In this document: in pieces, positions 1 through 64,000 of the stretch | Numbering within the stretch: position 1 is the first letter of the stretch | Layout: each line of letters starts with the position of its first letter | NCBI GenBank assembly: GCA_963833985.1 | Contig: CAWIAD010000002.1 | Span: 3,488,001 to 3,552,000, forward strand | Length of the DNA stretch: 64,000 nt | Origin: an uncultured Planctomycetaceae bacterium | GTDB lineage: Bacteria; Planctomycetota; Planctomycetia; Isosphaerales; Isosphaeraceae | Reading direction: 5' to 3' | Position numbers and translations under genes: made by a program | The notes under the pieces: model-generated | Told to the model about the DNA's origin: nothing | Databases searched by the model: none | Seen by the model: only the letters and a program-made list of their open reading frames with translations

Positions 1-35
1 GACACTCCTGCTTTCCCCTGGCGAGGCAACGAACG

Positions 36-731
36 ATGAGCACCCTGATCCGCACGACGGCCGCGTCGATCGCCTTCCTGTTCCTGTCGCTGGGTTCCGC
101 GCAGGCGGGCCCGCCGCAAGGGTCAACCACCTCGTCGAGCGGCTGGCGTGCCCTGTTCGACGGCCGCAGCCTGGACGGCTGGGAGCACGTCGGGCCTGGC
201 AAGTTCGTCATCGAGGATGGCGTGCTGCGTACCGAAGGGGGCATGGGCTTGCTCTGGTACACCCGCGAGAAGTTCGGCGACTGCGTGCTCCGCGTCGTGT
301 ACAAGACCGGCGCACCACGCTCCAACTCAGGGGTCTATATCCGGATTGCCGACAAGCCCGGGGATCCCTGGTATGCCGTGCACCACGGCTTCGAGGTCCA
401 GATTGCCGACGGCGGCCGCTCCCGGCGCGGGACCGGCTCCATCTACACGTTCGCGGACACCGCGGCCCAGCCCGCCAGGGCCGGCGAGTGGAACACCCTG
501 GAAATCACCCTCAAGGGAAACCAGATCCGCACCGCGATCAACGGCGTGGCCGTGTCCGAGTTCGACTCCAGCGCGCTCAAGCCCCAGCCCACCGAGGCCA
601 CCGGCGAGGGGGACCCCGCACGCGGACCGCGGCCTCCCTCGGGCTACATCGGCCTCCAGAACCACGACGCCAGCTCGGTGGTCCTCTTCAAGGAGGTTTC
701 CGTGCGGCCGCTGGCATCGCCGGCACCGTAG
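36..731 (+). CDS. DUF1080 (3-keto-disaccharide hydrolase family) secreted protein
   Basis: Signal peptide; motifs LFDGRSLDGW, NSGVY, GFEVQI, GEWN, GYIGLQNH, FKEVSVR; RBS gagg upstream. Confidence 0.9.
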   Translation: MSTLIRTTAASIAFLFLSLGSAQAGPPQGSTTSSSGWRALFDGRSLDGWEHVGPGKFVIEDGVLRTEGGMGLLWYTREKFGDCVLRVVYKTGAPRSNSGVYIRIADKPGDPWYAVHHGFEVQIADGGRSRRGTGSIYTFADTAAQPARAGEWNTLEITLKGNQIRTAINGVAVSEFDSSALKPQPTEATGEGDPARGPRPPSGYIGLQNHDASSVVLFKEVSVRPLASPAP

Positions 732-765
732 CGGCCCGTTGCAGGAACAGCCGCAATGGCCGATC

Positions 766-2409
766 TCATCGGCCTTGCGCCCGCGACAGAGCGTACTTGC
801 TGACCTGAAGGTTGTCTTGCAGCGTTTGCTGCCAGTCCTTGTCGTAGAGGTTGGCGTTCTGGCCCTCGACGGGCAGGGCTGGCAGCCACAATTGCGGTTG
901 CTGTTGCTGGAGCTTCTGGAGGGACACGACGTAGGCGTGCACGTCGGCTTGTCCATTCAGAAAGTCCACGGTCAGCGACTCTGAGACGCGCGGATTGATC
1001 TTGAGCGGTATCCGGCCCGTGAACAGGACGCTGTGGCCCGCGAGCTGCACCTGGTAGGCGGCCTGAGCCAGGCCACGTCCTGCCACGGGAATGGAGACAA
1101 TCGCCGGCCATGAGGCCCGCGGCAGGTCCTCCGAGGACAGCAGCACGGTGCCGGAGGCACAGCGCTGCCGGAGCCGGGCCAGGCCCTCTGGCGCGGCCGC
1201 AACCTGGGGATGCCAGGTGGCGATCAGCTCGTTCAAACCTGCCGTGGAATCAGGATCACACGAGGTCAGGAGCACCCCCGCGGGTGCGATGGGCTCTCGT
1301 CCCAAGCCTCTCAGGCCGGCCTTCACGAACCCGGCCAGGCCCGGCCCGCCGGGAGCATTCACCAGGAACCACCGCGACGAGGCGAAGAAACCGTAAACGG
1401 CCGTCCCCTGAAAATCACCCAGGTAGTACAGGTCGGCAAGAAGCCGCTTGGGCGCGGCGTCCAGAAAGTCCGCTCCGTCGGCCTCGAAGCGCGCCAGTAA
1501 CACCTCCATCTCGCGAATCCCCACGTCCATCAGCGCGGTCCAGCGGTCCTGGGTAAAGCAGGGACTCTGCGGCAAGACGTCCGACGCGGGGTGGCCGGGA
1601 AGCACAAGGTCCGGCGCTTCCATCGCACGCAGCTTGCGCAGGGACGCAAGCATGTCGCGGGCACTTCCCCGGTAGCGGGGCGGCAGGTAGGGCGAGTACG
1701 TTCCCAGCCGCTTCCGCAACGGAAGCGTGGTGTTTTCATCGCCGGCGAGCATCATGATCACATCCCCGGCGAAGAGCACGCGAAGTCCCTGCCGTTCCAG
1801 GAGATAACAGGTGGTTCCCGGTGTATGTCCGGGCGCGGAGATGCACTGAATGCGCACATCTCCAAAAGTCAATGTCTCGCCCCCATTGAGGGCGACGTCG
1901 ATGGTCGTCGGGTGGGGCGCGTCGTGGGGCATGTGGAAGATACTGAAGAAAGCCACACGCGGCGTTCCGGCCCTGAGAATCGCGGCGTCGCCATCCCCGG
2001 CATAGACTCTTGCTCCCGTCGCCCCCCGTAATGATTCCGCACCCCCGCAGTGGTCGGCGTGCACGTGCGTGATCAGGATCGCACGCATTCTTCTCCAGTT
2101 CAGGCCCAGTTCGGCCAGCTCGGACTTGAGCAATCCGGCGTCGCTCTGAAGTCCGGCATCGATCAGCACCAGGCCCTCGGACGTGTCGACCGCATACGCG
2201 GCAGACGGCGCCAGACCGCCGAGCAAGTACACGCCCGGCACGATCCTCATGGGAACCCGACGCAGGGGCGGCACGCCGCCCGCCCGGCACGGGAAGCGAC
2301 GGCCCGTGAAGTACCCGAGCAAGAGCACAAGGAACACGAGCCCCATCAACAGGGCCGCAACACGGCGGGTACGCCGTGCAAGAATCAGCGAGGTCCATGT
2401 TTCCAGCAT
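766..2409 (-). CDS. Membrane-anchored MBL-fold metallo-hydrolase with a second degenerate MBL domain
   Basis: THVHADH, PGHT, AGD and PGH metal motifs; N-terminal TM helix; start uncertain (2409 or 2418). Confidence 0.8.
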   Translation of the reverse strand: MLETWTSLILARRTRRVAALLMGLVFLVLLLGYFTGRRFPCRAGGVPPLRRVPMRIVPGVYLLGGLAPSAAYAVDTSEGLVLIDAGLQSDAGLLKSELAELGLNWRRMRAILITHVHADHCGGAESLRGATGARVYAGDGDAAILRAGTPRVAFFSIFHMPHDAPHPTTIDVALNGGETLTFGDVRIQCISAPGHTPGTTCYLLERQGLRVLFAGDVIMMLAGDENTTLPLRKRLGTYSPYLPPRYRGSARDMLASLRKLRAMEAPDLVLPGHPASDVLPQSPCFTQDRWTALMDVGIREMEVLLARFEADGADFLDAAPKRLLADLYYLGDFQGTAVYGFFASSRWFLVNAPGGPGLAGFVKAGLRGLGREPIAPAGVLLTSCDPDSTAGLNELIATWHPQVAAAPEGLARLRQRCASGTVLLSSEDLPRASWPAIVSIPVAGRGLAQAAYQVQLAGHSVLFTGRIPLKINPRVSESLTVDFLNGQADVHAYVVSLQKLQQQQPQLWLPALPVEGQNANLYDKDWQQTLQDNLQVSKYALSRAQGR

Positions 2410-2595
2410 GTCAGCCACCGCAGGTCGGTCGAGAGTGAGTCCGAATCAATTAAAATATGCCAGGAACGCGGCGCGTCTGATAGACTGTGATGCCGGGCGG
2501 AAGTCCCATCCCGCGTGGATTGGCAGAAAGTTCCAGAGGACGGCGCGTCGCCCTCCTCCGGGAAATCAAACGGCCGCGGTCGGAGGCCTGGTCGC

Positions 2596-3486
2596 GTGAC
2601 CTTGCTGGAAACACACTTGCAGGGAATTCCCAGGCATCAGGGGAAGGTCCGCGACATTTACGACCTCGGTGACCGGCTGCTCCTGGTCGCCACCGATCGC
2701 CTCAGCGCCTTCGACTGGGTGCTGCCGAACGGGATCCCGGACAAGGGACGCGTGCTCACGGGCCTGAGTGCGTTCTGGTTCGGGTTCCTCGGCGTGCCGC
2801 ATCATGTCGTCTCGATGGACGTCGATCAGCTCGGCATCGACCTCGACGCCGAAACACGCGCGTCGCTGCGCGGTCGCTCGATGCTCGTACGCAAGGCGCG
2901 GGTGGTGCCGTTCGAGTGCGTCGTGCGGGGCTACCTGGCCGGGAGCGGCTGGAAAGAATATCGCGCCAAGCGCTCGATTTGCGGCATCCCCCTTCCGGAA
3001 GGCCTGGTCGAGAGCGACCGCATCGAGCCGATCTTTACTCCGGCCACCAAGGCGACGAGCGGCCACGACGAGAATGTCTCCTTCGAGGTGATGGCCGGCG
3101 CCGTGGGCAGAGAGACCGCCGAGACCCTCCGCGTGCTCAGCCTCGAAGTCTACACCAGGGCCGCGGTGCACGCCCGGCAGCAGGGGCTGATCCTCGCCGA
3201 CACCAAGTTCGAGTGGGGGTTCGACGACCGCACCGGGGAGCTGCTGCTGGTCGACGAGGTGCTCACGCCCGACAGCTCGCGCTACTGGTCGCTCGACTCA
3301 TACCGCCCCGGCGGATCGCAGCCCTCGTTCGACAAACAATTCGTGCGCGACTGGCTGGAAACCACGAGCTGGGACAAGGCCAGCCCGCCGCCCGCTCTCC
3401 CCGATGACGTGGTCGCTGGCACACGGCTGCGGTACATTGAAGCCTACGAGCGCGTGACCGGCCAGGCGTTTCCCGGGAATGCCTGA
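2596..3486 (+). CDS. purC: Phosphoribosylaminoimidazole-succinocarboxamide synthase
   Basis: [59 protein letters not shown] start at 2596 after ggagg. Confidence 0.96.
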
Positions 3487-3536
3487 CCTTGCCGGGGCCG
3501 CCATCGTCTCCTCGAGCTCCCGGCTGGACTGGCGCC

Positions 3537-4697
3537 ATGCTTCGCTACCTGACCTCCGGTGAATCGCACGGCCTGGCGCTGACGGCCATCGTCGAGGGTT
3601 TCCCCTCCGGCGTGACGCTCGATACGGCGGTGATCGACCGCGAGCTGGCCCGCCGGCAGGGCGGTTACGGGCGGGGCAAGCGGCAGAAGCTCGAAACCGA
3701 CCGCATCATCGTCGATGCGGGCGTCTACCACGGCGTGACAACCGGCGGTCCCATGACGCTGCGGCTCGTGAACAACGACGCCAAGCTGGAGCGCCTGGCC
3801 GAGCCGGCAGCGCCCCGGGGCGGCCACATCGACCTCGCCGGCGCCATCAACTACCAGACCGGCATCCGCCAGGTGCTGGAGCGCGCCAGCGCCCGCGAGA
3901 CGGCCATGCGCGTGGCCGTGGGAGGGCTTGCCAGGCTCCTGCTGCGCGAGCTGGGCATCTCCGTCTTCGGCTACGTGGTCGAGATCGGCGGCGTGGCGGC
4001 CCCGCCGGTTTCCCACGACATGGCCCTGCGCGACGTCAGCCCGGTGTACACCCTGAACCCCCAGGCCGACGCGGCGATCGTCGCGGCCATCGACGCCGCC
4101 CAGGCGGCCGGCGACACCCTGGGCGGCGTGATGGAGGCGGTCGTCACCGGCTGTCCGATCGGCCTGGGCAGCCACGTTCAGTGGGACCGCAAGCTGGATG
4201 CCCGGCTGGCGGCCGCGGTGATGAGCATCCAGGCAATCAAGGGCGTGGAGATCGGCCTGGGCTTCGAGGCCGCGCGCCGGCCTGGCTCGCGGGTGATGGA
4301 CCCGTACGCTTACGAGCCCGACCATCCGGACAACGACCGCCGGTTCGGCTTTCGCCGCCCCACGAACAACGCTGGCGGCATCGAAGGGGGAACGTCCAAC
4401 GGCGAGCCGATCGTCATCCGCGCCGCCAAGAAGCCCATCAGCACCCTGGCCGCGCGCGGGCCGTCGGTGAACATGGCCACCAAGGCGCCCGCCCCGGCCG
4501 CGTATGAGCGATCCGACGTCTGCGCTGTGCCGGCCGCGAGCGTGATCGTGGAAAATGTGGTCGCGTTCGAGATCGCAGCCGCAATCGTCGAGAAATATGT
4601 CGGCACCAGCCTCGATGCGATCCGCACGGCAATGTCCGCCATGCACGAGCTGAACCGCGAGCGCCTGTCCCACTGGTCCGATCAGATCGGGGTGTGA
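3537..4697 (+). CDS. aroC: Chorismate synthase
   Basis: MLRYLTSGESHG, RRQGGYGRG, ERASARETA, NNAGGIEGG, ERSDVCAVPAA. Confidence 0.96.
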   Translation: MLRYLTSGESHGLALTAIVEGFPSGVTLDTAVIDRELARRQGGYGRGKRQKLETDRIIVDAGVYHGVTTGGPMTLRLVNNDAKLERLAEPAAPRGGHIDLAGAINYQTGIRQVLERASARETAMRVAVGGLARLLLRELGISVFGYVVEIGGVAAPPVSHDMALRDVSPVYTLNPQADAAIVAAIDAAQAAGDTLGGVMEAVVTGCPIGLGSHVQWDRKLDARLAAAVMSIQAIKGVEIGLGFEAARRPGSRVMDPYAYEPDHPDNDRRFGFRRPTNNAGGIEGGTSNGEPIVIRAAKKPISTLAARGPSVNMATKAPAPAAYERSDVCAVPAASVIVENVVAFEIAAAIVEKYVGTSLDAIRTAMSAMHELNRERLSHWSDQIGV

Positions 4698-4855
4698 CCG
4701 GGCCTCCGGTCAGGCACGCATTCTCGACCTGGGGGCGAGGCGCTCGGGGCATCGGCCTTCGATCAGTTCACGGCCGCCCTTAAAAAGTAACTGGCTCAGT
4801 TCCCCCGGCCCTGAGGGCGGAGACTGGCGCCCCGCCAGGTCCGGCAAGCCACGAG

Positions 4856-5047
4856 CTACCTGTCCGTGGCTCTGCCGATGATGTACCCGAGAACGGCGCC
4901 GACGGTGAGGCCGCCCAGAATGTGACCGACCGCCTGTTGCATCTGGGCGGTGACGGTGAAGTCATAGCGCTGAGCCGCCGTGATGGCCGCGAATACGACT
5001 CCGATGAGCCCACCGATCCCGGCGAATGACTGAGGCTTGTTCCTCAT
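4856..5047 (-). CDS. Small two-helix membrane protein
   Basis: MRNKPQSFAGIGGLIGVVFAA...GAVLGYIIG; two hydrophobic glycine-zipper segments. Confidence 0.55.
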   Translation of the reverse strand: MRNKPQSFAGIGGLIGVVFAAITAAQRYDFTVTAQMQQAVGHILGGLTVGAVLGYIIGRATDR

Positions 5048-5364
5048 CAATTCGATCCCCCGGCGAGGCCGTTTACGAACGCGGAGCCTCGGCGGTTCCC
5101 AACGCCGTTTACCTGAGGCTTCTTCACGCATCCGACCCGAGCCGCCCCGCCCATCCGGGGCGACATGATACACGAAGAGTCACCGATGCGACATGATGTT
5201 CTGGACGGTAAGATATCATGACGCTCGAAACCTCTCAGAGACCACGCCAACGGTCGATCCTTGATAGGCTCGCACGCTGGCCCAGCTCAGCTTTCGCCCC
5301 TGAAGCTTCGTATCGATCCCGCGCGTCGACTCGCTCGATCGCTCGAGCTCGATACCAAGTCTCA

Positions 5365-5393
5365 TTGAGCGAAAAAGCGGTTTGATCTATTCT
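5365..5393 (+). promoter_or_regulatory. Candidate sigma70 promoter TTGAGC-N17-TATTCT
   Basis: 17-bp spacer; lies upstream of the ORF at 5467. Confidence 0.5.
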
Positions 5394-5466
5394 GCACTGC
5401 GCAGACGTTTCATGACCGAGGACTCTTGCTCTCCTCTGTAAAGATGGAGAGACCAGGGAGGCAAGG

Positions 5467-6801
5467 ATGTTTCCCTTGACCCGGCCCGTCCGCCAGGGGC
5501 TGGCGACAGCGGTGCTCATCGCGTTCACCGTGGTTCCTGTGGGACTGGTCGCCGCTTATGCGTGGCGTATCAATCGTCCCGGGCACATTCGCGACGTCGA
5601 GATTGAGCTTGGCCGCCAGCTCGGCCTCCAGGTCACGCTGGACGCGGTCCGTTATCCCAGGCCGGGCGAGGTGGTTTACCTCGGTATTGTGCTGCGGCAG
5701 GAGGAGCCGCGCAAGAAGGGGCTCGTGGAGATTGCCCGCGCCGGGGTGGTCCGGGCGGTGCGCGCTGACCGTGAGCTCACGCTGCACGTCGAGAACCTGA
5801 AGCTGAGCGGGGAGAGCCCCAGGCAGGCCCTGGCGCAGGTCGGCACGCTCCTGCAAAGGTCCGGCACGCTGCCGTTCGAGCGGGTCAACCTCGCGGCCCC
5901 CGTCTGCGAGCTCGACCTGGGGCATGAGACGCTGCGTTATGGCCTCAGCGAGCTGGCCGGCGAATTCGTGGCCGACCCGGCGCACCCCACGTTTCGTCTG
6001 GCGTACCGCCTTGCCGAGCCCGGCTGCCCGGCGCATTGCGAGCTGGTCCTGAAGCGAGATCGTGACGCCAGCCCCGTGCGCACCCTGCTGGTGCTCAAGA
6101 CGCTGGAAGGGCTGCCGCTGCCGGCCCGGGTGCTCGGTGTCTTCTTCGACGCCGCCGACTGGCTTGGCCCAGGCGCACAGGTGGAGGGCACACTGGCCCT
6201 GTCACAGGCGGGAGGAAGTGACTGGGACGCCGAGTTCCAGGGAAGCCTGATCGATCTGGATCTCTCCAGCCTGGTCGGCAAGAGGTTTCCCCGGCATCAC
6301 CTTGCAGGCACGGCGCGTCTGGTCGTGGAGCAGGCGCGCTGGGGCGACCGGCCGGGCCAGGGCCCAGGCTGGCGCGAGGTTAGCGGAGAGCTGACCGCGG
6401 GCCGGGGGAGTATTGGCGTGAGCCTGGTCCAGGCGCTTTCCCGCGAGATGAAGTTCCGCCTCGCTCCGCGCACCGCGCGGATCGACCCGAACAGGACGGA
6501 CATCGACTTCCTGTCGCTCGGCCTTGGCTTCGCCATGGAGTCCAGCGGGGAGATCCAGATCAGCGGGGCGCTGGGGCACCAGGTGAGCCCGGGTACGGTG
6601 CTCGCCGGCGCGACGGCGCCTCTGGTCTTCGCACCCGCAGGTACCGCCAGCGTTCACGGGCTGATCAAGACGCTCTTCCCCGTGGCAGACTCCGCGCCCG
6701 GGAGCATGGTGCCGCTGACCTCGGAATCGCGGCTCTTGCTCTGCCTTCCCCTCGCCCCCGAGATTGCCGCGAAACCTGGCCGCAGGCTGGGAAGCAACTG
6801 A
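5467..6801 (+). CDS. Hypothetical protein with N-terminal membrane anchor
   Basis: 444-aa ORF, RBS ggagg, TM helix near the N-terminus. Confidence 0.75.
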   Translation: MFPLTRPVRQGLATAVLIAFTVVPVGLVAAYAWRINRPGHIRDVEIELGRQLGLQVTLDAVRYPRPGEVVYLGIVLRQEEPRKKGLVEIARAGVVRAVRADRELTLHVENLKLSGESPRQALAQVGTLLQRSGTLPFERVNLAAPVCELDLGHETLRYGLSELAGEFVADPAHPTFRLAYRLAEPGCPAHCELVLKRDRDASPVRTLLVLKTLEGLPLPARVLGVFFDAADWLGPGAQVEGTLALSQAGGSDWDAEFQGSLIDLDLSSLVGKRFPRHHLAGTARLVVEQARWGDRPGQGPGWREVSGELTAGRGSIGVSLVQALSREMKFRLAPRTARIDPNRTDIDFLSLGLGFAMESSGEIQISGALGHQVSPGTVLAGATAPLVFAPAGTASVHGLIKTLFPVADSAPGSMVPLTSESRLLLCLPLAPEIAAKPGRRLGSN

Positions 6802-6856
6802 GCGGCTTGAGGACGAGCGCCGGGTGCGGTTGTTTCCAGGGCCGGCGCCCTTGGAC

Positions 6857-7933
6857 TCACTCTTCGGCCTCGGCTTCGGGGGCCCCATTGCCGTTGAGCG
6901 CCGGCGCGGGGCCGGTCCGGGTGGTGATGATCCGGGCGGCGATGTCGTCGGCAAGCTCCGGGTTGTCGCGCAGGTACTGCTTGGCGTTCTCCCGTCCCTG
7001 GCCCAGCCGCAGCTCGCCGTAGTTGAACCACGAGCCCGACTTCTCGACGAGCTTGTCGGCAATGGCCAGGTCGAGGATGTCTCCCTCGCGGGAGATGCCG
7101 TGGGTGTACATCATGTCGAACTCGCACACGCGGAACGGCGGCGCGACCTTGTTCTTGACCACCTTCACCTTGACCCGCGAGCCGGTGACCTCCTCGCCAT
7201 CCTTGACCGGCCCGATCCGCCGCACGTCCACGCGGGCCGAGCTGTAGAACTTCAGGGCCCGGCCGCCGGGGGTGGTCTCCGGGCTGCCGAACATCACACC
7301 GATCTTCTCGCGGATCTGGTTGATGAAGATCAGTATGCACTTAGAGCGCGACACGCCCCCGGTCAGCTTGCGCAGGGCCTGGCTCATGAGCCGCGCCTGC
7401 AATCCAACATGCGAGTCGCCGATCTCACCCTCGATCTCGGCCCGGGGCACCAGGGCGGCCACCGAGTCGATCACCACGATGTCGACCGCGTTCGAGAGCA
7501 CGAGCATCTCGGCGATCTGGAGCGCCTCCTCGGCACTGCTGGGCTGGCTCACCAGGAGCGATTCGATATCGACCCCCAGCCGCTTGCACCACGACGGGTC
7601 CAGGGCGTGCTCGGCGTCGATGAACGCGGCCACCCCGCCGTTCCGCTGGGCGTTGGCCACGGCGTGCAGCGCGATGGTCGTCTTGCCGCTGGATTCCGGC
7701 CCGAACAGTTCGACAATGCGCCCGCGCGCGAAGCCCTTTCCTCCCAGGGCCAGGTCGAGCGACAGCGCCCCGCTCGAGATCCCCTCCACCTCGAGATGGC
7801 TGCCTTCCCCCAGCTTCATGATCGCGCCGGCCCCGAACGTCTTCTCGATCTGGCCGATCGCGTTGTTCAGGGCTTTCATCTCCGCCGACATGGCGGCCGG
7901 CTTGACCTCGGTGGTTCCTTGTCGCTTGGCCAC
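6857..7933 (-). CDS. recA: Recombinase A
   Basis: [49 protein letters not shown] start with AAGGAG. Confidence 0.98.
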
Positions 7934-7961
7934 GACACTCGCTCCTTCTCTCGGGTCTTTC

Positions 7962-8006
7962 TGTACGTTAGATCACTATCTTACTTGGTGTTTCGGTTCC
8001 GGTCAA
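7962..8006 (-). promoter_or_regulatory. recA sigma70 promoter (TTGACC-N17-TAAGAT) with adjacent candidate LexA operator
   Basis: -35 at 8001-8006, -10 at 7978-7983; imperfect palindrome TGTAC-N4-GATCA at 7962-7975. Confidence 0.6.
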
Positions 8007-8606
8007 GATGTTGCTCGAGCTTTTTTCCCCGCAGCGGAGCGCTTGCAAGTTGGACGTAGTGCGGACCTTCGGGAGCGAGCGTGGAGGCGAACGTGACGAT
8101 TTCGGTGACGCGGAAGGGTGGGGCGGACCAGTTCGTACGGGAGCCCAGCAGTTCGGTCAGGTCGATGACGGGCGCCTGGCGCCGTTCCTGGCGAATCCGT
8201 CCCAGGGTCACGTGGGGTGTGAAGTGCCGTTCATCGGGCCGGTAGCCGGCCGCGGTCACGGCGCGGGCGACGGCTTCCTGAAGCTCGTGGAGAGAGGGTC
8301 CGGCCACCGTAGCCAGCCCGACCCAGAGCACGCGCGGCCGCGCGGCGCGGGGAAGGCCCCCACGCCTTGCGGCTTCAGCTCCAGCGGGGCGAAGGGTTCG
8401 CAGGCCGCCGCCACGGCCTTGCACACGCGGTTCAGGTCGATGTCCTGCACATCGCCCAGGAAGGCGAGCGTCATGTGGAAGGGGAGGGCTGTCGACCAGC
8501 GCGCGGCCGGAACCCTGGGGGCGAGTGCCGACTGCAATCGGGTGAGTTGCTCACCGGTGGAAGCGGGTAGCGGGATCGCGACGAATGTTCGAGTGCTTCT
8601 GGCCAT
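7981..8606 (-). CDS. thpR: RNA 2',3'-cyclic phosphodiesterase (2H family), split by a frameshift near 8349
   Basis: RTFVAI, HMTLAF and PHVTLGR 2H motifs in two frames; GAFP joins ARPRVLWVG; usual position upstream of recA. Confidence 0.88.
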
Positions 8607-8661
8607 GAGCGGCGAACCAGGCTGCCGGTCAAAACGGCGCTGAGGCGAGACGCGAGACGCG

Positions 8662-9114
8662 TCATTGAGCTGGGATACCCTCGATGGTGAATTCCTCGCC
8701 AATCCGGTCGCGCAGCCGGCTCAGAGGCGTTGAGGCTGTCTCGTCGTCCATGTATTTGAGGACTTCATTGGGCTTGATTTGAATGATCAGCTTCAAGCCA
8801 TTCCTGTGCATGTCACGGGGGTCATAGTCGGCAACCAGAAAGCCCGACATCGGGTTTCCCTGCTGCGTGAACGCCAGGGAGAGCGTGCCTTTTCCGGTCC
8901 CGGTCATACCGACGTTCCGGGTCTCACCGGGCGCCAGATGGCCCGCGCCGATGCGGCTCCCCTCGAAGGAGACCACCAGGTCGTTGATGGGCGTCTGGCC
9001 CATGTTGGTGATCTCCACGCTCGTCCTGACGGAGTCGGAGAGCCGCACCACGGCCTCGATTCCGACGGCGAGAACGACGGCAACGATCAGGCAGATCCGG
9101 ACTCGGCGCGACAT
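8662..9114 (-). CDS. Hypothetical exported or membrane-anchored protein
   Basis: 150 aa, N-terminal hydrophobic helix, RBS ggagg. Confidence 0.7.
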   Translation of the reverse strand: MSRRVRICLIVAVVLAVGIEAVVRLSDSVRTSVEITNMGQTPINDLVVSFEGSRIGAGHLAPGETRNVGMTGTGKGTLSLAFTQQGNPMSGFLVADYDPRDMHRNGLKLIIQIKPNEVLKYMDDETASTPLSRLRDRIGEEFTIEGIPAQ

Positions 9115-9206
9115 CCCAGGTCCCTCCAGTTTGACTTCTACAACAGGATCGCTCCGCGCAGGGCTGAGAGCAAGATGAAACCTGGAGCGGGGCGCGGAAA
9201 CCGCGG

Positions 9207-9858
9207 CTACCGCGCCAGGCCGGCGCGGAGGATCCGCAGGTAGTTCGAGCGGGCGATCGGCCGCGCACCCAGGCTCAGCATGTGGCTGCTGGGGACCTGG
9301 CAGTCGATGAGTACGGTCCCCTCCGAATCCAGCCGGCGCACCAGGGCCGCGAGCGCCACCTTCGAGGCATCGCTCTGGAGATGAAACATCGATTCACCGC
9401 AGAAGCAAGAGCCAGTGCGCACGCCGTAGATCCCGCCCACGAGGCTCCCCTCACGCCAGCTTTCCATGCTCTGCGCGTGGCCCAGTTCGTGCAGCCGGAT
9501 GTAGGCGCGCTGCATCTCGCGGGTGATCCAGGTTCCGTCCTCATGTTTTCGCGGCACCTGCGCAGGCCTCGATGACGCGGGCGAACGCGGTGTTGTACCG
9601 GGTCTCGAAGCGGCCCTGCTCGATCGTGCGTTTCAGCCTGCGCGAGAGCCGCAGCTCACCGGGGAAGAGGACGAAGCGTGGATCCGGCGACCACCAGAGG
9701 ATCGGTCCTCCCGCCTCGTACCAGGGGAAGATGCCCTCGCGATAGGCGGCCAGCAGCCGGTCCGGTTCGAGATCGCCGCCCATGGCCAGCAAGCCGTCCG
9801 GCTCGGCCAGGCCGGGGGGAGGGAAGACCGGTTCGGGGCCCAGGCGGAAGACCGGCAT
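9207..9858 (-). CDS. aat: Leucyl/phenylalanyl-tRNA-protein transferase, frameshift near 9560
   Basis: [26 protein letters not shown] in one frame; [26 protein letters not shown] in the next. Confidence 0.92.
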
Positions 9859-9909
9859 GGCGGTCCTCGATGTTCGTGAAGCAGCCGCGGCGAACCGCCG
9901 CGGCGAGGC

Positions 9910-10887
9910 TCAGCTCTTGCCGCGGGCTCCCTGCCTGAGCTGCTCGATCTCGGGTGAGGGCCCGTAGTTTTGCAGGTAACGAGCCACGAACTCGTCGATC
10001 GTATACGTGTGCTCCTGGGTTCCAGGATGCTCGATGGCGTGAACCGCGGTCAAGGCCGCCACGCGCCCGACCACGGGCCAGGAGAAGCCGCGGCGCAGGC
10101 CCATCACGAACCCGGCCCGGAAGGCGTCGCCCGCGCCGGTGGGGTCCACCACCTTGGTGGGCTGAGCAGGGGGGATCTCGTGCTCCTGCCCGTCCACCGT
10201 GATCAGCGCTCCGGCCTCGCCGCGGGTCATGACCGTGACCGGCACCAGCCTGCGCAGCTCCGGCTCGGAAAGGCCCATTTTCTCGGCCATGAGGCCGAAC
10301 TCGTAGTCGTTGCCGGCCAGGATTCTGGCCCCCCGGCATCCCTCTTGCAGCTCGGCCCGGTCCATGCGGGGCAACTGCATGGATGGGTCGTACAGATAGG
10401 GAATTCCGGCCGCCGTGCATTCCGCGGCGTAGCGGGCGATCGCCCTGGGGTCGTTCGGGGCGATGATCACCAGGTCCTCAGGCGTCACTTTCAGGTCGTG
10501 CAGCGACACGCTGGCCGCGTGGGCCATCGCTCCGGGATAGAAGGCGCTGATCTGGTTGTCTTGAAGGTCGGTATTGATGAAGCAGGAAGCGGTATGCTCG
10601 CCGCTGATCACCTTGATGGCCGAGGTGTCCACGCCCTTGCCGTCGAGCCAGGCCCGGTAATCGGCGAAGTCGTCGCCCACGGTCCCCACGACCACCGGCC
10701 GTTCGCCCAGGAGGGCCAGGTTGTAGGCGATGTTGGCCGCGGTTCCGCCCCGCCGGCGCGTGAGCGAATCGACCAGGAACGACACGGACAGAACGTGCAT
10801 CCGATCAGGCAGGATGTGGTCGCGGAACCGCCCCGGGAAGACCATGATGTAGTCGTAGGCGATGGAACCACTGACAAAAATGCGCAT
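9910..10887 (-). CDS. PfkB-family carbohydrate/nucleoside kinase (adenosine kinase-like)
   Basis: GSIAYD, GGTAANIAY, NDYE, DPTGAGDAFRAG. Confidence 0.88.
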   Translation of the reverse strand: MRIFVSGSIAYDYIMVFPGRFRDHILPDRMHVLSVSFLVDSLTRRRGGTAANIAYNLALLGERPVVVGTVGDDFADYRAWLDGKGVDTSAIKVISGEHTASCFINTDLQDNQISAFYPGAMAHAASVSLHDLKVTPEDLVIIAPNDPRAIARYAAECTAAGIPYLYDPSMQLPRMDRAELQEGCRGARILAGNDYEFGLMAEKMGLSEPELRRLVPVTVMTRGEAGALITVDGQEHEIPPAQPTKVVDPTGAGDAFRAGFVMGLRRGFSWPVVGRVAALTAVHAIEHPGTQEHTYTIDEFVARYLQNYGPSPEIEQLRQGARGKS

Positions 10888-10916
10888 GGACTGGTCCTTG
10901 AACGTTCCCCTCCGCG

Positions 10917-12412
10917 TCAGGTTGCGGAGGGCTTGGTACCGAGCATCACGAGCGTCTCTGCGATGCGGGCCCGGCAGGTATCCCGGCCCAGGATGAACAG
11001 GCAGTCGTAGAGGCCAGGGCCGACGCCCTGCCCGGTGGTCGCCACGCGCAAGGGGTTCACCACGTCGCCCATCTTGCGGCCCGACCGCTCGGCGTATTCG
11101 TGCACGGCCTGCTCAAGCGTTGCCAGGTTGTAAGGTTCCACCTCGGCCAGGACCGCGTCCAGCTCGGCGAGCATGCCAGGCACGCCCTCCTTGCGGAGCC
11201 GCTTCTTCACCGCGTCCGGATCGTGGGTCAGTTCCGCCGTGAAGAAGAACCGGCCCAGCTTGACGATATCGGAGAAGGTCTTCAGCCGGTCGCCGAGCGC
11301 CAGGATGACCGCCTCGATCTTCGCCCGCTCGGCGTCGGTGGCCGGGTCGGCAACCAGGCCCGCGCTCTTCAGAAAGGGGATCACTCCGGCGACCTTGCGG
11401 TCGAGCGGGAGCATCTTCATCCACTCGCCCTCGATCCAGAACAGCTTGTCCTGGTCGTGGCTGGCCGGCGAGCTGTTGACTCGCTCGAGCGTGAACTTCT
11501 CGATCAGCTCGGGCCGCATGAAGATCTCCTGCGTACCGTCATAGCTCCATCCCAGCCGCGCCAGGTAGTTGAGCACCGCGTCGGGCAGGTAGCCGCGCTC
11601 GATGTAATGGTGCAGGTAAACGAGCACGCCCTTCTTTTCGTACTCCTCGATCTTGCGCTTCGACATCTTCGCCTTCGACCCCGGCTCGGCCACATAGGGA
11701 ACGTGAGCGAACGCCGGCAGGGCGGCCCCGAGCGCCTCGAAGACCAGGAGCTGAGGGAACGTATTGGAGAGGTGCTCCTCCGCGCGGACGACATGCGTGA
11801 TCTGCATGGCGATGTCGTCCACCACGCTGGCGAAGTTATACAGCGGCGAGCCATCCGGCCGGACCACCACGAAGTCGCCGATCTCATCGGTGGAGAACGA
11901 AACGTCCCCCTTGATCAAGTCGTGGACCACGAGGGTGCGCCCCAGGGGAACCTGGAACCGCAAGGCATAAGGCCGGCCCTCGCTCGCATAGCGGGCTTCT
12001 TGCTCGGGCGCCAGCGGCAGCCGGCGGAACCGGTACGCGCGTTTGCGCGCTCGGCAGCGGCCTTCTCGGCGGCTCGCTCCGGCTCCGTGCTGTAGTCACG
12101 ATAGACGTGGCCGGAGGCGACCAGGCGCTCGACGGCCGCGCGATAGTGATCAGCCCGTTGCGACTGGTAGTACGGACCATGCGGACCACCCCTGTCCGGG
12201 CCCTCGTCCCAGTCGATACCGATCCAGCGAAAGCCGTCCAGAATCTTCTGGACCGCGTCCTCGACGTGCCGCTCCTGGTCGGTGTCGTCGATCCGCAGCA
12301 GGAACTGTCCCCCCGAGTGCCGGGCCAGCAGCCAGTTGAAGAGGGCCGTCCGCACACCGCCAATATGAAGGAAGCCTGTGGGACTGGGAGCGAAGCGGGT
12401 GCGTACGGTCAT
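10917..12412 (-). CDS. gltX: Glutamate-tRNA ligase, frameshift near 12043
   Basis: [26 protein letters not shown]; frames join if one base is added to the A-run at 12042-12044. Confidence 0.95.
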
Positions 12413-12876
12413 GGGGCGTCTTCGAGAGCCTCGGGCAAGTCGTTGACAGCCAGTAGCTTGCCTGCATGAGGCGGCCTGGCGGAATGCGAATCGGCGTCGC
12501 CGAACTGGACTCACGATAGGATCTGGGGCCGTGGCTGTCAACGCACCGCGCGGGCAAGCGGTGCGCAGCACTTCACTCACACCCGGCGAACCAGATGCCC
12601 GGCAGCCGGCGTTCTCTTCCACGCGCTCCCTGCGCCGGCATGTGCGCTGTCCGCCGGGCTAACCCCCGCGGTCGGAGACTCACGTCCGCTTCGCATCGAT
12701 GTTCCAGTGCAGGCGCTGGAGGGGTTCCGCGTTCCGCGAGCGCCGCGGACAATGACTGGCTTTCGCAGGGGGTTGCGCGGTACCTTCTTCCGGTCACATG
12801 ATCGCCGGACTGCGCGGGATGCCGATCGGGCTGATGCGCGCTGCGATACGGCTTCCTGTAAGCCCAGGAGAGTGCG

Positions 12877-13455
12877 ATGATCAGGATCTTGCTCGGCGGC
12901 GTTGTCGGGGGAATCGTCCTCTTCTTCTGGGGATTCGTGGCGCACATGCTGCTTCCCCTTGGAGAGCTGGGCCTGAAGACCCTGCCGAAGGAGGACGACC
13001 TGGTTGCTGCGATCAAGAAGGAGGTCGGCGAACCGGGGCTGTACTTCGTGCCTGGAAGAGACATGAACAAGTCTCAGTCCCAGGAGGAGATGGAAGCGTA
13101 CATGACGAAGATCACCAGCGGTCCTTACGGCTTCATGGTACTTTACCCCAACGGGCGCGACCCGTCCCTGGGGAAGCGCTTGCCCATCGAGCTTGGAACC
13201 AACATCGTCTGCGCTCTCCTGGCCGCCATCCTCGTGTCTCAGATCCGTCCCGGTTTCCCGGTGCGGGTGACGTGTGTGACCCTCGTCGGCATTCTCGCCT
13301 CCGTCATGACCCTGGTGCCCTACTGGAACTGGTACGGCTTCCCGACCGATTACACCCTGGCCCAGATCGCAGAGAATACCATTGGCTGGCTGCTGGCGGG
13401 TGCTGCGCTCGCCCTCATCGTACGCAGCCCGACCATGAAGCCGGAGATGGCTTGA
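12877..13455 (+). CDS. Hypothetical multi-pass membrane protein
   Basis: 192 aa with about 4 hydrophobic segments; RBS aggag. Confidence 0.8.
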   Translation: MIRILLGGVVGGIVLFFWGFVAHMLLPLGELGLKTLPKEDDLVAAIKKEVGEPGLYFVPGRDMNKSQSQEEMEAYMTKITSGPYGFMVLYPNGRDPSLGKRLPIELGTNIVCALLAAILVSQIRPGFPVRVTCVTLVGILASVMTLVPYWNWYGFPTDYTLAQIAENTIGWLLAGAALALIVRSPTMKPEMA

Positions 13456-13489
13456 TTGGTGATGCCGGGGTCCGCGTCGGAGTCATCTC

Positions 13490-14008
13490 ATGCAGGTCCA
13501 ATCCGCCCTCAAGTCTCAGTATCATGCGGCGCTGAAGACTCTCCGTGAGGCGGTCGACAGGTGTCCGGACACAATGTGGTCCCACTCCGACGACGGCTCC
13601 GCCCCGTTCTGGCGTGTGGCCTACCACACGTTGTTCTTCACGCACCTGTACCTCCAGCAGGAACAGAAGGCGTTCACGCCCTGGTCAAGGCATCGCAACG
13701 AGGCGCAATACATCGCCAGCGTGCCCTGGGAGGACCACCGTCCGCCGAAGCCGTGTGAGCCGTACACGCGCACGGACATTCTGGAATACTGGCGGGAGTG
13801 CGATGACATGGTCGATGCCGGCATCGATGCCCTGGACCTGTCGGCCCCACAGTGCGGCTTCCCCTGGTACCAGATGTCGACCTTCGAGCACCAGATCCTG
13901 AACATCCGGCACGTCCAGCATCACGCGGCCGTGCTGTCGAGCCGGCTGCGGCGAGCGGCCGGCATCGCGGTCCCCTGGGTCGGCCGCGGATCGCCATCCG
14001 AAGAGTGA
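13490..14008 (+). CDS. DinB-family protein
   Basis: CPDTMW, FWRVAYHTLF, NIRHVQHH metal-binding His pattern. Confidence 0.8.
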   Translation: MQVQSALKSQYHAALKTLREAVDRCPDTMWSHSDDGSAPFWRVAYHTLFFTHLYLQQEQKAFTPWSRHRNEAQYIASVPWEDHRPPKPCEPYTRTDILEYWRECDDMVDAGIDALDLSAPQCGFPWYQMSTFEHQILNIRHVQHHAAVLSSRLRRAAGIAVPWVGRGSPSEE

Positions 14009-14181
14009 ACGGACCGGTCTTCTCGACGTCCACGGACCCCGGGGGCAGCGATCGCTGCAAGCCGAAGAGAGACTCCATCGAGGTTGCGGGCGGCGGTCCA
14101 TGGGCTGGTCCGGTTTCCGCCCCGGCCACGGCCTGCCTCGTGAAACCGGCGTTCATGGAATTCCGAAAGGCCCTGATCAAG

Positions 14182-14916
14182 ATGAGTGTTCAACCCGCGC
14201 AGGACGGTTCAAGCCAGCGCCATCGGCTGGATCATGGAAGGATCATCGAGTGTGCCGAGACGCTGGCGCGGCGCGTGAGCGATCGCCTGCCGCAGAGCCA
14301 GCTCGCGGAGCTGGCCCACGAACTGCTGCGGATCGCCCGCGTCACCGACGCGCGCGCCAGGCAGGCGCGGCAGCCCATCTACACGATCAGGGCCGCCTGT
14401 GCCGGGGCGATCGTCGTCTGCCTGTCGGCGTTCGGTTATCTCTTCTGGCATGTTCGTACGCGCTGGGAGTTCGCCACGATCACGGAGCTGTTCGAGGCGA
14501 CCGATGCCGGTTTCAACGTCCTGGTGATGCTTGCAGGCGCGCTCTGGTTTTTGGTCACGCTCGAAAACCGCGTGAAGCGAAACCGGGCCATGGCGTCTCT
14601 TGGAGAGCTGCTCGACCTGATCCACGTCATCGATCTCACGCAGATCTACTACACGCCGGAGCTTTACCAGGACGAAACCCTGCCGGCACGCAGCCCGTTC
14701 TCCTTCGACCATACCTATCTGCTGTTCTGCACGGAGATGCTCGCGGTGATCCGCAACCTCGCTCCGCTGTACGCCAGGGGGAGCGTGAGCGACTCGATCT
14801 GGCGAGCGGTCTCGGAAGTCGTGATGCTGGCCAACGCCATCGAGGATCGGCTCTTCTCCAAGGCCGAGGTCGTTCGCCTGGCTACGGCGGCGGCGAGGGT
14901 CACGGAGACGAGCTGA
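14182..14916 (+). CDS. Hypothetical membrane protein
   Basis: Two TM helices, HVIDLTQ motif; the upstream part of the listed ORF overlaps dinB and is probably not translated. Confidence 0.7.
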   Translation: MSVQPAQDGSSQRHRLDHGRIIECAETLARRVSDRLPQSQLAELAHELLRIARVTDARARQARQPIYTIRAACAGAIVVCLSAFGYLFWHVRTRWEFATITELFEATDAGFNVLVMLAGALWFLVTLENRVKRNRAMASLGELLDLIHVIDLTQIYYTPELYQDETLPARSPFSFDHTYLLFCTEMLAVIRNLAPLYARGSVSDSIWRAVSEVVMLANAIEDRLFSKAEVVRLATAAARVTETS

Positions 14917-15036
14917 GGCGCGTTGGATTCGGCGATCGGGCCCCTGAGCCGGCAGTCTGTCGAACGGCGCCGCGGTGCCGCGCTTCATCGTTCTGTGCCG
15001 GCACGGCGGGAAAAGCGGGCTGGCCGAATGGTGCTT

Positions 15037-15777
15037 TCATGCGGTTTCTCCTGCCCCGGGGCGGTCGAGCGCTGACCATCCAAAGTTCAGAAGCGGCAGC
15101 GCGGCCTCGGCGAACCCGGCGATTTCCTGGATCAGGCGTGGCCGGCCCAGGATATCCTCGGAGAGGGGCCGCTTGACGACGAAGGACCTGAGCTTCACGT
15201 TCTCTGCCGCGGGACCGTCCGCAACGTGCTCGAAGCCGCGCGGCAGGCGCTTCAGAGCGTCTTCGCGGCCCAGCGTCAGCCGGGCCTTCCGGAGCGCTTG
15301 CTCCACCCGCTGGAATTCGTCCGGAGAACCGGCGATCGACCGCCGCAGGGCAAGGAGCGGCCCGGCCTCCGGGCAGTAGAAGCCGGCCGCGGTGAACGAC
15401 CCCTCTGGCGCGACGTGAATGTAGAGCAAGCCTGGAGAGCTCTTGGATCCGTCGCGCGTGAGCACCGCGCCGGCGTGGGTCTTGTAGGGGCTCTTGTCGC
15501 TGGAGAAGCGGACGTCGCGGTGGATCCGGAAGATCGACCGCTTCGGATCGCCGATCAAGGGGATGTCTCGCCGCGCGAGCTCTGCCGCCAGGGCCGTGAC
15601 GAGCGCCGCCATCGGCCGCTGGACTTCCTGTTCGTAGATCGCCTGGTGCTCCTGAAACCACGCCCGGTCCTGGTGCAGGGCGAGGTCGTGGAAGAACCCT
15701 AATGCCTGCGGGGCGAATCCCTGAAACGGCTCCGGCGCGTGGTCGGCTGGTGCGGGCTTGCTGGGCGTGCGAGGCAT
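15037..15777 (-). CDS. DUF2461 / TIGR02453 family protein
   Basis: AWFQEH, FRIHRDVRFSSDKSPYKTH, LKRLPRGF. Confidence 0.9.
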   Translation of the reverse strand: MPRTPSKPAPADHAPEPFQGFAPQALGFFHDLALHQDRAWFQEHQAIYEQEVQRPMAALVTALAAELARRDIPLIGDPKRSIFRIHRDVRFSSDKSPYKTHAGAVLTRDGSKSSPGLLYIHVAPEGSFTAAGFYCPEAGPLLALRRSIAGSPDEFQRVEQALRKARLTLGREDALKRLPRGFEHVADGPAAENVKLRSFVVKRPLSEDILGRPRLIQEIAGFAEAALPLLNFGWSALDRPGAGETA

Positions 15778-15858
15778 GCGCGTGCTCCCTCAAAACGTGG
15801 GCGGCCAGAAGTGGGCGGCCAGAAGAATGATCCTAAATAGGTCCACACCACCTGGAAA

Positions 15859-15910
15859 GTGGGACAGCCGCCCTCGGCTGTCGTTCCCAGCCGAGGGCGG
15901 CTGGGCCACA
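15859..15910. repeat. Inverted pair of REP-like palindromes
   Basis: GTGGGACAGCCGCCCTCGGCTG...CAGCCGAGGGCGGCTGGGCCAC; 16-bp perfect stem. Confidence 0.7.
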
Positions 15911-16192
15911 CTTTCCCGTTTCCAAGCTTCTATTTAGCGGAACGGAGACGTGATCGCCCGTCCCGGGCGCGGGCAAATAGACGAAAACCCGTTCGATGAA
16001 GCGGCGTGCCCGCGGCCCGAATTGACCGATCGCTTCCCCTCAATCCCGGCAATCGCCAATAATAAGAGATCCGGACAGGCGAACATGATGGCAAGGAGAT
16101 CGGATTGCGCGCGAAGATTTGCCTGCGGACGATCTCTGGTGTTCCAATCATTCAGGGCGTCGACGACATCGCGAGCAACGGGAGCCCCTGAC

Positions 16193-17863
16193 GTGTCTGA
16201 CGGTGAAGGCCTCAAGCGAGTTTACGGGATTGACCTGGGAACGACGTACTCGGCCATCGCGTACGTGGACGAGCACGGCAAGGCGGTGATCGTCCCCAAC
16301 CAGGAGAGCGAGCGGATCACGCCCTCGGTCGTGCTTTTCGACGGCGACAACATCATCGTGGGCAACACCGCCAAGGAGTCGGCCAAGGTCGAGCCGCACC
16401 GGGTCGTCTCGCGCATCAAGCAGCACATGGGCGACCCGAATTTCGTCTTCCAGTACTCGGGGCAATCGTTTGGCCCCGAGGACATCTCGTCGTTCATCCT
16501 CCGCAAGGTGGCGGGCGACGCCCAGATCGTCACCGGTGAGGCGATCACCGACGTCGTCATCACCTGCCCGGCCTACTTCGGTACGCCCGAGCGCGAGGCG
16601 ACCGCCAACGCCGGACGCCTGGCGGGGCTGAACGTGCGCGCCATCCTGAATGAGCCGACGGCGGCGGCCATTGCCTACGGCCTGGAGCAGGGGGAGGACC
16701 AGACGGTCCTGGTGTACGACCTGGGCGGAGGCACGTTCGACATCACGATGATCGAGATCAAGGATCGACTCATCCGCGTGATCTGCACCGGCGGCGATCA
16801 TCGCCTGGGAGGCGTGCTCTGGGACGAGGCCATCGTCATGTACCTGGCCGAGCAGTTCCGGCAGCAGACCGCCGAGGAATCGGACCCGCTGGACGATCCG
16901 GAAGTCCTCAATGACCTGTTCCTCCAGGCAGAGCGCGGCAAGAAGACGCTCACCCAGCGCGAGAAGGCGCCATTCCGGGTGACCCACGCCGGCAAGCAGG
17001 CCCGCGTCGAGCTCGACCGCCCCAAGTTCGAGGAGATCACGCGGCACCTGCTGGACCGCACCGTCGAGCTGACGCGCGAGATGCTTGCAGACGCCCGTAC
17101 CAAGGGCCACACAACGTTTGACAAGGTCATCCTGGTGGGCGGAGCGACGCGCATGCCTCAGGTCAATGACCGCCTGGTCGCCGAGTTCAATCTTCAGCCC
17201 GAGATCTACGATCCCGATGAGGCCGTGGCCAAGGGTGCCGCGCTCTACGGGCTGAAGGAGTCGCTGCACGACGAGGTCCAGGAGATTCTCGCGAGCCGCG
17301 AGCTGGGCCAGGCCGGCGTCACCGGCCCGATCGACCTGAGCGACGTCCCCGAACAAGCGGTCGCCGAGGCGCTCGACCACCTGGAGAAGCAGCTCGGGTT
17401 CACGCTCACCGGACCGGTGCGCGAGCTGGTGGGCACGCGCATCGTGAACGTCCTGTCCAAGAGCCTGGGCGTGGTGGCGCGCGACCAGGAGAGCCGGGAC
17501 GTGGTCGTCTACCTCTTGCCTCGCAACACCGAGGTGCCCATGGAGCGGATGAGCGACTTCGGCACCGACGCCGACAACCAGTCGGCCGTTGACATCCGGG
17601 TCATGTCCGGCGAACGCGACAGTACCGAGCCGGCGGACTGCCAGGAAGTCGGCGTCGCCACGCTCAACCTCCCCGAAAAGCTTCCCGCACGCAGCCCCAT
17701 CCGCGTCAAGTTCGCCATCAACCAGGACGGCCGCCTGAACGTCTCGGCCGTGGACCTGACTGCCGGCGGCTCGATCGACGTCGAGTTCCAGACCGAGGCC
17801 GTGATGAACGCCGAGCAGGTCGAGGAACGATCCACGGCGCTGCGGTTGTTGACGGTGTCATGA
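16193..17863 (+). CDS. Atypical Hsp70-family protein (NBD + SBD-beta, no helical lid)
   Basis: [47 protein letters not shown] start after ggag. Confidence 0.9.
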   Translation: MSDGEGLKRVYGIDLGTTYSAIAYVDEHGKAVIVPNQESERITPSVVLFDGDNIIVGNTAKESAKVEPHRVVSRIKQHMGDPNFVFQYSGQSFGPEDISSFILRKVAGDAQIVTGEAITDVVITCPAYFGTPEREATANAGRLAGLNVRAILNEPTAAAIAYGLEQGEDQTVLVYDLGGGTFDITMIEIKDRLIRVICTGGDHRLGGVLWDEAIVMYLAEQFRQQTAEESDPLDDPEVLNDLFLQAERGKKTLTQREKAPFRVTHAGKQARVELDRPKFEEITRHLLDRTVELTREMLADARTKGHTTFDKVILVGGATRMPQVNDRLVAEFNLQPEIYDPDEAVAKGAALYGLKESLHDEVQEILASRELGQAGVTGPIDLSDVPEQAVAEALDHLEKQLGFTLTGPVRELVGTRIVNVLSKSLGVVARDQESRDVVVYLLPRNTEVPMERMSDFGTDADNQSAVDIRVMSGERDSTEPADCQEVGVATLNLPEKLPARSPIRVKFAINQDGRLNVSAVDLTAGGSIDVEFQTEAVMNAEQVEERSTALRLLTVS

Positions 17864-17874
17864 AGGAGAAAGGA

Positions 17875-18018
17875 ATGTCGACCGCGGAGACCGCAGCTTT
17901 CATACGCGATGACCAACCCGGCACCGACACCCAGTGGGCCAGGGCCCTCCGGCAATGGGTGCGCGAAACGATCCTGCGGCGGGCACGATCCGCCGACCAG
18001 GGGTCCAGGAATCCATGA
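17875..18018 (+). pseudogene. 47-aa internally deleted Uma2-like remnant
   Basis: MSTAETAAFIRDDQPGTDTQWARALRQWVRETILRR matches the C-termini of the two neighbouring Uma2 proteins; strong RBS; ATGA overlap with the next gene. Confidence 0.65.
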
Positions 18019-18383
18019 CATCATCCCTGGCGGGGCAACTCGACGAGATCATCCGGCGCCTCGTTGCTGAGCTTGATCCGGATCGTGTCATGCTCTTCGG
18101 GTCGCACGCGTGGGGCCATCACGCCGAGGACAGCGACGTCGATCTTCTCGTCATCATCCCGGAGACGAAGGAACCTTCCGCATCGCGGGCTGCCCGGGCC
18201 CACCGCTGCTTGCGGGGCATTCCCCTTGCCATGGACCTGATCGTCAAGACGCGACAGGAGATGGACCGCTTCGGCGGCGTCGCGGGTTCCCTTGAAGCCG
18301 AGATTCTCAGCCGGGGAAAGGTTTTGTATGGACGAAGCGAAACGAGAGCTCGTGCAGAGCTGGCTCCGCAAGGCCGTCCATGA
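18015..18383 (+). CDS. Minimal nucleotidyltransferase (MNT) antitoxin 1
   Basis: LFGSHAWGHHAEDSDVDL (GS-x10-DxD). Confidence 0.88.
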   Translation: MTSSLAGQLDEIIRRLVAELDPDRVMLFGSHAWGHHAEDSDVDLLVIIPETKEPSASRAARAHRCLRGIPLAMDLIVKTRQEMDRFGGVAGSLEAEILSRGKVLYGRSETRARAELAPQGRP

Positions 18384-18741
18384 CCTGAAGGCGGCCGGAT
18401 TGCTGGGCAAGAGCGACCCTCCACTCCTGGACGCGGCATTGTATCATTGTCAGGAAGCCGCGGAGAAAGCACTGAAAGGGTTTCTGGTCTACTTTGACCA
18501 GAGAGCGGGTCAGGTTCATGACGTTGGTCTTCTTCTGGAGCAGGCCGGGTCGATTGAACCGGTGCTCGCGACCTGGCACGACGCGGCCGATCGCCTCACT
18601 CCGCTCGCAGCCATGTATCGATACCCGATTTCATGGGACGAGCCTTTGCCGGAGCAATTCGAGGAAGCCTACCAGGATGCGGAGACGATCGTCAGACAGG
18701 TCCTCACGTTCTTACCCGGTGTCGTCCGTCCCGAGGCCTGA
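18328..18741 (+). CDS. HEPN-domain protein 1
   Basis: WLRKAVHDL, YHCQEAAEKALKG, HDV, RYP; overlaps MNT by 56 bp. Confidence 0.88.
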   Translation: MDEAKRELVQSWLRKAVHDLKAAGLLGKSDPPLLDAALYHCQEAAEKALKGFLVYFDQRAGQVHDVGLLLEQAGSIEPVLATWHDAADRLTPLAAMYRYPISWDEPLPEQFEEAYQDAETIVRQVLTFLPGVVRPEA

Positions 18742-18843
18742 AAAGGAACCCGACCATGGCAACCGCCCTTGAGACTGCGGCCAGAACCGGCGCCGGCGAA
18801 CAACGCGTGCTCATCCGCGGGGTCGGCTGGCAGGGCTACCAGG
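18605..18843 (+). repeat. 239-bp direct repeat, copy 1 (HEPN1 3' end plus uma2 5' end)
   Basis: Near-identical to 19627-19865. Confidence 0.92.
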
Positions 18844-19460
18844 AACTGCTGCGGATGGTAGGAAACCAACCGGTTCGCCTTACCTACGACCGGGGAGAAG
18901 TGGAGCTCATGTCGCCGCTGTACCGGCACGAAAGAAATCGCACACGCCTGGCTCGAATCGTCGAAATCCTGGCCGAGGAGTTGGGCATTCCCCTCATTGC
19001 CGCCGGTTCGACCACTCTCAATCGCGAGGACCTCGATCGCGGTCTCGAGGCAGACGCCGCGTTCTACCTGGGCGATCTGACGCGGATCAAAGACCGGGAT
19101 GAGCTTGATCTGGAGTCTGACCCGCCACCGGACCTTGCGATCGAGATCGAGATCACTCACTCTGTACTCAGCAGACTGGGTATCTACGGCGCGCTCGGTG
19201 TTCCCGAAATCTGGAGGTTCGACGGCAAGATCTTACGAATCCTCGCTCGCCAGGCGGACGGTTCTTATCGTGAGGCCCCCGGCAGCAAGTTCATGCCCTG
19301 GTTCTCGATCGCTGAGATCGCTCAATCCATGCGGCTCGAGGAGGACCGTGACGACAGCCAATGGGCTCGAGCGTTCCGAGCGTGGATCGCAGAGGTTGTG
19401 GCGCCGCGACTCAGGCAGGTCGACGATGATCGCACAGGGATTGCCAACGTGAGTACCTGA
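18756..19460 (+). CDS. Uma2-family (PD-(D/E)xK) endonuclease 1
   Basis: [45 protein letters not shown]. Confidence 0.9.
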
Positions 19461-19626
19461 CATGTCTACCTTCGTCGGCATTGACCTGGGCACCACCAAC
19501 TCCGTCGTGGCGTATCGCAACCGCTACGGCCGTCCGGAGGTGATCGCCAACCGCGAGGGGCAGAACATCACGCCGTCGGTGACCTACTTCGGCAGTTCAC
19601 CCCTTCACTCAAGTCGGCGAGGCACA
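19461..19626 (+). repeat. Duplicated 5' end of the Hsp70-vWA gene (~134 bp) plus 32-bp tail, copy A
   Basis: Encodes [44 protein letters not shown]; matches 20460-20625 and 21650-21783. Confidence 0.95.
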
Positions 19627-19865
19627 TCGCAGCCATGTATCGATACCCGATTTCATGGGACGAGCCTTTGCCGGAGCAATTCGAGGAAGCCTACCAGGAT
19701 GCGGAGACGATTGTCAGACAGGTCCTCACCTTCTTACCCGGTGTCGTCCGTCCCGAGGCCTGAAAAGGAACCCGACCATGGCAACCGCCCTTGAGACTGC
19801 GGCCAGAACCGGCGCCGGCGAACAGCGCGTGCTCATCCGCGGGGTCGGCTGGCAGGGCTACCAGG
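19627..19865 (+). repeat. 239-bp direct repeat, copy 2
   Basis: Near-identical to 18605-18843; supplies the RBS and first ~29 codons of Uma2 #2. Confidence 0.92.
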
Positions 19866-20452
19866 CTCTCATGGAAATGGTGGCCGAACAGCCGCTCCGG
19901 CTCACCTACGATCAGGGAGATCTTGAGCTGATGTCGCCCTTGTTCAAGCATGAGCGCCATCGATGTCTCCTGGCCCGGATCGTGGAAATCATCACGGTTG
20001 AACTTCAGATACCGAGGCTCACCGCGGGGTCGACAACGCTGAAACGACAGGACCTTGACCGCGGACTGGAGGCCGACGCGGCGTTTTACCTGGGTGACCT
20101 GTCGCGCATCTCCAACCGGGATGATCTCAACCTCGATGTGGACCCACCACCCGATCTCGCCATCGAGGTCGAGATCACGCGATCGGTACTCAGCAGGCTA
20201 GGAATCTACGGGGCCCTGGGTGTTCCAGAGATCTGGAGATTCGATGGTCGAACGTTACGGATTCTCGAACGGCAGATCGATGGATCATATCAGGAAACCA
20301 CGACGAGTAAGGTATTACCCTTTGTTTCTGTCCATGAGATAATGCAATTGGCGACAGAGGACCAACCGGACGAGTCTCGCTGGGAGCTAAGCGTGAGGCA
20401 GTGGGTCCAGGATGTCGTCTTGCCCAGGCTCCCTCGGGACGGGAGTGAATGA
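19778..20452 (+). CDS. Uma2-family endonuclease 2
   Basis: Same motifs as Uma2 #1; identical N-terminus, divergent remainder. Confidence 0.9.
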
Positions 20453-20459
20453 CCTCGGC

Positions 20460-20625
20460 CATGTCCACCTTCGTCGGCATTGACCTGGGCACCACCAACT
20501 CCGTCGTGGCGTATCGCAACCGCTACGGCCATCCGGAGGTGATCGCCAATCGCGAGGGGCAGAACATCACGCCGTCGGTGACCTACTTCGGCAGTTCACC
20601 CCTTCACTCGAGTCGGCGAGGCACA
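20460..20625 (+). repeat. Duplicated 5' end of the Hsp70-vWA gene plus 32-bp tail, copy B
   Basis: Differs from copy A at a few positions (tcc/tct, cat/cgt, aat/aac, g/a). Confidence 0.95.
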
Positions 20626-20678
20626 CGAGATCACCCAATGGGCGCACAAACCGGCAGTTGAGGAGCGAGAAGCTGACG

Positions 20679-21047
20679 ATGAGTGAACCGACCTGCGAAC
20701 CACTGGCCGAGATCACCCGGCGTCTGGTGGCCGAGCTCAATCCGGATCAAATCATTCTTTTCGGCTCGCGCGCGTGGGGACATCCCCGGGAGGATAGTGA
20801 TTACGATCTCTTCGTGGTTGTGCCTGAGGGTGGAATCGACGCGCTTCATCTCGCGGTCAAGGCGCATGAGTGCCTGAGCGACCTGGGCATCTCGAAGGAT
20901 GTGCTCGTCAGTACTCGGGAGAGGTTCGATCGCTTCAGTCGCGTCCCAGCTTCGCTGGAAGCGAAGATCCGCAGTCGAGGACTGGTGCTGTATGGACGAG
21001 GCCAAAAGGGAGCTGGTTCAACAATGGCTACGCAAGGCGTCGCATGA
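20679..21047 (+). CDS. MNT antitoxin 2
   Basis: LFGSRAWGHPREDSDYDL; RBS gagga. Confidence 0.88.
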   Translation: MSEPTCEPLAEITRRLVAELNPDQIILFGSRAWGHPREDSDYDLFVVVPEGGIDALHLAVKAHECLSDLGISKDVLVSTRERFDRFSRVPASLEAKIRSRGLVLYGRGQKGAGSTMATQGVA

Positions 21048-21408
21048 TCTGATCGCGGCTCGATCGCTCTCCCGAACAGAGCCGACTGTTAGGGACGTGG
21101 CGATTTATCATTGCCAGCAAGCGGCCGAGAAGGCCCTGAAAGCCTTTCTCGTCTTCAACGATCGGGAACCCGACCTGACTCACGATGTCGATCGACTCCT
21201 CGTTCAGGCTGCGGCCTTGAACTCCTCCTTCGCGGCGAGTCGACCGGCCGGCAGACGACTAACACCCTATGCAACACTGTATCGATATCCAAGTGGGAGC
21301 CTGGAGCCGAGCCTGGAACATCTCAACGAGGCTTTGCTTGATGCAGCCTCGATCTTCGATCAGACTCTTTCTTTCCTACCGGTGGACGTTCACCCTGACA
21401 GGGTTTGA
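20992..21408 (+). CDS. HEPN-domain protein 2
   Basis: MDEAKRELVQQWLRKASHDL, YHCQQAAEKALKA, THDV, RYP. Confidence 0.88.
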   Translation: MDEAKRELVQQWLRKASHDLIAARSLSRTEPTVRDVAIYHCQQAAEKALKAFLVFNDREPDLTHDVDRLLVQAAALNSSFAASRPAGRRLTPYATLYRYPSGSLEPSLEHLNEALLDAASIFDQTLSFLPVDVHPDRV

Positions 21409-21632
21409 TCGTGCTGAATGACCAGGATGGGTGCCGAAAAGAGACTGGTCAAGGGTTCGCTCATGTTCACTACCTTTTCTCACTTGACGGTCCAGGACGA
21501 CCGGCGCCAACACGCCCAAGCGACCTGGCGATTGTTTGCCCGAACTGTCACGCGATGATCCGTCGAGGGGGAGAGAACAGGCCCCTCGCAGGTCCTATTC
21601 CGGCGTCCCACGCAGACCCCTCCAAACACTGA
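21405..21632 (+). pseudogene. C-terminal remnant of an HNH endonuclease
   Basis: AHVHYL...DLAIVCPNCHAMI resembles the HNH C-terminal motif; no N-terminal part. Confidence 0.55.
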
Positions 21633-21650
21633 GGTTTTGTCGAGTCTTCC

Positions 21651-23747
21651 ATGTCTACCTTCGTCGGCATTGACCTGGGCACCACCAACTCCGTCGTGGC
21701 GTATCGCAACCGCTACGGCCGTCCGGAGGTGATCGCCAACCGCGAGGGGCAGAACATCACGCCGTCGGTCATCTACTTCGGCACCGATCCGCCCGCGGTG
21801 GGCCAGGAGGCCAAGGAGTGGGCGCGGCTGGGTGACGCCGAGATCGCCAGCTTCTTCAAGCCGCACATGGGCTCCCCGCTCTACCAGCTTCAGTTTCACG
21901 CCAAGACTTACTCGGCCACCGATCTTTCCACGTTCGTGCTTGCCCGCCTCAAGGCCGACGCCGAGCAGGCGCTTGGCCAGGACGTCGACCGCGCCGTGAT
22001 CACCGTGCCGGCCTACTTCGGCGACGCCCAGCGCAAGGCCACACTCGAGGCCGGCACTGCCGCCGGGTTCCAGGTGCTGCGCATCATCAACGAACCCACC
22101 GCCGCAACCCTCGCTTACGGCCTGAACCGCAACGGTCCGGGGAGTGAGACGGTGCTCATCTACGACCTGGGTGGTGGCACCTTCGATGTCACGGTCGCCC
22201 GGATCGCGGCCGAGGACATCACCGTGCTGGCCACGGCGGGCGACCACGACCTGGGCGGCAAGAACTGGGACGACCGCATCGCCACCTTCCTGGCCGAGCA
22301 GTTCGCCGCGCGCACCGGGTTCGATCCGCTCGACGATCCGGTCGCACTGAACGAGGTGCTCGTCCGCAGCGAGCAGGCCAAGTGGGCGCTTTCGGAACGG
22401 ACGACGACCCGGATCACGCTTCAGCTTGGCACCCGGCGGGAAAGCTTCGAGCTGGCGCGAACCGAGTTCGAGGCCATGACGTTCCCGCTCATGGACCGGA
22501 CGCGCCGGCTCACCGAGGAAGCGCTGGCCGAGGCCCGGCTGGACTGGCATCGCCTGGATGGCGTGCTGCTGGTGGGCGGATCGACCCGCATGCCCATGGT
22601 CCGCTCCTACGTCTCGGAGATGGCCGGCAAGCCACCCCGGACGGGAGTGAACGTGGACGAGGTGGTCGCGCTGGGCGCGGCAGTCCAGGCGGCCATCGAG
22701 GTCGGCGAGCCGATCGGCGACGCCGTGCCGAAGTTCACGCTCGCGTCGGGCGGTACCCGGGTGGCTGCCGCGCAGCCGGCCGCGCGCCGGGTCACCGACG
22801 TCATGTCGCATAGCCTGGGAACGGTGGCCATCAGCGCTGACGCCTCGAGCTACGTCAACGACATCCTGATCCGCCGCAACATCCCCATTCCGGCGCGGAA
22901 CACGAAGACCTACATTCATGCCACGCACGGCGGGGCCAATAACCGGCTCGAGGTCTTCCTGACCCAGGGCGAGAGCACCTCCCCGCTGGACTGCACCATC
23001 CTCGGCAAGTACGTCTTCACGGGCATCCACGCCACCGACGCCGAGGTGAAGGTGGACGTGGGCATTTCGTATGACGTCAATGGCGTGGTGCAGGTCCAGG
23101 CGCAGCAGCGCGACACGGGCCACAGCCTGGCCCTCGCGGTCGAGCCGGTTCCGGACGACCTGTCGTGGCTGGGCCAGCCGCCCGAGTTTGCCGTCGTGGG
23201 TGAGCCACAGCGGATCCGCGTGTTCCTGCTCATCGACGTCTCCTCGAGCATGATCGGCCAGCCGCTCATCGAGGCTCAGACGGCAGCCGCGGAGTTCCTC
23301 GAGCGCTGCGACTTCACCACCATGGAAGTGGGTTTGATCTCGTTCTCGAGCCTGGTGGCGCTCCAGTGCGCGGCGACGAGCAACGCGCGCAGGCTGCACG
23401 CCGCGGTTGGCCGGCTCGAGGCGGAAGGTTCGACGAACCTCACCGACGCCCTGGAGATGGCGCGCGGACAGCTTGTGGCCAGCGACTGGAAGCGGTACGT
23501 CGTGATCCTCACCGACGGCTATCCCGACGCCGCCGAGAGTGCCGTCGAGCAGGCCTTGGCGGCGCGCGGCCAGGGGATCGAGATCGTTGCCATCGGCACC
23601 GGTGAGGCCGACCGCGATTACCTGAGCCGCCTGGCCAGCAGCGAGCGGGCGTCGATCTTCGCCCGCAGTGGCGAGCTGGTGCAGACGTTCGGGCATATCG
23701 CCCGGATGATCGCCGAGGGAGGCCGCGGCCTGCGGGTGCTGACATGA
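21651..23747 (+). CDS. Hsp70-vWA fusion protein
   Basis: Hsp70 NBD motifs; SBD-beta; C-terminal vWA with MIDAS DVSSS...T...TDG. Confidence 0.9.
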
Positions 23748-24661
23748 CGCGGACCGCCCCGGCGCCCAACATCGTCCAGGCTCCGCCGCGACCGCGGCCC
23801 CGGTCCGCCGCCCGCTCGGCCAGCCTGCGGCAGGCGTACGACCTGGCGCTCGCCGGCGCGATCGGCGCCCTGTTCGGGCTGTACCTCTATGTTGAGCTGG
23901 TGCAGGCCGAATCCGTCTACGTGCGCGATGCCCTGGCCGGAGGCATCATCGGCGGGTCGATCGGCTGTTTCCTGTCGGCCTGGGGGCCGTTCCGCGATGG
24001 CGCCTGGCACAAGCTCGCGCGCGCCGTGTCCTGGGGAGTGCCGGCGGCCGCGGTGGGCGGAGCGATCGGGCTCGTGGCCGGCGAGCTCGTCATCGGCCTG
24101 CTGCGGGGGGGCCTGCTGGGCCGTGCCTGTTCCTGGGCCGTCCTGGGGCTGGGCATTGGCCTGGGCCAGGGCCTTGCCGAGCGGTCGCGGCAACGTCTTG
24201 TCTTCGGACTCATCGGCGGCGGGCTCGGCGGCTTCGTCGGCGGTTACTGCTTCGAGCTGCTGCGGGTCGCGCTGGGCAACCGCTACGACCTGGGCCAGGC
24301 CGTGGGCATTGTCATCCTGGGCGGCGGGCTGGGCCTCTTCCTGGCGCTCGTGGAGCAGGCCTTGCGGAGGGCCTGGATCCAGGTGCAGAGCGGTCGACAA
24401 GAGGGCCGTACGTACCTGCTGGCGCACCGGCACTGCCGGCTTGGCCTGGACGAGCGGGCCGAGGTGGGCCTCTTCGGCGATCCGGAAATTGCGCGCCAGC
24501 ATGCCGAGATCGAGGCCACGCCCCAGGGATTCATTTTCCGCCACCTGGCGGCGCAGCGGTCCTCGCGGCTGAACGGGAAGCCGGTCACCGGTCCGGAGCC
24601 CTTGCACGACGGCGACCGGCTGGAGCTCGGCAAGACTACCCTGCTGTTCCGACAGCGCTAG
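23744..24661 (+). CDS. Multi-pass membrane protein with C-terminal FHA domain
   Basis: Gly-rich TM helices; IARQHAEI, LNG, LHDGDRLELG; ATGA coupling. Confidence 0.85.
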   Translation: MTRTAPAPNIVQAPPRPRPRSAARSASLRQAYDLALAGAIGALFGLYLYVELVQAESVYVRDALAGGIIGGSIGCFLSAWGPFRDGAWHKLARAVSWGVPAAAVGGAIGLVAGELVIGLLRGGLLGRACSWAVLGLGIGLGQGLAERSRQRLVFGLIGGGLGGFVGGYCFELLRVALGNRYDLGQAVGIVILGGGLGLFLALVEQALRRAWIQVQSGRQEGRTYLLAHRHCRLGLDERAEVGLFGDPEIARQHAEIEATPQGFIFRHLAAQRSSRLNGKPVTGPEPLHDGDRLELGKTTLLFRQR

Positions 24662-24670
24662 CGAGCGGAC

Positions 24671-26182
24671 ATGGCAAGCAGGCAAGACCCCACTCACTGG
24701 ATTCTCGAACTGGCCCGCGGCCGGGAGATCGGGCACCGGTACACCCTCGCCAGCGGCGACACCGTGCTGGGCAACGACCTGGCCGGCGCGGCCGGGTTTG
24801 ATATGTCCGGGCAGGAGCCGAGCTCTCCCCGGCGCATGGCCGGCCGGCATGCCTGCCTTACCCTGGCCGGTGGATCACTCGGCATCCGGGACATGGAGAG
24901 CCCCGGCGGCACCTTCGTGAACCGCCAGCGCCTGCTTTCCGGCCAGACGCGCGCGCTCCAGCCCGGCGACGTGATCCAGATGGGCGGCATTCAGCTCGTC
25001 GTGAAGCGGGAAGCCGCGTCCCCGGCACCTGCGCCATCACCCCCGCCCGTGCCGACGCCACTCCAAGCAGAACCGCGACCGCAACGGCAACCAGAACCGC
25101 CCACGCAGGCCAAGGCCGGCCCGCTTGCCGTGCCGTTCACGATACAGGGCGGTCCCACGTGCCGGAGCTGGGATGATTTCTTGACGATCTCGGCCCAGCG
25201 CTGGAGCGTCATGCGGGACGAGCTGACCTCGGGCCGCATCGGTGCGCACCTGAGGCGGGCGGGCCGTACCGACCTGGTCCCGCGTCTGGACCCGGCACTG
25301 TCGGCCGACGAGCAGCTCGACGCCTGGCTGGCGCAATTGCCGGCGAGCCGGTCCAGTGCGCCGGAGCTCGAGGTGCATCCGCCGTTGTTGATCGTGAAAG
25401 GCCCGGGCGGCGGGGTGATCCGCAAATCGCTGCGCGTCACCAACGTCGGCTACCGGCTCTTGCGGAGCACGGCGCGCATCGAACCGCCAGCAAGCACGAA
25501 CCTGCGGATTGGTGCCGAGCTCGCCTCCAGGAGCTTCGCCACCATCGACTCCACCGACCTTCCTGTTGAGATCACGCTCCCGGAACGCGGTGAGACCGCG
25601 GCGCTGGGCTTGGTCGTCATCGACAGCAATGGCGGCACTCAAAAGGTGGAGGTGCGCTTCGAGCGTTCCGTCGCCGGTTTCCTGCCGGCCGACGCGTTCC
25701 CTGCGACCGCAGCGCCCGACCTGCTCGCGGGAACCCGGCCCCTGGGCGAGCGGGTGTCTGCGCAGCCCTTTGTCCGCCGGCTGATCGTGCTGCCGATCGT
25801 CCTGGTGGTCTTCCGGTTGCTGGTCCTGGCGGCGGGACAGATCCCGATCGGGACCCCGAACGCCGGCGGGTTCGAGCCGCGCCTGGGCTCGCTGGCGCTG
25901 GTGCTGGGTGCCGTGGGGGCGGTCCTGGCCAGCACGCGGCAGCGCGCCGGCGGCGATCGTTTGGCGTGCGGGTTCAGCGGTGCGATCGCCGGAGTGCTGG
26001 CCGCGGCCATCGGTTTCGCCGTGGTCCGCGGCGTCGAGGCGACGCTTGGCAGTTGGGCCGGCTCGCCGGTCGCCGCACTCGCGCTCTGGGCGGTGATGGG
26101 GCTGCTCATCGCGCTGGTCTCGTGGCTGGCTTTTCCACCGGCCCCAGCGCTTTCCGCGCTTCCACCGGAGCCGCAACCATGA
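24671..26182 (+). CDS. FHA-domain protein with Pro-rich linker, beta domain and C-terminal TM helices
   Basis: MAGRHA, DMESPGGTFVN, LQPGDVIQMG. Confidence 0.82.
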   Translation: MASRQDPTHWILELARGREIGHRYTLASGDTVLGNDLAGAAGFDMSGQEPSSPRRMAGRHACLTLAGGSLGIRDMESPGGTFVNRQRLLSGQTRALQPGDVIQMGGIQLVVKREAASPAPAPSPPPVPTPLQAEPRPQRQPEPPTQAKAGPLAVPFTIQGGPTCRSWDDFLTISAQRWSVMRDELTSGRIGAHLRRAGRTDLVPRLDPALSADEQLDAWLAQLPASRSSAPELEVHPPLLIVKGPGGGVIRKSLRVTNVGYRLLRSTARIEPPASTNLRIGAELASRSFATIDSTDLPVEITLPERGETAALGLVVIDSNGGTQKVEVRFERSVAGFLPADAFPATAAPDLLAGTRPLGERVSAQPFVRRLIVLPIVLVVFRLLVLAAGQIPIGTPNAGGFEPRLGSLALVLGAVGAVLASTRQRAGGDRLACGFSGAIAGVLAAAIGFAVVRGVEATLGSWAGSPVAALALWAVMGLLIALVSWLAFPPAPALSALPPEPQP

Positions 26183-27243
26183 CAATCAGAGCCATCACGG
26201 CAAGTCTGCTGGCCGCACTGGCCCTCGTGGCCTGCACGGGGTCAGCCGGCGCGGCGTGGGACGAGGAGCCACCCGATCGCGGTGTGGCGAACCAGCCCGG
26301 CGAGAGCACGGTCGTGGTGACGGGCGCCAGCCAGCAGCAGTTTCCCCGCATCGCCGTTCAGTTCGAGGTCCGCCAGCCCGATGGCTCGTTCCTGCTCGAC
26401 GCGACGCGCAACGAGTTCCGGGTCACGGAGGATGGCAAGGACGTCGAGGTGCTCGACTTTCAGGCACCCCGGACCAGGGAATCCATTCCCACCACGATCG
26501 TACTGGTCGTCGATCACAGCGGCAGCATGGAGCAAGAGCACCGGATCAGCTCGCTCAAGGAGGCCGTCATTTCGTTCCTGCAAAAGGTGCCCGAGGGCTC
26601 GCGGGTGGCCGTCGTCGGCTTCAGCTCGGAAGTCCGCGAGCTCTGCCCGTTCACGACGGACCGCGCGCAGGTCGGCCGATCCGTCAATCGGCTCAGGCCG
26701 GGAGGTGCCACCCGGTTTTACGACGCCGTCTCGCACGCGCTGGGGATGCTCGACGAGCAGACCGGACGACGGGCGGTGCTTGCCCTCACCGACGGGGAAG
26801 ACACATCCAGTGAGGACGATACGATCGAGACGGCCATCGCCAAGGCGCAACGGCTGGGATTGCCGGTCTACACCCTGGGCCTTGGCACCGAGGAAGAGAT
26901 CGCCAGCGCCGACCTGCGCCGCCTGGCCACTTCCACACGCGGCCAGTATTACCCGGCGCACAACGCCGACCAGCTCAAGACCATCTACGAGACCATCGCC
27001 GCCCGCATCGGCGCCGGTTACACGCTGGTTTACCAGAGCGACCGGCGTCTTCCTGACGGCACGCTGCGGCCCGTGAAGATCTTTCATCGCGGCAGCCAGA
27101 AAGCGGGCGAAACGGAAGTCTTCATACCCGGCATGGTGGTCCCCGCGGGTGGCTGGTCGGGTCTCTTCCTGGCGCTGCTGGCACTCCTGTCAACGCTCGC
27201 GCTGCTTCCATCGTGGACGAAACGACGCGGTGGAACTCGTTGA
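26179..27243 (+). CDS. Exported vWA-domain protein with C-terminal membrane anchor
   Basis: Signal peptide; DHSGS, GATRFYDA, LTDGED; ATGA coupling. Confidence 0.88.
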   Translation: MTIRAITASLLAALALVACTGSAGAAWDEEPPDRGVANQPGESTVVVTGASQQQFPRIAVQFEVRQPDGSFLLDATRNEFRVTEDGKDVEVLDFQAPRTRESIPTTIVLVVDHSGSMEQEHRISSLKEAVISFLQKVPEGSRVAVVGFSSEVRELCPFTTDRAQVGRSVNRLRPGGATRFYDAVSHALGMLDEQTGRRAVLALTDGEDTSSEDDTIETAIAKAQRLGLPVYTLGLGTEEEIASADLRRLATSTRGQYYPAHNADQLKTIYETIAARIGAGYTLVYQSDRRLPDGTLRPVKIFHRGSQKAGETEVFIPGMVVPAGGWSGLFLALLALLSTLALLPSWTKRRGGTR

Positions 27244-27290
27244 GATCGAGCTTCGGCCGACCCGCGAGGGCATTCTGACGGGGGCACGGC

Positions 27291-29150
27291 ATGGGACCGC
27301 GACGTCATCTGGCTCGCTGGCTCCGCCTCGCCATGATCTCGGCGACTGGTGCGCTTTTGATCCTGAGCCTGATGCTGCTTCCGGACCTGGCGGGATTTCT
27401 TCCCCGTGTGATTCGCAACCACGCGCTGGAATGGTCGGCCCTGGCACTCGTGCTGGCATTGTGGCGGCTGCACGTTGTCACCTTGGCTCAACCGCCGGAT
27501 GATCCCGCGGCTGCGCGGCTGCGCCGGTTGTTCGCGGGTCTCGATTCGCTTTCCGCCTTCGTCCTCGATAGCGGGTTCGTCGTCCTGCTGGGCATCATGG
27601 CCGCGGCGATGCTGGCGAGCTGGATCCCCCACTACTTGACGTGGCCCTGGAGCCGCGACGCAGACAGTTACGCCACGCTCGCCCTGTCCTGGGATGCGGG
27701 CGTCCGGCCGTACCGCGATATCCTCTTCTATAACTTCCCCGGGCACGTTTACTTGCACTGGCTCATCGGCCGGACCTTTGGCTGGGGGCGGACTGTCCCG
27801 TTCTACGCGGTGGACGCGACGGCCCTGCTAGCGCTCGGTGCGGTTCTCCTGGCCTGGAGCCGGCGCGCGCTGGGACGCTGGCTGCCGGGTCTGCTGGGGT
27901 ACGTCGTGTTCCTTGGCTTCTACCTGGGCCGAGATTTCGAGCAGGTCGCCCAGCGCGACTGGCATACGTCGCTGGCCGCGGCCCTGGCGCTCTTGACGCT
28001 GGAGGCCTGGCCGCGACGCGCCGGGCTCTGGGCGGCGGCCCTGCTCACGGCCCTGGCGCTGACCATCCGGCCTCACGCGGTGCTGTTCTTGCCGGCGCTC
28101 GTCGCGGCCGTGGTCCAGCGTCCTCGACCCTGGCAATCCCTTGCGGAATGGATCTCAGTGCTCGTGCTCCTTGTCGCGCTCGGGTTCGTGCCGGTGGCGG
28201 CGCAGGGGTTGCTGCACGACCTGGTACGCAACCTGAGAGTCGCCAGCTACGGCGGTCCTTACAACAAGGCGACTCTCCCCGGCGCGCTCGAGATCCTCGC
28301 CGCCGAGCTGAGCGAGCCCTGGACGCTGCTTCTGGCTGGCTCGCTGATCGTGCTCTCCTTTGCGGGCCGGGAACGCATCCGTCCCATGGCGCGGACCTGG
28401 CTGCTTGCCCTGGGAGCAGCCATCCTGTACCGGACGGTTCATCCCCGCCAGCACGCCTACCTGGCGCATCCGCTGGTTCTCTTCAGCTCCATCGCCCTGG
28501 CGTTGCTGGTGGACAGCCTGATCGCGGCGTCCTGGCCTGGCCGGTCCGTGCGCGCGCTCGTGCTGCTGGTGCTCTTCCTCGAAGCCTTTCCGGGCGTGCC
28601 GCAGTTCTGCGATTCGCGCGCCAGTATCGAGGCCATCGGGCCGCTGGTTCGGGGCGAGGAGCCCGCCGACCCTCCCCCCAGTGTTCGCTATCTCTGGTTC
28701 CAGCCCGTGGCGTGCCCCTACGAGTGGACCGACTACCGCGACACGCTGAACTACCTGCGCCGAACCACGAGTCCGGCCACCGAGATCGCCAACGTGCTCA
28801 AGCAGCCTCCGTTTCCTGCCATCAATGGGCCGGTGGGCCGGCTTTCGCCGTTCCATGCCGACTCGGGCATCTGCTGGATGTGGCTGGTGGACCTGGATCT
28901 GGAGATCCCCTTCGCCGAAGCTCTGGAACGCACGCCGGATTCGGTGGTCGTCTGGTCGCCCGCCGAGGTGAACCTGCCGACCCGCCTGCGGCTCGAGCGG
29001 ATCACGGAGGTGATCCTCCACTTCTATCGTCCCGCAGCGCGGTTCGGCGCGATCGAGGTCTGGACGCGTCAGCCGGATGTGGACAGCGGACGGACGCCGG
29101 TTGCGGGGAATCCGGGCTCCTCGGGGACGCTTCCACCGGTCCAGCAGTAG
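27291..29150 (+). CDS. Polytopic membrane protein, GT-C-like glycosyltransferase, paralog 1
   Basis: DADSY...PYRDILFYNFPG loop after the first TMs; many TM helices. Confidence 0.65.
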   Translation: MGPRRHLARWLRLAMISATGALLILSLMLLPDLAGFLPRVIRNHALEWSALALVLALWRLHVVTLAQPPDDPAAARLRRLFAGLDSLSAFVLDSGFVVLLGIMAAAMLASWIPHYLTWPWSRDADSYATLALSWDAGVRPYRDILFYNFPGHVYLHWLIGRTFGWGRTVPFYAVDATALLALGAVLLAWSRRALGRWLPGLLGYVVFLGFYLGRDFEQVAQRDWHTSLAAALALLTLEAWPRRAGLWAAALLTALALTIRPHAVLFLPALVAAVVQRPRPWQSLAEWISVLVLLVALGFVPVAAQGLLHDLVRNLRVASYGGPYNKATLPGALEILAAELSEPWTLLLAGSLIVLSFAGRERIRPMARTWLLALGAAILYRTVHPRQHAYLAHPLVLFSSIALALLVDSLIAASWPGRSVRALVLLVLFLEAFPGVPQFCDSRASIEAIGPLVRGEEPADPPPSVRYLWFQPVACPYEWTDYRDTLNYLRRTTSPATEIANVLKQPPFPAINGPVGRLSPFHADSGICWMWLVDLDLEIPFAEALERTPDSVVVWSPAEVNLPTRLRLERITEVILHFYRPAARFGAIEVWTRQPDVDSGRTPVAGNPGSSGTLPPVQQ

Positions 29151-29162
29151 TGAGCCGAAGGC

Positions 29163-31038
29163 ATGATGACCCGGACGAAATGGAGGCACTGGCTACGCAT
29201 GCTGCTGGCGGCGGTTGCGATCGCGCTGGCGGGCGCCGGACTGATGATCGTTCCGGACACGATCCGGTTGTGGCCACGCTTCCTCCGCGACCATCCCCTG
29301 GAATGGCTATGCCTGGGGCTCGTGATCGCGTTCCAGCAGGCCAGATCGCACGCGCGGTCCCGGCCGCTCGATGACCCGGGAGCCGTCCGGCTGCGCGGGT
29401 CTCTGGCCCGGCTCGAAGAATCTCAGCGGCCGCGCCTTGAACGGGGGATTCACGGTGGCCCTGGCCATCCTTATTATCATCCTCCTGGCAAGCTGGATCC
29501 CCCATTACCTGACCTGGCCCTGGTGCCGCGATGAGGACACCTTCGCCACGCTCGCCCAGTCGTGGGACGCCGGCATCCGACCGTATCGCGACATTCGCGC
29601 GTATAACTTTCCGGGCCATATCTATCTGCACTGGCTGCTCGGCAAGGTTCTGGGGTGGGGACACACGGCGCCCTTTTACGCCGTTGATGCGTCCGCGGTG
29701 CTGGGGCTGGGCGTGGCGCTGGTGTTCTGGAGCCGGCGACGACTGGGAGGATGGCTGCCCGGCCTGCTGTCCTTCGTGGCGTTCCTTCAGTTCTATCTCA
29801 GCCGCGAGTACGAGCAGGTCGCCGAGCGTGACTGGCACGCGACGCTCGCAGCCGTCCTGGCGATCATGACGCTCGAGGCATGGCCGCAGCGACCGGCCGT
29901 CTGGCTGGCCGCGGCGCTGGAGGCGGCAGCCGTGACAATCCGTCCCCATGCCATCTTCTTCCTGCCCGCGATCGCCTCGGCCCTCATGGAGCGGCGCCGG
30001 CCGCGCCGAGGGCTCGCCGAGTGGGGCCTGGCGTTCACCGCGTTCGTCGCCCTGGCCTTCGCGCCGCTGGTGATCGACGGATTGCTCGACGACCTGATCC
30101 GCGGACTCCGCGTTGCCGCGTACGGAGGTCCCTACAGCAAGGCCTCTCTGACCGTGGCCAGAGAGGCGCTTGAGCTCGAGCTGCGTGATCCCTGGACAAT
30201 CTTCCTGGCGGCGTCGCTGATCGTGGTCTGGGCGTTCCACCGCCTTGTCGGCCGTCCCATGGCGCGGACCTGGCTGCTCGCCCTGGCAGCCGCGATCCTT
30301 TACCGGACGGTTCATCCGGTTCAGCATGCGTACCTGATGCATCCGCTGGCCCTGGTGAGCGCGATGGTCCTGGCCCTGCCGGTCGCCTCATTGCTTTCCC
30401 TGTCCTGGATTGCGCAGCCGGTGCGCGCGCTGCTGATCCTGCTTCTTTTCCTAAAAGCCTTTCCCGGTCGGCCCTTGAACTGCGATCCGGGCGACAGCCT
30501 GCGCGCGATCGTCTCGATAGCGTGCGGCCAGGACCCGGAGGCTCCGCCCTCAGGCTGCCGCTACTTCTGGTTCCGGCCGAAGGCGTGCAATTACGAGTGG
30601 CGTGACTACTGCCGGACGCTGGCCTACCTGCGGCACACCACCAGTCCGGCGACCGAGATCGCCAACGTGCTGCGGCTCCAGCCGTTTCCATCGCTCAATG
30701 GGCCGGTGGGCCGGCTTTCGCCATTCCGGGCGGAATCCGGGATCTGCTGGATGTGGCTGATCGACATCGACCTGGATGGTCCATTCGCCGAGGCCCTGGA
30801 AAACACTCCGGATTCGGTGGTGGTCTGGTCGCCCGATGAGGGTGATCGCCAGCCGCGCCTGCGGCTCGAGCGGGTCTCGGCGGTGATCCGGCGTTGCTAT
30901 CGTTTCGACGCCCGGTTCGGTGCCATCGAGGTGTGGAGGCGATCCGCTGCGGACGAAGCCGCGCGAACTCCAATGCCCGGCAGCCCCGCGGCATCGGGGT
31001 CGAGCCCGCCCGCGATCGCAGTGCCACCCCGACGATAG
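29163..31038 (+). CDS. GT-C-like membrane protein, paralog 2, frameshift near 29418
   Basis: Colinear with paralog 1 (WIPHYLTWPW, PYRDI, GPVGRLSPF, SGICWMWL). Confidence 0.65.
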
Positions 31039-32687
31039 CGCGCGATCCACTCCACCCGTTCGGCCGGATCATAGCGGATGTACGCCGTCCGCTCGAAGAA
31101 CGTCACACCCCAGTCGCAGGCCACCTTCCACGCCTTCGCATCCATGCCGAACCGCGCCGCGCACCGGGCTGGGTCGAGCTTCGGTGCCGGTGTGGCATCG
31201 GGCCAGCCGAACGCCCCACGCTGCTTCAGTGATTCGAGAATCGCTTGTGCCAGTGCCGCGTGGCCGCGCACGCTGGGGTGCATCGCGTCCAGAAAGAGCG
31301 TGTCGCCGGGAATGCCGCTGGGGCTCGCGGCCTCGAGCACGGCCTGGCCGTCGACCAGGATCGCTTGCGGATGACGCGCGGCCACCTCGCGATAGACGTC
31401 CTGGAAGTCGCCCGGGCAGCGCATCGGCAGACCGTCATGGTCCCTGGCCGCGCGGAAGTGCCGGCCGGCTTCGGCAAGCTCTCCGCTCTGTTCGAGGAGG
31501 CGGCCAAGACGGTAATGCGCCTCCGCAAAACCAGGCTGGTCGGCGAGCAGCTCCCGGTAGAGGCCGACCGCCCCGGAGGGATCGGTTTGCTCGGCGCCGC
31601 GCACGGCGAGGAACCTCCGGGTGAACGCCTCGCGCCCGGCCTTCGCGGTTGCGGCGGGCAGGCAGGAGCGATTGGGCTCGAACCCCGCGTCGTTGCCCGG
31701 GGGAATGAGCAGCACGGCGAGCGTGCCGATCTGCTCGCAGTGTGCCACGATCGCCTCCAGCCGGCGCTGGAATTCGTGGAGCTGGAAGGCGTACTCCTCG
31801 GGCGTGACGGCCGGCACGTCGACGAGCTGCCGCGTGACCTCCGGCGGCGGTGGTTCGCCCAGCCCGTTGGCCTCGATGGCGTCCTGAATCAGACCGCAAA
31901 GCGGCGAACAGCTGCCCGCGAGCCTGCGCAGGATCTTCCGCGGCCGCGAGGGAATCTCATCCAGGTAATGATCCACCGAACGAGACCAGCGGTAGCGGTA
32001 CGTGAACTCGTTGTGGCCCGAGAAGATGATCACGAGATGCGGCTTGCGAGTGTAGCCGCCGAGCTTCTGGTACATCCATTCCAGGTGCACTCCCGGCTCG
32101 GCCAGGACGTCCAGCCGGAACCGGCGATCAGGGATGGCATCGCCCAGCGCGGCCGCGACGATGCGGCCCGTGGAGAGCCATTTCTCGAACGGCAGGCCGT
32201 AAGCAGCCGATCCGCCCAGGACCACGACATTCACCTCGCGCTCGTCCTGCTTCTCGAACCGCGTGCGCAAGGGGAGCAATGGCAGCTCGCGCCCCACGCG
32301 CGCTCTCCAGACCGCGGCCCCACCTTCCGCGATGAAAATCGCGAACAACCCGGCGGCGCAGAGCACGAGCAGCCGCGAGGCGAGCATGGCGCGGCGTCCT
32401 CGCCTGCGGGACCGCAGCACCAGCAAGGCCGTGACCGGCAAGACGGCCAGGAGAACCGCCAGCGCCACTCCGTAGGCTGGCTGTGCCGCCAGCAGGAACG
32501 CTTGCGCCACGTGCCGAAGCTGCCGCTCGGGGACCGTGGCACGCACCCAGAGGGGAACAACCAGGCCCCCTGTCACGAGCGCCGTGAGCAAAAGAGCAAT
32601 CATCGCCAGCCGGGCCCATCGCACGGTAACCAGCGCCTCTCCTCTGTCCGACGCCACCGCCTCCCCCCGAGCGCCCGCGTCACGCAT
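30897..32687 (-). CDS. Membrane-anchored SGNH-like / TPR protein
   Basis: VVLGGSAAYG, FSGHNEF, DAMHP; TPR-like AEAHYRLGRLL; start uncertain. Confidence 0.7.
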   Translation of the reverse strand: MRDAGARGEAVASDRGEALVTVRWARLAMIALLLTALVTGGLVVPLWVRATVPERQLRHVAQAFLLAAQPAYGVALAVLLAVLPVTALLVLRSRRRGRRAMLASRLLVLCAAGLFAIFIAEGGAAVWRARVGRELPLLPLRTRFEKQDEREVNVVVLGGSAAYGLPFEKWLSTGRIVAAALGDAIPDRRFRLDVLAEPGVHLEWMYQKLGGYTRKPHLVIIFSGHNEFTYRYRWSRSVDHYLDEIPSRPRKILRRLAGSCSPLCGLIQDAIEANGLGEPPPPEVTRQLVDVPAVTPEEYAFQLHEFQRRLEAIVAHCEQIGTLAVLLIPPGNDAGFEPNRSCLPAATAKAGREAFTRRFLAVRGAEQTDPSGAVGLYRELLADQPGFAEAHYRLGRLLEQSGELAEAGRHFRAARDHDGLPMRCPGDFQDVYREVAARHPQAILVDGQAVLEAASPSGIPGDTLFLDAMHPSVRGHAALAQAILESLKQRGAFGWPDATPAPKLDPARCAARFGMDAKAWKVACDWGVTFFERTAYIRYDPAERVEWIARYRRGGTAIAGGLDPDAAGLPGIGVRAASSAADRLHTSMAPNRASKR

Positions 32688-33000
32688 TGTGGAATCGCGG
32701 GTCTTCGAGGGTCGAGGTCTCCACAGCGGCCGGACTGCCGGACACCGATACCGGCATTGAAGGATCGGGTTCCCGGGACGTCGTCGCGTCGTTGCTGCTT
32801 GTTCGGACATTCAGTTCGGACCGATGGCGATACAGGATCGCGAGCAGTTCATCGTCGTCGATCTCCCCAAGGCCCCGACCAAGATGAGCTTCTCCCAGAA
32901 AGCCCAGGTGAGCGAGCAACTGGCCGAGCCGCACATCCGGTGACAGGGCCCAGATCTCGGCCAGAACGGCGAGCGGTTCTCTCTGCGTGGTCGGGGTCAT
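32680..33000 (-). CDS. Small hypothetical protein (antitoxin-like partner)
   Basis: PDVRLGQLLAHL...IDDDELLA; ATGA-coupled to the upstream ORF. Confidence 0.65.
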   Translation of the reverse strand: MTPTTQREPLAVLAEIWALSPDVRLGQLLAHLGFLGEAHLGRGLGEIDDDELLAILYRHRSELNVRTSSNDATTSREPDPSMPVSVSGSPAAVETSTLEDPRFHNA

Positions 33001-33293
33001 CGAAGCAGATCTCCAATCCTGGGCTCGGCAGCAAAAGCCCTGGGAAGCTTGCCGATCACCTCGACGCGGAGGAGAACCCCTGGCGCGAGCTTGGCAATGC
33101 GGGTCGCACGAGTCACTCCAGTATACCGGACGAGCACGCCGTCTGACGCCTCGTCAACCCAGGGCGGTGGCATCCCGATCGATGATCTGCCGAAGAGCGA
33201 GATCTGCCTGGCCAACCGCGCCGGATCGGCTCCCTGCCGCCTCGAGGGAGGAACTCGCAGCTCCCGAGGGTCCACATCACGGAAGTCCTGCAT
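32997..33293 (-). CDS. Small ParB/Srx-like protein
   Basis: MPPP...DG...YTGVTRATR resembles the ParB/Srx core. Confidence 0.5.
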   Translation of the reverse strand: MQDFRDVDPRELRVPPSRRQGADPARLARQISLFGRSSIGMPPPWVDEASDGVLVRYTGVTRATRIAKLAPGVLLRVEVIGKLPRAFAAEPRIGDLLR

Positions 33294-33344
33294 CGAGTCG
33301 AAACCTGGCATGAACCCAGCGATACGCAAGAGCTGCTTGCGATC

Positions 33345-33443
33345 TGGCGGGAGCGTATGGGAATCGAACCCACCAGGAGCCTGTTTCCAGACCCCTCACC
33401 GGTTTTGAAGACCGGGCCCGGCACCAGCCATGGACACGCTCCC
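33345..33443 (-). tRNA. selC: tRNA-Sec (anticodon UCA)
   Basis: 8-bp acceptor stem GGGAGCGT/ACGCTCCC, anticodon loop CTTCAAA, long variable arm, GGTTCGATTCC, encoded CCA. Confidence 0.95.
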
Positions 33444-33712
33444 CGCGCGAGGCTTTATTCTGACCGAGCCCGAACCGTCCCGTCCAGTGCCCGGAAGGGG
33501 CCTCTTTTTCAGGGTCTGGGGCATGGCCGGCGTGTGAGGCTGAACTCGGACGATGCCGCCGTCGGTTCCCGTCCGATACACCGGCAATGAGAATCATGGG
33601 CCTGTCCCTCGAGAGTCTTGTTCCAATGAGGTGCGACCCGGACATCACGCCCGTCCGGGTTCCGCTGGACCAGAACGCATACGCACGCGTTGAATTGAAA
33701 ACGACCCAGGAA

Positions 33713-36097
33713 TCAGGGTTCGTAGCAGCCGGGGATCAGTATCGAGGGGACGCGACCGGCGGCGTGCAGGCGAAGCAGCGCGTGGCCCGTGCCCGCCAGG
33801 CCGAGCATGAGCGAGGGGTTCACGGCCGTGGACACCAGGCCGGAGGGGTAATCACAGGCTGTGCCGTGACGCTCGATGAGCACCCGCGCGATCTCGCCGG
33901 CCTGGTCGAGACACGCAGGGTCCTGGAGCTGAATTCCGGCGCAGAGCAGCACTTCAAGCAGTCCGGCCAGTCCGTGGCAAAGCGACGCGTCATGCCCGCG
34001 CCGTGGAAGGTTTTCCTGGACCGCGGCCAGGGTCGTCGCCAGGGCAGCCTGCGCCATCGCGCGGTGCCCTTCCCCTTGCTCCGGGTCCAGGGCCATGGCG
34101 CGCAGGCGGGCGAGTGCGATCCCGGGCGCGCCATGGCACCAGGCCCGGCCATGACCGGGAGGACGGGGCGGTCCCAGGGCATCCACGGTGAACCTCAGAT
34201 CCGGCCAGTTGCCGGCGGCCTCGTCGAAGAGGGAATCCTCGTAAGCGAAGGCGCCGCGGGCAGCTTCCTGGTAACCGGGGCGTCCCGTTGCCGCATGCAG
34301 CTCCAGCAGGGCCAGGGCAATGCCCGAGGCGCCGTGGCTCATGCCCGTGAGCGGTAGCGTCGCGGCGGACCCATCGCCGACGGCACCGGAGGACCACATC
34401 CAGATCGGGCCGGCACGGTCGGCCTGGCGGCAAAGCTGGTCACCGAGAGCCCGCGCCCATGCAAGGTGACGCTCGCTCCGGACAGGCGGGGCCAGCTCCC
34501 GGTGCAGGGCCAGCAGCGCGAGGATCGCCCCGGCGCTGCCGCCGATCAGGTCGATGGCATGCGGTTCGTCGACGGCCTCGTCGAGATGATCGAGCAGGAT
34601 CTCCGCCCGTGCGTGCAGTTCGTCGGCGCGGGTGAGGACGGCCACGCGATGCGCTGCGTACGCCACGCCGAGCTGGCCCGCGAACAGTGAAATGGGCGCC
34701 AGAGCGGAGACCGGGTCCTGCCAGTCGGTGACGGCCCGGAGCGAGCGGTTCATGGCGGCCATGGCGGTGCGGCGCAGCCCATGGTCCCCGGTGAGCCCGT
34801 GAACCTCGGCCAGGAAGAGGGCAACGCCCGCTGATCCGCCGTAGAGCTCCGGCCCGAGCGCCGCGGACGCGGGAACGATCGCACCACCGGGCTTCAGTTC
34901 GTCGGGAGAACGGCCCATCCAGTTGCAGAGAAGACCCGACGTGTCCCAGAAGGCCGCACGGCACAGGCTCTCAGCAATGCGGACTGCCGCGTCCAGCGGC
35001 GAAAGGGTCCGCTGTACAGCAGGCGCCGGGCCGCCCGCACTTGCGATCGACGGACGACGCTCCGCACAGGGCCTCCAGCCGGATAACGGCTCGAACGACG
35101 CGAACGTCGAGCCGGGCGCGAGATACGGGTACGCGGGGTCGAGTTGATTCTGGCGGAACGACTCGATGACCACCTGCAAACGGTCATCACCGATGCGGCC
35201 CCTGGCAAAAGCGTCCCAGAGCGCCCCTGCAATCAGCCGGCAGCGATGCTCGCCGTAGCTTGGTGAAGCCGGCGAGACCTCGACCATGGCCAGGCCGTCC
35301 GCCAGGCGATGCGTGAGCAGGGGCGTTTCAGGCCGCAGCTCCGCGGCGACGGACTCATAGATCGGCCCCATGGCACCGGCCAGGGCAGGGGCGTGGCGGC
35401 GGCCCACGTACAGGACTCCGGCGTCGGCGCGATGGTAGGCATCCGGATCTCTCAGGACCTTGAGCCGGAACGGGATGGCGCGCGCGTTCAGAGCGGAGCT
35501 TGCCACGGCGACGAAGCGTGTTGCGGCCTGGCGCGTGAGGTGCCAGTAGAACCGCCATTGTCGATCGCCGCCGTTTACCACGTCATCCAGCGCATCCTCG
35601 TCGGCATCGCCGTGAACGTAGAAGAACCCGGGCATGAGATGCCGCAGTTCCCTGGGAACGCGAAGCCGGCAGTGCTCTCCGGGAATCAGGCGGCCGCTGC
35701 CGGTGCGGACGTCCCGCGCGCTGGCCCGGACCTCGAGGTCCCCGCGGCCGACGACGACCTGACCGTCGTCTTCGACCACACGGACGGTCCAGTCCGGGCT
35801 CCAGGCGCCTTGCCCCGCATTCGCCGCCGACAGCGCGGCCAGGAAGTCGCGGCGGTCGCTCCAGCCCGAGCCGCAGGGAATTCCGGCTGGCGCGCTTCGG
35901 GTGTAGAGCCGGCGGTAGAGCTCACCGGCGAGCGAGTTCAACAGCGGCGCTGGACCTGGTTGTGGATCGTCCGACGCATCCCCCTCGCATTCTTCGAATT
36001 GCCGCGTGTCGTCCAGGATCCGGTAGCCCGCGGGCGAGAGGATCTGGACAGCCTGCACCATGGTTTCCAGGTCGGGATGGAAATGGACTTGCGGCAT
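33713..36097 (-). CDS. HopA1-like (LanY/TvaD-type) phospho-lyase fused to a Zn-dependent LanC cyclase
   Basis: N-half RFYWHL, FRLKVL, RADAGVLY, SYGEHRCRLIA; C-half LYGGSAG, DLIGGSAG, GMSHGASG, WPDLR, WCHGAPG, LCHGLAG; ATG overlaps the kinase TGA. Confidence 0.85.
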   Translation of the reverse strand: MPQVHFHPDLETMVQAVQILSPAGYRILDDTRQFEECEGDASDDPQPGPAPLLNSLAGELYRRLYTRSAPAGIPCGSGWSDRRDFLAALSAANAGQGAWSPDWTVRVVEDDGQVVVGRGDLEVRASARDVRTGSGRLIPGEHCRLRVPRELRHLMPGFFYVHGDADEDALDDVVNGGDRQWRFYWHLTRQAATRFVAVASSALNARAIPFRLKVLRDPDAYHRADAGVLYVGRRHAPALAGAMGPIYESVAAELRPETPLLTHRLADGLAMVEVSPASPSYGEHRCRLIAGALWDAFARGRIGDDRLQVVIESFRQNQLDPAYPYLAPGSTFASFEPLSGWRPCAERRPSIASAGGPAPAVQRTLSPLDAAVRIAESLCRAAFWDTSGLLCNWMGRSPDELKPGGAIVPASAALGPELYGGSAGVALFLAEVHGLTGDHGLRRTAMAAMNRSLRAVTDWQDPVSALAPISLFAGQLGVAYAAHRVAVLTRADELHARAEILLDHLDEAVDEPHAIDLIGGSAGAILALLALHRELAPPVRSERHLAWARALGDQLCRQADRAGPIWMWSSGAVGDGSAATLPLTGMSHGASGIALALLELHAATGRPGYQEAARGAFAYEDSLFDEAAGNWPDLRFTVDALGPPRPPGHGRAWCHGAPGIALARLRAMALDPEQGEGHRAMAQAALATTLAAVQENLPRRGHDASLCHGLAGLLEVLLCAGIQLQDPACLDQAGEIARVLIERHGTACDYPSGLVSTAVNPSLMLGLAGTGHALLRLHAAGRVPSILIPGCYEP

Positions 36098-37240
36098 CAC
36101 GCGGACGACCCGGTGGAAAGGCCGTAGAAACCAAGCCGGCCGCGACACGTATCGGCCAGCAGGTTGGCGCCAAGCTGGAGCAGGAGCACGGCCTGTGTGG
36201 GCAGGACTTCCCGCTCCAGCGACAGCTCGTGCGCCGCCTGGATGAGACGTGCCGCCGAGAAGGCGACCGCGCGCTCGAGCAATTCCAGGGCGCTTGAGCC
36301 ACCGGCGCCGGCGTGGCATGACGCCGTCTGGGAGTACCCTTCCCAGAGCGCTCGGATGGCGGGTCGCAGCGCGCTCAGGGGATACTTCGCCCGACCGATC
36401 ATCTCTTCCACGGCGAGTTCCGGCTTCAGGGGCATGGACCCGATCCAGAGCATGACAAAATCGTGCAGGGCCGAGGCCAGGTCCCAGGCGGGGTCGCCGC
36501 GGTGCACGAATTCCCAGTCGACGAGCCAGATGGAAGCACTCGCGACCGATTGCCCCTCGTGTGTGCTGGCGACAAGGATGTTGTCGGCCTTGATATCGCC
36601 GTGAATGACCGTCTCTTCCCGCCACATCGCACCGAGACGCTCGACGCGGCTCCCAGGCCGGCTGCGCTGCGAAGGAGCCGGAACACGTCGGCCCCGGCAG
36701 GGCTAAGGTCGATGAGCATGCCCGGAGTCGGTTTCCGATGGGCCGCGAAGACCCAGGGCACCGGCCGCCCCAGCCAGCCTAGGCTGTCGTGGGCTGCCAG
36801 TTCCGGCCCGCGGAACACCCCGTGCAACGTGCCCAGCGCCCGGCCCAGGGCGTGGCTGGGCGCGACCGGGAACGCATCGGCCGGGTGTCCAAGATGGTGG
36901 GCGAGCAGAGTCCGGCGCCGGGAATCAGTTCCAGGGCGTGGGCCCCGTCCTCGCGGTCGAGCCAGCGGAGGCCTGGCAAGTACCTTGCCAGTTCCGCGGC
37001 TGCCGGTTCGTTGTGGCAAAAGTCGTAGAAGTGCGCTTCGTTCCTGAGCGTGTGGGAACTGGCCGGCGAGAGCGCATCGGGCTGCTTCACGAGCAGGCCG
37101 GCGCCGCCGGGTCCCTCCACCCTGAGGTTGCGGTTGCGCCGCGCCGCGCTGCGGACGGTCAGGCGGCCTTGAACGATCCAGTCTCGGTCCACGAGATTCT
37201 GTTCGAGCAAGAACGGGATCACGGTGTCGACGTCCAGCAT
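36097..37240 (-). CDS. APH-family phosphotransferase (LanK/TvaC-type kinase), frameshifts near 36912 and 36644
   Basis: RRNRN, LLVKQ, HGDIKADNIL, LVDWE, GDPAWDLA spread over three frames. Confidence 0.82.
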
Positions 37241-37339
37241 CGAGCGGCTCGCGGGTAAGGTCAGCCGGCAAAACAGGGCGGCTTGAGACGTCGGGTAACG
37301 GGTCGCATGGGCCTGCGGCGTCCGAACCGCGGCACGACA

Positions 37340-37867
37340 TCAAGGGTAAGGGTGAGGGTAGATTGGATCCGACACGCACACGCCGGTCAGGTGGCAATTG
37401 GAGGTCCCGCCAGTGCCGCCTGTGCCGCCGGTGCCACTGGGTGTCTCAACGCCTGACAGTGGCCTGCACGGCGTGGTGTGCACGAGGTTCTTGTCCTCGT
37501 TCTCGACCAGGATGTTCACGGTGAGGCCGGCCGCGGACGTGGACAGGCTTTTTGAGGAGATCGCGCCTTTCAGATACCCGGCCTCGACCTGCTGCGACGA
37601 GACCACTCGATTGATACTGGCGGTGGCGCTGACCACCAGCTTCGTGGGACTCGATTGCTGCCCGGGGACCGATCGCTCGGCCCAGACAATCTCGCCCCTG
37701 GGGATCTCCAGGTAGCAGCGCAGGTCCAGGTCCGGATAGATGGTCACGGTCTGTTCGGTGACCGTGTCGATGTAGCCGTGAAGGATGATGAACTGGCGCT
37801 GGTCGTCGGGCCTGGGCTTGAGGGCCTGGAGAAGCGGATTGGTGAAGAGTTCCAGGGAGTTGCTCAC
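37340..37867 (-). CDS. Candidate RiPP precursor: long leader domain plus Ser/Thr/Cys-rich tail
   Basis: GTG start with AGGAG; last 46 aa HTTPCRPLSGVETPSGTGGTGGTGGTSNCHLTGVCVSDPIYPHPYP contain 12 Ser/Thr and 3 Cys. Confidence 0.65.
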   Translation of the reverse strand: MSNSLELFTNPLLQALKPRPDDQRQFIILHGYIDTVTEQTVTIYPDLDLRCYLEIPRGEIVWAERSVPGQQSSPTKLVVSATASINRVVSSQQVEAGYLKGAISSKSLSTSAAGLTVNILVENEDKNLVHTTPCRPLSGVETPSGTGGTGGTGGTSNCHLTGVCVSDPIYPHPYP

Positions 37868-37962
37868 AGGACCTGCTCCTTCGACGTAGTAGAAAAGTGC
37901 TGGATGGTTCAGAGTCTAACGAAGCCGGATTCTTGACGGTGAGCCGTCTTCGGGCGGCCGGA

Positions 37963-40900
37963 TCAGCGGACTCGGTTCCCCGCGAGGGAACGGCGTGCCG
38001 TCCAGGCGCTGGAGTCAAGTACGTGGATCACGCCATCGTCGCCAAGGCCAAGCCCGGTGAGGCTCTCGAGTTCGGCGGCGACATTGGCTGCATCCGCCAC
38101 ATCGGCGGCCTCCGCGGCGGACGGGGCGGCAGCCACGCTCCAGAGGCGCGCCGTGAGGTCTTCACAGCGCGTCAGGACCGCGCGATCGTCCGGCGAGAGG
38201 GCAACGCTGAAGACCTCAAAAGGGTCTCCGCCCGGTTTGCGAGGATGCGCAAGGGCCGGGCCGATGGGCCGTCCCGTGCCGGCATCCCAGAGGCTGGCCG
38301 TCCCGTCCTGGCTGCCTGTCAGGGCCAGCCGTCCGTCCCGGCTGAAGGCCACGGTCGTCACCGCGGCCTGATGCAGCAAGGGCTGACCGCGCGGCGTGCG
38401 GGACGCGGCATCCCACAATCTGGCACGCCCGTCGATGCAGCCTGTGAGGACGGTCTGGCCGTCTGGACTGACGGCCACGGCGGCCACGCCGGCCGGGTGG
38501 ATCAGGGGGGCTCCGCGCTGCACCCCGGTTGTGATGCTCCAGAACCGGGCCTGGTTGTCGAGGCAGCCGCTGACCAGGGTCTCTCCATCCGGGCAGAGCG
38601 CCAGCGCCACGACCGGCCCGGTATGCGGCAGCGGAGGCAGCTTCGCGGCCCCGGTGTCCGGGTCCCAGAGTCGCACGGTCGTATCGACGCTGGCGGTGAT
38701 GGCCGTGCGTCCGTCCCGACTGAACCGGCCCTCGAAGATCACCGTCTCGTGCCTCAGCACCGCGCCGCGCGGGACTCCGCTCTGCACGTCGCAGAGGCGG
38801 GCCGTGCCGTCCAGGCTGCTGAAGAGCACCGTTCTCCCATCCGGGCTGAACGCGGCCGACTTGACCCGCTTCGCGAACCGCAATGCCTGGCCCACTGGCC
38901 GGAGAGCCGCCAGGTCCCAGAGCTGGGCCCCGCCGTTTTGTCCGCCCACCGCGACGCACTGTTCGTCCGGGCTCGACGCCAGAACGCTGACCGGCTCGCC
39001 CGTGGCAAGAGGAGCGGCTTGCGGCTGCCCGGACGTCGCGGAGCAAAGCAGCACCGTGCCGTCACCTGTCCCCAGCAGGAGGCGCTTGCCGGCGGACCCG
39101 TAGGCCGCGTACTGCACCGCGCCGGCATGCGGCAGCTCGCGGACCGCGTTCCTGTCCGGCCGCGCGTCCCAGAGCCGGCTGGTCCGGTCGGCCCCGGCGG
39201 TGAGGAGCTTGAGACCGTCGGGACTGAATGCCACGCTGTTGACCCTGCTCTCGTGGCGAAAATCGCGGCCCAGCGGCCGGCCGGTGCGTGCGTCCCAGAG
39301 CCGTGCCGAGTGGTCCCAGCTGCCCGTTGCCAGGGTCTGGCCGTCCGGGCTGAACGCGAGGGACCAGACCCGGTCATCGTGCCGCAGAATATCCCCCCGG
39401 CGCAGTCCCGTGGCAACCTCCCAGAGCCGCGCCGTATGGTCGGCTCCCGCGGTTGCCAGGGTCTGCCCGACCGGGCTGAAGACGGCCACCCAGACCTCGC
39501 CGTCGTGCGCCAGCTTGTGCAGCAGACGGCCGCTGGAGACGTCCCAGAGCCGAGCGAAGTGATCCGCGCTGGCGGTGGCCGCGACCTTGCCGTCGGGGCT
39601 GAGATCGACCCACTTGACCTGGTTCTCGTGTCGCCAGGGTTCTCCCAGAGGCCGCCCCGTGGCAACCTCCCAGAGCCGCGCCGTGCCGTCGTCGCCACCG
39701 GTGAGAAGCGTCTCTCCGCCGGCTGCCAGCGCCACCGAGACGATCCGGTCCGGATGGCCGGGTAGCTCACGCAGCAGCCGGCCGTCGGCCACGCTCCAGA
39801 GGCGCGGCTTACCGTCGGCGCCAGCCGTCACGAGCCGCGTTCCGTCGGAGCTGAAGACCCCCTGAGACACCTCGCCGCGGTGTCCCACGAGGTCGTGCCG
39901 CAGTGCCCCGCTGCCGGCATCCCAGAGCCGCGCCTCGCCGCTCAGGCTGGTGGTGAGCACCGTCTTGCCGTCAGGGCTGAACGCCCCGGTCCAGACCACG
40001 CCCCGGTGCGGCAAGGGCGGTCCCACGGGCATGCCGCTCGTGGTATCCCAGAGCCGTGCGGCCTGGTCGGCGCCGGCGGTGAGCACCGCCTTGCCGTCGG
40101 GGCTGAAGGTGGCGAACTTCACCTCGCCGGCGTGCGAGAACACCGCCTCCAGGTTCGGGTAGGAACGTTGCCAGGCCGCCAGGTTCTCCCGGGCGATGCG
40201 CGCAGCGCGGGGTCGCCGGCAGCACGAGCGGCATGCAGACTGCGGGCCAGCCAGTGGAGACCGGGGCCAACATCGCCGCGCTCGCAGGCGGCGCGGCCGA
40301 GCCCGAAATCGAGCACTGCAAGCTCACGGGTGGACTGGTTCAGCAGGCGAGCGCGGTTCAGGGAATAGAGGGTCGAGAGGATGGTCACGGCCACCAGGGA
40401 GGCCGACATGCCTCCCAGGGCGGATGCCAGCGCGGGGTTGCGCAGGCACCAACGCCAGGCGCGCTCCGCCGAGCTGACCGGCCGGGCCTTGATCGGTTTG
40501 TTCTCGAGGAACCGCCGCAGGTCCTCGCTCAGCTCCGCGGCCGTCTGGTAACGGCTGGCAGGGGTCTTGTGCATGGCTTTCAGGCAGATCGTCTCCAGGT
40601 CCCGCGGAACCCGGTCGTTGAGCTTACGGGGGGGCCGTGGATCATCATGGATCACCTGGTCCAGCAGCATCCGCGCTGTCCCGTGAAACGGCAGCTCGCC
40701 ACTGATCATCTGGTAGAGCACGACGCCGAGGCTGTAGACGTCGCTGCGCCGATCCACCTTGCTCTGCTCGCCGCGCGCCTGTTCGGGAGGCATGTACGCC
40801 GGGGTGCCGAGGATCTGGCCGTCCACCGTGATCGAGATCTCGCCGGCCTCGCGCTTGGCCAGCCCGAAATCCATGAGGATTGGCTGGCCCTCGTTGTCGA

Positions 40901-41676
40901 TCATGATGTTCTGCGCCTTCACGTCGCGATGCACCACGTTCCCCTGGTGGGCGGCGTGCAAGGCGTCGGCCAGCTCGGCCGCCGTCCAGGCCGCCTCCCG
41001 AAACGTGGGCCGGCGGGTCTTGAGCGACTCGGCGAGCGTCACCCCGGTGATGAAGTGGCTGACGATGTACGGGATGCCCTCGAACTCGTCAGCCTCGATC
41101 ACGCGGACGATGGCTCGATGGTTGAGCCGGGCAACGGTGCGCGCCTCCTCCCAGAACCGCTCGCGCGAGCCGTTCTCACCCAGCGAGCCGGCGCAGCAGC
41201 TTCACGGCGACATCACGCTGGAGCTTCGAGTCGTAGGCCCTGTAGACCGTGCCGAACGCGCCGGTGCCGACCGGCTCGACCAGCTCGTACGAGGAAATCC
41301 GGTTCGTGCCCAGGGAAACCGTCCGGGGCAGCCTCACGGAGCTGCCAAGGGCAATTCGCGAGTGGCACGTGGGACATTCCAGGTGGTCGGCGGGCGCCTG
41401 GTCGACCAGCTCGATGCCCGCCCCACAGTTGGGGCAGTGCAGCTTGAGCGACCGCAAGGGTTCCAGCACGACCCCGTCGCGCGTGGTCTCGTGCGGCGGC
41501 GCCAGGAAGTCCTCGCGCTCGGCCTGGGCGTCGCGGGCCAGCAGCCGCTCGACCTCGGCGCGCAGGTCCGGTTCCTCACCGCAACGGCTCTGGAGCAGCG
41601 CCTGCCGCTCTTCCGCGGAGAGCGGCAACGCTTCGTGGAACAGCTCGTAGACGCGCTGCCACACACCTTCGGTCAT
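37963..41676 (-). CDS. Hanks-type Ser/Thr kinase with Zn ribbon, TM and WD40 repeats; frameshifts near 41195 and 40200
   Basis: CPNC..CPTC, GTGAFG, VAVK, HRDVKAQN, DFG, GTPAYMPPE; many FSPDG...ARLWD repeats. Confidence 0.9.
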
Positions 41677-42245
41677 TGCTTGCCTCCCTCGAGCTGGTCG
41701 CGCAGCCAGGCACGAGCGAACCGCCAGTCCAGCTCCACGGTTCCCACCGAGACCTCCAGCGCGTCGGCGACCTCGGACACGGAGAGCCCCGCAAAGAACC
41801 GCAAGGCGACGACCAGACCCTGCCGCTCGTTGATCTCGGCCAGCCTGTCGAGGGCTGCATTGAGGGCCTCGATGTCCAAGTTCTGCTCCTCGAAAAACGC
41901 CAGGGCCTCGTCCAGGGGCACCCGTTTCAGGTCCCCGCCATGGTTTTTTCGCTTGCGGTGATGGTCCACCAGCACGTGGCGCATGGCCCGCATCGCGGCG
42001 CCGAAGAGGTAACGGCGGTTCGGGGCCTTCTCGATCGCGTGCCCGTTGATCAGCCGGACGAACGCTTCCCCCACCAGGGCCGTGGGCTGGAGCGTGTGTC
42101 CCGGCCGTTCCTTGCTCATGAGAGACACGGCGATGCGATGAAACTCCTCGTAGATGGCGCGGAGCAGTTGATCCCGGGCGGGTCCCTCCCCGTTCCGGGC
42201 CGCCTTGATCAGCTCGGTCACGTTCTGCGTCTGGTTCACATTCAT
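41673..42245 (-). CDS. ECF sigma factor, TIGR02999-like
   Basis: HTLQPTALVGEAF, AMRHVLVDH, LRFFAGLS, DWRFARAWL; ATGA-coupled to the kinase. Confidence 0.9.
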   Translation of the reverse strand: MNVNQTQNVTELIKAARNGEGPARDQLLRAIYEEFHRIAVSLMSKERPGHTLQPTALVGEAFVRLINGHAIEKAPNRRYLFGAAMRAMRHVLVDHHRKRKNHGGDLKRVPLDEALAFFEEQNLDIEALNAALDRLAEINERQGLVVALRFFAGLSVSEVADALEVSVGTVELDWRFARAWLRDQLEGGKQ

Positions 42246-42443
42246 CGTCTGACCCTGAAGCCTCCCAGGGCAGGGAAGATCGGTCGCTCTCCCCGCATGG
42301 TCATGCGTCACGCCGCTCGACAACCTTAACGCTCACCCGACTTTTTTCTTTCCGTGAATTCTTTCGGGTACCCCAGGCCGGCTTACGTATATGCCTTCTA
42401 GAAGGATGATCAGCGAGATGGCAACGAGGCGAAAGGATCGGTC

Positions 42444-42959
42444 ATGGGGAACCCGATGAACACCCGCACCGACTGGCGGCCCGGACCGGCGATCCGGGGA
42501 CCGCACCAGGCTGAGTGCGACACGCGGAGGCTGATCGTGCCTGATCATCAGGAGAGCCGAGCCCGGCTGCTGGTTCGCCCCGTCGGCGATCTCATCGTCG
42601 TCAGGTGTTTCAGCACCCAGGTGGAATGGGACGATCCGGAAACAGGAGACCTGGGCACAAGCCTGCTTGGACTGAGCAAATTGGGCTATGTGCGCATTCT
42701 GGTCAATCTCGAGGGTATCAACTACGCGTCGGGATCGCTGCTGGGTAGTCTTGCCCATTTACATCAGGCCACCGTTCGCGCCGGGGGCTTCCTGAAGCTC
42801 TTCGGCCTGGAGGCGATCCTGCGGGACGCGCTTGTCATTTGCCGGCTCGATTCCAGGCTGGCGATTTACGCCAGCGAGTCGGAAGCCCTTGAGGGCAGCG
42901 TACCGGCCGCGGATCATGCCGGCTTGTGGATTCCGGGGGGACTGTCCCCTCGTTTCTGA
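42444..42959 (+). CDS. STAS-domain (anti-anti-sigma-like) protein
   Basis: ILVNLEGINYASGSLLGSL, GGFLKLFGL, ICRLD. Confidence 0.75.
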   Translation: MGNPMNTRTDWRPGPAIRGPHQAECDTRRLIVPDHQESRARLLVRPVGDLIVVRCFSTQVEWDDPETGDLGTSLLGLSKLGYVRILVNLEGINYASGSLLGSLAHLHQATVRAGGFLKLFGLEAILRDALVICRLDSRLAIYASESEALEGSVPAADHAGLWIPGGLSPRF

Positions 42960-42969
42960 GCCCCGTCCG

Positions 42970-44158
42970 TCAGGGCTCCGATTGCACGGGCGCCAGCCGG
43001 ATGTCGGCCACCCCGGCGGCTTTCGCACACTCGACCGCGCAGAACCCGCTCGTAGGGAGCCGATTCCGGCGCCACGATCAGCACCTTGACGACCGGTGCA
43101 CCCTTGACAGCGCGGGCCAGCCACTCGGTCAGCTCGGCGCCTGTTTTTCGCGTTGTCCCGAGCGAGTACCGGTCCGGTTCCGTCTCGACCCGCACGCGCA
43201 GCCAGGTGCTGAGGGGCTTGCCGGGTGCGACGGTGGCCATTGCTTCCGGATCTTCGCCCAGGTTCAGACGGCTCCCCTCGCGCACCGCGACAAAGCTGGA
43301 CTCCTGGTTCTGCATGGTCAGCGTGCCGGCGATCACCTGCTTTCCCGAGGTCCAGAGGATGCCCTGGTAATCCTGCCGGGCCCGCGGAAACTGGATCGTG
43401 AACTGGATCTTCTGGTGGAGCTGGTCGTCCACCTTGCCGCTCACGGCATACGAGGAGCCGCTGGCGTCAGACAGGAAGCTTCCGGACACCGAGCCGGCGG
43501 CGTCCACGGCCAGTTCCAGAAGCCCGGACCACTGCCCGCCGGCCGCGAGCCGAAAGCGGCCGTTGAAATCCTCGGGCCGCGCGATCTTGCCGTCCGACGG
43601 CGTGCCGGCCGCGGGCGCCGGCAGTTCCGGCGCCTTTTCCAGGGTGAAGATTGTCGCCCGCCCCACCGCGCTGACCGCGCCGTCCTCTTCTCCGCGCTGT
43701 GCGAAGAGCAGGTCTCCGCCCAGGCCGGCCGGCACCACCTGGCCGCTATCCAGGTCCACCTGGAATCCGGCAAAGAGGACCATGTTCTTCCCCCGTGCCA
43801 GGCGGCCCGCGTCGTTGCCGCCGTCGAACACGTCGAACCGTTCCAGCACCAGGATTGGTCGCAACGGCTGGCCGGGCGCTGTCGGTTTGCGAAAACCGGG
43901 CGAGACCAGCAGCCGCGCCAGGTTGCCCTGATCGGTCCGCACGATCAGTAACGCCGAACGGGAGTCGCGAAGCACCTGCGGCAGCGCCTCCAGGTCGCGG
44001 AAGCCCAGCCCCGCACGCTCTCGAGCCTGGCCGTGGCGCAGCAGGCCAGCCAGCACACCGGGTTGCAGGCGGTCGAATTCGTCACTCTGCGCCGGCGGAG
44101 ACGCCATGGCCCCACACCACCACAGGATGGCCGCAGCAACCGTCCAGCGCCGGACCAT
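42970..44158 (-). CDS. Secreted hypothetical protein with ExbD-like C-terminus; frameshift near 43037
   Basis: Signal peptide; APYERVL joins VECAKAAGVADIRLAP in the alternate frame, stop at 42970. Confidence 0.6.
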
Positions 44159-44218
44159 GATCGGCTCCCTCGAGCGAACGTGTTCGCTCGATGTCTGGCC
44201 ATTCGCAACGTCTCTCGC

Positions 44219-46935
44219 TCACGGCATCTGCAAAATGTACCCTTTGCCGTCCGCCGCTGCCACCGCCATCCGTTTGCCGTCAGGGCTCCAGGCCAGCCCG
44301 TACGTGACCAGCCCATCTCCCATCTTCTGATGCCAGAGCACTTTGGCGGCCTCGGCATCCCAGACGAACAGGCTGCCGCCATACCCCAGCGAGGCCAGCC
44401 GCTTGCCGTCGTGGCTGTAGGCGACCACGTAGACGTCGTCGGGATGGCCTTCCAGCTTGTGCCACTCCTTGCCGTCGGCGACATTCCAGAGCCGGATGGA
44501 GCGGTCCACGCCACCCGAAGCCAGGCGCGCGCCGTCGGGGTGAAACGACAGGGCGTACACCGCCGCGCCATGCCCCTCGCTCTTCCGCAGCTCCTTGCCA
44601 TCGGCGGGGTTCCAGTACTTGACGAGCTTGTCGTCGCCGCCGGTCGCCAGCATGTCGCCCCTGGGAGCAAACGCCAGGGCATAGACGACATTGGCGTGCG
44701 CGTTCCACTGGCGGAGCTGTTTCCCTCCGGCCGCGTCCCAGAGCCGCACCGTCTTGTCGGCGCCCGAGGTCGCCACGGTCCTCCCGTCCGGCGTCCAGGC
44801 GACCGCGTAGACCTGGCCGGCGTGGCCGGTCAACCCGACCGGCTGCAAGGAGCTAACCTTCCAGATCCGGACCTTGCCGTCGCCGTGACCGGTCAGGAGC
44901 GACGGCGGATCGGAGCCGAAAGCGAGTGCTTTCACCGGCCCCGATCCGCGGGCGGCGAACGGCTCGGACTCCGCGCTGGCCGAGCCTTCGCCTCCCAGCT
45001 CAAAGAGCCGGGCGGAGCCGTCATCCAGGCCGGCCACCACCAGCTTGCCGTCGCGGCTGATTGCCAGGGAACCGATCGGCGCCGGCATTTTTGATTGGAC
45101 CTGCACGGCCGTGCCGCTGACCGCGTTCCAGACCCGGACGGTGCGATCCTCACCGGCGGAAAGGATCCTCGTACCGTCGGTCGAGATCGCCACCCCGCGC
45201 ACCGGCGCCGTGTGCCCGGCGAGCGAGCGGATCAGCCCGCCGGTGTTCAGATCGAAGACCAGGAGGGACCCGTCCCCCGCTCCCGCGACCACCTGGCTGC
45301 CGTTGGGGTGAACGGCGACCGCGCGCAGGGGTCCGGCATGGCCGATCATGAGCCGTACCGCGGCTGGCTTCCAGATCCGGATCGGCCCCTGCTCGGTCGC
45401 CAGGACCACCGAAGCATGATCGGCCAGGAAATCCGCGGAGCCGATGATGCCACTCAGACCGGTGAACCGCTGAAGCTCGCGGCCGCTGGCAGTCTCCCAG
45501 AACCGTAAGGGATGATCGTTCACGGCCGTGGCCAGGAACTTGCCATCACTCGAGATCGTCGCCGAGACCACGGGTCCGCCATGGTTGCCGAGCGCGGCCA
45601 TGACCTTGCCGTCGCCGACGTTCCAGAGCCTGGCCGTCCCGTCTTCGGAGCCCGTCACCAGCTTCGAGCCATCCCCGCAGATGCGCATCTTCAGGATGGC
45701 GGCGCCGTGGCCGGCAAACTCGCGGATCACCTTGCCTTCGTTCACGTTCCAGAGCCGCGCCGTCGCGTCTGCCGACGCCGAGAAGAGCTGGTTTCCATCC
45801 CGAGGTGCGTACTCCAGCGCGGTGATGCGCTGGCGGTGCCCCTTCAGCTCCTTGACCGTCTTGCCATCCGCGACCGCGATGACCCGCAGCTTGGCATCGT
45901 CTCCGCCCAGGACAAGCTGTGCCCCATCACCCCGGAGGGCAAGCGCCCTGATCGAGAACGGGACCGGCCCGATCTTCTTGACCTCCTTGCCGTCATCAAC
46001 CGAGCAGAGCCGCACCACCCGGTTCGCCAGCACGATCGCAACCCGGCGTCCATCGCCATCGAGTCCGAGCCCCTCCACGGGCTGGTCATTGCCGCCGATC
46101 TCCTTCATGAGCTTGCCGTCAGTGAGGTTCCAGACGCGGATGATCCGGTCCCCCCCGCACCCCGCAAGCCGCTTTCGATCGGCGCTCACCGCGAACTGCA
46201 CGGGCTTCCCGGCGCATCGATCGGTCTGGGCTCGCTCGCCGGCAATTGCCAGAGCCGGGCGACGCCCTCCGGGCCGGACGAGACGAGCAGGGGCTTCCCC
46301 GGGACGTAGGCCAGGGCAAGAACTGCGCTCGCGGAGGTCTCGATCTGCCCGTCCGGGTTCAGCGCGTCGTTCCAGAGCCGGATCGTGCCCGAGCCATCGC
46401 CTGCGGCAAGCTGCGCTCCATCGTGCCGCCAGGCCAGGCAAGCGACGTCGCCGGAGAAGCCTTCCAGCGTCTTGATCGCGGCTCTCCTGGCCAGGTCCCA
46501 GACCTGCACCGACCTTCCCGACGCCGTGGCCGCACGCTTGCCATCCGGAGTCACCGCCAGGGCCGTGATTGCCGGGCCTGGCCCCGGCAGGCTGCCGATC
46601 GGTCCACCCCCCGGCACATCCCAGATCCTGGCTGTGCCGTCCAGGCTGGCCGAAGCCAGCCGCCGGCCGTCGGGTGAGAATGCCACGCTCAGGACGATCC
46701 TGGAATGACCCTCGAAGCGCTTCACCTCCTTGAACGTCGCGGCATCCCAGAGACGCACCGTGTTGTCGAAGCCGGCTGTCGCCAGCAGCGCCCCGTCCGG
46801 GCTCCAGGCCACGGCGTAGACTGGGTCGGTGTGCCCCTCGAGTGTTCCCACAATTCGCGCTCGCGGAGCATCCGCCGCCCCGGCCGTCATGCTGGTGAGG
46901 AAGGCGGCAGCCATCAGGTGAAGCAGGTCCGGCAT
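44219..46935 (-). CDS. Secreted multi-WD40 repeat protein; frameshift near 46210
   Basis: Signal-like N-terminus; many GH...WD repeats. Confidence 0.85.
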
Positions 46936-47158
46936 GGTGCGTCTCCCCGACGTCCCCAAGTTCTCAATCTCGTGTTTGACAGATGCTTAACATAATCGTG
47001 CCCCCTCCGTCCCGCAATCTGTGGGGCATTGTCGCTCAGCACTGCCGCGCCGGTTCAACGGACATGACTTCCCAGGGTAGGCCTCGATTCGCTAAGATCC
47101 GCGAGCGCACTTCTTCTCGTCCCGGCCGACGAACGGAACGGGGTCCTCTCCAGGAGCC

Positions 47159-47698
47159 ATGTCCATGAGATCTTCCTCGACACGGAACCGATCGCGGTGC
47201 GTTCTTGTGCTGGGTTGCTGCGCCGTGGTTGCGGTATCGGGCATCCCAGCCGCGGGCCAGCAGAGGTTGACTGCCAAGATGAAAAAAGTCGCGCCGGCGA
47301 ACTCCCTGGTCTCAGCCGGCGATGCCGCTCGTCCGCTCGACGGGGCGTGGAGGCTGGTCAGAGCGCTCGATCCCCGGAGCGGCCAGTTGCGAGAGATTCC
47401 GGCGGGAATCGAGATGACCAAGCTGGTCGTGGGAGGGCGTTTCGCCTGGGTCGTCGCGCAGAACGGCAGAGCCATCGCTGGAGCGGGGGGTACCTATGCC
47501 GTGAACGGCGACAGCTACTCGGAGACCGTCTCGTACGCCGTGGGGCAGAATCAGCAGGGACTGATCGGAACCACAACAACGTTCACATGGAAACTCGAAG
47601 GCGGCAAGTGGCACCACAAGGGGACGCTGCGCGCTGGCCAGGCCAAGCAGGAGATCGAGGAAATGTGGGAGCGTGTTCCGGAAGAGAAACGCCCGTAG
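47159..47698 (+). CDS. Secreted hypothetical beta-barrel (lipocalin-like) protein
   Basis: Signal peptide; LDGAWRLV, AGGTY, EEMWERV. Confidence 0.7.
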   Translation: MSMRSSSTRNRSRCVLVLGCCAVVAVSGIPAAGQQRLTAKMKKVAPANSLVSAGDAARPLDGAWRLVRALDPRSGQLREIPAGIEMTKLVVGGRFAWVVAQNGRAIAGAGGTYAVNGDSYSETVSYAVGQNQQGLIGTTTTFTWKLEGGKWHHKGTLRAGQAKQEIEEMWERVPEEKRP

Positions 47699-47922
47699 CT
47701 GCCATCCACGAAGCGCCCATGAAGCGCGAAACATGACCACTGCCGGCCCTCGGAACATGCCCCTTCCCGATTGCGACGCTCGCCGGTTTCTTGTTATGGT
47801 GGGCGCATCAAGGTGGGTGGACGCCGACAACGCCAGCCGCCGGCACAAGCCAACGTAGTCCCTGAGATGCGGCTGATCCGTTCGGCTTGCTTCGCCCTGC
47901 CTCTTTGCCGAGGTTCCAGCGC

Positions 47923-48831
47923 ATGTTTCCGATAGTCGCGGCCGAGTTCCTCGCTCCCGATGTGAAGCGGTTCCAGATCGAGGCGCCGCGCGTTGCCCGG
48001 AAGCGCAAGGCGGGGCAGTTCGTGATCGTCAGGCTCCATTCCCACGGCGAGCGGATTCCACTCACGATCGCTGATTCCGACCCGGAAAAGGGGACCGTCA
48101 CCCTCATCGTGCAGGGCATCGGCAAGACGACCAAGCTGCTGAACATGCTCGGCGCGGGCGATATGATTCTGGACCTGGTCGGCCCGCTGGGCAAACCGTC
48201 CGAGATCGAACGTTACGGAACCGTCGTGGTGATCGGCGGCGGGGTGGGCGCGGCCATCGCCTATCCCACGGCGAAGGCCATGAAAGAGGCCGGCAACCAC
48301 GTGATCTCGATCGTCGGTGCGCGCAACAAGGAGCTGGTGATCCTGGAGCCGGAGATCGGCGCGATCAGCGACGAGCTGCTGATCACCACCGACGACGGCA
48401 GCTACGGCCTGAAGGGCTTCGTCACCGATCAGCTCAAGGGGCTCATCACCTCGGGCCGGCAGCTCGATTTCGTGCTGGCCATCGGCCCGCCGCGGATGAT
48501 GCAGGCAGTCGCCGAGACGACCCGGCCGCACACAATCAAGACCGTCGTGAGCCTGAACTCGCTCATGGTCGACGGCACGGGCATGTGCGGCGGTTGCCGC
48601 GTGCTCACCACCGAGGGAGCCCAGTTTGCCTGCGTCGACGGTCCCGAGTTCGACGCCCACCACGTCGATTTCGACCTCTTGATCCAGCGCAACAGGAAGT
48701 ATCTCAAGCAGGAGAGCGAGGCGCTCCAGCGGTTCCTGGAGCATCCTGAACGCGACCTCGAGCTGGTTCATGAGTCGTGCCGGCTGGAACAAAAGCATCC
48801 CGAAGTTCGTTGCGAGGTCCGATCCTCATGA
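47923..48831 (+). CDS. nfnA: NfnA/SudB-like FAD/[2Fe-2S] subunit
   Basis: ERIPLTIAD, GGGVG, DGTGMCGGCRV, CVDGPEFD. Confidence 0.8.
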   Translation: MFPIVAAEFLAPDVKRFQIEAPRVARKRKAGQFVIVRLHSHGERIPLTIADSDPEKGTVTLIVQGIGKTTKLLNMLGAGDMILDLVGPLGKPSEIERYGTVVVIGGGVGAAIAYPTAKAMKEAGNHVISIVGARNKELVILEPEIGAISDELLITTDDGSYGLKGFVTDQLKGLITSGRQLDFVLAIGPPRMMQAVAETTRPHTIKTVVSLNSLMVDGTGMCGGCRVLTTEGAQFACVDGPEFDAHHVDFDLLIQRNRKYLKQESEALQRFLEHPERDLELVHESCRLEQKHPEVRCEVRSS

Positions 48832-50291
48832 GTGCCAATACCCCCACGCCCCCGCTGTCGAACAAGGAGCGCATGAAGATTCCCCGCCAGCACATGCCGG
48901 AACAAGATCCCGGCCGGCGGCGGACGAACTTCGAGGAAGTGAACCAGGGACTGACCGTCCTGGGTGCCACCACCGAGGCGCTCCGCTGTCTCCAGTGCAC
49001 CACTCCCAAGTGCATGGTGGGCTGCCCGGTGGGCGTCAAGGTGAAAGACTTTGTCTCCCTCATCATCGCGGGCGACTACCTCAAGGCCGCGGCCAAGATC
49101 CGTGAAGACAACATCCTGCCGGCCATCACCGGACGCGTCTGCCCGCAGGAAACCCAGTGCGAGGGCTGCTGCATCGTGGGCAACAAGTTCGAGCCCGTGG
49201 GCATCGGCTACCTCGAGCGGTTCGTGGCCGACTACGAACGCGCATCCGGCCAGATCGGCCTGCCGGAGAGAGCGGCTCCCACCGGCAAGAAGGTCGCCAT
49301 CGTGGGCAGCGGACCCGCCGGCCTGAGCGCGGCCGGCGACCTGGTCCAGATGGGGCACGAGGTCACGGTCTTCGAGGCCCTGCACGAGATCGGCGGCGTC
49401 CTGGTGTACGGCATTCCCGAATTCCGCCTGCCCAAGGAGATCGTCCGGCGCGAGGTGGACGTGATGCGCTCCATGGGCGTGGACTTCCAGACGAACGTCG
49501 TCATCGGCAAGACCGTGACGATCGACGAGCTCATGAACGAGGAAGGTTACGACGTCGTGTTCGTGGCCACCGGCGCGGGCTTTCCCAAGTTCCTGGGCGT
49601 CCCCGGCGAACACCTCAACGGCGTGTACTCGGCCAACGAGTTCCTCACCCGCGTGAACCTGATGCGGGCCAACGATTTCCCCGACTTCGACGAACCGGTC
49701 TACGATTGCCGCGGCAAGGACATCGCGGTCATCGGCGGGGGCAACACGGCGATGGACGCGGTACGCACGGCCGCCCGGCTCGGTGCGAAGACCAGCTATC
49801 TCATCTACCGCCGCTCCGAAGCCGAGATGCCCGCGCGGGCTGAAGAGGCCAAGCACGCGAAGGAAGAAGGCATCACGTTCTTGTGCCTGACCAATCCCGT
49901 CGCGTTCCTGGGCAGCAAGGAAGGCTTCGTCGAGACCGTCCGCTGCATCAAGATGGAACTGGGCGAGCCGGACGCCTCGGGCAGGCGCTCTCCGGCTCCT
50001 GTCGCCGGCTCGGAGTTCGATCTGCCCATCGACGTGGCCATCATCGCCCTGGGAACCGAGGCCAATCCCCTGGTGCAGTCCACCACCCCGGACCTGAAGA
50101 CGACCCGCAAGGGCTACATCGCCGCGGATCCCGAAACGATGAAAACCTCGAAGCGCGGGGTCTTCGCCGGCGGCGACATCGTCACCGGGGGCGCCACCGT
50201 CATCCTGGCGATGGGTGCCGGACGCAAGGCGGCCGCGTCCATCAACGAATACCTGAAGACCGAAGACCGGGATGCGTCCGCATCCTCATGA
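48828..50291 (+). CDS. nfnB: NfnB/SudA-like (GltD-like) NADPH-dependent subunit
   Basis: RCLQC...CMVGCP, GRVCPQETQCE, GSGPAG, YGIPEFRLPK, GGGNTAMD; ATGA coupling. Confidence 0.8.
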   Translation: MSANTPTPPLSNKERMKIPRQHMPEQDPGRRRTNFEEVNQGLTVLGATTEALRCLQCTTPKCMVGCPVGVKVKDFVSLIIAGDYLKAAAKIREDNILPAITGRVCPQETQCEGCCIVGNKFEPVGIGYLERFVADYERASGQIGLPERAAPTGKKVAIVGSGPAGLSAAGDLVQMGHEVTVFEALHEIGGVLVYGIPEFRLPKEIVRREVDVMRSMGVDFQTNVVIGKTVTIDELMNEEGYDVVFVATGAGFPKFLGVPGEHLNGVYSANEFLTRVNLMRANDFPDFDEPVYDCRGKDIAVIGGGNTAMDAVRTAARLGAKTSYLIYRRSEAEMPARAEEAKHAKEEGITFLCLTNPVAFLGSKEGFVETVRCIKMELGEPDASGRRSPAPVAGSEFDLPIDVAIIALGTEANPLVQSTTPDLKTTRKGYIAADPETMKTSKRGVFAGGDIVTGGATVILAMGAGRKAAASINEYLKTEDRDASASS

Positions 50292-50360
50292 GGCCCGAAG
50301 CGAAGGCCGGAGCGGCGTCCCTGGTCTCGTCACGGTCTCGTGCGTGCCGCCGTCGGGCAC

Positions 50361-50648
50361 TCACCGCATCACGTAGCCGCACTCGCGGAAGAGCTCAACC
50401 TTCAGGCGCTGCATGATCGCCACGAAGGTCTCGCGCTCCTGTTCCGTACGCAGGCAAGCAGCCCCGCGCTCGATGGACTGCCCGAGCTGACTCCAGGCAA
50501 CGGCAAGCGGTACGCCCGCCGCGGTGGCGGCTCGGGCCAGCTTGCGGCAGCTTGTCACAAGGTGCCGTTCGCTCTGACACGTCATCCCGGGAAGCTTCAC
50601 CACGAACACCCGGGAACGGATCCGGTCGGTCAGCAACAGGTCTTTCAT
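50361..50648 (-). CDS. Small hypothetical protein
   Basis: MKDLLLTDRIRSRVFVV...; GGAG 8 nt upstream. Confidence 0.55.
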   Translation of the reverse strand: MKDLLLTDRIRSRVFVVKLPGMTCQSERHLVTSCRKLARAATAAGVPLAVAWSQLGQSIERGAACLRTEQERETFVAIMQRLKVELFRECGYVMR

Positions 50649-51183
50649 CTTCACTGCTCCACCATCGCGCGTCGTCGTCGCAAGCGTCTGGTCGCGGGCT
50701 CTGGGGCACACCCGCCTTCTCCGGCCAAGCGTAGAGTCCGTGTAGGTAGGCCCTTGGCTCGACTTGCGACCGGACGAGGTCCACGGTCACACCCCGCCAG
50801 CCACGCGAGACGCGGCAAGATTGCAGGTCTTCCTGGGGATGGAACTTCACGAAGCCGCGGCGTCCGGGGGAGGAAGCGTTGCGCCGCCGCGGTTCTCGTT
50901 CGGTGAGCCGATCGTCAGTGCCTTCAACTGCACCGCCACGATGCAAAGTCGAGCTGAATATGAATCCTACCCCGAGTCGGCCGACGCGTCCACGGCAATG
51001 CGCAGGGCGATATCATTTTCAGGCCGGACGGTCCAGCCATGCCGTGCCGCCTCGCACGCTACGCCCGCATGGCCCCAGTCGCCTGTGGCTGTTGCTGAAT
51101 ACGCCCCCGAGCCCCGAGTCCATGGTGGGCAGCACCCCTATGCGGTGCCCAGTGCGCGCCAGCTGCGCGTTCGACGGACGCGC

Positions 51184-52080
51184 TCAATCCTCGAAGTAGC
51201 TCATGTGATCGAGATCTTCGATCATTCCGGCCTTTTGTGTCGGCCGCCATCCCAGCCGTTGCTGCGTCAGCGCGCTGGACGCCGGCAGGTCCAGTCCGGC
51301 GAAGAATCCAAGCCAGCCGAAGTGACCGGCTGCCTCGTCTGGAGAAATGGAGATCACCGGAATCTTCAGGCCCCGGCCGATCGCCTCCGCGATCTCCCGA
51401 ACCGGCACCCCCTCTTCGGCGACCGCGTGATACCTCGCCCGGTTCACTCCCTTCTCGAGCACCAGCCTGTAGACGGGTGCGGCATCGAGACGATGCACCG
51501 CGGGCCAGCGGTTGCGCCCGTCGCCCACGTAAGCCGAGACGCCCTTTTCGCGGGCGACGGCGATCGTGGGGGTGATGAGTCCCTGCTTCTCCGTGTTATG
51601 CACCTGCGGCAGTCGCACCACTGACACGCTCACGCCACGCGCGGCGACCGCCTCTGCCGCGAGTTCCGAGGCTGCACGGGGATTCGGGTGGTCGCGATTG
51701 AAATGGTCCTCAGTCGCGGGTTGGCCCGGCACCGCGTTGCCCATCCCCGTCCCGGAGGTGACAACGAGGTGCCGGCCGGAGCCCGCGAGTGCGTCGCCGA
51801 GCGCCTCGATGGCCCGCCTGTCTGCCTCGCAGACCTCCTGGAATCTCGAGAAGTCGTGGATGAAAGCGGTGTGAATCACCCCGTCCGATGACGCCGCCCC
51901 GCTCCGCAGGCTGTCCAGGTCTTCCAGATCCCCTCGGTGCACCTCGGCCCCGGCCGAGGCGAGCGCCGCGGCGCCCGCGTCCGAACGAGCCAGGCCAAGC
52001 ACCTTGTGCCCCGCGGCGATGAGATCCTGGACGACGGCGGAGCCCACGAAACCCGTCGCACCCGTAACAAAAACACGCAT
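51184..52080 (-). CDS. Atypical SDR / NAD-dependent epimerase-dehydratase
   Basis: MRVFVTGATGFVGS, VIHTAFIHDF. Confidence 0.9.
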   Translation of the reverse strand: MRVFVTGATGFVGSAVVQDLIAAGHKVLGLARSDAGAAALASAGAEVHRGDLEDLDSLRSGAASSDGVIHTAFIHDFSRFQEVCEADRRAIEALGDALAGSGRHLVVTSGTGMGNAVPGQPATEDHFNRDHPNPRAASELAAEAVAARGVSVSVVRLPQVHNTEKQGLITPTIAVAREKGVSAYVGDGRNRWPAVHRLDAAPVYRLVLEKGVNRARYHAVAEEGVPVREIAEAIGRGLKIPVISISPDEAAGHFGWLGFFAGLDLPASSALTQQRLGWRPTQKAGMIEDLDHMSYFED

Positions 52081-52208
52081 CACAGCTTCTCCTTGATCGA
52101 CCTTCCAGACCCTGATTTCAGTCCCTTGGTCCACACAGTAGGCAATCGACCTGATACGATCTATGCTCTGGAGTCCAAAATACCTTCGCGATCGTCCAGG
52201 AGAGCCGA

Positions 52209-53135
52209 ATGGATCCCCTTTCAGGCGTGCTGTCGCTCCTGAAGCCACGCAACACCATGTGCGGTGGCTTCGATGTCGGCGGAGCATGGTCGTTCCAGTT
52301 CCCCGAACATGAAGGCATCAAATGCTATGCAATGGTTTCCGGCCAGTGCTGGCTGGCCGTGGAGAGGGTCCCCGAGGCGGTGCATCTGAAGACCGGAGAC
52401 TGCTTCCTGCTGCCGCTGGGACGGTCCTTCCGCCTCGCGAGCGACCTGAGCTTGCCGCCTGTCGACTTCAGGACGATGCATTCCAGGCCGCTGAACGGCG
52501 GCGTCGCCTCCTGGAACGGGGGAGGAGACGTCTCCGGCGTTGGCGGCTACTTCGGCCTGGCCGGCAATCATGCCGGTATCCTGCTGGGAGTGCTCCCGCC
52601 GATTGTTCATATCAAGAACGAATCGGATAAGCTGGCGTTGCGCTGGTCCATCGAGCGCATGATGCAGGAGCTGCGCGAGCCGCAGCCGGGCAGCTTTCTG
52701 GTCCTCCAGCACCTCTCTCACATGATGCTGGTGCAGGCCCTGCGGGCGCATCTTGGGGAAGGCCTGTGCGGACGTGTGGGATGGCTCTTCGCGCTGGCGG
52801 ACCGGCAAATGAGCGTGGCCATCCGCGCGATGCACGACGACCCTGCGCATCCCTGGACCCTGCAAGAGCTGGCGGATCGAGCCGGGATGTCGCGCTCGAG
52901 CTTCGCACAGAAATTCAAGCAGACCGTGGGTGCGACCCCCATGGACTACCTGACGCGCTGGCGGATGCTGCTCGCCGGTGACCGGCTGACAAATTCCAGC
53001 GATCCCGTTTCGGTCATCTCTCTCTCGCTCGGCTACGAATCCGAGAGCGCCTTCAGCACCGCGTTCAAACGGGTCATGGGCTGCTCACCGCGGCAATATG
53101 GCCGCAGCCGGGACCTGGTTTCCGTGTCTCAGTAA
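52209..53135 (+). CDS. AraC-family regulator with cupin N-domain
   Basis: MDPLSGVL, WTLQELADRAGMSRS, GYESESAFSTAFKR; divergent from the SDR. Confidence 0.92.
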   Translation: MDPLSGVLSLLKPRNTMCGGFDVGGAWSFQFPEHEGIKCYAMVSGQCWLAVERVPEAVHLKTGDCFLLPLGRSFRLASDLSLPPVDFRTMHSRPLNGGVASWNGGGDVSGVGGYFGLAGNHAGILLGVLPPIVHIKNESDKLALRWSIERMMQELREPQPGSFLVLQHLSHMMLVQALRAHLGEGLCGRVGWLFALADRQMSVAIRAMHDDPAHPWTLQELADRAGMSRSSFAQKFKQTVGATPMDYLTRWRMLLAGDRLTNSSDPVSVISLSLGYESESAFSTAFKRVMGCSPRQYGRSRDLVSVSQ

Positions 53136-53136
53136 G

Positions 53137-53188
53137 AAGGCTCAAAGGAAGGCACAAAGGGAAGGCACAAAGGGAAGGCACAAAGGGG
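53137..53188. repeat. Tandem ~13-bp repeats (AAGGCACAAAGGG x3 plus one degenerate unit)
   Basis: Read directly at the left flank of the IS4. Confidence 0.85.
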
Positions 53189-53196
53189 ACGTTACT

Positions 53197-54675
53197 GAAT
53201 GCCGCGAAGTTAATTTTAACTAATTGTGCCATTTGATCTTGCGCCATGGGTGAGGCTCCGGGCATCCTGTGGGAAGTACCAGGACCCACAGTTGCTGGAG
53301 GGAGCCCCACCCATGCCGCCTCGCATCATCCCTATTCTCGATCGACTGCGCCAAGATATCGCCGCGGGATTGTCCCGGGAGACGATCGAAGAAGCCTGCC
53401 GCCAGGCGAAACACCGCTGGCGGAATCGCGTTCTCGACCCCGCGACGACCATTTATCTGTTCCTTCTCCAGGTCCTTCATGGCAACACGGCCTGTCGCCA
53501 CGTGGTGCACTTCGGCGGTTGGACCTTCACCGACAGCGCCTACTGCCTGGCGCGAAAGCGGCTTCCGCTGGCCGTCTTCGACTAGCTCGTGGAGCGGACC
53601 GCTGCCGCCGTGCGGACTGCTTCGGATGCGCGCGGTGGCTCGGGCACCGAATCTGGGTCGTCGACAGCTCCAGCTTCTCCATGCCGGACCAACCAGAACT
53701 GCAACGTCACTTCGGCCAACCCAGCGGTCAACGCAAGGGCTGTGGCTTCCCGGTGGCGAAATGGCTGGCCCTCTTCGATGTCGCCACGGGCATGCTGCTG
53801 CGTTCGAGGACGGCCCCTTTGCGGACCCACGACATGTCCCAGGTCGGCCCGATCTCCGACGGCCTGGAGCCGGGAGACATCGTGCTCGGTGACCGCGGAT
53901 TTTGCTCGTATGCTCATCTGGCAATGTTACTGCAACGCGGTCTGCATGCGGTTTTCCGCGTGCACCAGCAGCAGATCGTCGATTTCACGCCGGGTCGTCC
54001 GATGGCCAGGAGGAAGGGTCCGTACCCCAGGCCGCAGGGTCTGCCGAGTTCGCGGTGGGTGTTGGCGCAGGGAACCGCAGATCAGATTGTCACATGGTTT
54101 AAATCGAAATCCCATCCGAAGTGGATGTCGGCGGATGAGTTCGAGGTGCTGCCCTCCGAGATCACCGTGCGCGAGCTGAGGTACCGGGTCGAGACACCCG
54201 GGTATCGGGTGCGCGAAATCACGCTGGTCACGACTCTGTTAGACGCATCGACCTACCCGGCGACAGAGCTGGCCGAACTCTACTACAAGAGGTGGAGAGT
54301 CGAACTCAATTTTCGTCATATAAAGATTAGCATGAAGATGGATGTTCTGCGTTGCGAGACAGTCGAAGGGGTTCTCAAAGAGCTGGCGATTTTCAGCCTG
54401 GCGTATAACCTGGTAAGATCGGTCATGCTGGAGTCGGCACGCATGCGCGGCGTTGATCCGGATCGGATCGGCTTGATCGACGCGGTGCGCTGGCTGATCG
54501 GGTCCGAAGGGGGTTCTGAGCCCGCGCGGATCGTCATCAACCCATTGCGCCGCGGACGCGTCGAGCCCCGAGTCGTAAAGCGACGACCAAAACAGTACAT
54601 GCGGATGACCAGGCCCAGATCCGAACTCCGCAAGCAATTGCCAATGAAGCACTTCTGACTAACTTCGCGGCATTC
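53197..54675 (+). mobile_element. IS4-family insertion sequence
   Basis: Perfect 16-bp TIR GAATGCCGCGAAGTTA / TAACTTCGCGGCATTC; the inverted match extends to 53181 and 54691. Confidence 0.85.
53313..54658 (+). pseudogene. IS4 DDE transposase with in-frame TAG (53583-53585) and frameshift near 53630
   Basis: VVDSS, LGDRGF, YYKRWRVELNFRHIK (YREK signature). Confidence 0.85.
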
Positions 54676-54709
54676 AGCAACGTCCCCTTTGGGCTTCCCC
54701 TTTGGGCTT

Positions 54710-54873
54710 TCTGGTTCGCAGGTGGACACTCGTTCCGTACGATTGGTCCGCCTGCATACTGTGCAGGTTGACCAAATCGGATCCCAACTTGTCCATAGCC
54801 CCTCCTCGTCATGTGTATAGGAGGGGGTCAGTTTTAGTGTCGTCAGGGGGGTCAGTTTTAGTGTCGCGTGACA
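54710..54873 (-). mobile_element. IS21-family terminus remnant
   Basis: Minus strand starts TGTCA; two 20-bp repeats CGACACTAAAACTGACCCCC (54823-54842, 54847-54866); RBS and ATG at 54796. Confidence 0.7.
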
Positions 54874-55154
54874 AGCGCTGGCGGCTGCGTACCTGGCCAC
54901 TGGCCCTGTACTGGTGGGAGGAGAAATCCGCGGCGGGTACGCGGCATCGCCGGTGTTTCCGCCGTAGACTGAATAGGACGGTGCAGTGCGGAGGCTCCTT
55001 GACAATGCGGCGGATGGTAGGGACCAGCGCGCCGGCCCGGCGACGCGCTGGCTCCACTCTTTTGCAGACCAGATGGCCCGGTCCGCCGGACGGTTTGAAT
55101 GCAAAACTCAGGGAACGAAGCGCATCGTCCCACAATGGCCATGGCGCGCCGACC

Positions 55155-55184
55155 GTAGGGTGGGTCAGCGCAGCGCAACCCACC
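55155..55184 (+). repeat. GTAG-type REP palindrome
   Basis: GTAG GGTGGGT...ACCCACC hairpin. Confidence 0.65.
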
Positions 55185-55632
55185 GGCTGGCAGGGCCTTG
55201 CGTGCGCCGAACCGCCGAACCGCACACGCCGTACGACGTCCTGGGACGATGCCGAACGAAGCCAGTGAAAAAACGAAAAACCGATATATAACTCGCAGGC
55301 ACGTAAGGATTAGCGTCCGATGGCTTCGGTTGTATGGACCCGAGAACGAACCCATTTTTCCCCTGCCTGAGGGGAGACGAGCGACACGACCTCGTGGGCC
55401 AGAGGGAAGGGCGCGAACACCGGGGCCAGCCGCACCGGGCGAACCGGGGGCTTGAAGCCGCGAAAGCGCGCTTTTCACGCGGAGAACCCGCAACGAAGCC
55501 AACCGCTAATGGAACTGCAAGTCCATGACAAGCAAGGATTAATGGCCAGAAAGTATGATCGGTTTGGACCGAAATCGAACCCAATTCGCCAGTGATCCCA
55601 GGACGTGCGACTGACGGTCCCGATGGAGGTCA

Positions 55633-56953
55633 TCAAAGGGAAGACGGGGACGAAGACGCCGCTGCTGCTGGAGCCGGCATCGTCGCGGCTCCGAGCGGGG
55701 CCGACGACAGGGCGGCGTCCGGAAGGCGGTGGCCAGGGCCGAGCGTGTCCATGAGGGCCTGGATTTGAAGTTCCAGCACCTCGGTAAGATGCTCCGCGGC
55801 GTCACGAGACCTGCGGCCGCCGGGTCCAAGATAGGATCGCACGTCGATGGGCTCGCCCATCTTGACCACCGCCCGGCGCGGTCCGCGCGGGGCCGGGTAG
55901 GTCACGCCCAGGGCGTCCTGCTCGAACTTGGTCATGATCTCGGCAAGGCGCTCCAGCGTCGGGTTCTCGCGTACGTAATCTCCGGGGTAGCTGAAGAGCT
56001 GGATGGCCACGAACAGGCTGTTCAGGTCGCGCCGCAGGGTGCGCTTCTCTTCCGCGCTGATGCCCGGCACGGCCAGTGCCTTGAGGCACGCCCGGCGCAG
56101 CTCCTTGACGCGGAACGGCACCGGCTCATCGGAGCGACGGCCCAGCCGCCGGTCTTCCATCTCTTCCAGGATATGGAACTTGAGCCGGGCGATTCGGTCC
56201 TTGAGCGTCCCAGGCTGGGGAGCGTTCAGATACTCGAGCTCCTTGAGCGCCAGCATGCCCTCGGCGTAGCGATACAGCCGCTCGAGGATCGGCCGGCCGC
56301 ACGGGTCCCACCAGGTGAAGCGTGCTTCGAGCGTGTCCATCAAGCGGTGCAGCTCGGGAAGCGGGTCGTGATTGTCCAGGAACCTGTAGCGGATCGCCGT
56401 CGGGATGATCCAGACGGTCCGGCCGCTCTCACCGAGCTTCCGCGCGGCGGACAGCGCCAGTGCGGCCGCCCCCTCGCGCAGCGGTGTGAGCCGGTCGCCC
56501 AGGAAGTAGATCTCACCCTCGGGAAAGACGACCAGCGGGTTCTTGCCCTGGGTCAGGACATCCAGGCCTGCCTGGTAGGCCATGCGGTCGGCCCCTTCGC
56601 GGTCGACGGGAAAGACGCCCAGCCGGGGCAGGATGAACTTCCGCAGGCCGGCGTTGCCCGTGAAGATCTGGTAGGCCGCCATGTAGCAGAAGGGAACGCC
56701 GGTGCGCACGGCTGATCTCGAACATGACCGCGGGGTCGGCCAGATCCGGGTGATTGGGAGTGATCAGGATGCCGTCGCCCTTACCCTTCAATGCGCGAAG
56801 CTGATGCAGGCCGACGTCATCGATTTGCCGGACCACCTGGATGCGCCGCAACATGTATCCCACGTAGAGCCGGCTCGCACGCACCCAGAATGGGCTGAGC
56901 CTGGGCGGCTGGAACTGGTACGGCAGCTCATCGGGAAGTGGCAGCCGGTGCAT
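55633..56953 (-). CDS. PlsC-like glycerol-phosphate acyltransferase; frameshift near 56710
   Basis: NHPDLAD (HxxxxD), FPVDRE, FPEG. Confidence 0.85.
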
Positions 56954-57315
56954 GAGCAGTCTCCGTCGCTTGCGCGTGGATGTGGCCTGGTGCATCGAAC
57001 TTCCGGCAGACAGGCGTATGCAAGGCACTCTACCGCGCCTCCGCGTCGCGGACCACCGGATCGACAGACGTGTGAACGCTGACCCTGGAGATATGCCGAT
57101 TTCCGATCGCCGTGTGCCACACCGGCGTCGCCGGGTGCCGGCGGCCCAGCCGGCGCTTTGAAGTGCACTGCTGAAGCTGGCGGGCGGAGGGTGGTCAGGC
57201 TAAACTAGCCCTGTGATCGAGCCAGGTCGGAGCGATGCCGCGCGGCGCGTGCGATGGCCGCACAACGCCCGCTGATCCGGGACCGACCGTCGAGCGGGAG
57301 TGCAAGGCGAGCACC

Positions 57316-59610
57316 ATGAACCTTCCAGAGGCACCGGCCGGAGAGACCGTGACCGGGCGTGTGCCGGAGCCGGTAGTCTCCAGCCGCCGGGACCTGCGGC
57401 TGCCTGAGATTTCCGCTGTCCCACACACCTTGAATCGGATGCTCCGCAGACCCATGACTAGCCTGGTGACCGTTGTACTCTGGGTCGTGGGATTGCTGGT
57501 AATCTGGACAGTCTGCGTTTTGCTCTATAGACTGACAGATTACCTGTGGAGGCCGGAGAAAACGGCGATCGGCGAGTTCGTGGTCGAGGGGCAGGCCAAC
57601 CCTTCCTACGCCGCCAAGTTTCAGGATCGGTGGCTCAGCTTTCGCTCGACAGGGCAGGCAGTCGGGCTGCTTCAGGGGTTGCCCTCGGCGGACGGTGCGG
57701 ATTTCATCCTGGCGGAGGTGGAGGAGCGTTCGACGTCCGATCTGGAGCGGACGATCGGCGATCTGGGCAAGGAGCTGGATCTCAAGGTGGCCGGGATCAG
57801 CTTGCCGAGCCTGGCGCGGTTCCTGGATAGTCTCTCGCGCCCCGCCGGCCGCATCATCGAGGGCCGGCTTGGTCGGTTCGGCAACGAGGTGAACCTGACC
57901 ATCACGCTGAAGCAGGACGGGCATCTGCCCAGGGCCTGGTCGAGCTACCGGAGCGTGGCCGCGGGCGCCGGGGCGGAAGGTCAGCAGGCGGCCGAGGAAG
58001 ACCTCATCGACGAGGCCATCTGCGAGGTCGCCCTGTACCTGCGGAGAGTCGACCGCCCGGCGGCCGCAAACGGAGACAATGGGATGGCCGACACGACAGA
58101 ATCCCTCTCGGCGCGAGCTTACGCGGAGCTCAAGAAAGGCCGTCGCAGTCTGGAACGCTACGCTCAGGACAATCACCAGGACGACCTGCTTGCCGCGCAG
58201 CAGCACTTCCGCTCGCTGGTGGCCAGCAGCCCGGCTTACACCGACGGTTACTTGCTGCTCAGCCAGACCCTTGCGGAGAACCGGCAGGAGAGGGAAGCCA
58301 TCGAAGTCTACGACCGGGCGATCCGCCTGCTGAGCCAGGCCGCCAGCACAGACCAGCGCCGGTCCATCGAAGCGCGCTTCCTGAAGGCGAGCTCGCTGCT
58401 GCGGTGCTATCGCTGGGCCGACGTCGTGCGGGCCACGGCAGAATTCCGGGCCCTCGCGCGCGACCTGGACGCGATGACGGCAAGGAAGCCCGGCGACCGG
58501 GGCAGGCTCACCGCGGCACAGAGATCGCAGCTCGACGCCTGGCGCGAGGACCGCTACATGCTGGCGCGGACGCACGCGGAGACCGCCCATTGCCTGGGGC
58601 ACATGCTGGTGCTCCTGCCCAAAGACCGGTCCATCCGCAAGGATTTCCTGGGGGACCTGGTCTCGCTCTTCGGCGCTGCCATGGCACAGGACATGAAAGA
58701 CCCGGACGACCTGGCGGACCGCCGCGCGCTGGCCGACCGGCTGTACGCGATCGCACAGGACGAACAGAAGCAGGCGAAAAAGACCGAGCCCATCTACAAG
58801 CAGGAATGGAAGGCCGACCTGTCCGCCCGCCTCAACGAGGTCACCGGCTACGCCCAGTTCCGTCACGCGGAGTGGCTGCCAGCCGGCGAGGACAAGAGAT
58901 TCCGGACCGAGTGCAACGAGGCGGTGCGCACCCTTCAGGACGCCGAGCTCCGCAAACCTCGGCACTATGCCCTGCTACAGAACATCGGCATGGTCTATCT
59001 GAGCCGCCGTTACGACCCGAAGGGCGACGATCTCGACCAGGCGGAACGCTACTACGCGCGGTCACTCGAGCTCAAGCCGTCGGACTACTTCGGCCACGCC
59101 CAGCTTGGCCTTGTGGGACTGCGCAGGGCTCTCATCGCAGCGGACGGCGCCGCCCGCGGCGAGATCATCAAGGCGGCCCAGGAGCAAGTCGCCCGGGCGC
59201 TCCAGCTGCGCTCCGAAAGCCAGCACACGCGGCTGCTGCGCTGTCACCTCCGGCTGGTTGAGCTGGGGCTGGGCCGCAAGGCTGCCAGGGTTGAAGACCT
59301 CGACGCCCTCCAGGCCGACATCGAGGAGCTGGACCCGGACGGGAGCGACGTCACTGCCCGGTTCCTCATGCTGGCCTGCGGCTGGCTGCGTCTCCAGGCC
59401 TGCCCGGACGAGGCCGCCTTCGACAGGGCCCGGCCCGTGCTCAAGAGTCGCCTGGAGGCGTTCTCGAGCGATCTGAAGGACCAGCAAGACGCAATCTGGC
59501 GCGTGGCCCAGATGCGTACCGCGTCCGAAGGGCTCGCCCGCGAGCTGGAGACCCTGACGTTCGCCAAGCGCCTCAAGCCCCGCTTCGCGTTCGACGCGGC
59601 CATCGACTGA
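57316..59610 (+). CDS. Membrane-anchored helical / TPR-like protein
   Basis: Long ORF with one TM and TPR-like segments; start uncertain (57316-57454). Confidence 0.7.
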   Translation: MNLPEAPAGETVTGRVPEPVVSSRRDLRLPEISAVPHTLNRMLRRPMTSLVTVVLWVVGLLVIWTVCVLLYRLTDYLWRPEKTAIGEFVVEGQANPSYAAKFQDRWLSFRSTGQAVGLLQGLPSADGADFILAEVEERSTSDLERTIGDLGKELDLKVAGISLPSLARFLDSLSRPAGRIIEGRLGRFGNEVNLTITLKQDGHLPRAWSSYRSVAAGAGAEGQQAAEEDLIDEAICEVALYLRRVDRPAAANGDNGMADTTESLSARAYAELKKGRRSLERYAQDNHQDDLLAAQQHFRSLVASSPAYTDGYLLLSQTLAENRQEREAIEVYDRAIRLLSQAASTDQRRSIEARFLKASSLLRCYRWADVVRATAEFRALARDLDAMTARKPGDRGRLTAAQRSQLDAWREDRYMLARTHAETAHCLGHMLVLLPKDRSIRKDFLGDLVSLFGAAMAQDMKDPDDLADRRALADRLYAIAQDEQKQAKKTEPIYKQEWKADLSARLNEVTGYAQFRHAEWLPAGEDKRFRTECNEAVRTLQDAELRKPRHYALLQNIGMVYLSRRYDPKGDDLDQAERYYARSLELKPSDYFGHAQLGLVGLRRALIAADGAARGEIIKAAQEQVARALQLRSESQHTRLLRCHLRLVELGLGRKAARVEDLDALQADIEELDPDGSDVTARFLMLACGWLRLQACPDEAAFDRARPVLKSRLEAFSSDLKDQQDAIWRVAQMRTASEGLARELETLTFAKRLKPRFAFDAAID

Positions 59611-59673
59611 CCGATCCGACCCGTTCTCATGTGATCCGATCTGAATCGAGCATCGCCTCGCCCGGAGTCCGCC

Positions 59674-60705
59674 GTGCAGACAAGCATCGTCGAGCGTTTC
59701 GGCCGCGACTACTTGCGGCTTTCGCGGCGTTCCCAGGGCCGCTGGCTGGATCGAGCTTTTGACTACTGGCGCGGCTGCGGCTTTCCGTACCCTCAGCTTT
59801 CTCTTCCTCAGATCGAGGCCGACGTCCTGGCACTGCGCAGGGTTCAGCCGGCCATGGTGCTGGTGGATGGCCGGGCCACCGTGAGCACCGTCGGCCTGCG
59901 CCTGGCGAATGCCTATCATCCCCAGATCTGGGAGATCCGCCGGCACGGCCGATCGGCCCTCGATTGCTTCCTGGATGACCAGCGGCTGCGCAGGGCTCTC
60001 GAGAAATCTGCCCGGCTCTATCCCAACCGGCGGTGCTGGAATGCCCAGTGCGTGCGCAGCATCTTGCGGATCCACCATCGCTCACGCGTCTCGAATTTCC
60101 GACCGGCGGTCGCGCGGGCCCTGTATCAGCGCTACTCTCCTGAGGGCGGGCGGCTGCTCGATTTCTCGGCCGGGTTCGGAGGCCGCCTGCTCGCTGCCCT
60201 GACATTGCGGCGCCATTACCTGGGAATTGACCCGGCCGCGCGGCAGGTCGACGGCCTGCGGCGGATGAACGCCGACCTGGCCGCCCTGGCGAACGGTACC
60301 GCCGAGATCGCCAGCGGCTGTGCCGAGGACCTCTTGCCGCTCCTTCCCGACAGGTCTTTCGACGCCATTCTCAGCAGTCCTCCTTACTTCGACACCGAGG
60401 AATACGAGCCCTCGGCGCAGCAGAGCTGCCATCGCTACACAAGCTACCCCGCCTGGCGCGAAGGCTTCCTCCGTCCGGCCATCGAGCACGGCTGCCGGCT
60501 GCTGCGTCCGGGAGGGGTCTTCCTGCTGAACGTGAAGGACCAGCCTGGCCGCTCGATCGCGACCGACGCCGCCACGATGTTTCCGCGCAGGTTCCGCCGG
60601 GAACTGGTGCTCAAGCTGCTGCTCCCCGCCCTGCCGCACCTCCGCGCCAGGGATTCCACGGCCTATCGCTGGGAACCGATCTTGATTGTGCGGAGGCCGA
60701 GATGA
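59674..60705 (+). CDS. Orphan SAM-dependent amino-(DNA) methyltransferase-like protein
   Basis: LDFSAGFGGR (motif I) precedes SSPPYF (motif IV). Confidence 0.75.
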   Translation: MQTSIVERFGRDYLRLSRRSQGRWLDRAFDYWRGCGFPYPQLSLPQIEADVLALRRVQPAMVLVDGRATVSTVGLRLANAYHPQIWEIRRHGRSALDCFLDDQRLRRALEKSARLYPNRRCWNAQCVRSILRIHHRSRVSNFRPAVARALYQRYSPEGGRLLDFSAGFGGRLLAALTLRRHYLGIDPAARQVDGLRRMNADLAALANGTAEIASGCAEDLLPLLPDRSFDAILSSPPYFDTEEYEPSAQQSCHRYTSYPAWREGFLRPAIEHGCRLLRPGGVFLLNVKDQPGRSIATDAATMFPRRFRRELVLKLLLPALPHLRARDSTAYRWEPILIVRRPR

Positions 60706-60894
60706 CGCGGTCCCGGATCGAGAGTCCGAGCAAGTGAACTCTGTGACTTGCGGCTGAGCTCAAAGGCCCGCGACCTTCCGATGACGTCTCGTCGAGGGCG
60801 AACCAACGTTTGCTGCTCCATAGAATATTGACGAGCCATCTCCAGGCCGCGACGATACAGTCCGGCGGCGATCACGACCGGAGAGGAGGTCTGG

Positions 60895-61311
60895 ATGTCC
60901 GAGCAGGTCGATCAATTCCGGCGGCGCGTTGAAAACCTCGTGGGCCGTTTTGAGGGAGACGTGGATCACAATGAATGGTTGACCCGGCGCTACCCCAAGA
61001 AGCTTCGGGATGACTCTGGACAGATCTATGAGGTTCCAGCTCTCCGCCTCCAGCGGGGCCCGATCAACCTTCTCCTGGACCCGGTCGGCTTCGACGTGCC
61101 GGGAGCCGAAGGCGCCGCGGACCTGTACCTGATGCCGGGATACGACCCCACGGCGAGTGTCTACTTCGAGGAGGGACGATGGGTGATCCACTACACTTTT
61201 CCGCCAGACCCTCTCGAGACCCACTCCGTGGTCGAACCGCTGATTCTGCCGCTCTCCTCCGAGAAGATTAACCAGGTACTCAACTCCATAGCCGAGCATG
61301 CGGAACCGTAG
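60895..61311 (+). CDS. Hypothetical protein
   Basis: 138 aa, strong RBS GGAGG. Confidence 0.75.
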   Translation: MSEQVDQFRRRVENLVGRFEGDVDHNEWLTRRYPKKLRDDSGQIYEVPALRLQRGPINLLLDPVGFDVPGAEGAADLYLMPGYDPTASVYFEEGRWVIHYTFPPDPLETHSVVEPLILPLSSEKINQVLNSIAEHAEP

Positions 61312-61608
61312 GTCCGACTGGCACGAACATATTGTGGAGGTCTGGGGCGAGTACCGGTCCATACGGGCGACCTCGATCACAACGACCCTACCCGCGAGAT
61401 CAGTGCTTCGGTGATGATCGACTCGGTTGGCGGGAAGCGCGGTCGGGGTATCCAGATGGGCATCCGCGAACGTGCCCATGCAGTACGCCGAGTCCGCAAC
61501 TTCTGGGCCCACGAATCGGATGAGGATCCTGGTCCGATGACCGTCGACGAGGCACGCAAACGGCTCCAGATCTATCTTGCCGAATTGCCCGATGAGTGGG
61601 GGTCGTAG
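61298..61608 (+). pseudogene. Disrupted HEPN-like (RxxxxH) protein
   Basis: ATG 61298 MRNRRSDWHEHIVEVWGEYRS in one frame; RNFWAH-containing C-terminus in another. Confidence 0.55.
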
Positions 61609-61646
61609 CCCCGAGCCCCTCCTCTTTCTCTGGTATGGCATACTTC

Positions 61647-63572
61647 ATGGGAAGCCTGAGCGACTCTCGATTGCCGGTCCAGAAATCGTCTGCCCAAAAT
61701 CGGCTCATCGCCGCATGCGTGGCAGTCTTCGGAGTCGCGATCGGGCTCATCCTCTGGCGTATCGGGCCTACTAGAACGTCTCATCGCCCGTCGCCGGCCG
61801 ACACAGGCTCGCCCTATCTGAATGCGCGCCGCGAGGTGAAGTATCTCGGGGATGCCGCCTGCAACCGCTGCCATGCGGAGATCAGCGAGTCTTACGCCCT
61901 GCATCCCATGGGTCGTTCTCTCGCGCCGATCACGCCGGAGAAGAATCCGGGGCTCGATGGCGCCGACGGCACATCGAGGTTTGAAGCCGGCGGATTCGAG
62001 TACTCCATCGAGAACAGGAATGGTCGACTTCTGCATGTCGAGACCCGGCGCACCGCCTCTGGCGAGAGGATCGCTCAGAATTCGGCCGAGGTCCAGTACA
62101 CGCTCGGTTCGGGCAGGCAGGCGGTGAGCTACTTGATCGAGCGCGATGGGTTTCTCTTCCAGTCGCCGATCACCCGGTACACGCAAGGAGGCCGATGGGA
62201 CCTCTCGCCCGGCTATGAGAAGAATAACGTCCACTTCGACAGGCCGGTCCTCGCCGGCTGCCTGTACTGTCATGTGAATCGCGTGGAGCCCGTGCCCGGC
62301 ACGGTCAATCGCTTCGTGCCGCCGACATTCCGTGGTCATGCAATCGGCTGCGAGCGCTGTCACGGTCCGGGCGAGCTGCACGTCCGGCAACCGGCCATGA
62401 GCGCGGGACGCGATCTCACGATCGTCAACCCCGCCGCCCTTGAGCCTTCCTTGCGGGATGCCGTCTGCGAGCAATGCCACCTGGTGGGCGCGCGGAGGAT
62501 CGAGCGGCTGGATCGGCAGCAGGATGACTTCCGGCCGGGGCTGCCATTCCAGCGGTTCTGGATTGTCCTTTCCGATGCCGGCACGACCGAGAAACGATTC
62601 GTGAGCCAGGCCGAGCAGATGAAGCAGAGCCGGTGCTACCGCGCCAGTGAGGGACGCCTCGGGTGTATCTCGTGCCACGATCCCCATCGCATGCCCGATC
62701 CCGGGCAGGCAGTGGCCTACTACCGCAAGCGGTGCCTGGAATGCCACGACCAGCGCGGCTGTAGCCTGCCCACGGCGGCCCGGCTGGCGCAAAGCAAGGA
62801 CGACAATTGCAGCCAGTGCCACCTGCCCCGTTCGCGCAGCTCCGATGTGTTCCACGGTGCCGTGAGCGATCATCGCATCCCGCGCCATGCGGCCCGGGAC
62901 GATCGTGCCCCGGCGCCGGCCGGGCAGCCGGCTGTCGGCTCCGGCCGCGTGGTTCTCTTCCACGGCAACCTCATGGATGAGCGAGAACGGGCAGCCGCCG
63001 GCCGCGAGATCGGCGTGGCGCTGGCGCGATCTTATGAATGGCCGGAGAGTGCGGCCGCGTCGTTACCCTTGCTGGAAGCCGCTCTGTCAGCGCGACCCGA
63101 TGACGTGACGGCCTGGGAGTGCAAGGCCGTCGCGCTGGGCCGGCTGCGGCGGTTCAAGGAGTCTCTCGCTGCCTTCCAGACGACCCTGTCCCGGGAACCG
63201 GACCGGGAGACCGCCCTGGCCGAGGCGGCGGAATACGCGGCCGGGGCAGGCAGGCGTGATGAGGCCATCGCGTATCTGCGGCACGCGATTGCGCTCAGCC
63301 CGTGGCGTGCGGTCTACCACGCGAACCTCGCAGAGGCCCTGTTCCAGGATCACCAGTGGCGCGAAGCCGCGGACCAAGGCCGCGCGGCGCTGCGGCTCAA
63401 CCCGTCCGATCTTGAAGCGCGTCGCCTGCTCGTCCGCTCCGAGCTGCGGCTGGGGAACCGTGAGGCCGCCCTCCAGGCATTTCAGACCCTCGTTGACTTC
63501 GACCCGCCCGACCGGACCGAGCTGCTGCGCTGGTTCGCCCCGCTGGCACGCGAGCTGAAGCCGAGGCCCTGA
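61647..63572 (+). CDS. Multiheme c-type cytochrome with C-terminal TPRs
   Basis: Seven CxxCH motifs (CNRCH, CLYCH, CERCH, CEQCH, CISCH, CLECH, CSQCH); N-terminal TM; start uncertain. Confidence 0.85.
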   Translation: MGSLSDSRLPVQKSSAQNRLIAACVAVFGVAIGLILWRIGPTRTSHRPSPADTGSPYLNARREVKYLGDAACNRCHAEISESYALHPMGRSLAPITPEKNPGLDGADGTSRFEAGGFEYSIENRNGRLLHVETRRTASGERIAQNSAEVQYTLGSGRQAVSYLIERDGFLFQSPITRYTQGGRWDLSPGYEKNNVHFDRPVLAGCLYCHVNRVEPVPGTVNRFVPPTFRGHAIGCERCHGPGELHVRQPAMSAGRDLTIVNPAALEPSLRDAVCEQCHLVGARRIERLDRQQDDFRPGLPFQRFWIVLSDAGTTEKRFVSQAEQMKQSRCYRASEGRLGCISCHDPHRMPDPGQAVAYYRKRCLECHDQRGCSLPTAARLAQSKDDNCSQCHLPRSRSSDVFHGAVSDHRIPRHAARDDRAPAPAGQPAVGSGRVVLFHGNLMDERERAAAGREIGVALARSYEWPESAAASLPLLEAALSARPDDVTAWECKAVALGRLRRFKESLAAFQTTLSREPDRETALAEAAEYAAGAGRRDEAIAYLRHAIALSPWRAVYHANLAEALFQDHQWREAADQGRAALRLNPSDLEARRLLVRSELRLGNREAALQAFQTLVDFDPPDRTELLRWFAPLARELKPRP

Positions 63573-63781
63573 GCAAGCAGACGGCGTGCGCGGCGAACCT
63601 CGCCAAGGTCCGCTGGACGGCCCTCCCTGGCCCGCTGCCGGTCGCGACCGAATGACGGTCCTCCCGAATGATGGTTCTCCCGGTCCGCAGACTTCCCGCA
63701 GCGCTGAGGCTGGAGTACACTCCGGTCCGGGTCGCTACGACATTCGCGATTGTGTGCCGTGTCAGGAAGGGAAGGCTCGCC

Positions 63782-64000
63782 ATGCCGCCGTGCCGGCCCA
63801 TCGGTCTTCTGCTTCTGCTGCTGCTCTCGCAGTTCGCCGCCCTGGCGTGCCCGGCGCGAGCAGAGGACGGCTATCGTCTCTGGCTGCGTCACGAACGGCT
63901 TCCCGAGCGCGCGATCGCCGTGGACCAGCCCCGGCTTGCCGCCGTGGTGGTGCCCGGTGACTCGCCCACTCTCGATATCCTACGCAGGGAGCTGGCCAGC
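63782..64000 (+). CDS. Alpha-glucuronidase (GH67), 5' part, runs off the window
   Basis: Signal peptide followed by AEDGYRLWLR, typical of the GH67 N-terminus; not in the ORF track. Confidence 0.7.
   Translation, partial: MPPCRPIGLLLLLLLSQFAALACPARAEDGYRLWLRHERLPERAIAVDQPRLAAVVVPGDSPTLDILRRELAS

Follow-up and report, generated by a model that had tools for sequence, protein, structure and literature searches.

The window analysed here, a stretch of 64,000 nucleotides from an uncultured planctomycete of the family Isosphaeraceae, carries a cassette of three genes for a precursor protein, a kinase and a HopA1-LanC fusion enzyme, with a signalling module upstream of it (Table 1). The three genes are co-oriented, and the kinase stop codon (TGA, 36099-36097) and the fusion start codon (ATG, 36097-36095) have one base in common, which confirms the TGATG overlap of the preliminary description. 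A stop/start overlap (ATGA) was found at the same joint in all 13 relatives checked. Between the precursor and kinase genes there is a gap of 99 bp in which no further open reading frame (ORF) was called, and the kinase-WD40 sensor gene ends 95 bp from the precursor gene. HopA1 and LanC are each found at one locus in the source genome. As described before, LanB, LanM dehydratase, LanD and YcaO are not found nearby, with zero matches in the 29 window ORFs scanned. The claimed absence of methyltransferases holds for the vicinity of the cassette, not for the window, where the sole methyltransferase match in the scanned ORFs is 22 kb off.

Table 1. Features of the cassette and its surroundings, in window positions.
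Feature	Position	Strand	Remarks
tRNA-Sec, neighbour only	33345..33443	-	269 bp downstream of fusion
LanY(HopA1 lyase)-LanC(Zn cyclase) fusion, 794 aa	33713..36097	-	intact; lyase R182/K213/R223/Y230; cyclase motifs SHG (H588), WCHG (C654), CHG (C707/H708)
LanK-type (APH-fold) Ser/Thr kinase	36097..37240	-	three frames; HGD and DWE motifs present
Precursor (substrate) gene, 175 aa	37340..37867	-	GTG start, GAAGGAG upstream
Ser/Thr kinase-WD40 sensor gene	37963..41676	-	two frameshifts, near 41190 and 40195
ECF sigma factor	41673..42242	-	directly ahead of kinase-WD40 gene; Sigma70_ECF E 5e-51
STAS-domain gene, divergent	42444..42959	+	travels with the ECF-kinase-WD40 module

In profile searches, the fusion enzyme matched HopA1 (Pfam: PF17914) at residues 154-326 (E 8e-29) and LANC_like (Pfam: PF05147) at residues 414-787 (E 3e-49). 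By sequence, its lyase half also resembles 9DK1_B, a class V lyase of solved structure (E 4e-7), and the spacing of R182, K213, R223 and Y230 corresponds to that of R187, K219, R229 and Y236 in CaoY, of which R187, K219 and R229 have been examined by mutation. These four residues are kept in 61, 61, 60 and 53 of 61 homologues, respectively, and the Zn ligands and acid His of the cyclase half in 58-60 of the 61. Both domains are present in 96 out of 115 homologues. The named homologues belong mostly to the Isosphaerales/Isosphaeraceae, which makes the planctomycete origin suggested earlier likely. With both domains in one chain and their residues conserved, the earlier claim of a lyase fused to a LanC with intact Zn ligands is borne out; all three models concerned (HopA1, LANC_like and APH) were matched, the last by the C-terminal piece of the kinase.

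Two other identities were rejected for the fusion. The class II LanM model TIGR03897 is among the best matches of the LanC part, covering residues 365-778 only and scoring 255 bits, below its cut-off of 304, and the protein has no dehydratase domain (Pfam: PF13575, DUF4135). LicM2 (6ST5) is also a best match of the Zn-LanC C-terminal domain, and the scores are below the cut-offs. A class IV LanL identity does not fit a 794-aa protein without a kinase domain, for which NF038150 reaches 107 bits, less than the 650 of its cut-off.

The C-terminal piece of the kinase matches APH (Pfam: PF01636) with an E-value of 1.8e-8 in a profile search, and LxmK (NF038156) is the best model for the kinase, far under its cut-off (83 versus 315 bits). 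The APH kinase gene of the preliminary description was recognised correctly, except that it is not a single reading frame: its coding sequence runs through three frames, which change near 36912 and 36652.

The precursor is composed of a beta-barrel (residues ~10-92), a helix, EAGYLKGAI, carrying the FLxGxI motif (residues 95-103), and a tail (residues ~115-175) with C134, C158, C164 and 13 Ser/Thr, in which the C-terminal residue is not Cys. The long precursor noticed earlier is indeed an intact gene for a Cys/Thr-tailed protein. Its barrel of ~90 aa is predicted with a pLDDT of 95-98 as mostly beta, with a single short N-terminal helix. No Pfam or NCBIfam family is common to the 128 aligned precursor members, and none of the 128 is listed with NHLP or Nif11. 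An NHLP/Nif11 leader identity was rejected on this lack of a family match and on the predicted model, which is mostly beta and not helical. The family comprises 256 representatives with hypervariable, Cys/Thr-rich tails, which range from about 30 to >1000 aa, the longest being Cys/Thr/Pro repeats. In the 141 of 154 proteins that could be cut at the FLxGxI motif, Cys makes up 0.4% of the barrel domain and 9.0% of the tails, and Cys and Ser/Thr are present in 135 out of 135 tails of 20 or more aa. No double-glycine site is conserved.

The kinase is found upstream of the lyase in 59 out of 61 loci with enough flank. The barrel gene is positioned upstream in 37 of 50 loci and absent nearby in 13; of 24 LanC loci in which no lyase was matched, only one has it. 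One precursor family is found ahead of fused loci and of split K/Y/C loci (e.g. L017, L023, L026 and L053). The precursor HMM was iterated on the same loci; the initial four-sequence model already matched 29 of 108. Among 120 genomes of the Isosphaeraceae, which are kin and so give non-independent counts, 19 have precursor and lyase, two the precursor only, four the lyase only and 95 neither. In two genomes of this family, in which no LanK, HopA1 or LanC was found, the FLxGxI motif is lost and the ECF-kinase-WD40 genes and the barrel gene are kept; these genomes are 93% and 80% complete and maybe represent one lineage.

The upstream kinase-WD40 gene is unbroken, at about 1160 aa, in two relatives. 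In Isosphaeraceae, 24 out of 25 barrel genes are located directly behind a co-oriented large sensor gene of the Ser/Thr-kinase type, the one without being L120. 17 of these sensors have an FGE-like C-terminus (STAND-FGE), six have WD40 and one (L139) is an orthologous kinase, the remaining part of which is too broken to type. All 18 extended loci were confirmed to encode a Ser/Thr kinase domain; the background for such loci is ~131 in a genome of 10 Mb. The ECF and STAS genes are conserved alongside the WD40-type sensor, and the three barrel genes that do not lie with the enzymes are all still found behind ECF-kinase-WD40. No protease, exporter or immunity gene is conserved across the cassette neighbourhoods examined. 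In Isosphaeraceae the cassette and the upstream sensor probably share their expression or control, and this link is a hint of a product that may act within the cell.

From the genes, domains, residues, linkage, tail composition and predicted fold, we infer a chemistry, and consider it likely that the cassette is a class Vb-like lanthionine-forming RiPP system with fused lyase and cyclase. Tail Ser/Thr of the 175-aa protein would be phosphorylated by LanK, which is translationally coupled to the fusion. Phosphate elimination by the HopA1/LanY domain would then yield Dha/Dhb, and addition of the tail Cys by the Zn-LanC domain would close no more than three (methyl)lanthionine rings. The most natural i,i+3 ring pair is T161-C164, and the enzymes most likely dock on the FLxGxI helix behind the barrel, in keeping with the loss of this motif in the two enzyme-less genomes. 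The preliminary description had proposed class-V-style dehydration coupled to LanC cyclisation as a novelty; domains, catalytic residues and co-occurrence support the mechanism, while the novelty is lost to class Vb. The broken kinase of the source copy, the lack of a conserved protease or exporter, the loci without a barrel gene and the low LxmK score weigh against this reading.

The kinase frameshifts of the source copy are probably assembly errors. The kinase pieces have 37-58% identity to whole homologues, without in-frame stops or large deletions, and the fusion and precursor genes are intact. Furthermore, 16 of 20 cassettes are broken, at scattered sites, in assemblies of up to 150 contigs versus none of three in assemblies of 570 or more contigs, as expected of long-read assembly errors, although this is a manual tally from a tblastn table and the contig number is only a proxy. 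These points argue against a cassette that is decaying and dead in this organism, with real frameshifts in LanK and kinase-WD40, which we regard as the less likely reading. In its favour, the two kinase shifts in 1.14 kb exceed the detectable genome-wide rate of ~0.1 per kb (P ~0.006), which is a lower bound, and rpoB and rpoC of the source genome are intact, so that local decay is a possible cause. Four shifts fall within ~8.5 kb, compared with a rate across the genome of 0.1 or more per kb, the distribution is patchy, with the cassette in three of 13 same-genus genomes, and the relative L122 has an IS inside the fusion.

The role of the 175-aa protein could also be a different one. An accessory or recognition function (RRE-like), with a short peptide elsewhere as the true precursor, would agree with its length and mostly folded nature, with the genomes retaining a barrel gene without lanthionine enzymes and with the loci where enzymes lack the barrel gene. 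The RRE layout is a strand plus three helices, unlike the predicted barrel; together with the extreme tail lengths and repeats and the position just ahead of the kinase, with no ORF called between, this makes such a role very unlikely. We give somewhat more room, still as an improbable reading, to a modified barrel protein that is not released as a peptide and serves the ECF/Ser-Thr-kinase sensor as a partner inside the cell. The lanthionine substrate would then be a retained cytoplasmic protein of the sensor module, with a barrel that is not cut off and that associates with the sensor or with itself; tail thioether cross-linking or irreversible phosphate removal would be the switch, and the copies without enzymes would represent this module with its Cys-rich tail left unmodified. 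This is compatible with class Vb-like chemistry and differs in the purpose of the product. The sensor linkage, including that of the enzyme-separated barrel genes, the confidently folded barrel and the lack of a conserved protease, exporter, immunity gene or double-glycine site point this way. However, in a quick tree the Isosphaeraceae cassettes fall into a single group that divides into a WD40 and an FGE branch (support 85-94), so the sensor link represents one or two events and is maybe plain synteny. Moreover, the scanned upstream gene is never such a kinase in 13 precursor-bearing metagenome loci, RiPP proteases and exporters are often encoded elsewhere, and the hypervariable tail suits ordinary core peptides. 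If true, the cross-linking by thioethers or the elimination of phosphate would not lead to a secreted peptide but would regulate bacterial signalling by modifying a protein.

For the class Vb-like system, the enzyme plan has a precedent and the fusion was predicted as early as 2021; less expected is a substrate with an unnamed folded barrel domain, to which the preliminary description gave little weight, and the conserved upstream signalling kinase was overlooked there. A likely substrate family is supplied for the fusion: precursors with a folded leader, widespread and without a name, whose length puts them out of reach of short-peptide mining. The fusion is therefore directly testable with a three-gene construct from an intact relative such as L125, L121 or L134. 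The tail range points to enzymes that tolerate very different substrates and could make poly-thioether peptides. If the kinase link is functional, lanthionine chemistry would act on a signalling protein.

According to the available text of the sources, class Vb, with SmoA (mSmoA, Pei et al. JACS 2022) as an example, works with LanK, LanY and LanC (PMC11186320, PMC12291118, PMC12328550), and the earlier assumption of a class V devoid of Zn-LanC cyclases is wrong. The cassette shares with class Vb, as described there, the dehydration by APH kinase and HopA1 lyase, the rings made by a dedicated LanC and the lack of LanD/LanX/AviCys machinery. Class Vb products carry (Me)Lan and no AviMeCys, and the cassette precursor has no C-terminal Cys. 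It differs in the fused lyase and cyclase, the protein-sized barrel precursor, the planctomycete host and the linked Ser/Thr-kinase sensor. It has the LanK (Pfam: PF01636), frameshifted in the assembly, and the Zn-LanC, whereas a stand-alone LanY is missing; since PF17914 is in the LanC chain, the cassette is classed as a fused variant that would act in the manner of class Vb. In their accessible text, Eyles et al. flagged HopA1-LanC fusions in 2021 as a likely new, uncharacterised synthetase (PMC8153245), so together with class Vb the architecture does not lie outside known classes as first thought. Our literature search found no characterisation of a fused HopA1-LanC enzyme. Those fusions likewise stand beside a phosphotransferase with the same proposed chemistry, while their precursors (Families 11/20 and 22) come from a short-peptide search and the one here is a protein-sized barrel precursor. 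A search confined to the two datasets of that study, with six barrel-domain motifs, gave no relevant row, and the precursor families may still overlap.

Class Va (cacaoidin CaoK/CaoY, lexapeptide LxmK/LxmY, PDB 9DK1) has the same dehydratase pair, Arg/Lys/Arg/Tyr spacing and 9DK1_B match, but, unlike the cassette, it includes LanD and LanX and is without LanC. A class Va or thioamitide identity was rejected, with LanC present and no LanD, LanX or YcaO/TfuA among the flanking ORFs scanned. Class II LanM and class IV LanL also have a Zn-LanC C-terminal domain; they differ in that there is here no DUF4135 dehydratase or internal kinase, the kinase being a separate gene. As far as the available text describes them, NHLP/Nif11 leaders for lanthionine synthetase have a rigid fold and a short motif ahead of variable cores, like the folded leader and motif before the variable tail of our precursor, and they engage class II LanM via a helical bundle (PMC12537861), whereas the cassette precursor has a beta-barrel.

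The three genes of the cassette (Table) were found where the preliminary description had placed them, as a 175-aa ORF for the precursor, a LanK-type kinase gene and a 794-aa ORF for the fusion protein, and the stop of the kinase overlaps the start of the fusion as TGATG, a joint that reads ATGA in 13 of 13 relatives checked. Both domains of the fusion were matched by Pfam models, HopA1 (PF17914, residues 154-326, E 8e-29) and LANC_like (PF05147, residues 414-787, E 3e-49). For the N-terminal half a further match is the lexapeptide lyase 9DK1_B (E 4e-7), a solved structure, and for the C-terminal half the LicM2 cyclase. By motif spacing rather than alignment, the fusion residues R182, K213, R223 and Y230 correspond to R187, K219, R229 and Y236 of the cacaoidin lyase CaoY, of which the first three were probed by mutation (PMC9486802). 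Among 61 homologues, the lyase residues are conserved in 61, 61, 60 and 53 proteins, respectively, and the cyclase residues H588, C654, C707 and H708 in 58, 60, 59 and 58. The genome has a single HopA1, a single LanC and a single copy of the 175-aa gene.

Table. Features in the window
Feature	Position	Strand	Remark
gltX-like, aat-like and WD40 genes	9114-12355, 44219-46935		seemingly split across frames
Two Hsp70-like genes, one of them a vWA fusion, alongside FHA and vWA genes	16193-27240		two paralogues in between, presumably Uma2-like
Two tandem paralogous membrane proteins	27291-31038		619 and 555 aa; no Pfam match; resembling glycosyltransferases by eye
tRNA-Sec	33345-33443	minus	269 bp downstream of fusion; cassette on its 5' side
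HopA1-LanC fusion, 794 aa	36097-33713	minus	
Kinase	37240-36097	minus	
Precursor family, 175 aa	37867-37340	minus	
ECF sigma, Ser/Thr kinase-WD40, divergent STAS gene	37963-42959		
DDE transposase	53753-54655		
DNA-methylase-like gene	59674-60702		
Multiheme cytochrome/TPR protein	61635-63569		

Whole homologues of the kinase align over three frames; the shifts lie near 36912 and 36652, and no segment is missing. The adjoining Ser/Thr kinase-WD40 gene carries two frameshifts as well, and the further genes seemingly split across frames fit assembly frameshifts. Genome self-comparison gave 92 shifts over 943 kb of paralogous sequence, at least 0.1 per kb, a lower bound from 700 of 3558 long ORFs; rpoB and rpoC are intact. 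Among relatives, tallied by hand and leaving out L136 (no adjacent kinase) and L130 (split-type), cassettes are broken, at scattered places, in 16 of 20 where the assembly has 150 contigs or fewer and in none of 3 where it has at least 570. The breaks in the kinase are probably assembly errors. At another locus (L122:6845-8100) the fusion gene is interrupted by an IS4-family element.

Both domains occur together in 96 of 115 protein homologues. Of 401 genomes sampled across the phylum, 4 contain HopA1; within the host family Isosphaeraceae it is present in 24 of 121, this genome counted. The lyase is present in 84 of 108 surveyed loci (80 metagenome, 28 genome). The pairing of lyase, kinase and precursor held up: the kinase lies upstream in 59 of 61 loci with at least 1.3 kb upstream and, where the flank reaches 2.6 kb or more, the 175-aa family does so in 37 of 50. 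In 24 of these 50, lyase and cyclase share one frame; the others are split or frameshifted. Giant precursors of 330-1200 aa (L067:278-3823, L017, L048, L078, L141), in which Cys/Pro/Thr repeats follow the barrel domain shared with the 175-aa family, accompany split K/Y/C enzymes. Two fusions without precursor (L132:3448-4011, L136:2639-3313) have as neighbours a gene with a PSP1 domain and a further Ser/Thr kinase gene, and in three genomes (L116, L124, L134) a HypF hydrogenase-maturation gene lies downstream of the cassette.

LanK would phosphorylate Ser/Thr of the precursor tail, the fused lyase would remove the phosphate, and the Zn-LanC domain would close up to three rings; in class V, a dehydratase complex of LanK and LanY has been described (PMC9486802, PMC12141560). 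Domains, conserved residues and linkage support this previously proposed mechanism, and we regard the chemistry inferred from them as likely.

Besides complete cassettes, there are also barrel genes apart from the enzymes. Among 120 host-family genomes, precursor and lyase occur together in 19, the precursor alone in 2 and the lyase alone in 4 (one scoring below the cut-off); 95 have neither. In the precursor-only genomes G442 (93% complete) and G484 (80% complete), no LanK orthologue, LanC or HopA1 was found; both retain ECF-kinase-WD40 plus barrel gene, and the ECF sigma/kinase-WD40/STAS module accompanies the barrel gene even without lanthionine enzymes. Their barrel proteins lack FLxGxI and their Cys-rich tail differs. 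In G411 the enzymes lie on a separate contig; here too ECF-kinase-WD40 precedes the barrel gene, whose product keeps FLxGxI. Since the FLxGxI helix is lost where the enzymes were not found, it is likely their docking site. The motif-less subfamily (L191:5236-5796, L192:6958-7440, and five further representatives, P0156, P0158, P0166, P0171 and P0263, assigned by eye) has tails of CPxGC...GxCxC type, possibly disulfide- or metal-binding.

The link to a sensor is an addition to the preliminary description. Of 25 precursor genes in the host family, 24 have a large co-oriented sensor gene as their immediate upstream neighbour, L120 being the sole exception. By C-terminus, 17 sensors are FGE-sulfatase-like (usually after nSTAND1) and 6 carry WD40 repeats; the last is an orthologous kinase whose remainder is broken and untyped. 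All 18 loci that were extended upstream proved to carry a Ser/Thr kinase domain, and 6 of them an ECF sigma match as well. In a quick tree the family cassettes cluster together and divide into a WD40 branch and an FGE branch, so the associations reflect one or two events. Such a kinase was the upstream gene scanned in 0 of 13 metagenome loci with precursor. Two genomes each hold two complete sensor-cassette units in tandem (L118, G431:C43:98000-117999; L123 and L133, G428:C4). No protease or exporter was conserved at the cassette loci scanned, in line with a retained, signalling-linked product, which nonetheless seems unlikely.

The claim of a novel architecture was overstated. Class Vb is already defined by LanK, LanY and LanC, with (Me)Lan rings only (PMC12291118, PMC11186320, PMC12328550), and Eyles et al. 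had flagged the fusions: they place 20% of HopA1-like proteins near or fused to LanC and suggest that the fused form may represent a new, as yet uncharacterised synthetase (PMC8153245). For Planctomycetes, distant pairs of kinase and HopA1 had been pointed out in 2020 (PMC7794033). The same precursor family is found at cleanly split K/Y/C loci, and the fusion is thus a variant of the split system. A literature search returned no characterised HopA1-LanC fusion and no description of the barrel precursor; Pei 2022 (mSmoA, class Vb) and the ESI PDF of Eyles et al., outside its scope, may bear on both. The significance rests on the unnamed folded precursor and its signalling-kinase link rather than on enzyme architecture. 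For long folded leaders there is a precedent in NHLP/Nif11 with LanM (PMC12537861).

Follow-up and report, generated by a model that had tools for sequence, protein, structure and literature searches.

A candidate class Vb-type lanthipeptide precursor with a predicted beta-barrel domain in a planctomycete genome

Results

A 175-aa open reading frame in the window (the whole stretch of 64,000 nucleotides analysed here, from an uncultured Planctomycetaceae bacterium) very probably encodes a ribosomally made precursor that belongs to a lanthipeptide system of class Vb type, and the enzyme pair encoded next to it would act as its modifiers. We make this assignment, which is read from sequence, because the order of the genes, their domain families and catalytic motifs, and the co-variation seen across genomes all agree. 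The region contains the following features.

42444-42959, plus strand: STAS-domain protein, divergent, recurring at WD40-kinase loci (domain search, locus comparison)
41673-42323, minus strand: ECF sigma factor, overlapping the kinase start (PF07638, E 8.1e-51)
37963-41676, minus strand: protein with a Ser/Thr kinase domain, one predicted transmembrane helix and a WD40 part, its gene broken into three frames and ending 96 nt before the precursor
37876-37882, minus strand: Shine-Dalgarno-like GAAGGAG, visible in the sequence, 8 nt before the start
37340-37867, minus strand: LanA-like precursor gene, 175 aa, GTG start, first in the precursor-kinase-lyase/cyclase order of homologous loci
37592-37855, minus strand: conserved folded domain, residues 5-92, one helix and six strands forming a small beta-barrel (predicted structure)
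37544-37588, minus strand: putative LanK-recognition helix, residues 94-108, with VEAGYLKGAI at 94-103 and the family motif (F/Y)LxGxI (conservation, enzyme-class tracking)
37343-37531, minus strand: variable tail and putative core, residues 113-175, with 13 Ser/Thr, C134, C158 and C164 (composition)
37403-37435, minus strand: GTGGTGGTGGT linker repeat, residues 145-155, private to the window's copy
36097-37240, minus strand: APH-like Ser/Thr kinase of LanK type, its coding sequence spread over three frames, with HGDIKADN and VDWE motifs (PF01636, E 1.8e-8)
33713-36097, minus strand: LanY (HopA1-like phospho-lyase)-LanC fusion, 794 aa, intact (PF17914, E 7.7e-29; PF05147, E 4.6e-49)
33345-33443, minus strand: tRNA-Sec, downstream of the operon by 270 nt, listed for context

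The precursor gene and its enzymes

The segments FIILHGYI, VTIYPDLDL, YLEIP and TKLVV, which the preliminary description had picked out, were all found in the translation. The GC3 of the ORF is 0.83, and the existence of homologues argues against a chance ORF. The gene is single-copy in a two-contig genome of 10.16 Mb, whose gene content points to an Isosphaeraceae-like planctomycete. Beside the three cysteines of the tail, the protein has a fourth, C51, inside the folded domain. Counting confirmed 12 Ser/Thr and 3 Cys in residues 121-175, as well as the repeat and the DPIYPHPYP end (last residues YP) that had been described for the tail. The motif C-x3-G-x-C-x-(S/C) at the tail end is common to 19 of the 173 family members defined below. 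The (TGG)3 repeat, which had been placed in the title of the preliminary description, is present but is not a family trait: TGGTGG occurs in 1 of 173 members and a single GTGG in two close relatives, so that we rejected it as a hallmark of the family and regard it as incidental.

The LanK gene, with frame breaks near 36912 and 36652, scores 43 bits against the LxmK model NF038156, under the cut-off of 315, and in the family alignment its best solved relative is LxmK (9dk1_A, E 6.9e-11). The closest solved relatives of the fusion are LxmY (9dk1_B, E 4.3e-7) and LicM2 (E 2.3e-15). The lyase residues are R182, K213, R223 and Y230, the first three being invariant across 12 fusions; the available text of PMC9486802 gives K219/R229/Y236 as catalytic in CaoY, and the K/R/Y spacing is the same, with the tyrosine at K+17. 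The cyclase part is of the zinc type, GMSHG, WCHG and LCHG being present and the acid and zinc motifs intact. The class Vb features found at the locus are thus an APH-like LanK, a HopA1-like LanY with its Arg/Lys/Arg/Tyr set, a zinc LanC (here fused) and a precursor with Ser/Thr and Cys in its C-terminal core. As had been noted before, no protease or exporter is adjacent: none was found among the 13 + 8 window ORFs scanned, from 24671 to 47695.

A family of barrel-bearing precursors

With phmmer, 179 representatives were retrieved at E<=1e-3 and 42 at E<=1e-10 (50% clustering), and a word-indexed search returned 3 relatives. The family set comprised 175 proteins, namely the best 150 of the 179 phmmer representatives, 4 from the word-indexed search and 21 further ones; one protein without a domain match and one 2955-aa match were dropped, leaving 173, among which 162 have tails of at least 20 aa. 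These tails have a median length of 60 aa and a maximum of 758 aa; Cys is present in 161 of the 162 and a repeated 8-mer in 47, and their composition is 9.6% Cys and 16.4% Ser/Thr, against 0.46% Cys in the leader part. Mean identity to the window's protein in the 138-row alignment is 34% for residues 5-92, 37% for residues 93-112 and 10% for residues 113-175. The homology check proposed in the preliminary description therefore returned the expected picture of a conserved domain and hypervariable, Cys-rich tails with modification enzymes alongside, and tails that are conserved or Cys-free are not what characterizes the homologues.

Pfam, NCBIfam and PDB sequence searches gave nothing credible for the family, and none of 138 members matched a relevant Pfam/NCBIfam model, those for Nif11 and NHLP leaders included, at E<=0.01, which agrees with the earlier remark that the leader is unlike either. 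The literature searched, with most subscription journals outside its coverage, yielded no account of a barrel-bearing precursor family, which apparently is undescribed so far. Named holders include Archangium gephyra and Acidobacteria. The viral contigs searched contained no member, and no fused form turned up in the range 668-2000 aa, though this negative carries little weight. In the phylum samples, where 8-11 candidates were scored per genome, the domain is sparse (2/401 planctomycete and 4/301 and 2/401 acidobacterial genomes). At L076:4036-6893 (G522:C213), two precursors stand in tandem, one of which has 53 Cys and a tail of 532 aa; other members reach 873 aa with 85 Cys (proteins P0174, P0175 and P0178, listed with L076).

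In the predicted structure, pLDDT is 95-98 in blocks within residues 11-90 and 53-69 elsewhere. About 100 N-terminal residues had been described as globular and beta-rich; the predicted fold bears out their character, but the folded part spans ~90 aa and VEAGYLKGAI is a separate helix. Foldseek with the predicted structure found nothing at E<=1e-3 in the PDB or a viral library. When compared with Hfq/Sm and SH3-like small barrels, 38-44 residues superpose at 1.2-2.3 A, below significance, and the modelled fold bears at most a weak resemblance to Hfq/SH3. Homology with the small barrel within LanY was rejected (hhalign probability 0.1%). Stand-alone look-alikes of the barrel (93-114 aa, ESM score 0.91-0.93) carry the automatic label 'inorganic pyrophosphatase Ppa'; having no Pfam match, they were not used to assign a function.

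Linkage with modification enzymes across genomes

The taxonomic-family sample comprised 121 genomes, in which 25 loci were examined and one weak match (G436:C24) was left out. The domain is carried by 22 of these genomes. Directly downstream of the precursor, LanK followed by LanY-LanC is found in 22 of the 25 loci and is missing in 3, and HopA1 is present in 24 of the 121 genomes (20 of the 22 with the domain versus 4 of the 99 others, kin not being independent in this count). Outside the host family, nine loci show the LanK(-LanY-LanC) order (L003-L007 and L073-L076, with L005 and L006 cut by contig ends), two actinobacterial loci have LanC and LanB, one has no enzyme match and one ends inside the precursor. 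Homologues unlinked to enzymes, which the preliminary description had named as evidence against itself, are therefore the minority.

Both LanB loci, L063:8123-14918 (Nonomuraea gerenzanensis) and L062:9986-15164 (a Streptomyces plasmid), have barrel-bearing Cys/Thr-rich precursors adjoining LanC and LanB; directly upstream of the precursor of L063 lies a HEXXH-motif protein (EYLLHEAMH) with no Pfam match at 1e-4. Three barrel loci are without enzymes; the orphan genomes show no LanC, G442 and G484 show no HopA1 either, and in the tree the two orphans from planctomycetes form sister rows. At L078, L079 and L082, which are loci of the LanK/LanY-LanC type, no precursor was detected; at L079 and L082 (G430 and G432), LanY-LanC comes after a Ser/Thr kinase, LanK being present or not, and an unassigned frame lies between on the opposite strand. 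At L080:7859-10113 (G466), LanK, LanY and LanC are accompanied by a repeat precursor of another kind, built of TIFPPC cassettes, and by a subtilase upstream. The whole kinase-precursor-LanK-LanY/LanC module is tandemly duplicated at L048 (G431:C43) and L045 (G428:C4), with differing precursors. An 807-aa protein without a Pfam match, whose start may resemble VioB-like proteins, lies directly upstream of the precursor at L004:7495-9918.

One further piece of evidence was provided by G428 and G429, in which an in-frame deletion of ~150 aa has removed WCHG/LCHG from LanC and the tails are Cys-free, a single event, these being sister rows. Such joint loss of the zinc ligands and the tail Cys supports a chemistry between tail Cys and LanC. 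At L048, a Cys-free tail stands beside an intact LanC, and L052 has no tail; frameshifts are possible at both.

The helix behind the barrel

Which part of the precursor do the enzymes recognize? L99 and G101 of the helix are conserved at 90% or above. Among the 31 LanK-linked precursors scored (L058 included, frameshifted L056 left out), 27 have (F/Y)-hydrophobic-x-G, 3 a variant and 1, L007, no motif. None of the three enzyme-free orphans has it, nor does either LanB-linked member (L062 and L063), in which EFDLDV stands instead, presumably the class I FxLD box; an FxLD box with an adjacent LanB, the test for a class I precursor, is absent at the window's locus. In the accessible part of PMC8153245, at least 10 rows of Family 11 peptides, which are without a barrel, contain FLxG(D/E)I, and a leader helix binds CaoK in the model published in PMC9486802, as presented in its available text. 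Because the presence of the motif tracks enzyme class, barrel-less Family 11 included, the helix is likely the enzyme handle, and recognition likely rests on it rather than on the barrel.

The barrel itself is found at class V, class I and enzyme-free loci alike, whereas the motif that follows it differs among them. Since it persists in this way, the ~90-aa barrel appears to be a modular add-on that travels independently of the helix; it may remain attached and have a role of its own.

The upstream kinase module and surroundings

In 23 of the 25 host-family loci, a eukaryote-like Ser/Thr kinase domain is encoded on the precursor's strand no more than ~5 kb upstream, and at a 24th locus an FGE-domain gene of this type is cut by the start of the contig. 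With 132 Ser/Thr kinase loci in genome G000, chance would give ~3% per locus, the loci sharing descent. A quick tree of 18 neighbour kinases (matches <130 aa dropped) contains three groups. Within the barrel clade of the window's protein (6 rows, support 97), ECF-kinase-WD40 lies upstream in 6/6, two orphans included, and one hydrophobic helix follows the catalytic domain in 8 of 9 neighbour kinases tested. At the loci outside the family, the acidobacterial and actinobacterial ones included, no upstream Ser/Thr kinase was found, several of these loci having little upstream DNA. Kinases of this kind are linked with ECF control in the available text of PMC7826278; for the planctomycete family, we regard the operon as probably an output of the upstream ECF/membrane kinase module and its product as possibly that module's ligand. 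A promoter and terminator scan gave chance-level results.

Where the window has its tRNA-Sec, G410 has a tRNA-Sec as well, together with a further tRNA-like copy and a fragment of a transposase, which suggests an insertion site. Beyond the tRNA, 32680-33329 holds two small ORFs, of 106 and 110 aa, that fall in no Pfam family, and at 27291-31038 FHA and VWA genes are followed by genes for two membrane proteins of 619 and 555 aa, paralogues of each other and without a Pfam match.

Discussion

By the chemistry of CaoK/CaoY and LanC, LanK would bind the (F/Y)LxGxI helix after the barrel and phosphorylate Ser/Thr of the tail, the HopA1-like domain would eliminate the phosphate to leave Dha/Dhb, and the fused zinc LanC would add tail Cys thiols, giving (methyl)lanthionine rings whose likeliest places are near C134 and the conserved T-S-N-C158-x2-T-G-V-C164-x-S end. 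The barrel would later be cut off by a protease encoded elsewhere, the fate towards which we lean slightly, or be kept, for which the chances fall a little short of even. Across the loci compared, no conserved protease or exporter was found near the precursor; M13 peptidases occur near L040 (Pfam-tested, directly behind the cyclase), L051 and L060 (by clustering), M28 peptidases near L003, L051 and L059, and G000 has four C39 domains, the nearest ~220 kb off. The cassette-like long tails favour cutting, and the survival of the barrel without enzymes favours a retained function.

It is in the fate of the barrel that the strongest rival, which shares this chemistry, departs: the barrel would be the functional body, possibly self-assembling by analogy with Hfq rings or GerQ filaments, the rings would do no more than stabilise a displayed tail, and the whole product would work with the membrane Ser/Thr kinase. 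Such a protein would fit the lack of a conserved protease or exporter, tails as long as 758 aa, the stand-alone look-alikes and the same kinase type in every row of the barrel clade; it would also fit G484 and G442, where a barrel with a Cys-rich tail lies beside ECF-kinase-WD40 with no HopA1/LanC seen, although the G484 genome is only 80% complete. Many of the long tails, however, are tandem cassettes with Ala/Gln/Gly spacers, as expected for multi-core precursors that are cut, and the peptidases near some loci and the C39 domains elsewhere in G000 offer candidates for cutting. Moreover, the likeness to Hfq is below significance, and the protein has no signal peptide, yet the WD40 part of the kinase follows the transmembrane helix. 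We consider this rival possible but doubtful, and give the same tentative standing to its broader form, a family of lanthionine-stapled proteins in which the barrel stays on tails with dozens of rings, swaps its motif for class V or class I enzymes and serves planctomycete membrane Ser/Thr kinase signalling instead of being a secreted antibiotic.

Another question is whether the window's copy belongs to a decaying cluster, the family being real but LanK and the Ser/Thr kinase pseudogenes and the protein left unmodified, or whether the frameshifts are an artifact of assembly. Two frameshifts lie in LanK within 1.1 kb, a density above the background of about one per 8-10 kb, and two in the upstream Ser/Thr kinase, and an IS fragment interrupts the fusion gene in G446, as decay would have it. 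Against this, the essential genes gyrA and valS are likewise split in the window's assembly (rpoB, rpoC and dnaE are unbroken, and secA gives an ambiguous reading), splits affect 7 of 45 orthologous loci, LanK among them, the LanK pieces contain no in-frame stop and match the intact kinase of G410 at 56-58% identity, and the fusion gene is intact. Assembly error is the probable cause of the frameshifts, and decay is unlikely. A WD40 gene at 44219-46959 of the window appears split over two frames, likely by another assembly indel.

Quite improbable, finally, is an arrangement in which the main targets of the lyase/LanC are phospho-sites that the upstream kinase makes or bears, the small protein conceivably giving Cys for an intermolecular thioether by an OspF- or LanCL-like logic: the upstream kinase in 23/25 host-family loci, the three kinase lineages that precede such modules and the lack of a detected precursor at L079 and L082 speak for it, but none of the acidobacterial or actinobacterial loci has that kinase, a dedicated LanK is retained almost everywhere, and the tails hold Ser/Thr and Cys in a spacing that fits intramolecular rings.

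Taken as class Vb-type precursors, the family would add a third protein-like RiPP leader type after NHLP and Nif11, one that no Pfam/NCBIfam model detects. The length of these precursors probably lets them escape short-peptide miners, so that at least 170 diverse precursor clusters, some with tails of >50 Cys, would lie unmined. They also offer concrete candidate substrates for the HopA1-LanC fusion of 2021, including Archangium gephyra AA314_07417 (identified by the precursor alone), and have a putative recognition motif in common with a precursor family to which they are unrelated. Should the barrel stay on, lanthionine chemistry would here be a protein modification tied to planctomycete kinase signalling.

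Comparison with known systems

Like NHLP and Nif11 leaders, as treated in the available text of PMC12537861, the family has a long structured leader, several enzyme types, a short C-terminal recognition segment and, it may be, an origin from a stand-alone protein; unlike them, its 138 members have no sequence match, the predicted fold is a beta-barrel and not helical, and no double-glycine/PCAT exporter linkage is seen. With class Va (cacaoidin, lexapeptide), it shares a kinase and lyase homologous to LxmK/LxmY with matching catalytic spacing, whereas the window's locus has a LanC, no cysteine decarboxylase (LanD) or LanX among the neighbours scanned and no C-terminal AviCys Cys.

HopA1-LanC fusions were proposed as an uncharacterised lanthionine synthetase by Eyles et al. 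2021 (PMC8153245, accessible in part). The Family 11 and 20 clusters of that text have the same architecture, and Family 11 has FLxG(D/E)I, but their precursors are actinobacterial peptides of ~100-110 aa without a barrel; in its peptide table, as available, the barrel words VRLY, WRLY, YYEIP and YLEIP are absent, and a lone YVEIP belongs to a DUF433 protein. Distant kinase/lyase pairs in Planctomycetes are mentioned in the accessible portion of PMC7794033.

Class Vb, as Pei et al. 2022 is recounted in the available parts of PMC11186320 and PMC12328550, consists of SmoA with LanK, LanY and a dedicated LanC. The window's locus is alike in its split APH kinase and HopA1-like lyase, its LanC cyclase and the lack of LanD/LanX nearby. 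It is unlike the SmoA system in that lyase and cyclase form one fusion, the precursor has a ~90-aa barrel (with family tails of 20-758 aa), the hosts are planctomycetes, acidobacteria and myxobacteria, and a Ser/Thr kinase-ECF module lies upstream. On the sequence comparisons made here, we think it highly likely that the locus works in the manner of class Vb lanthipeptide systems, with its lyase and cyclase joined in a single protein.
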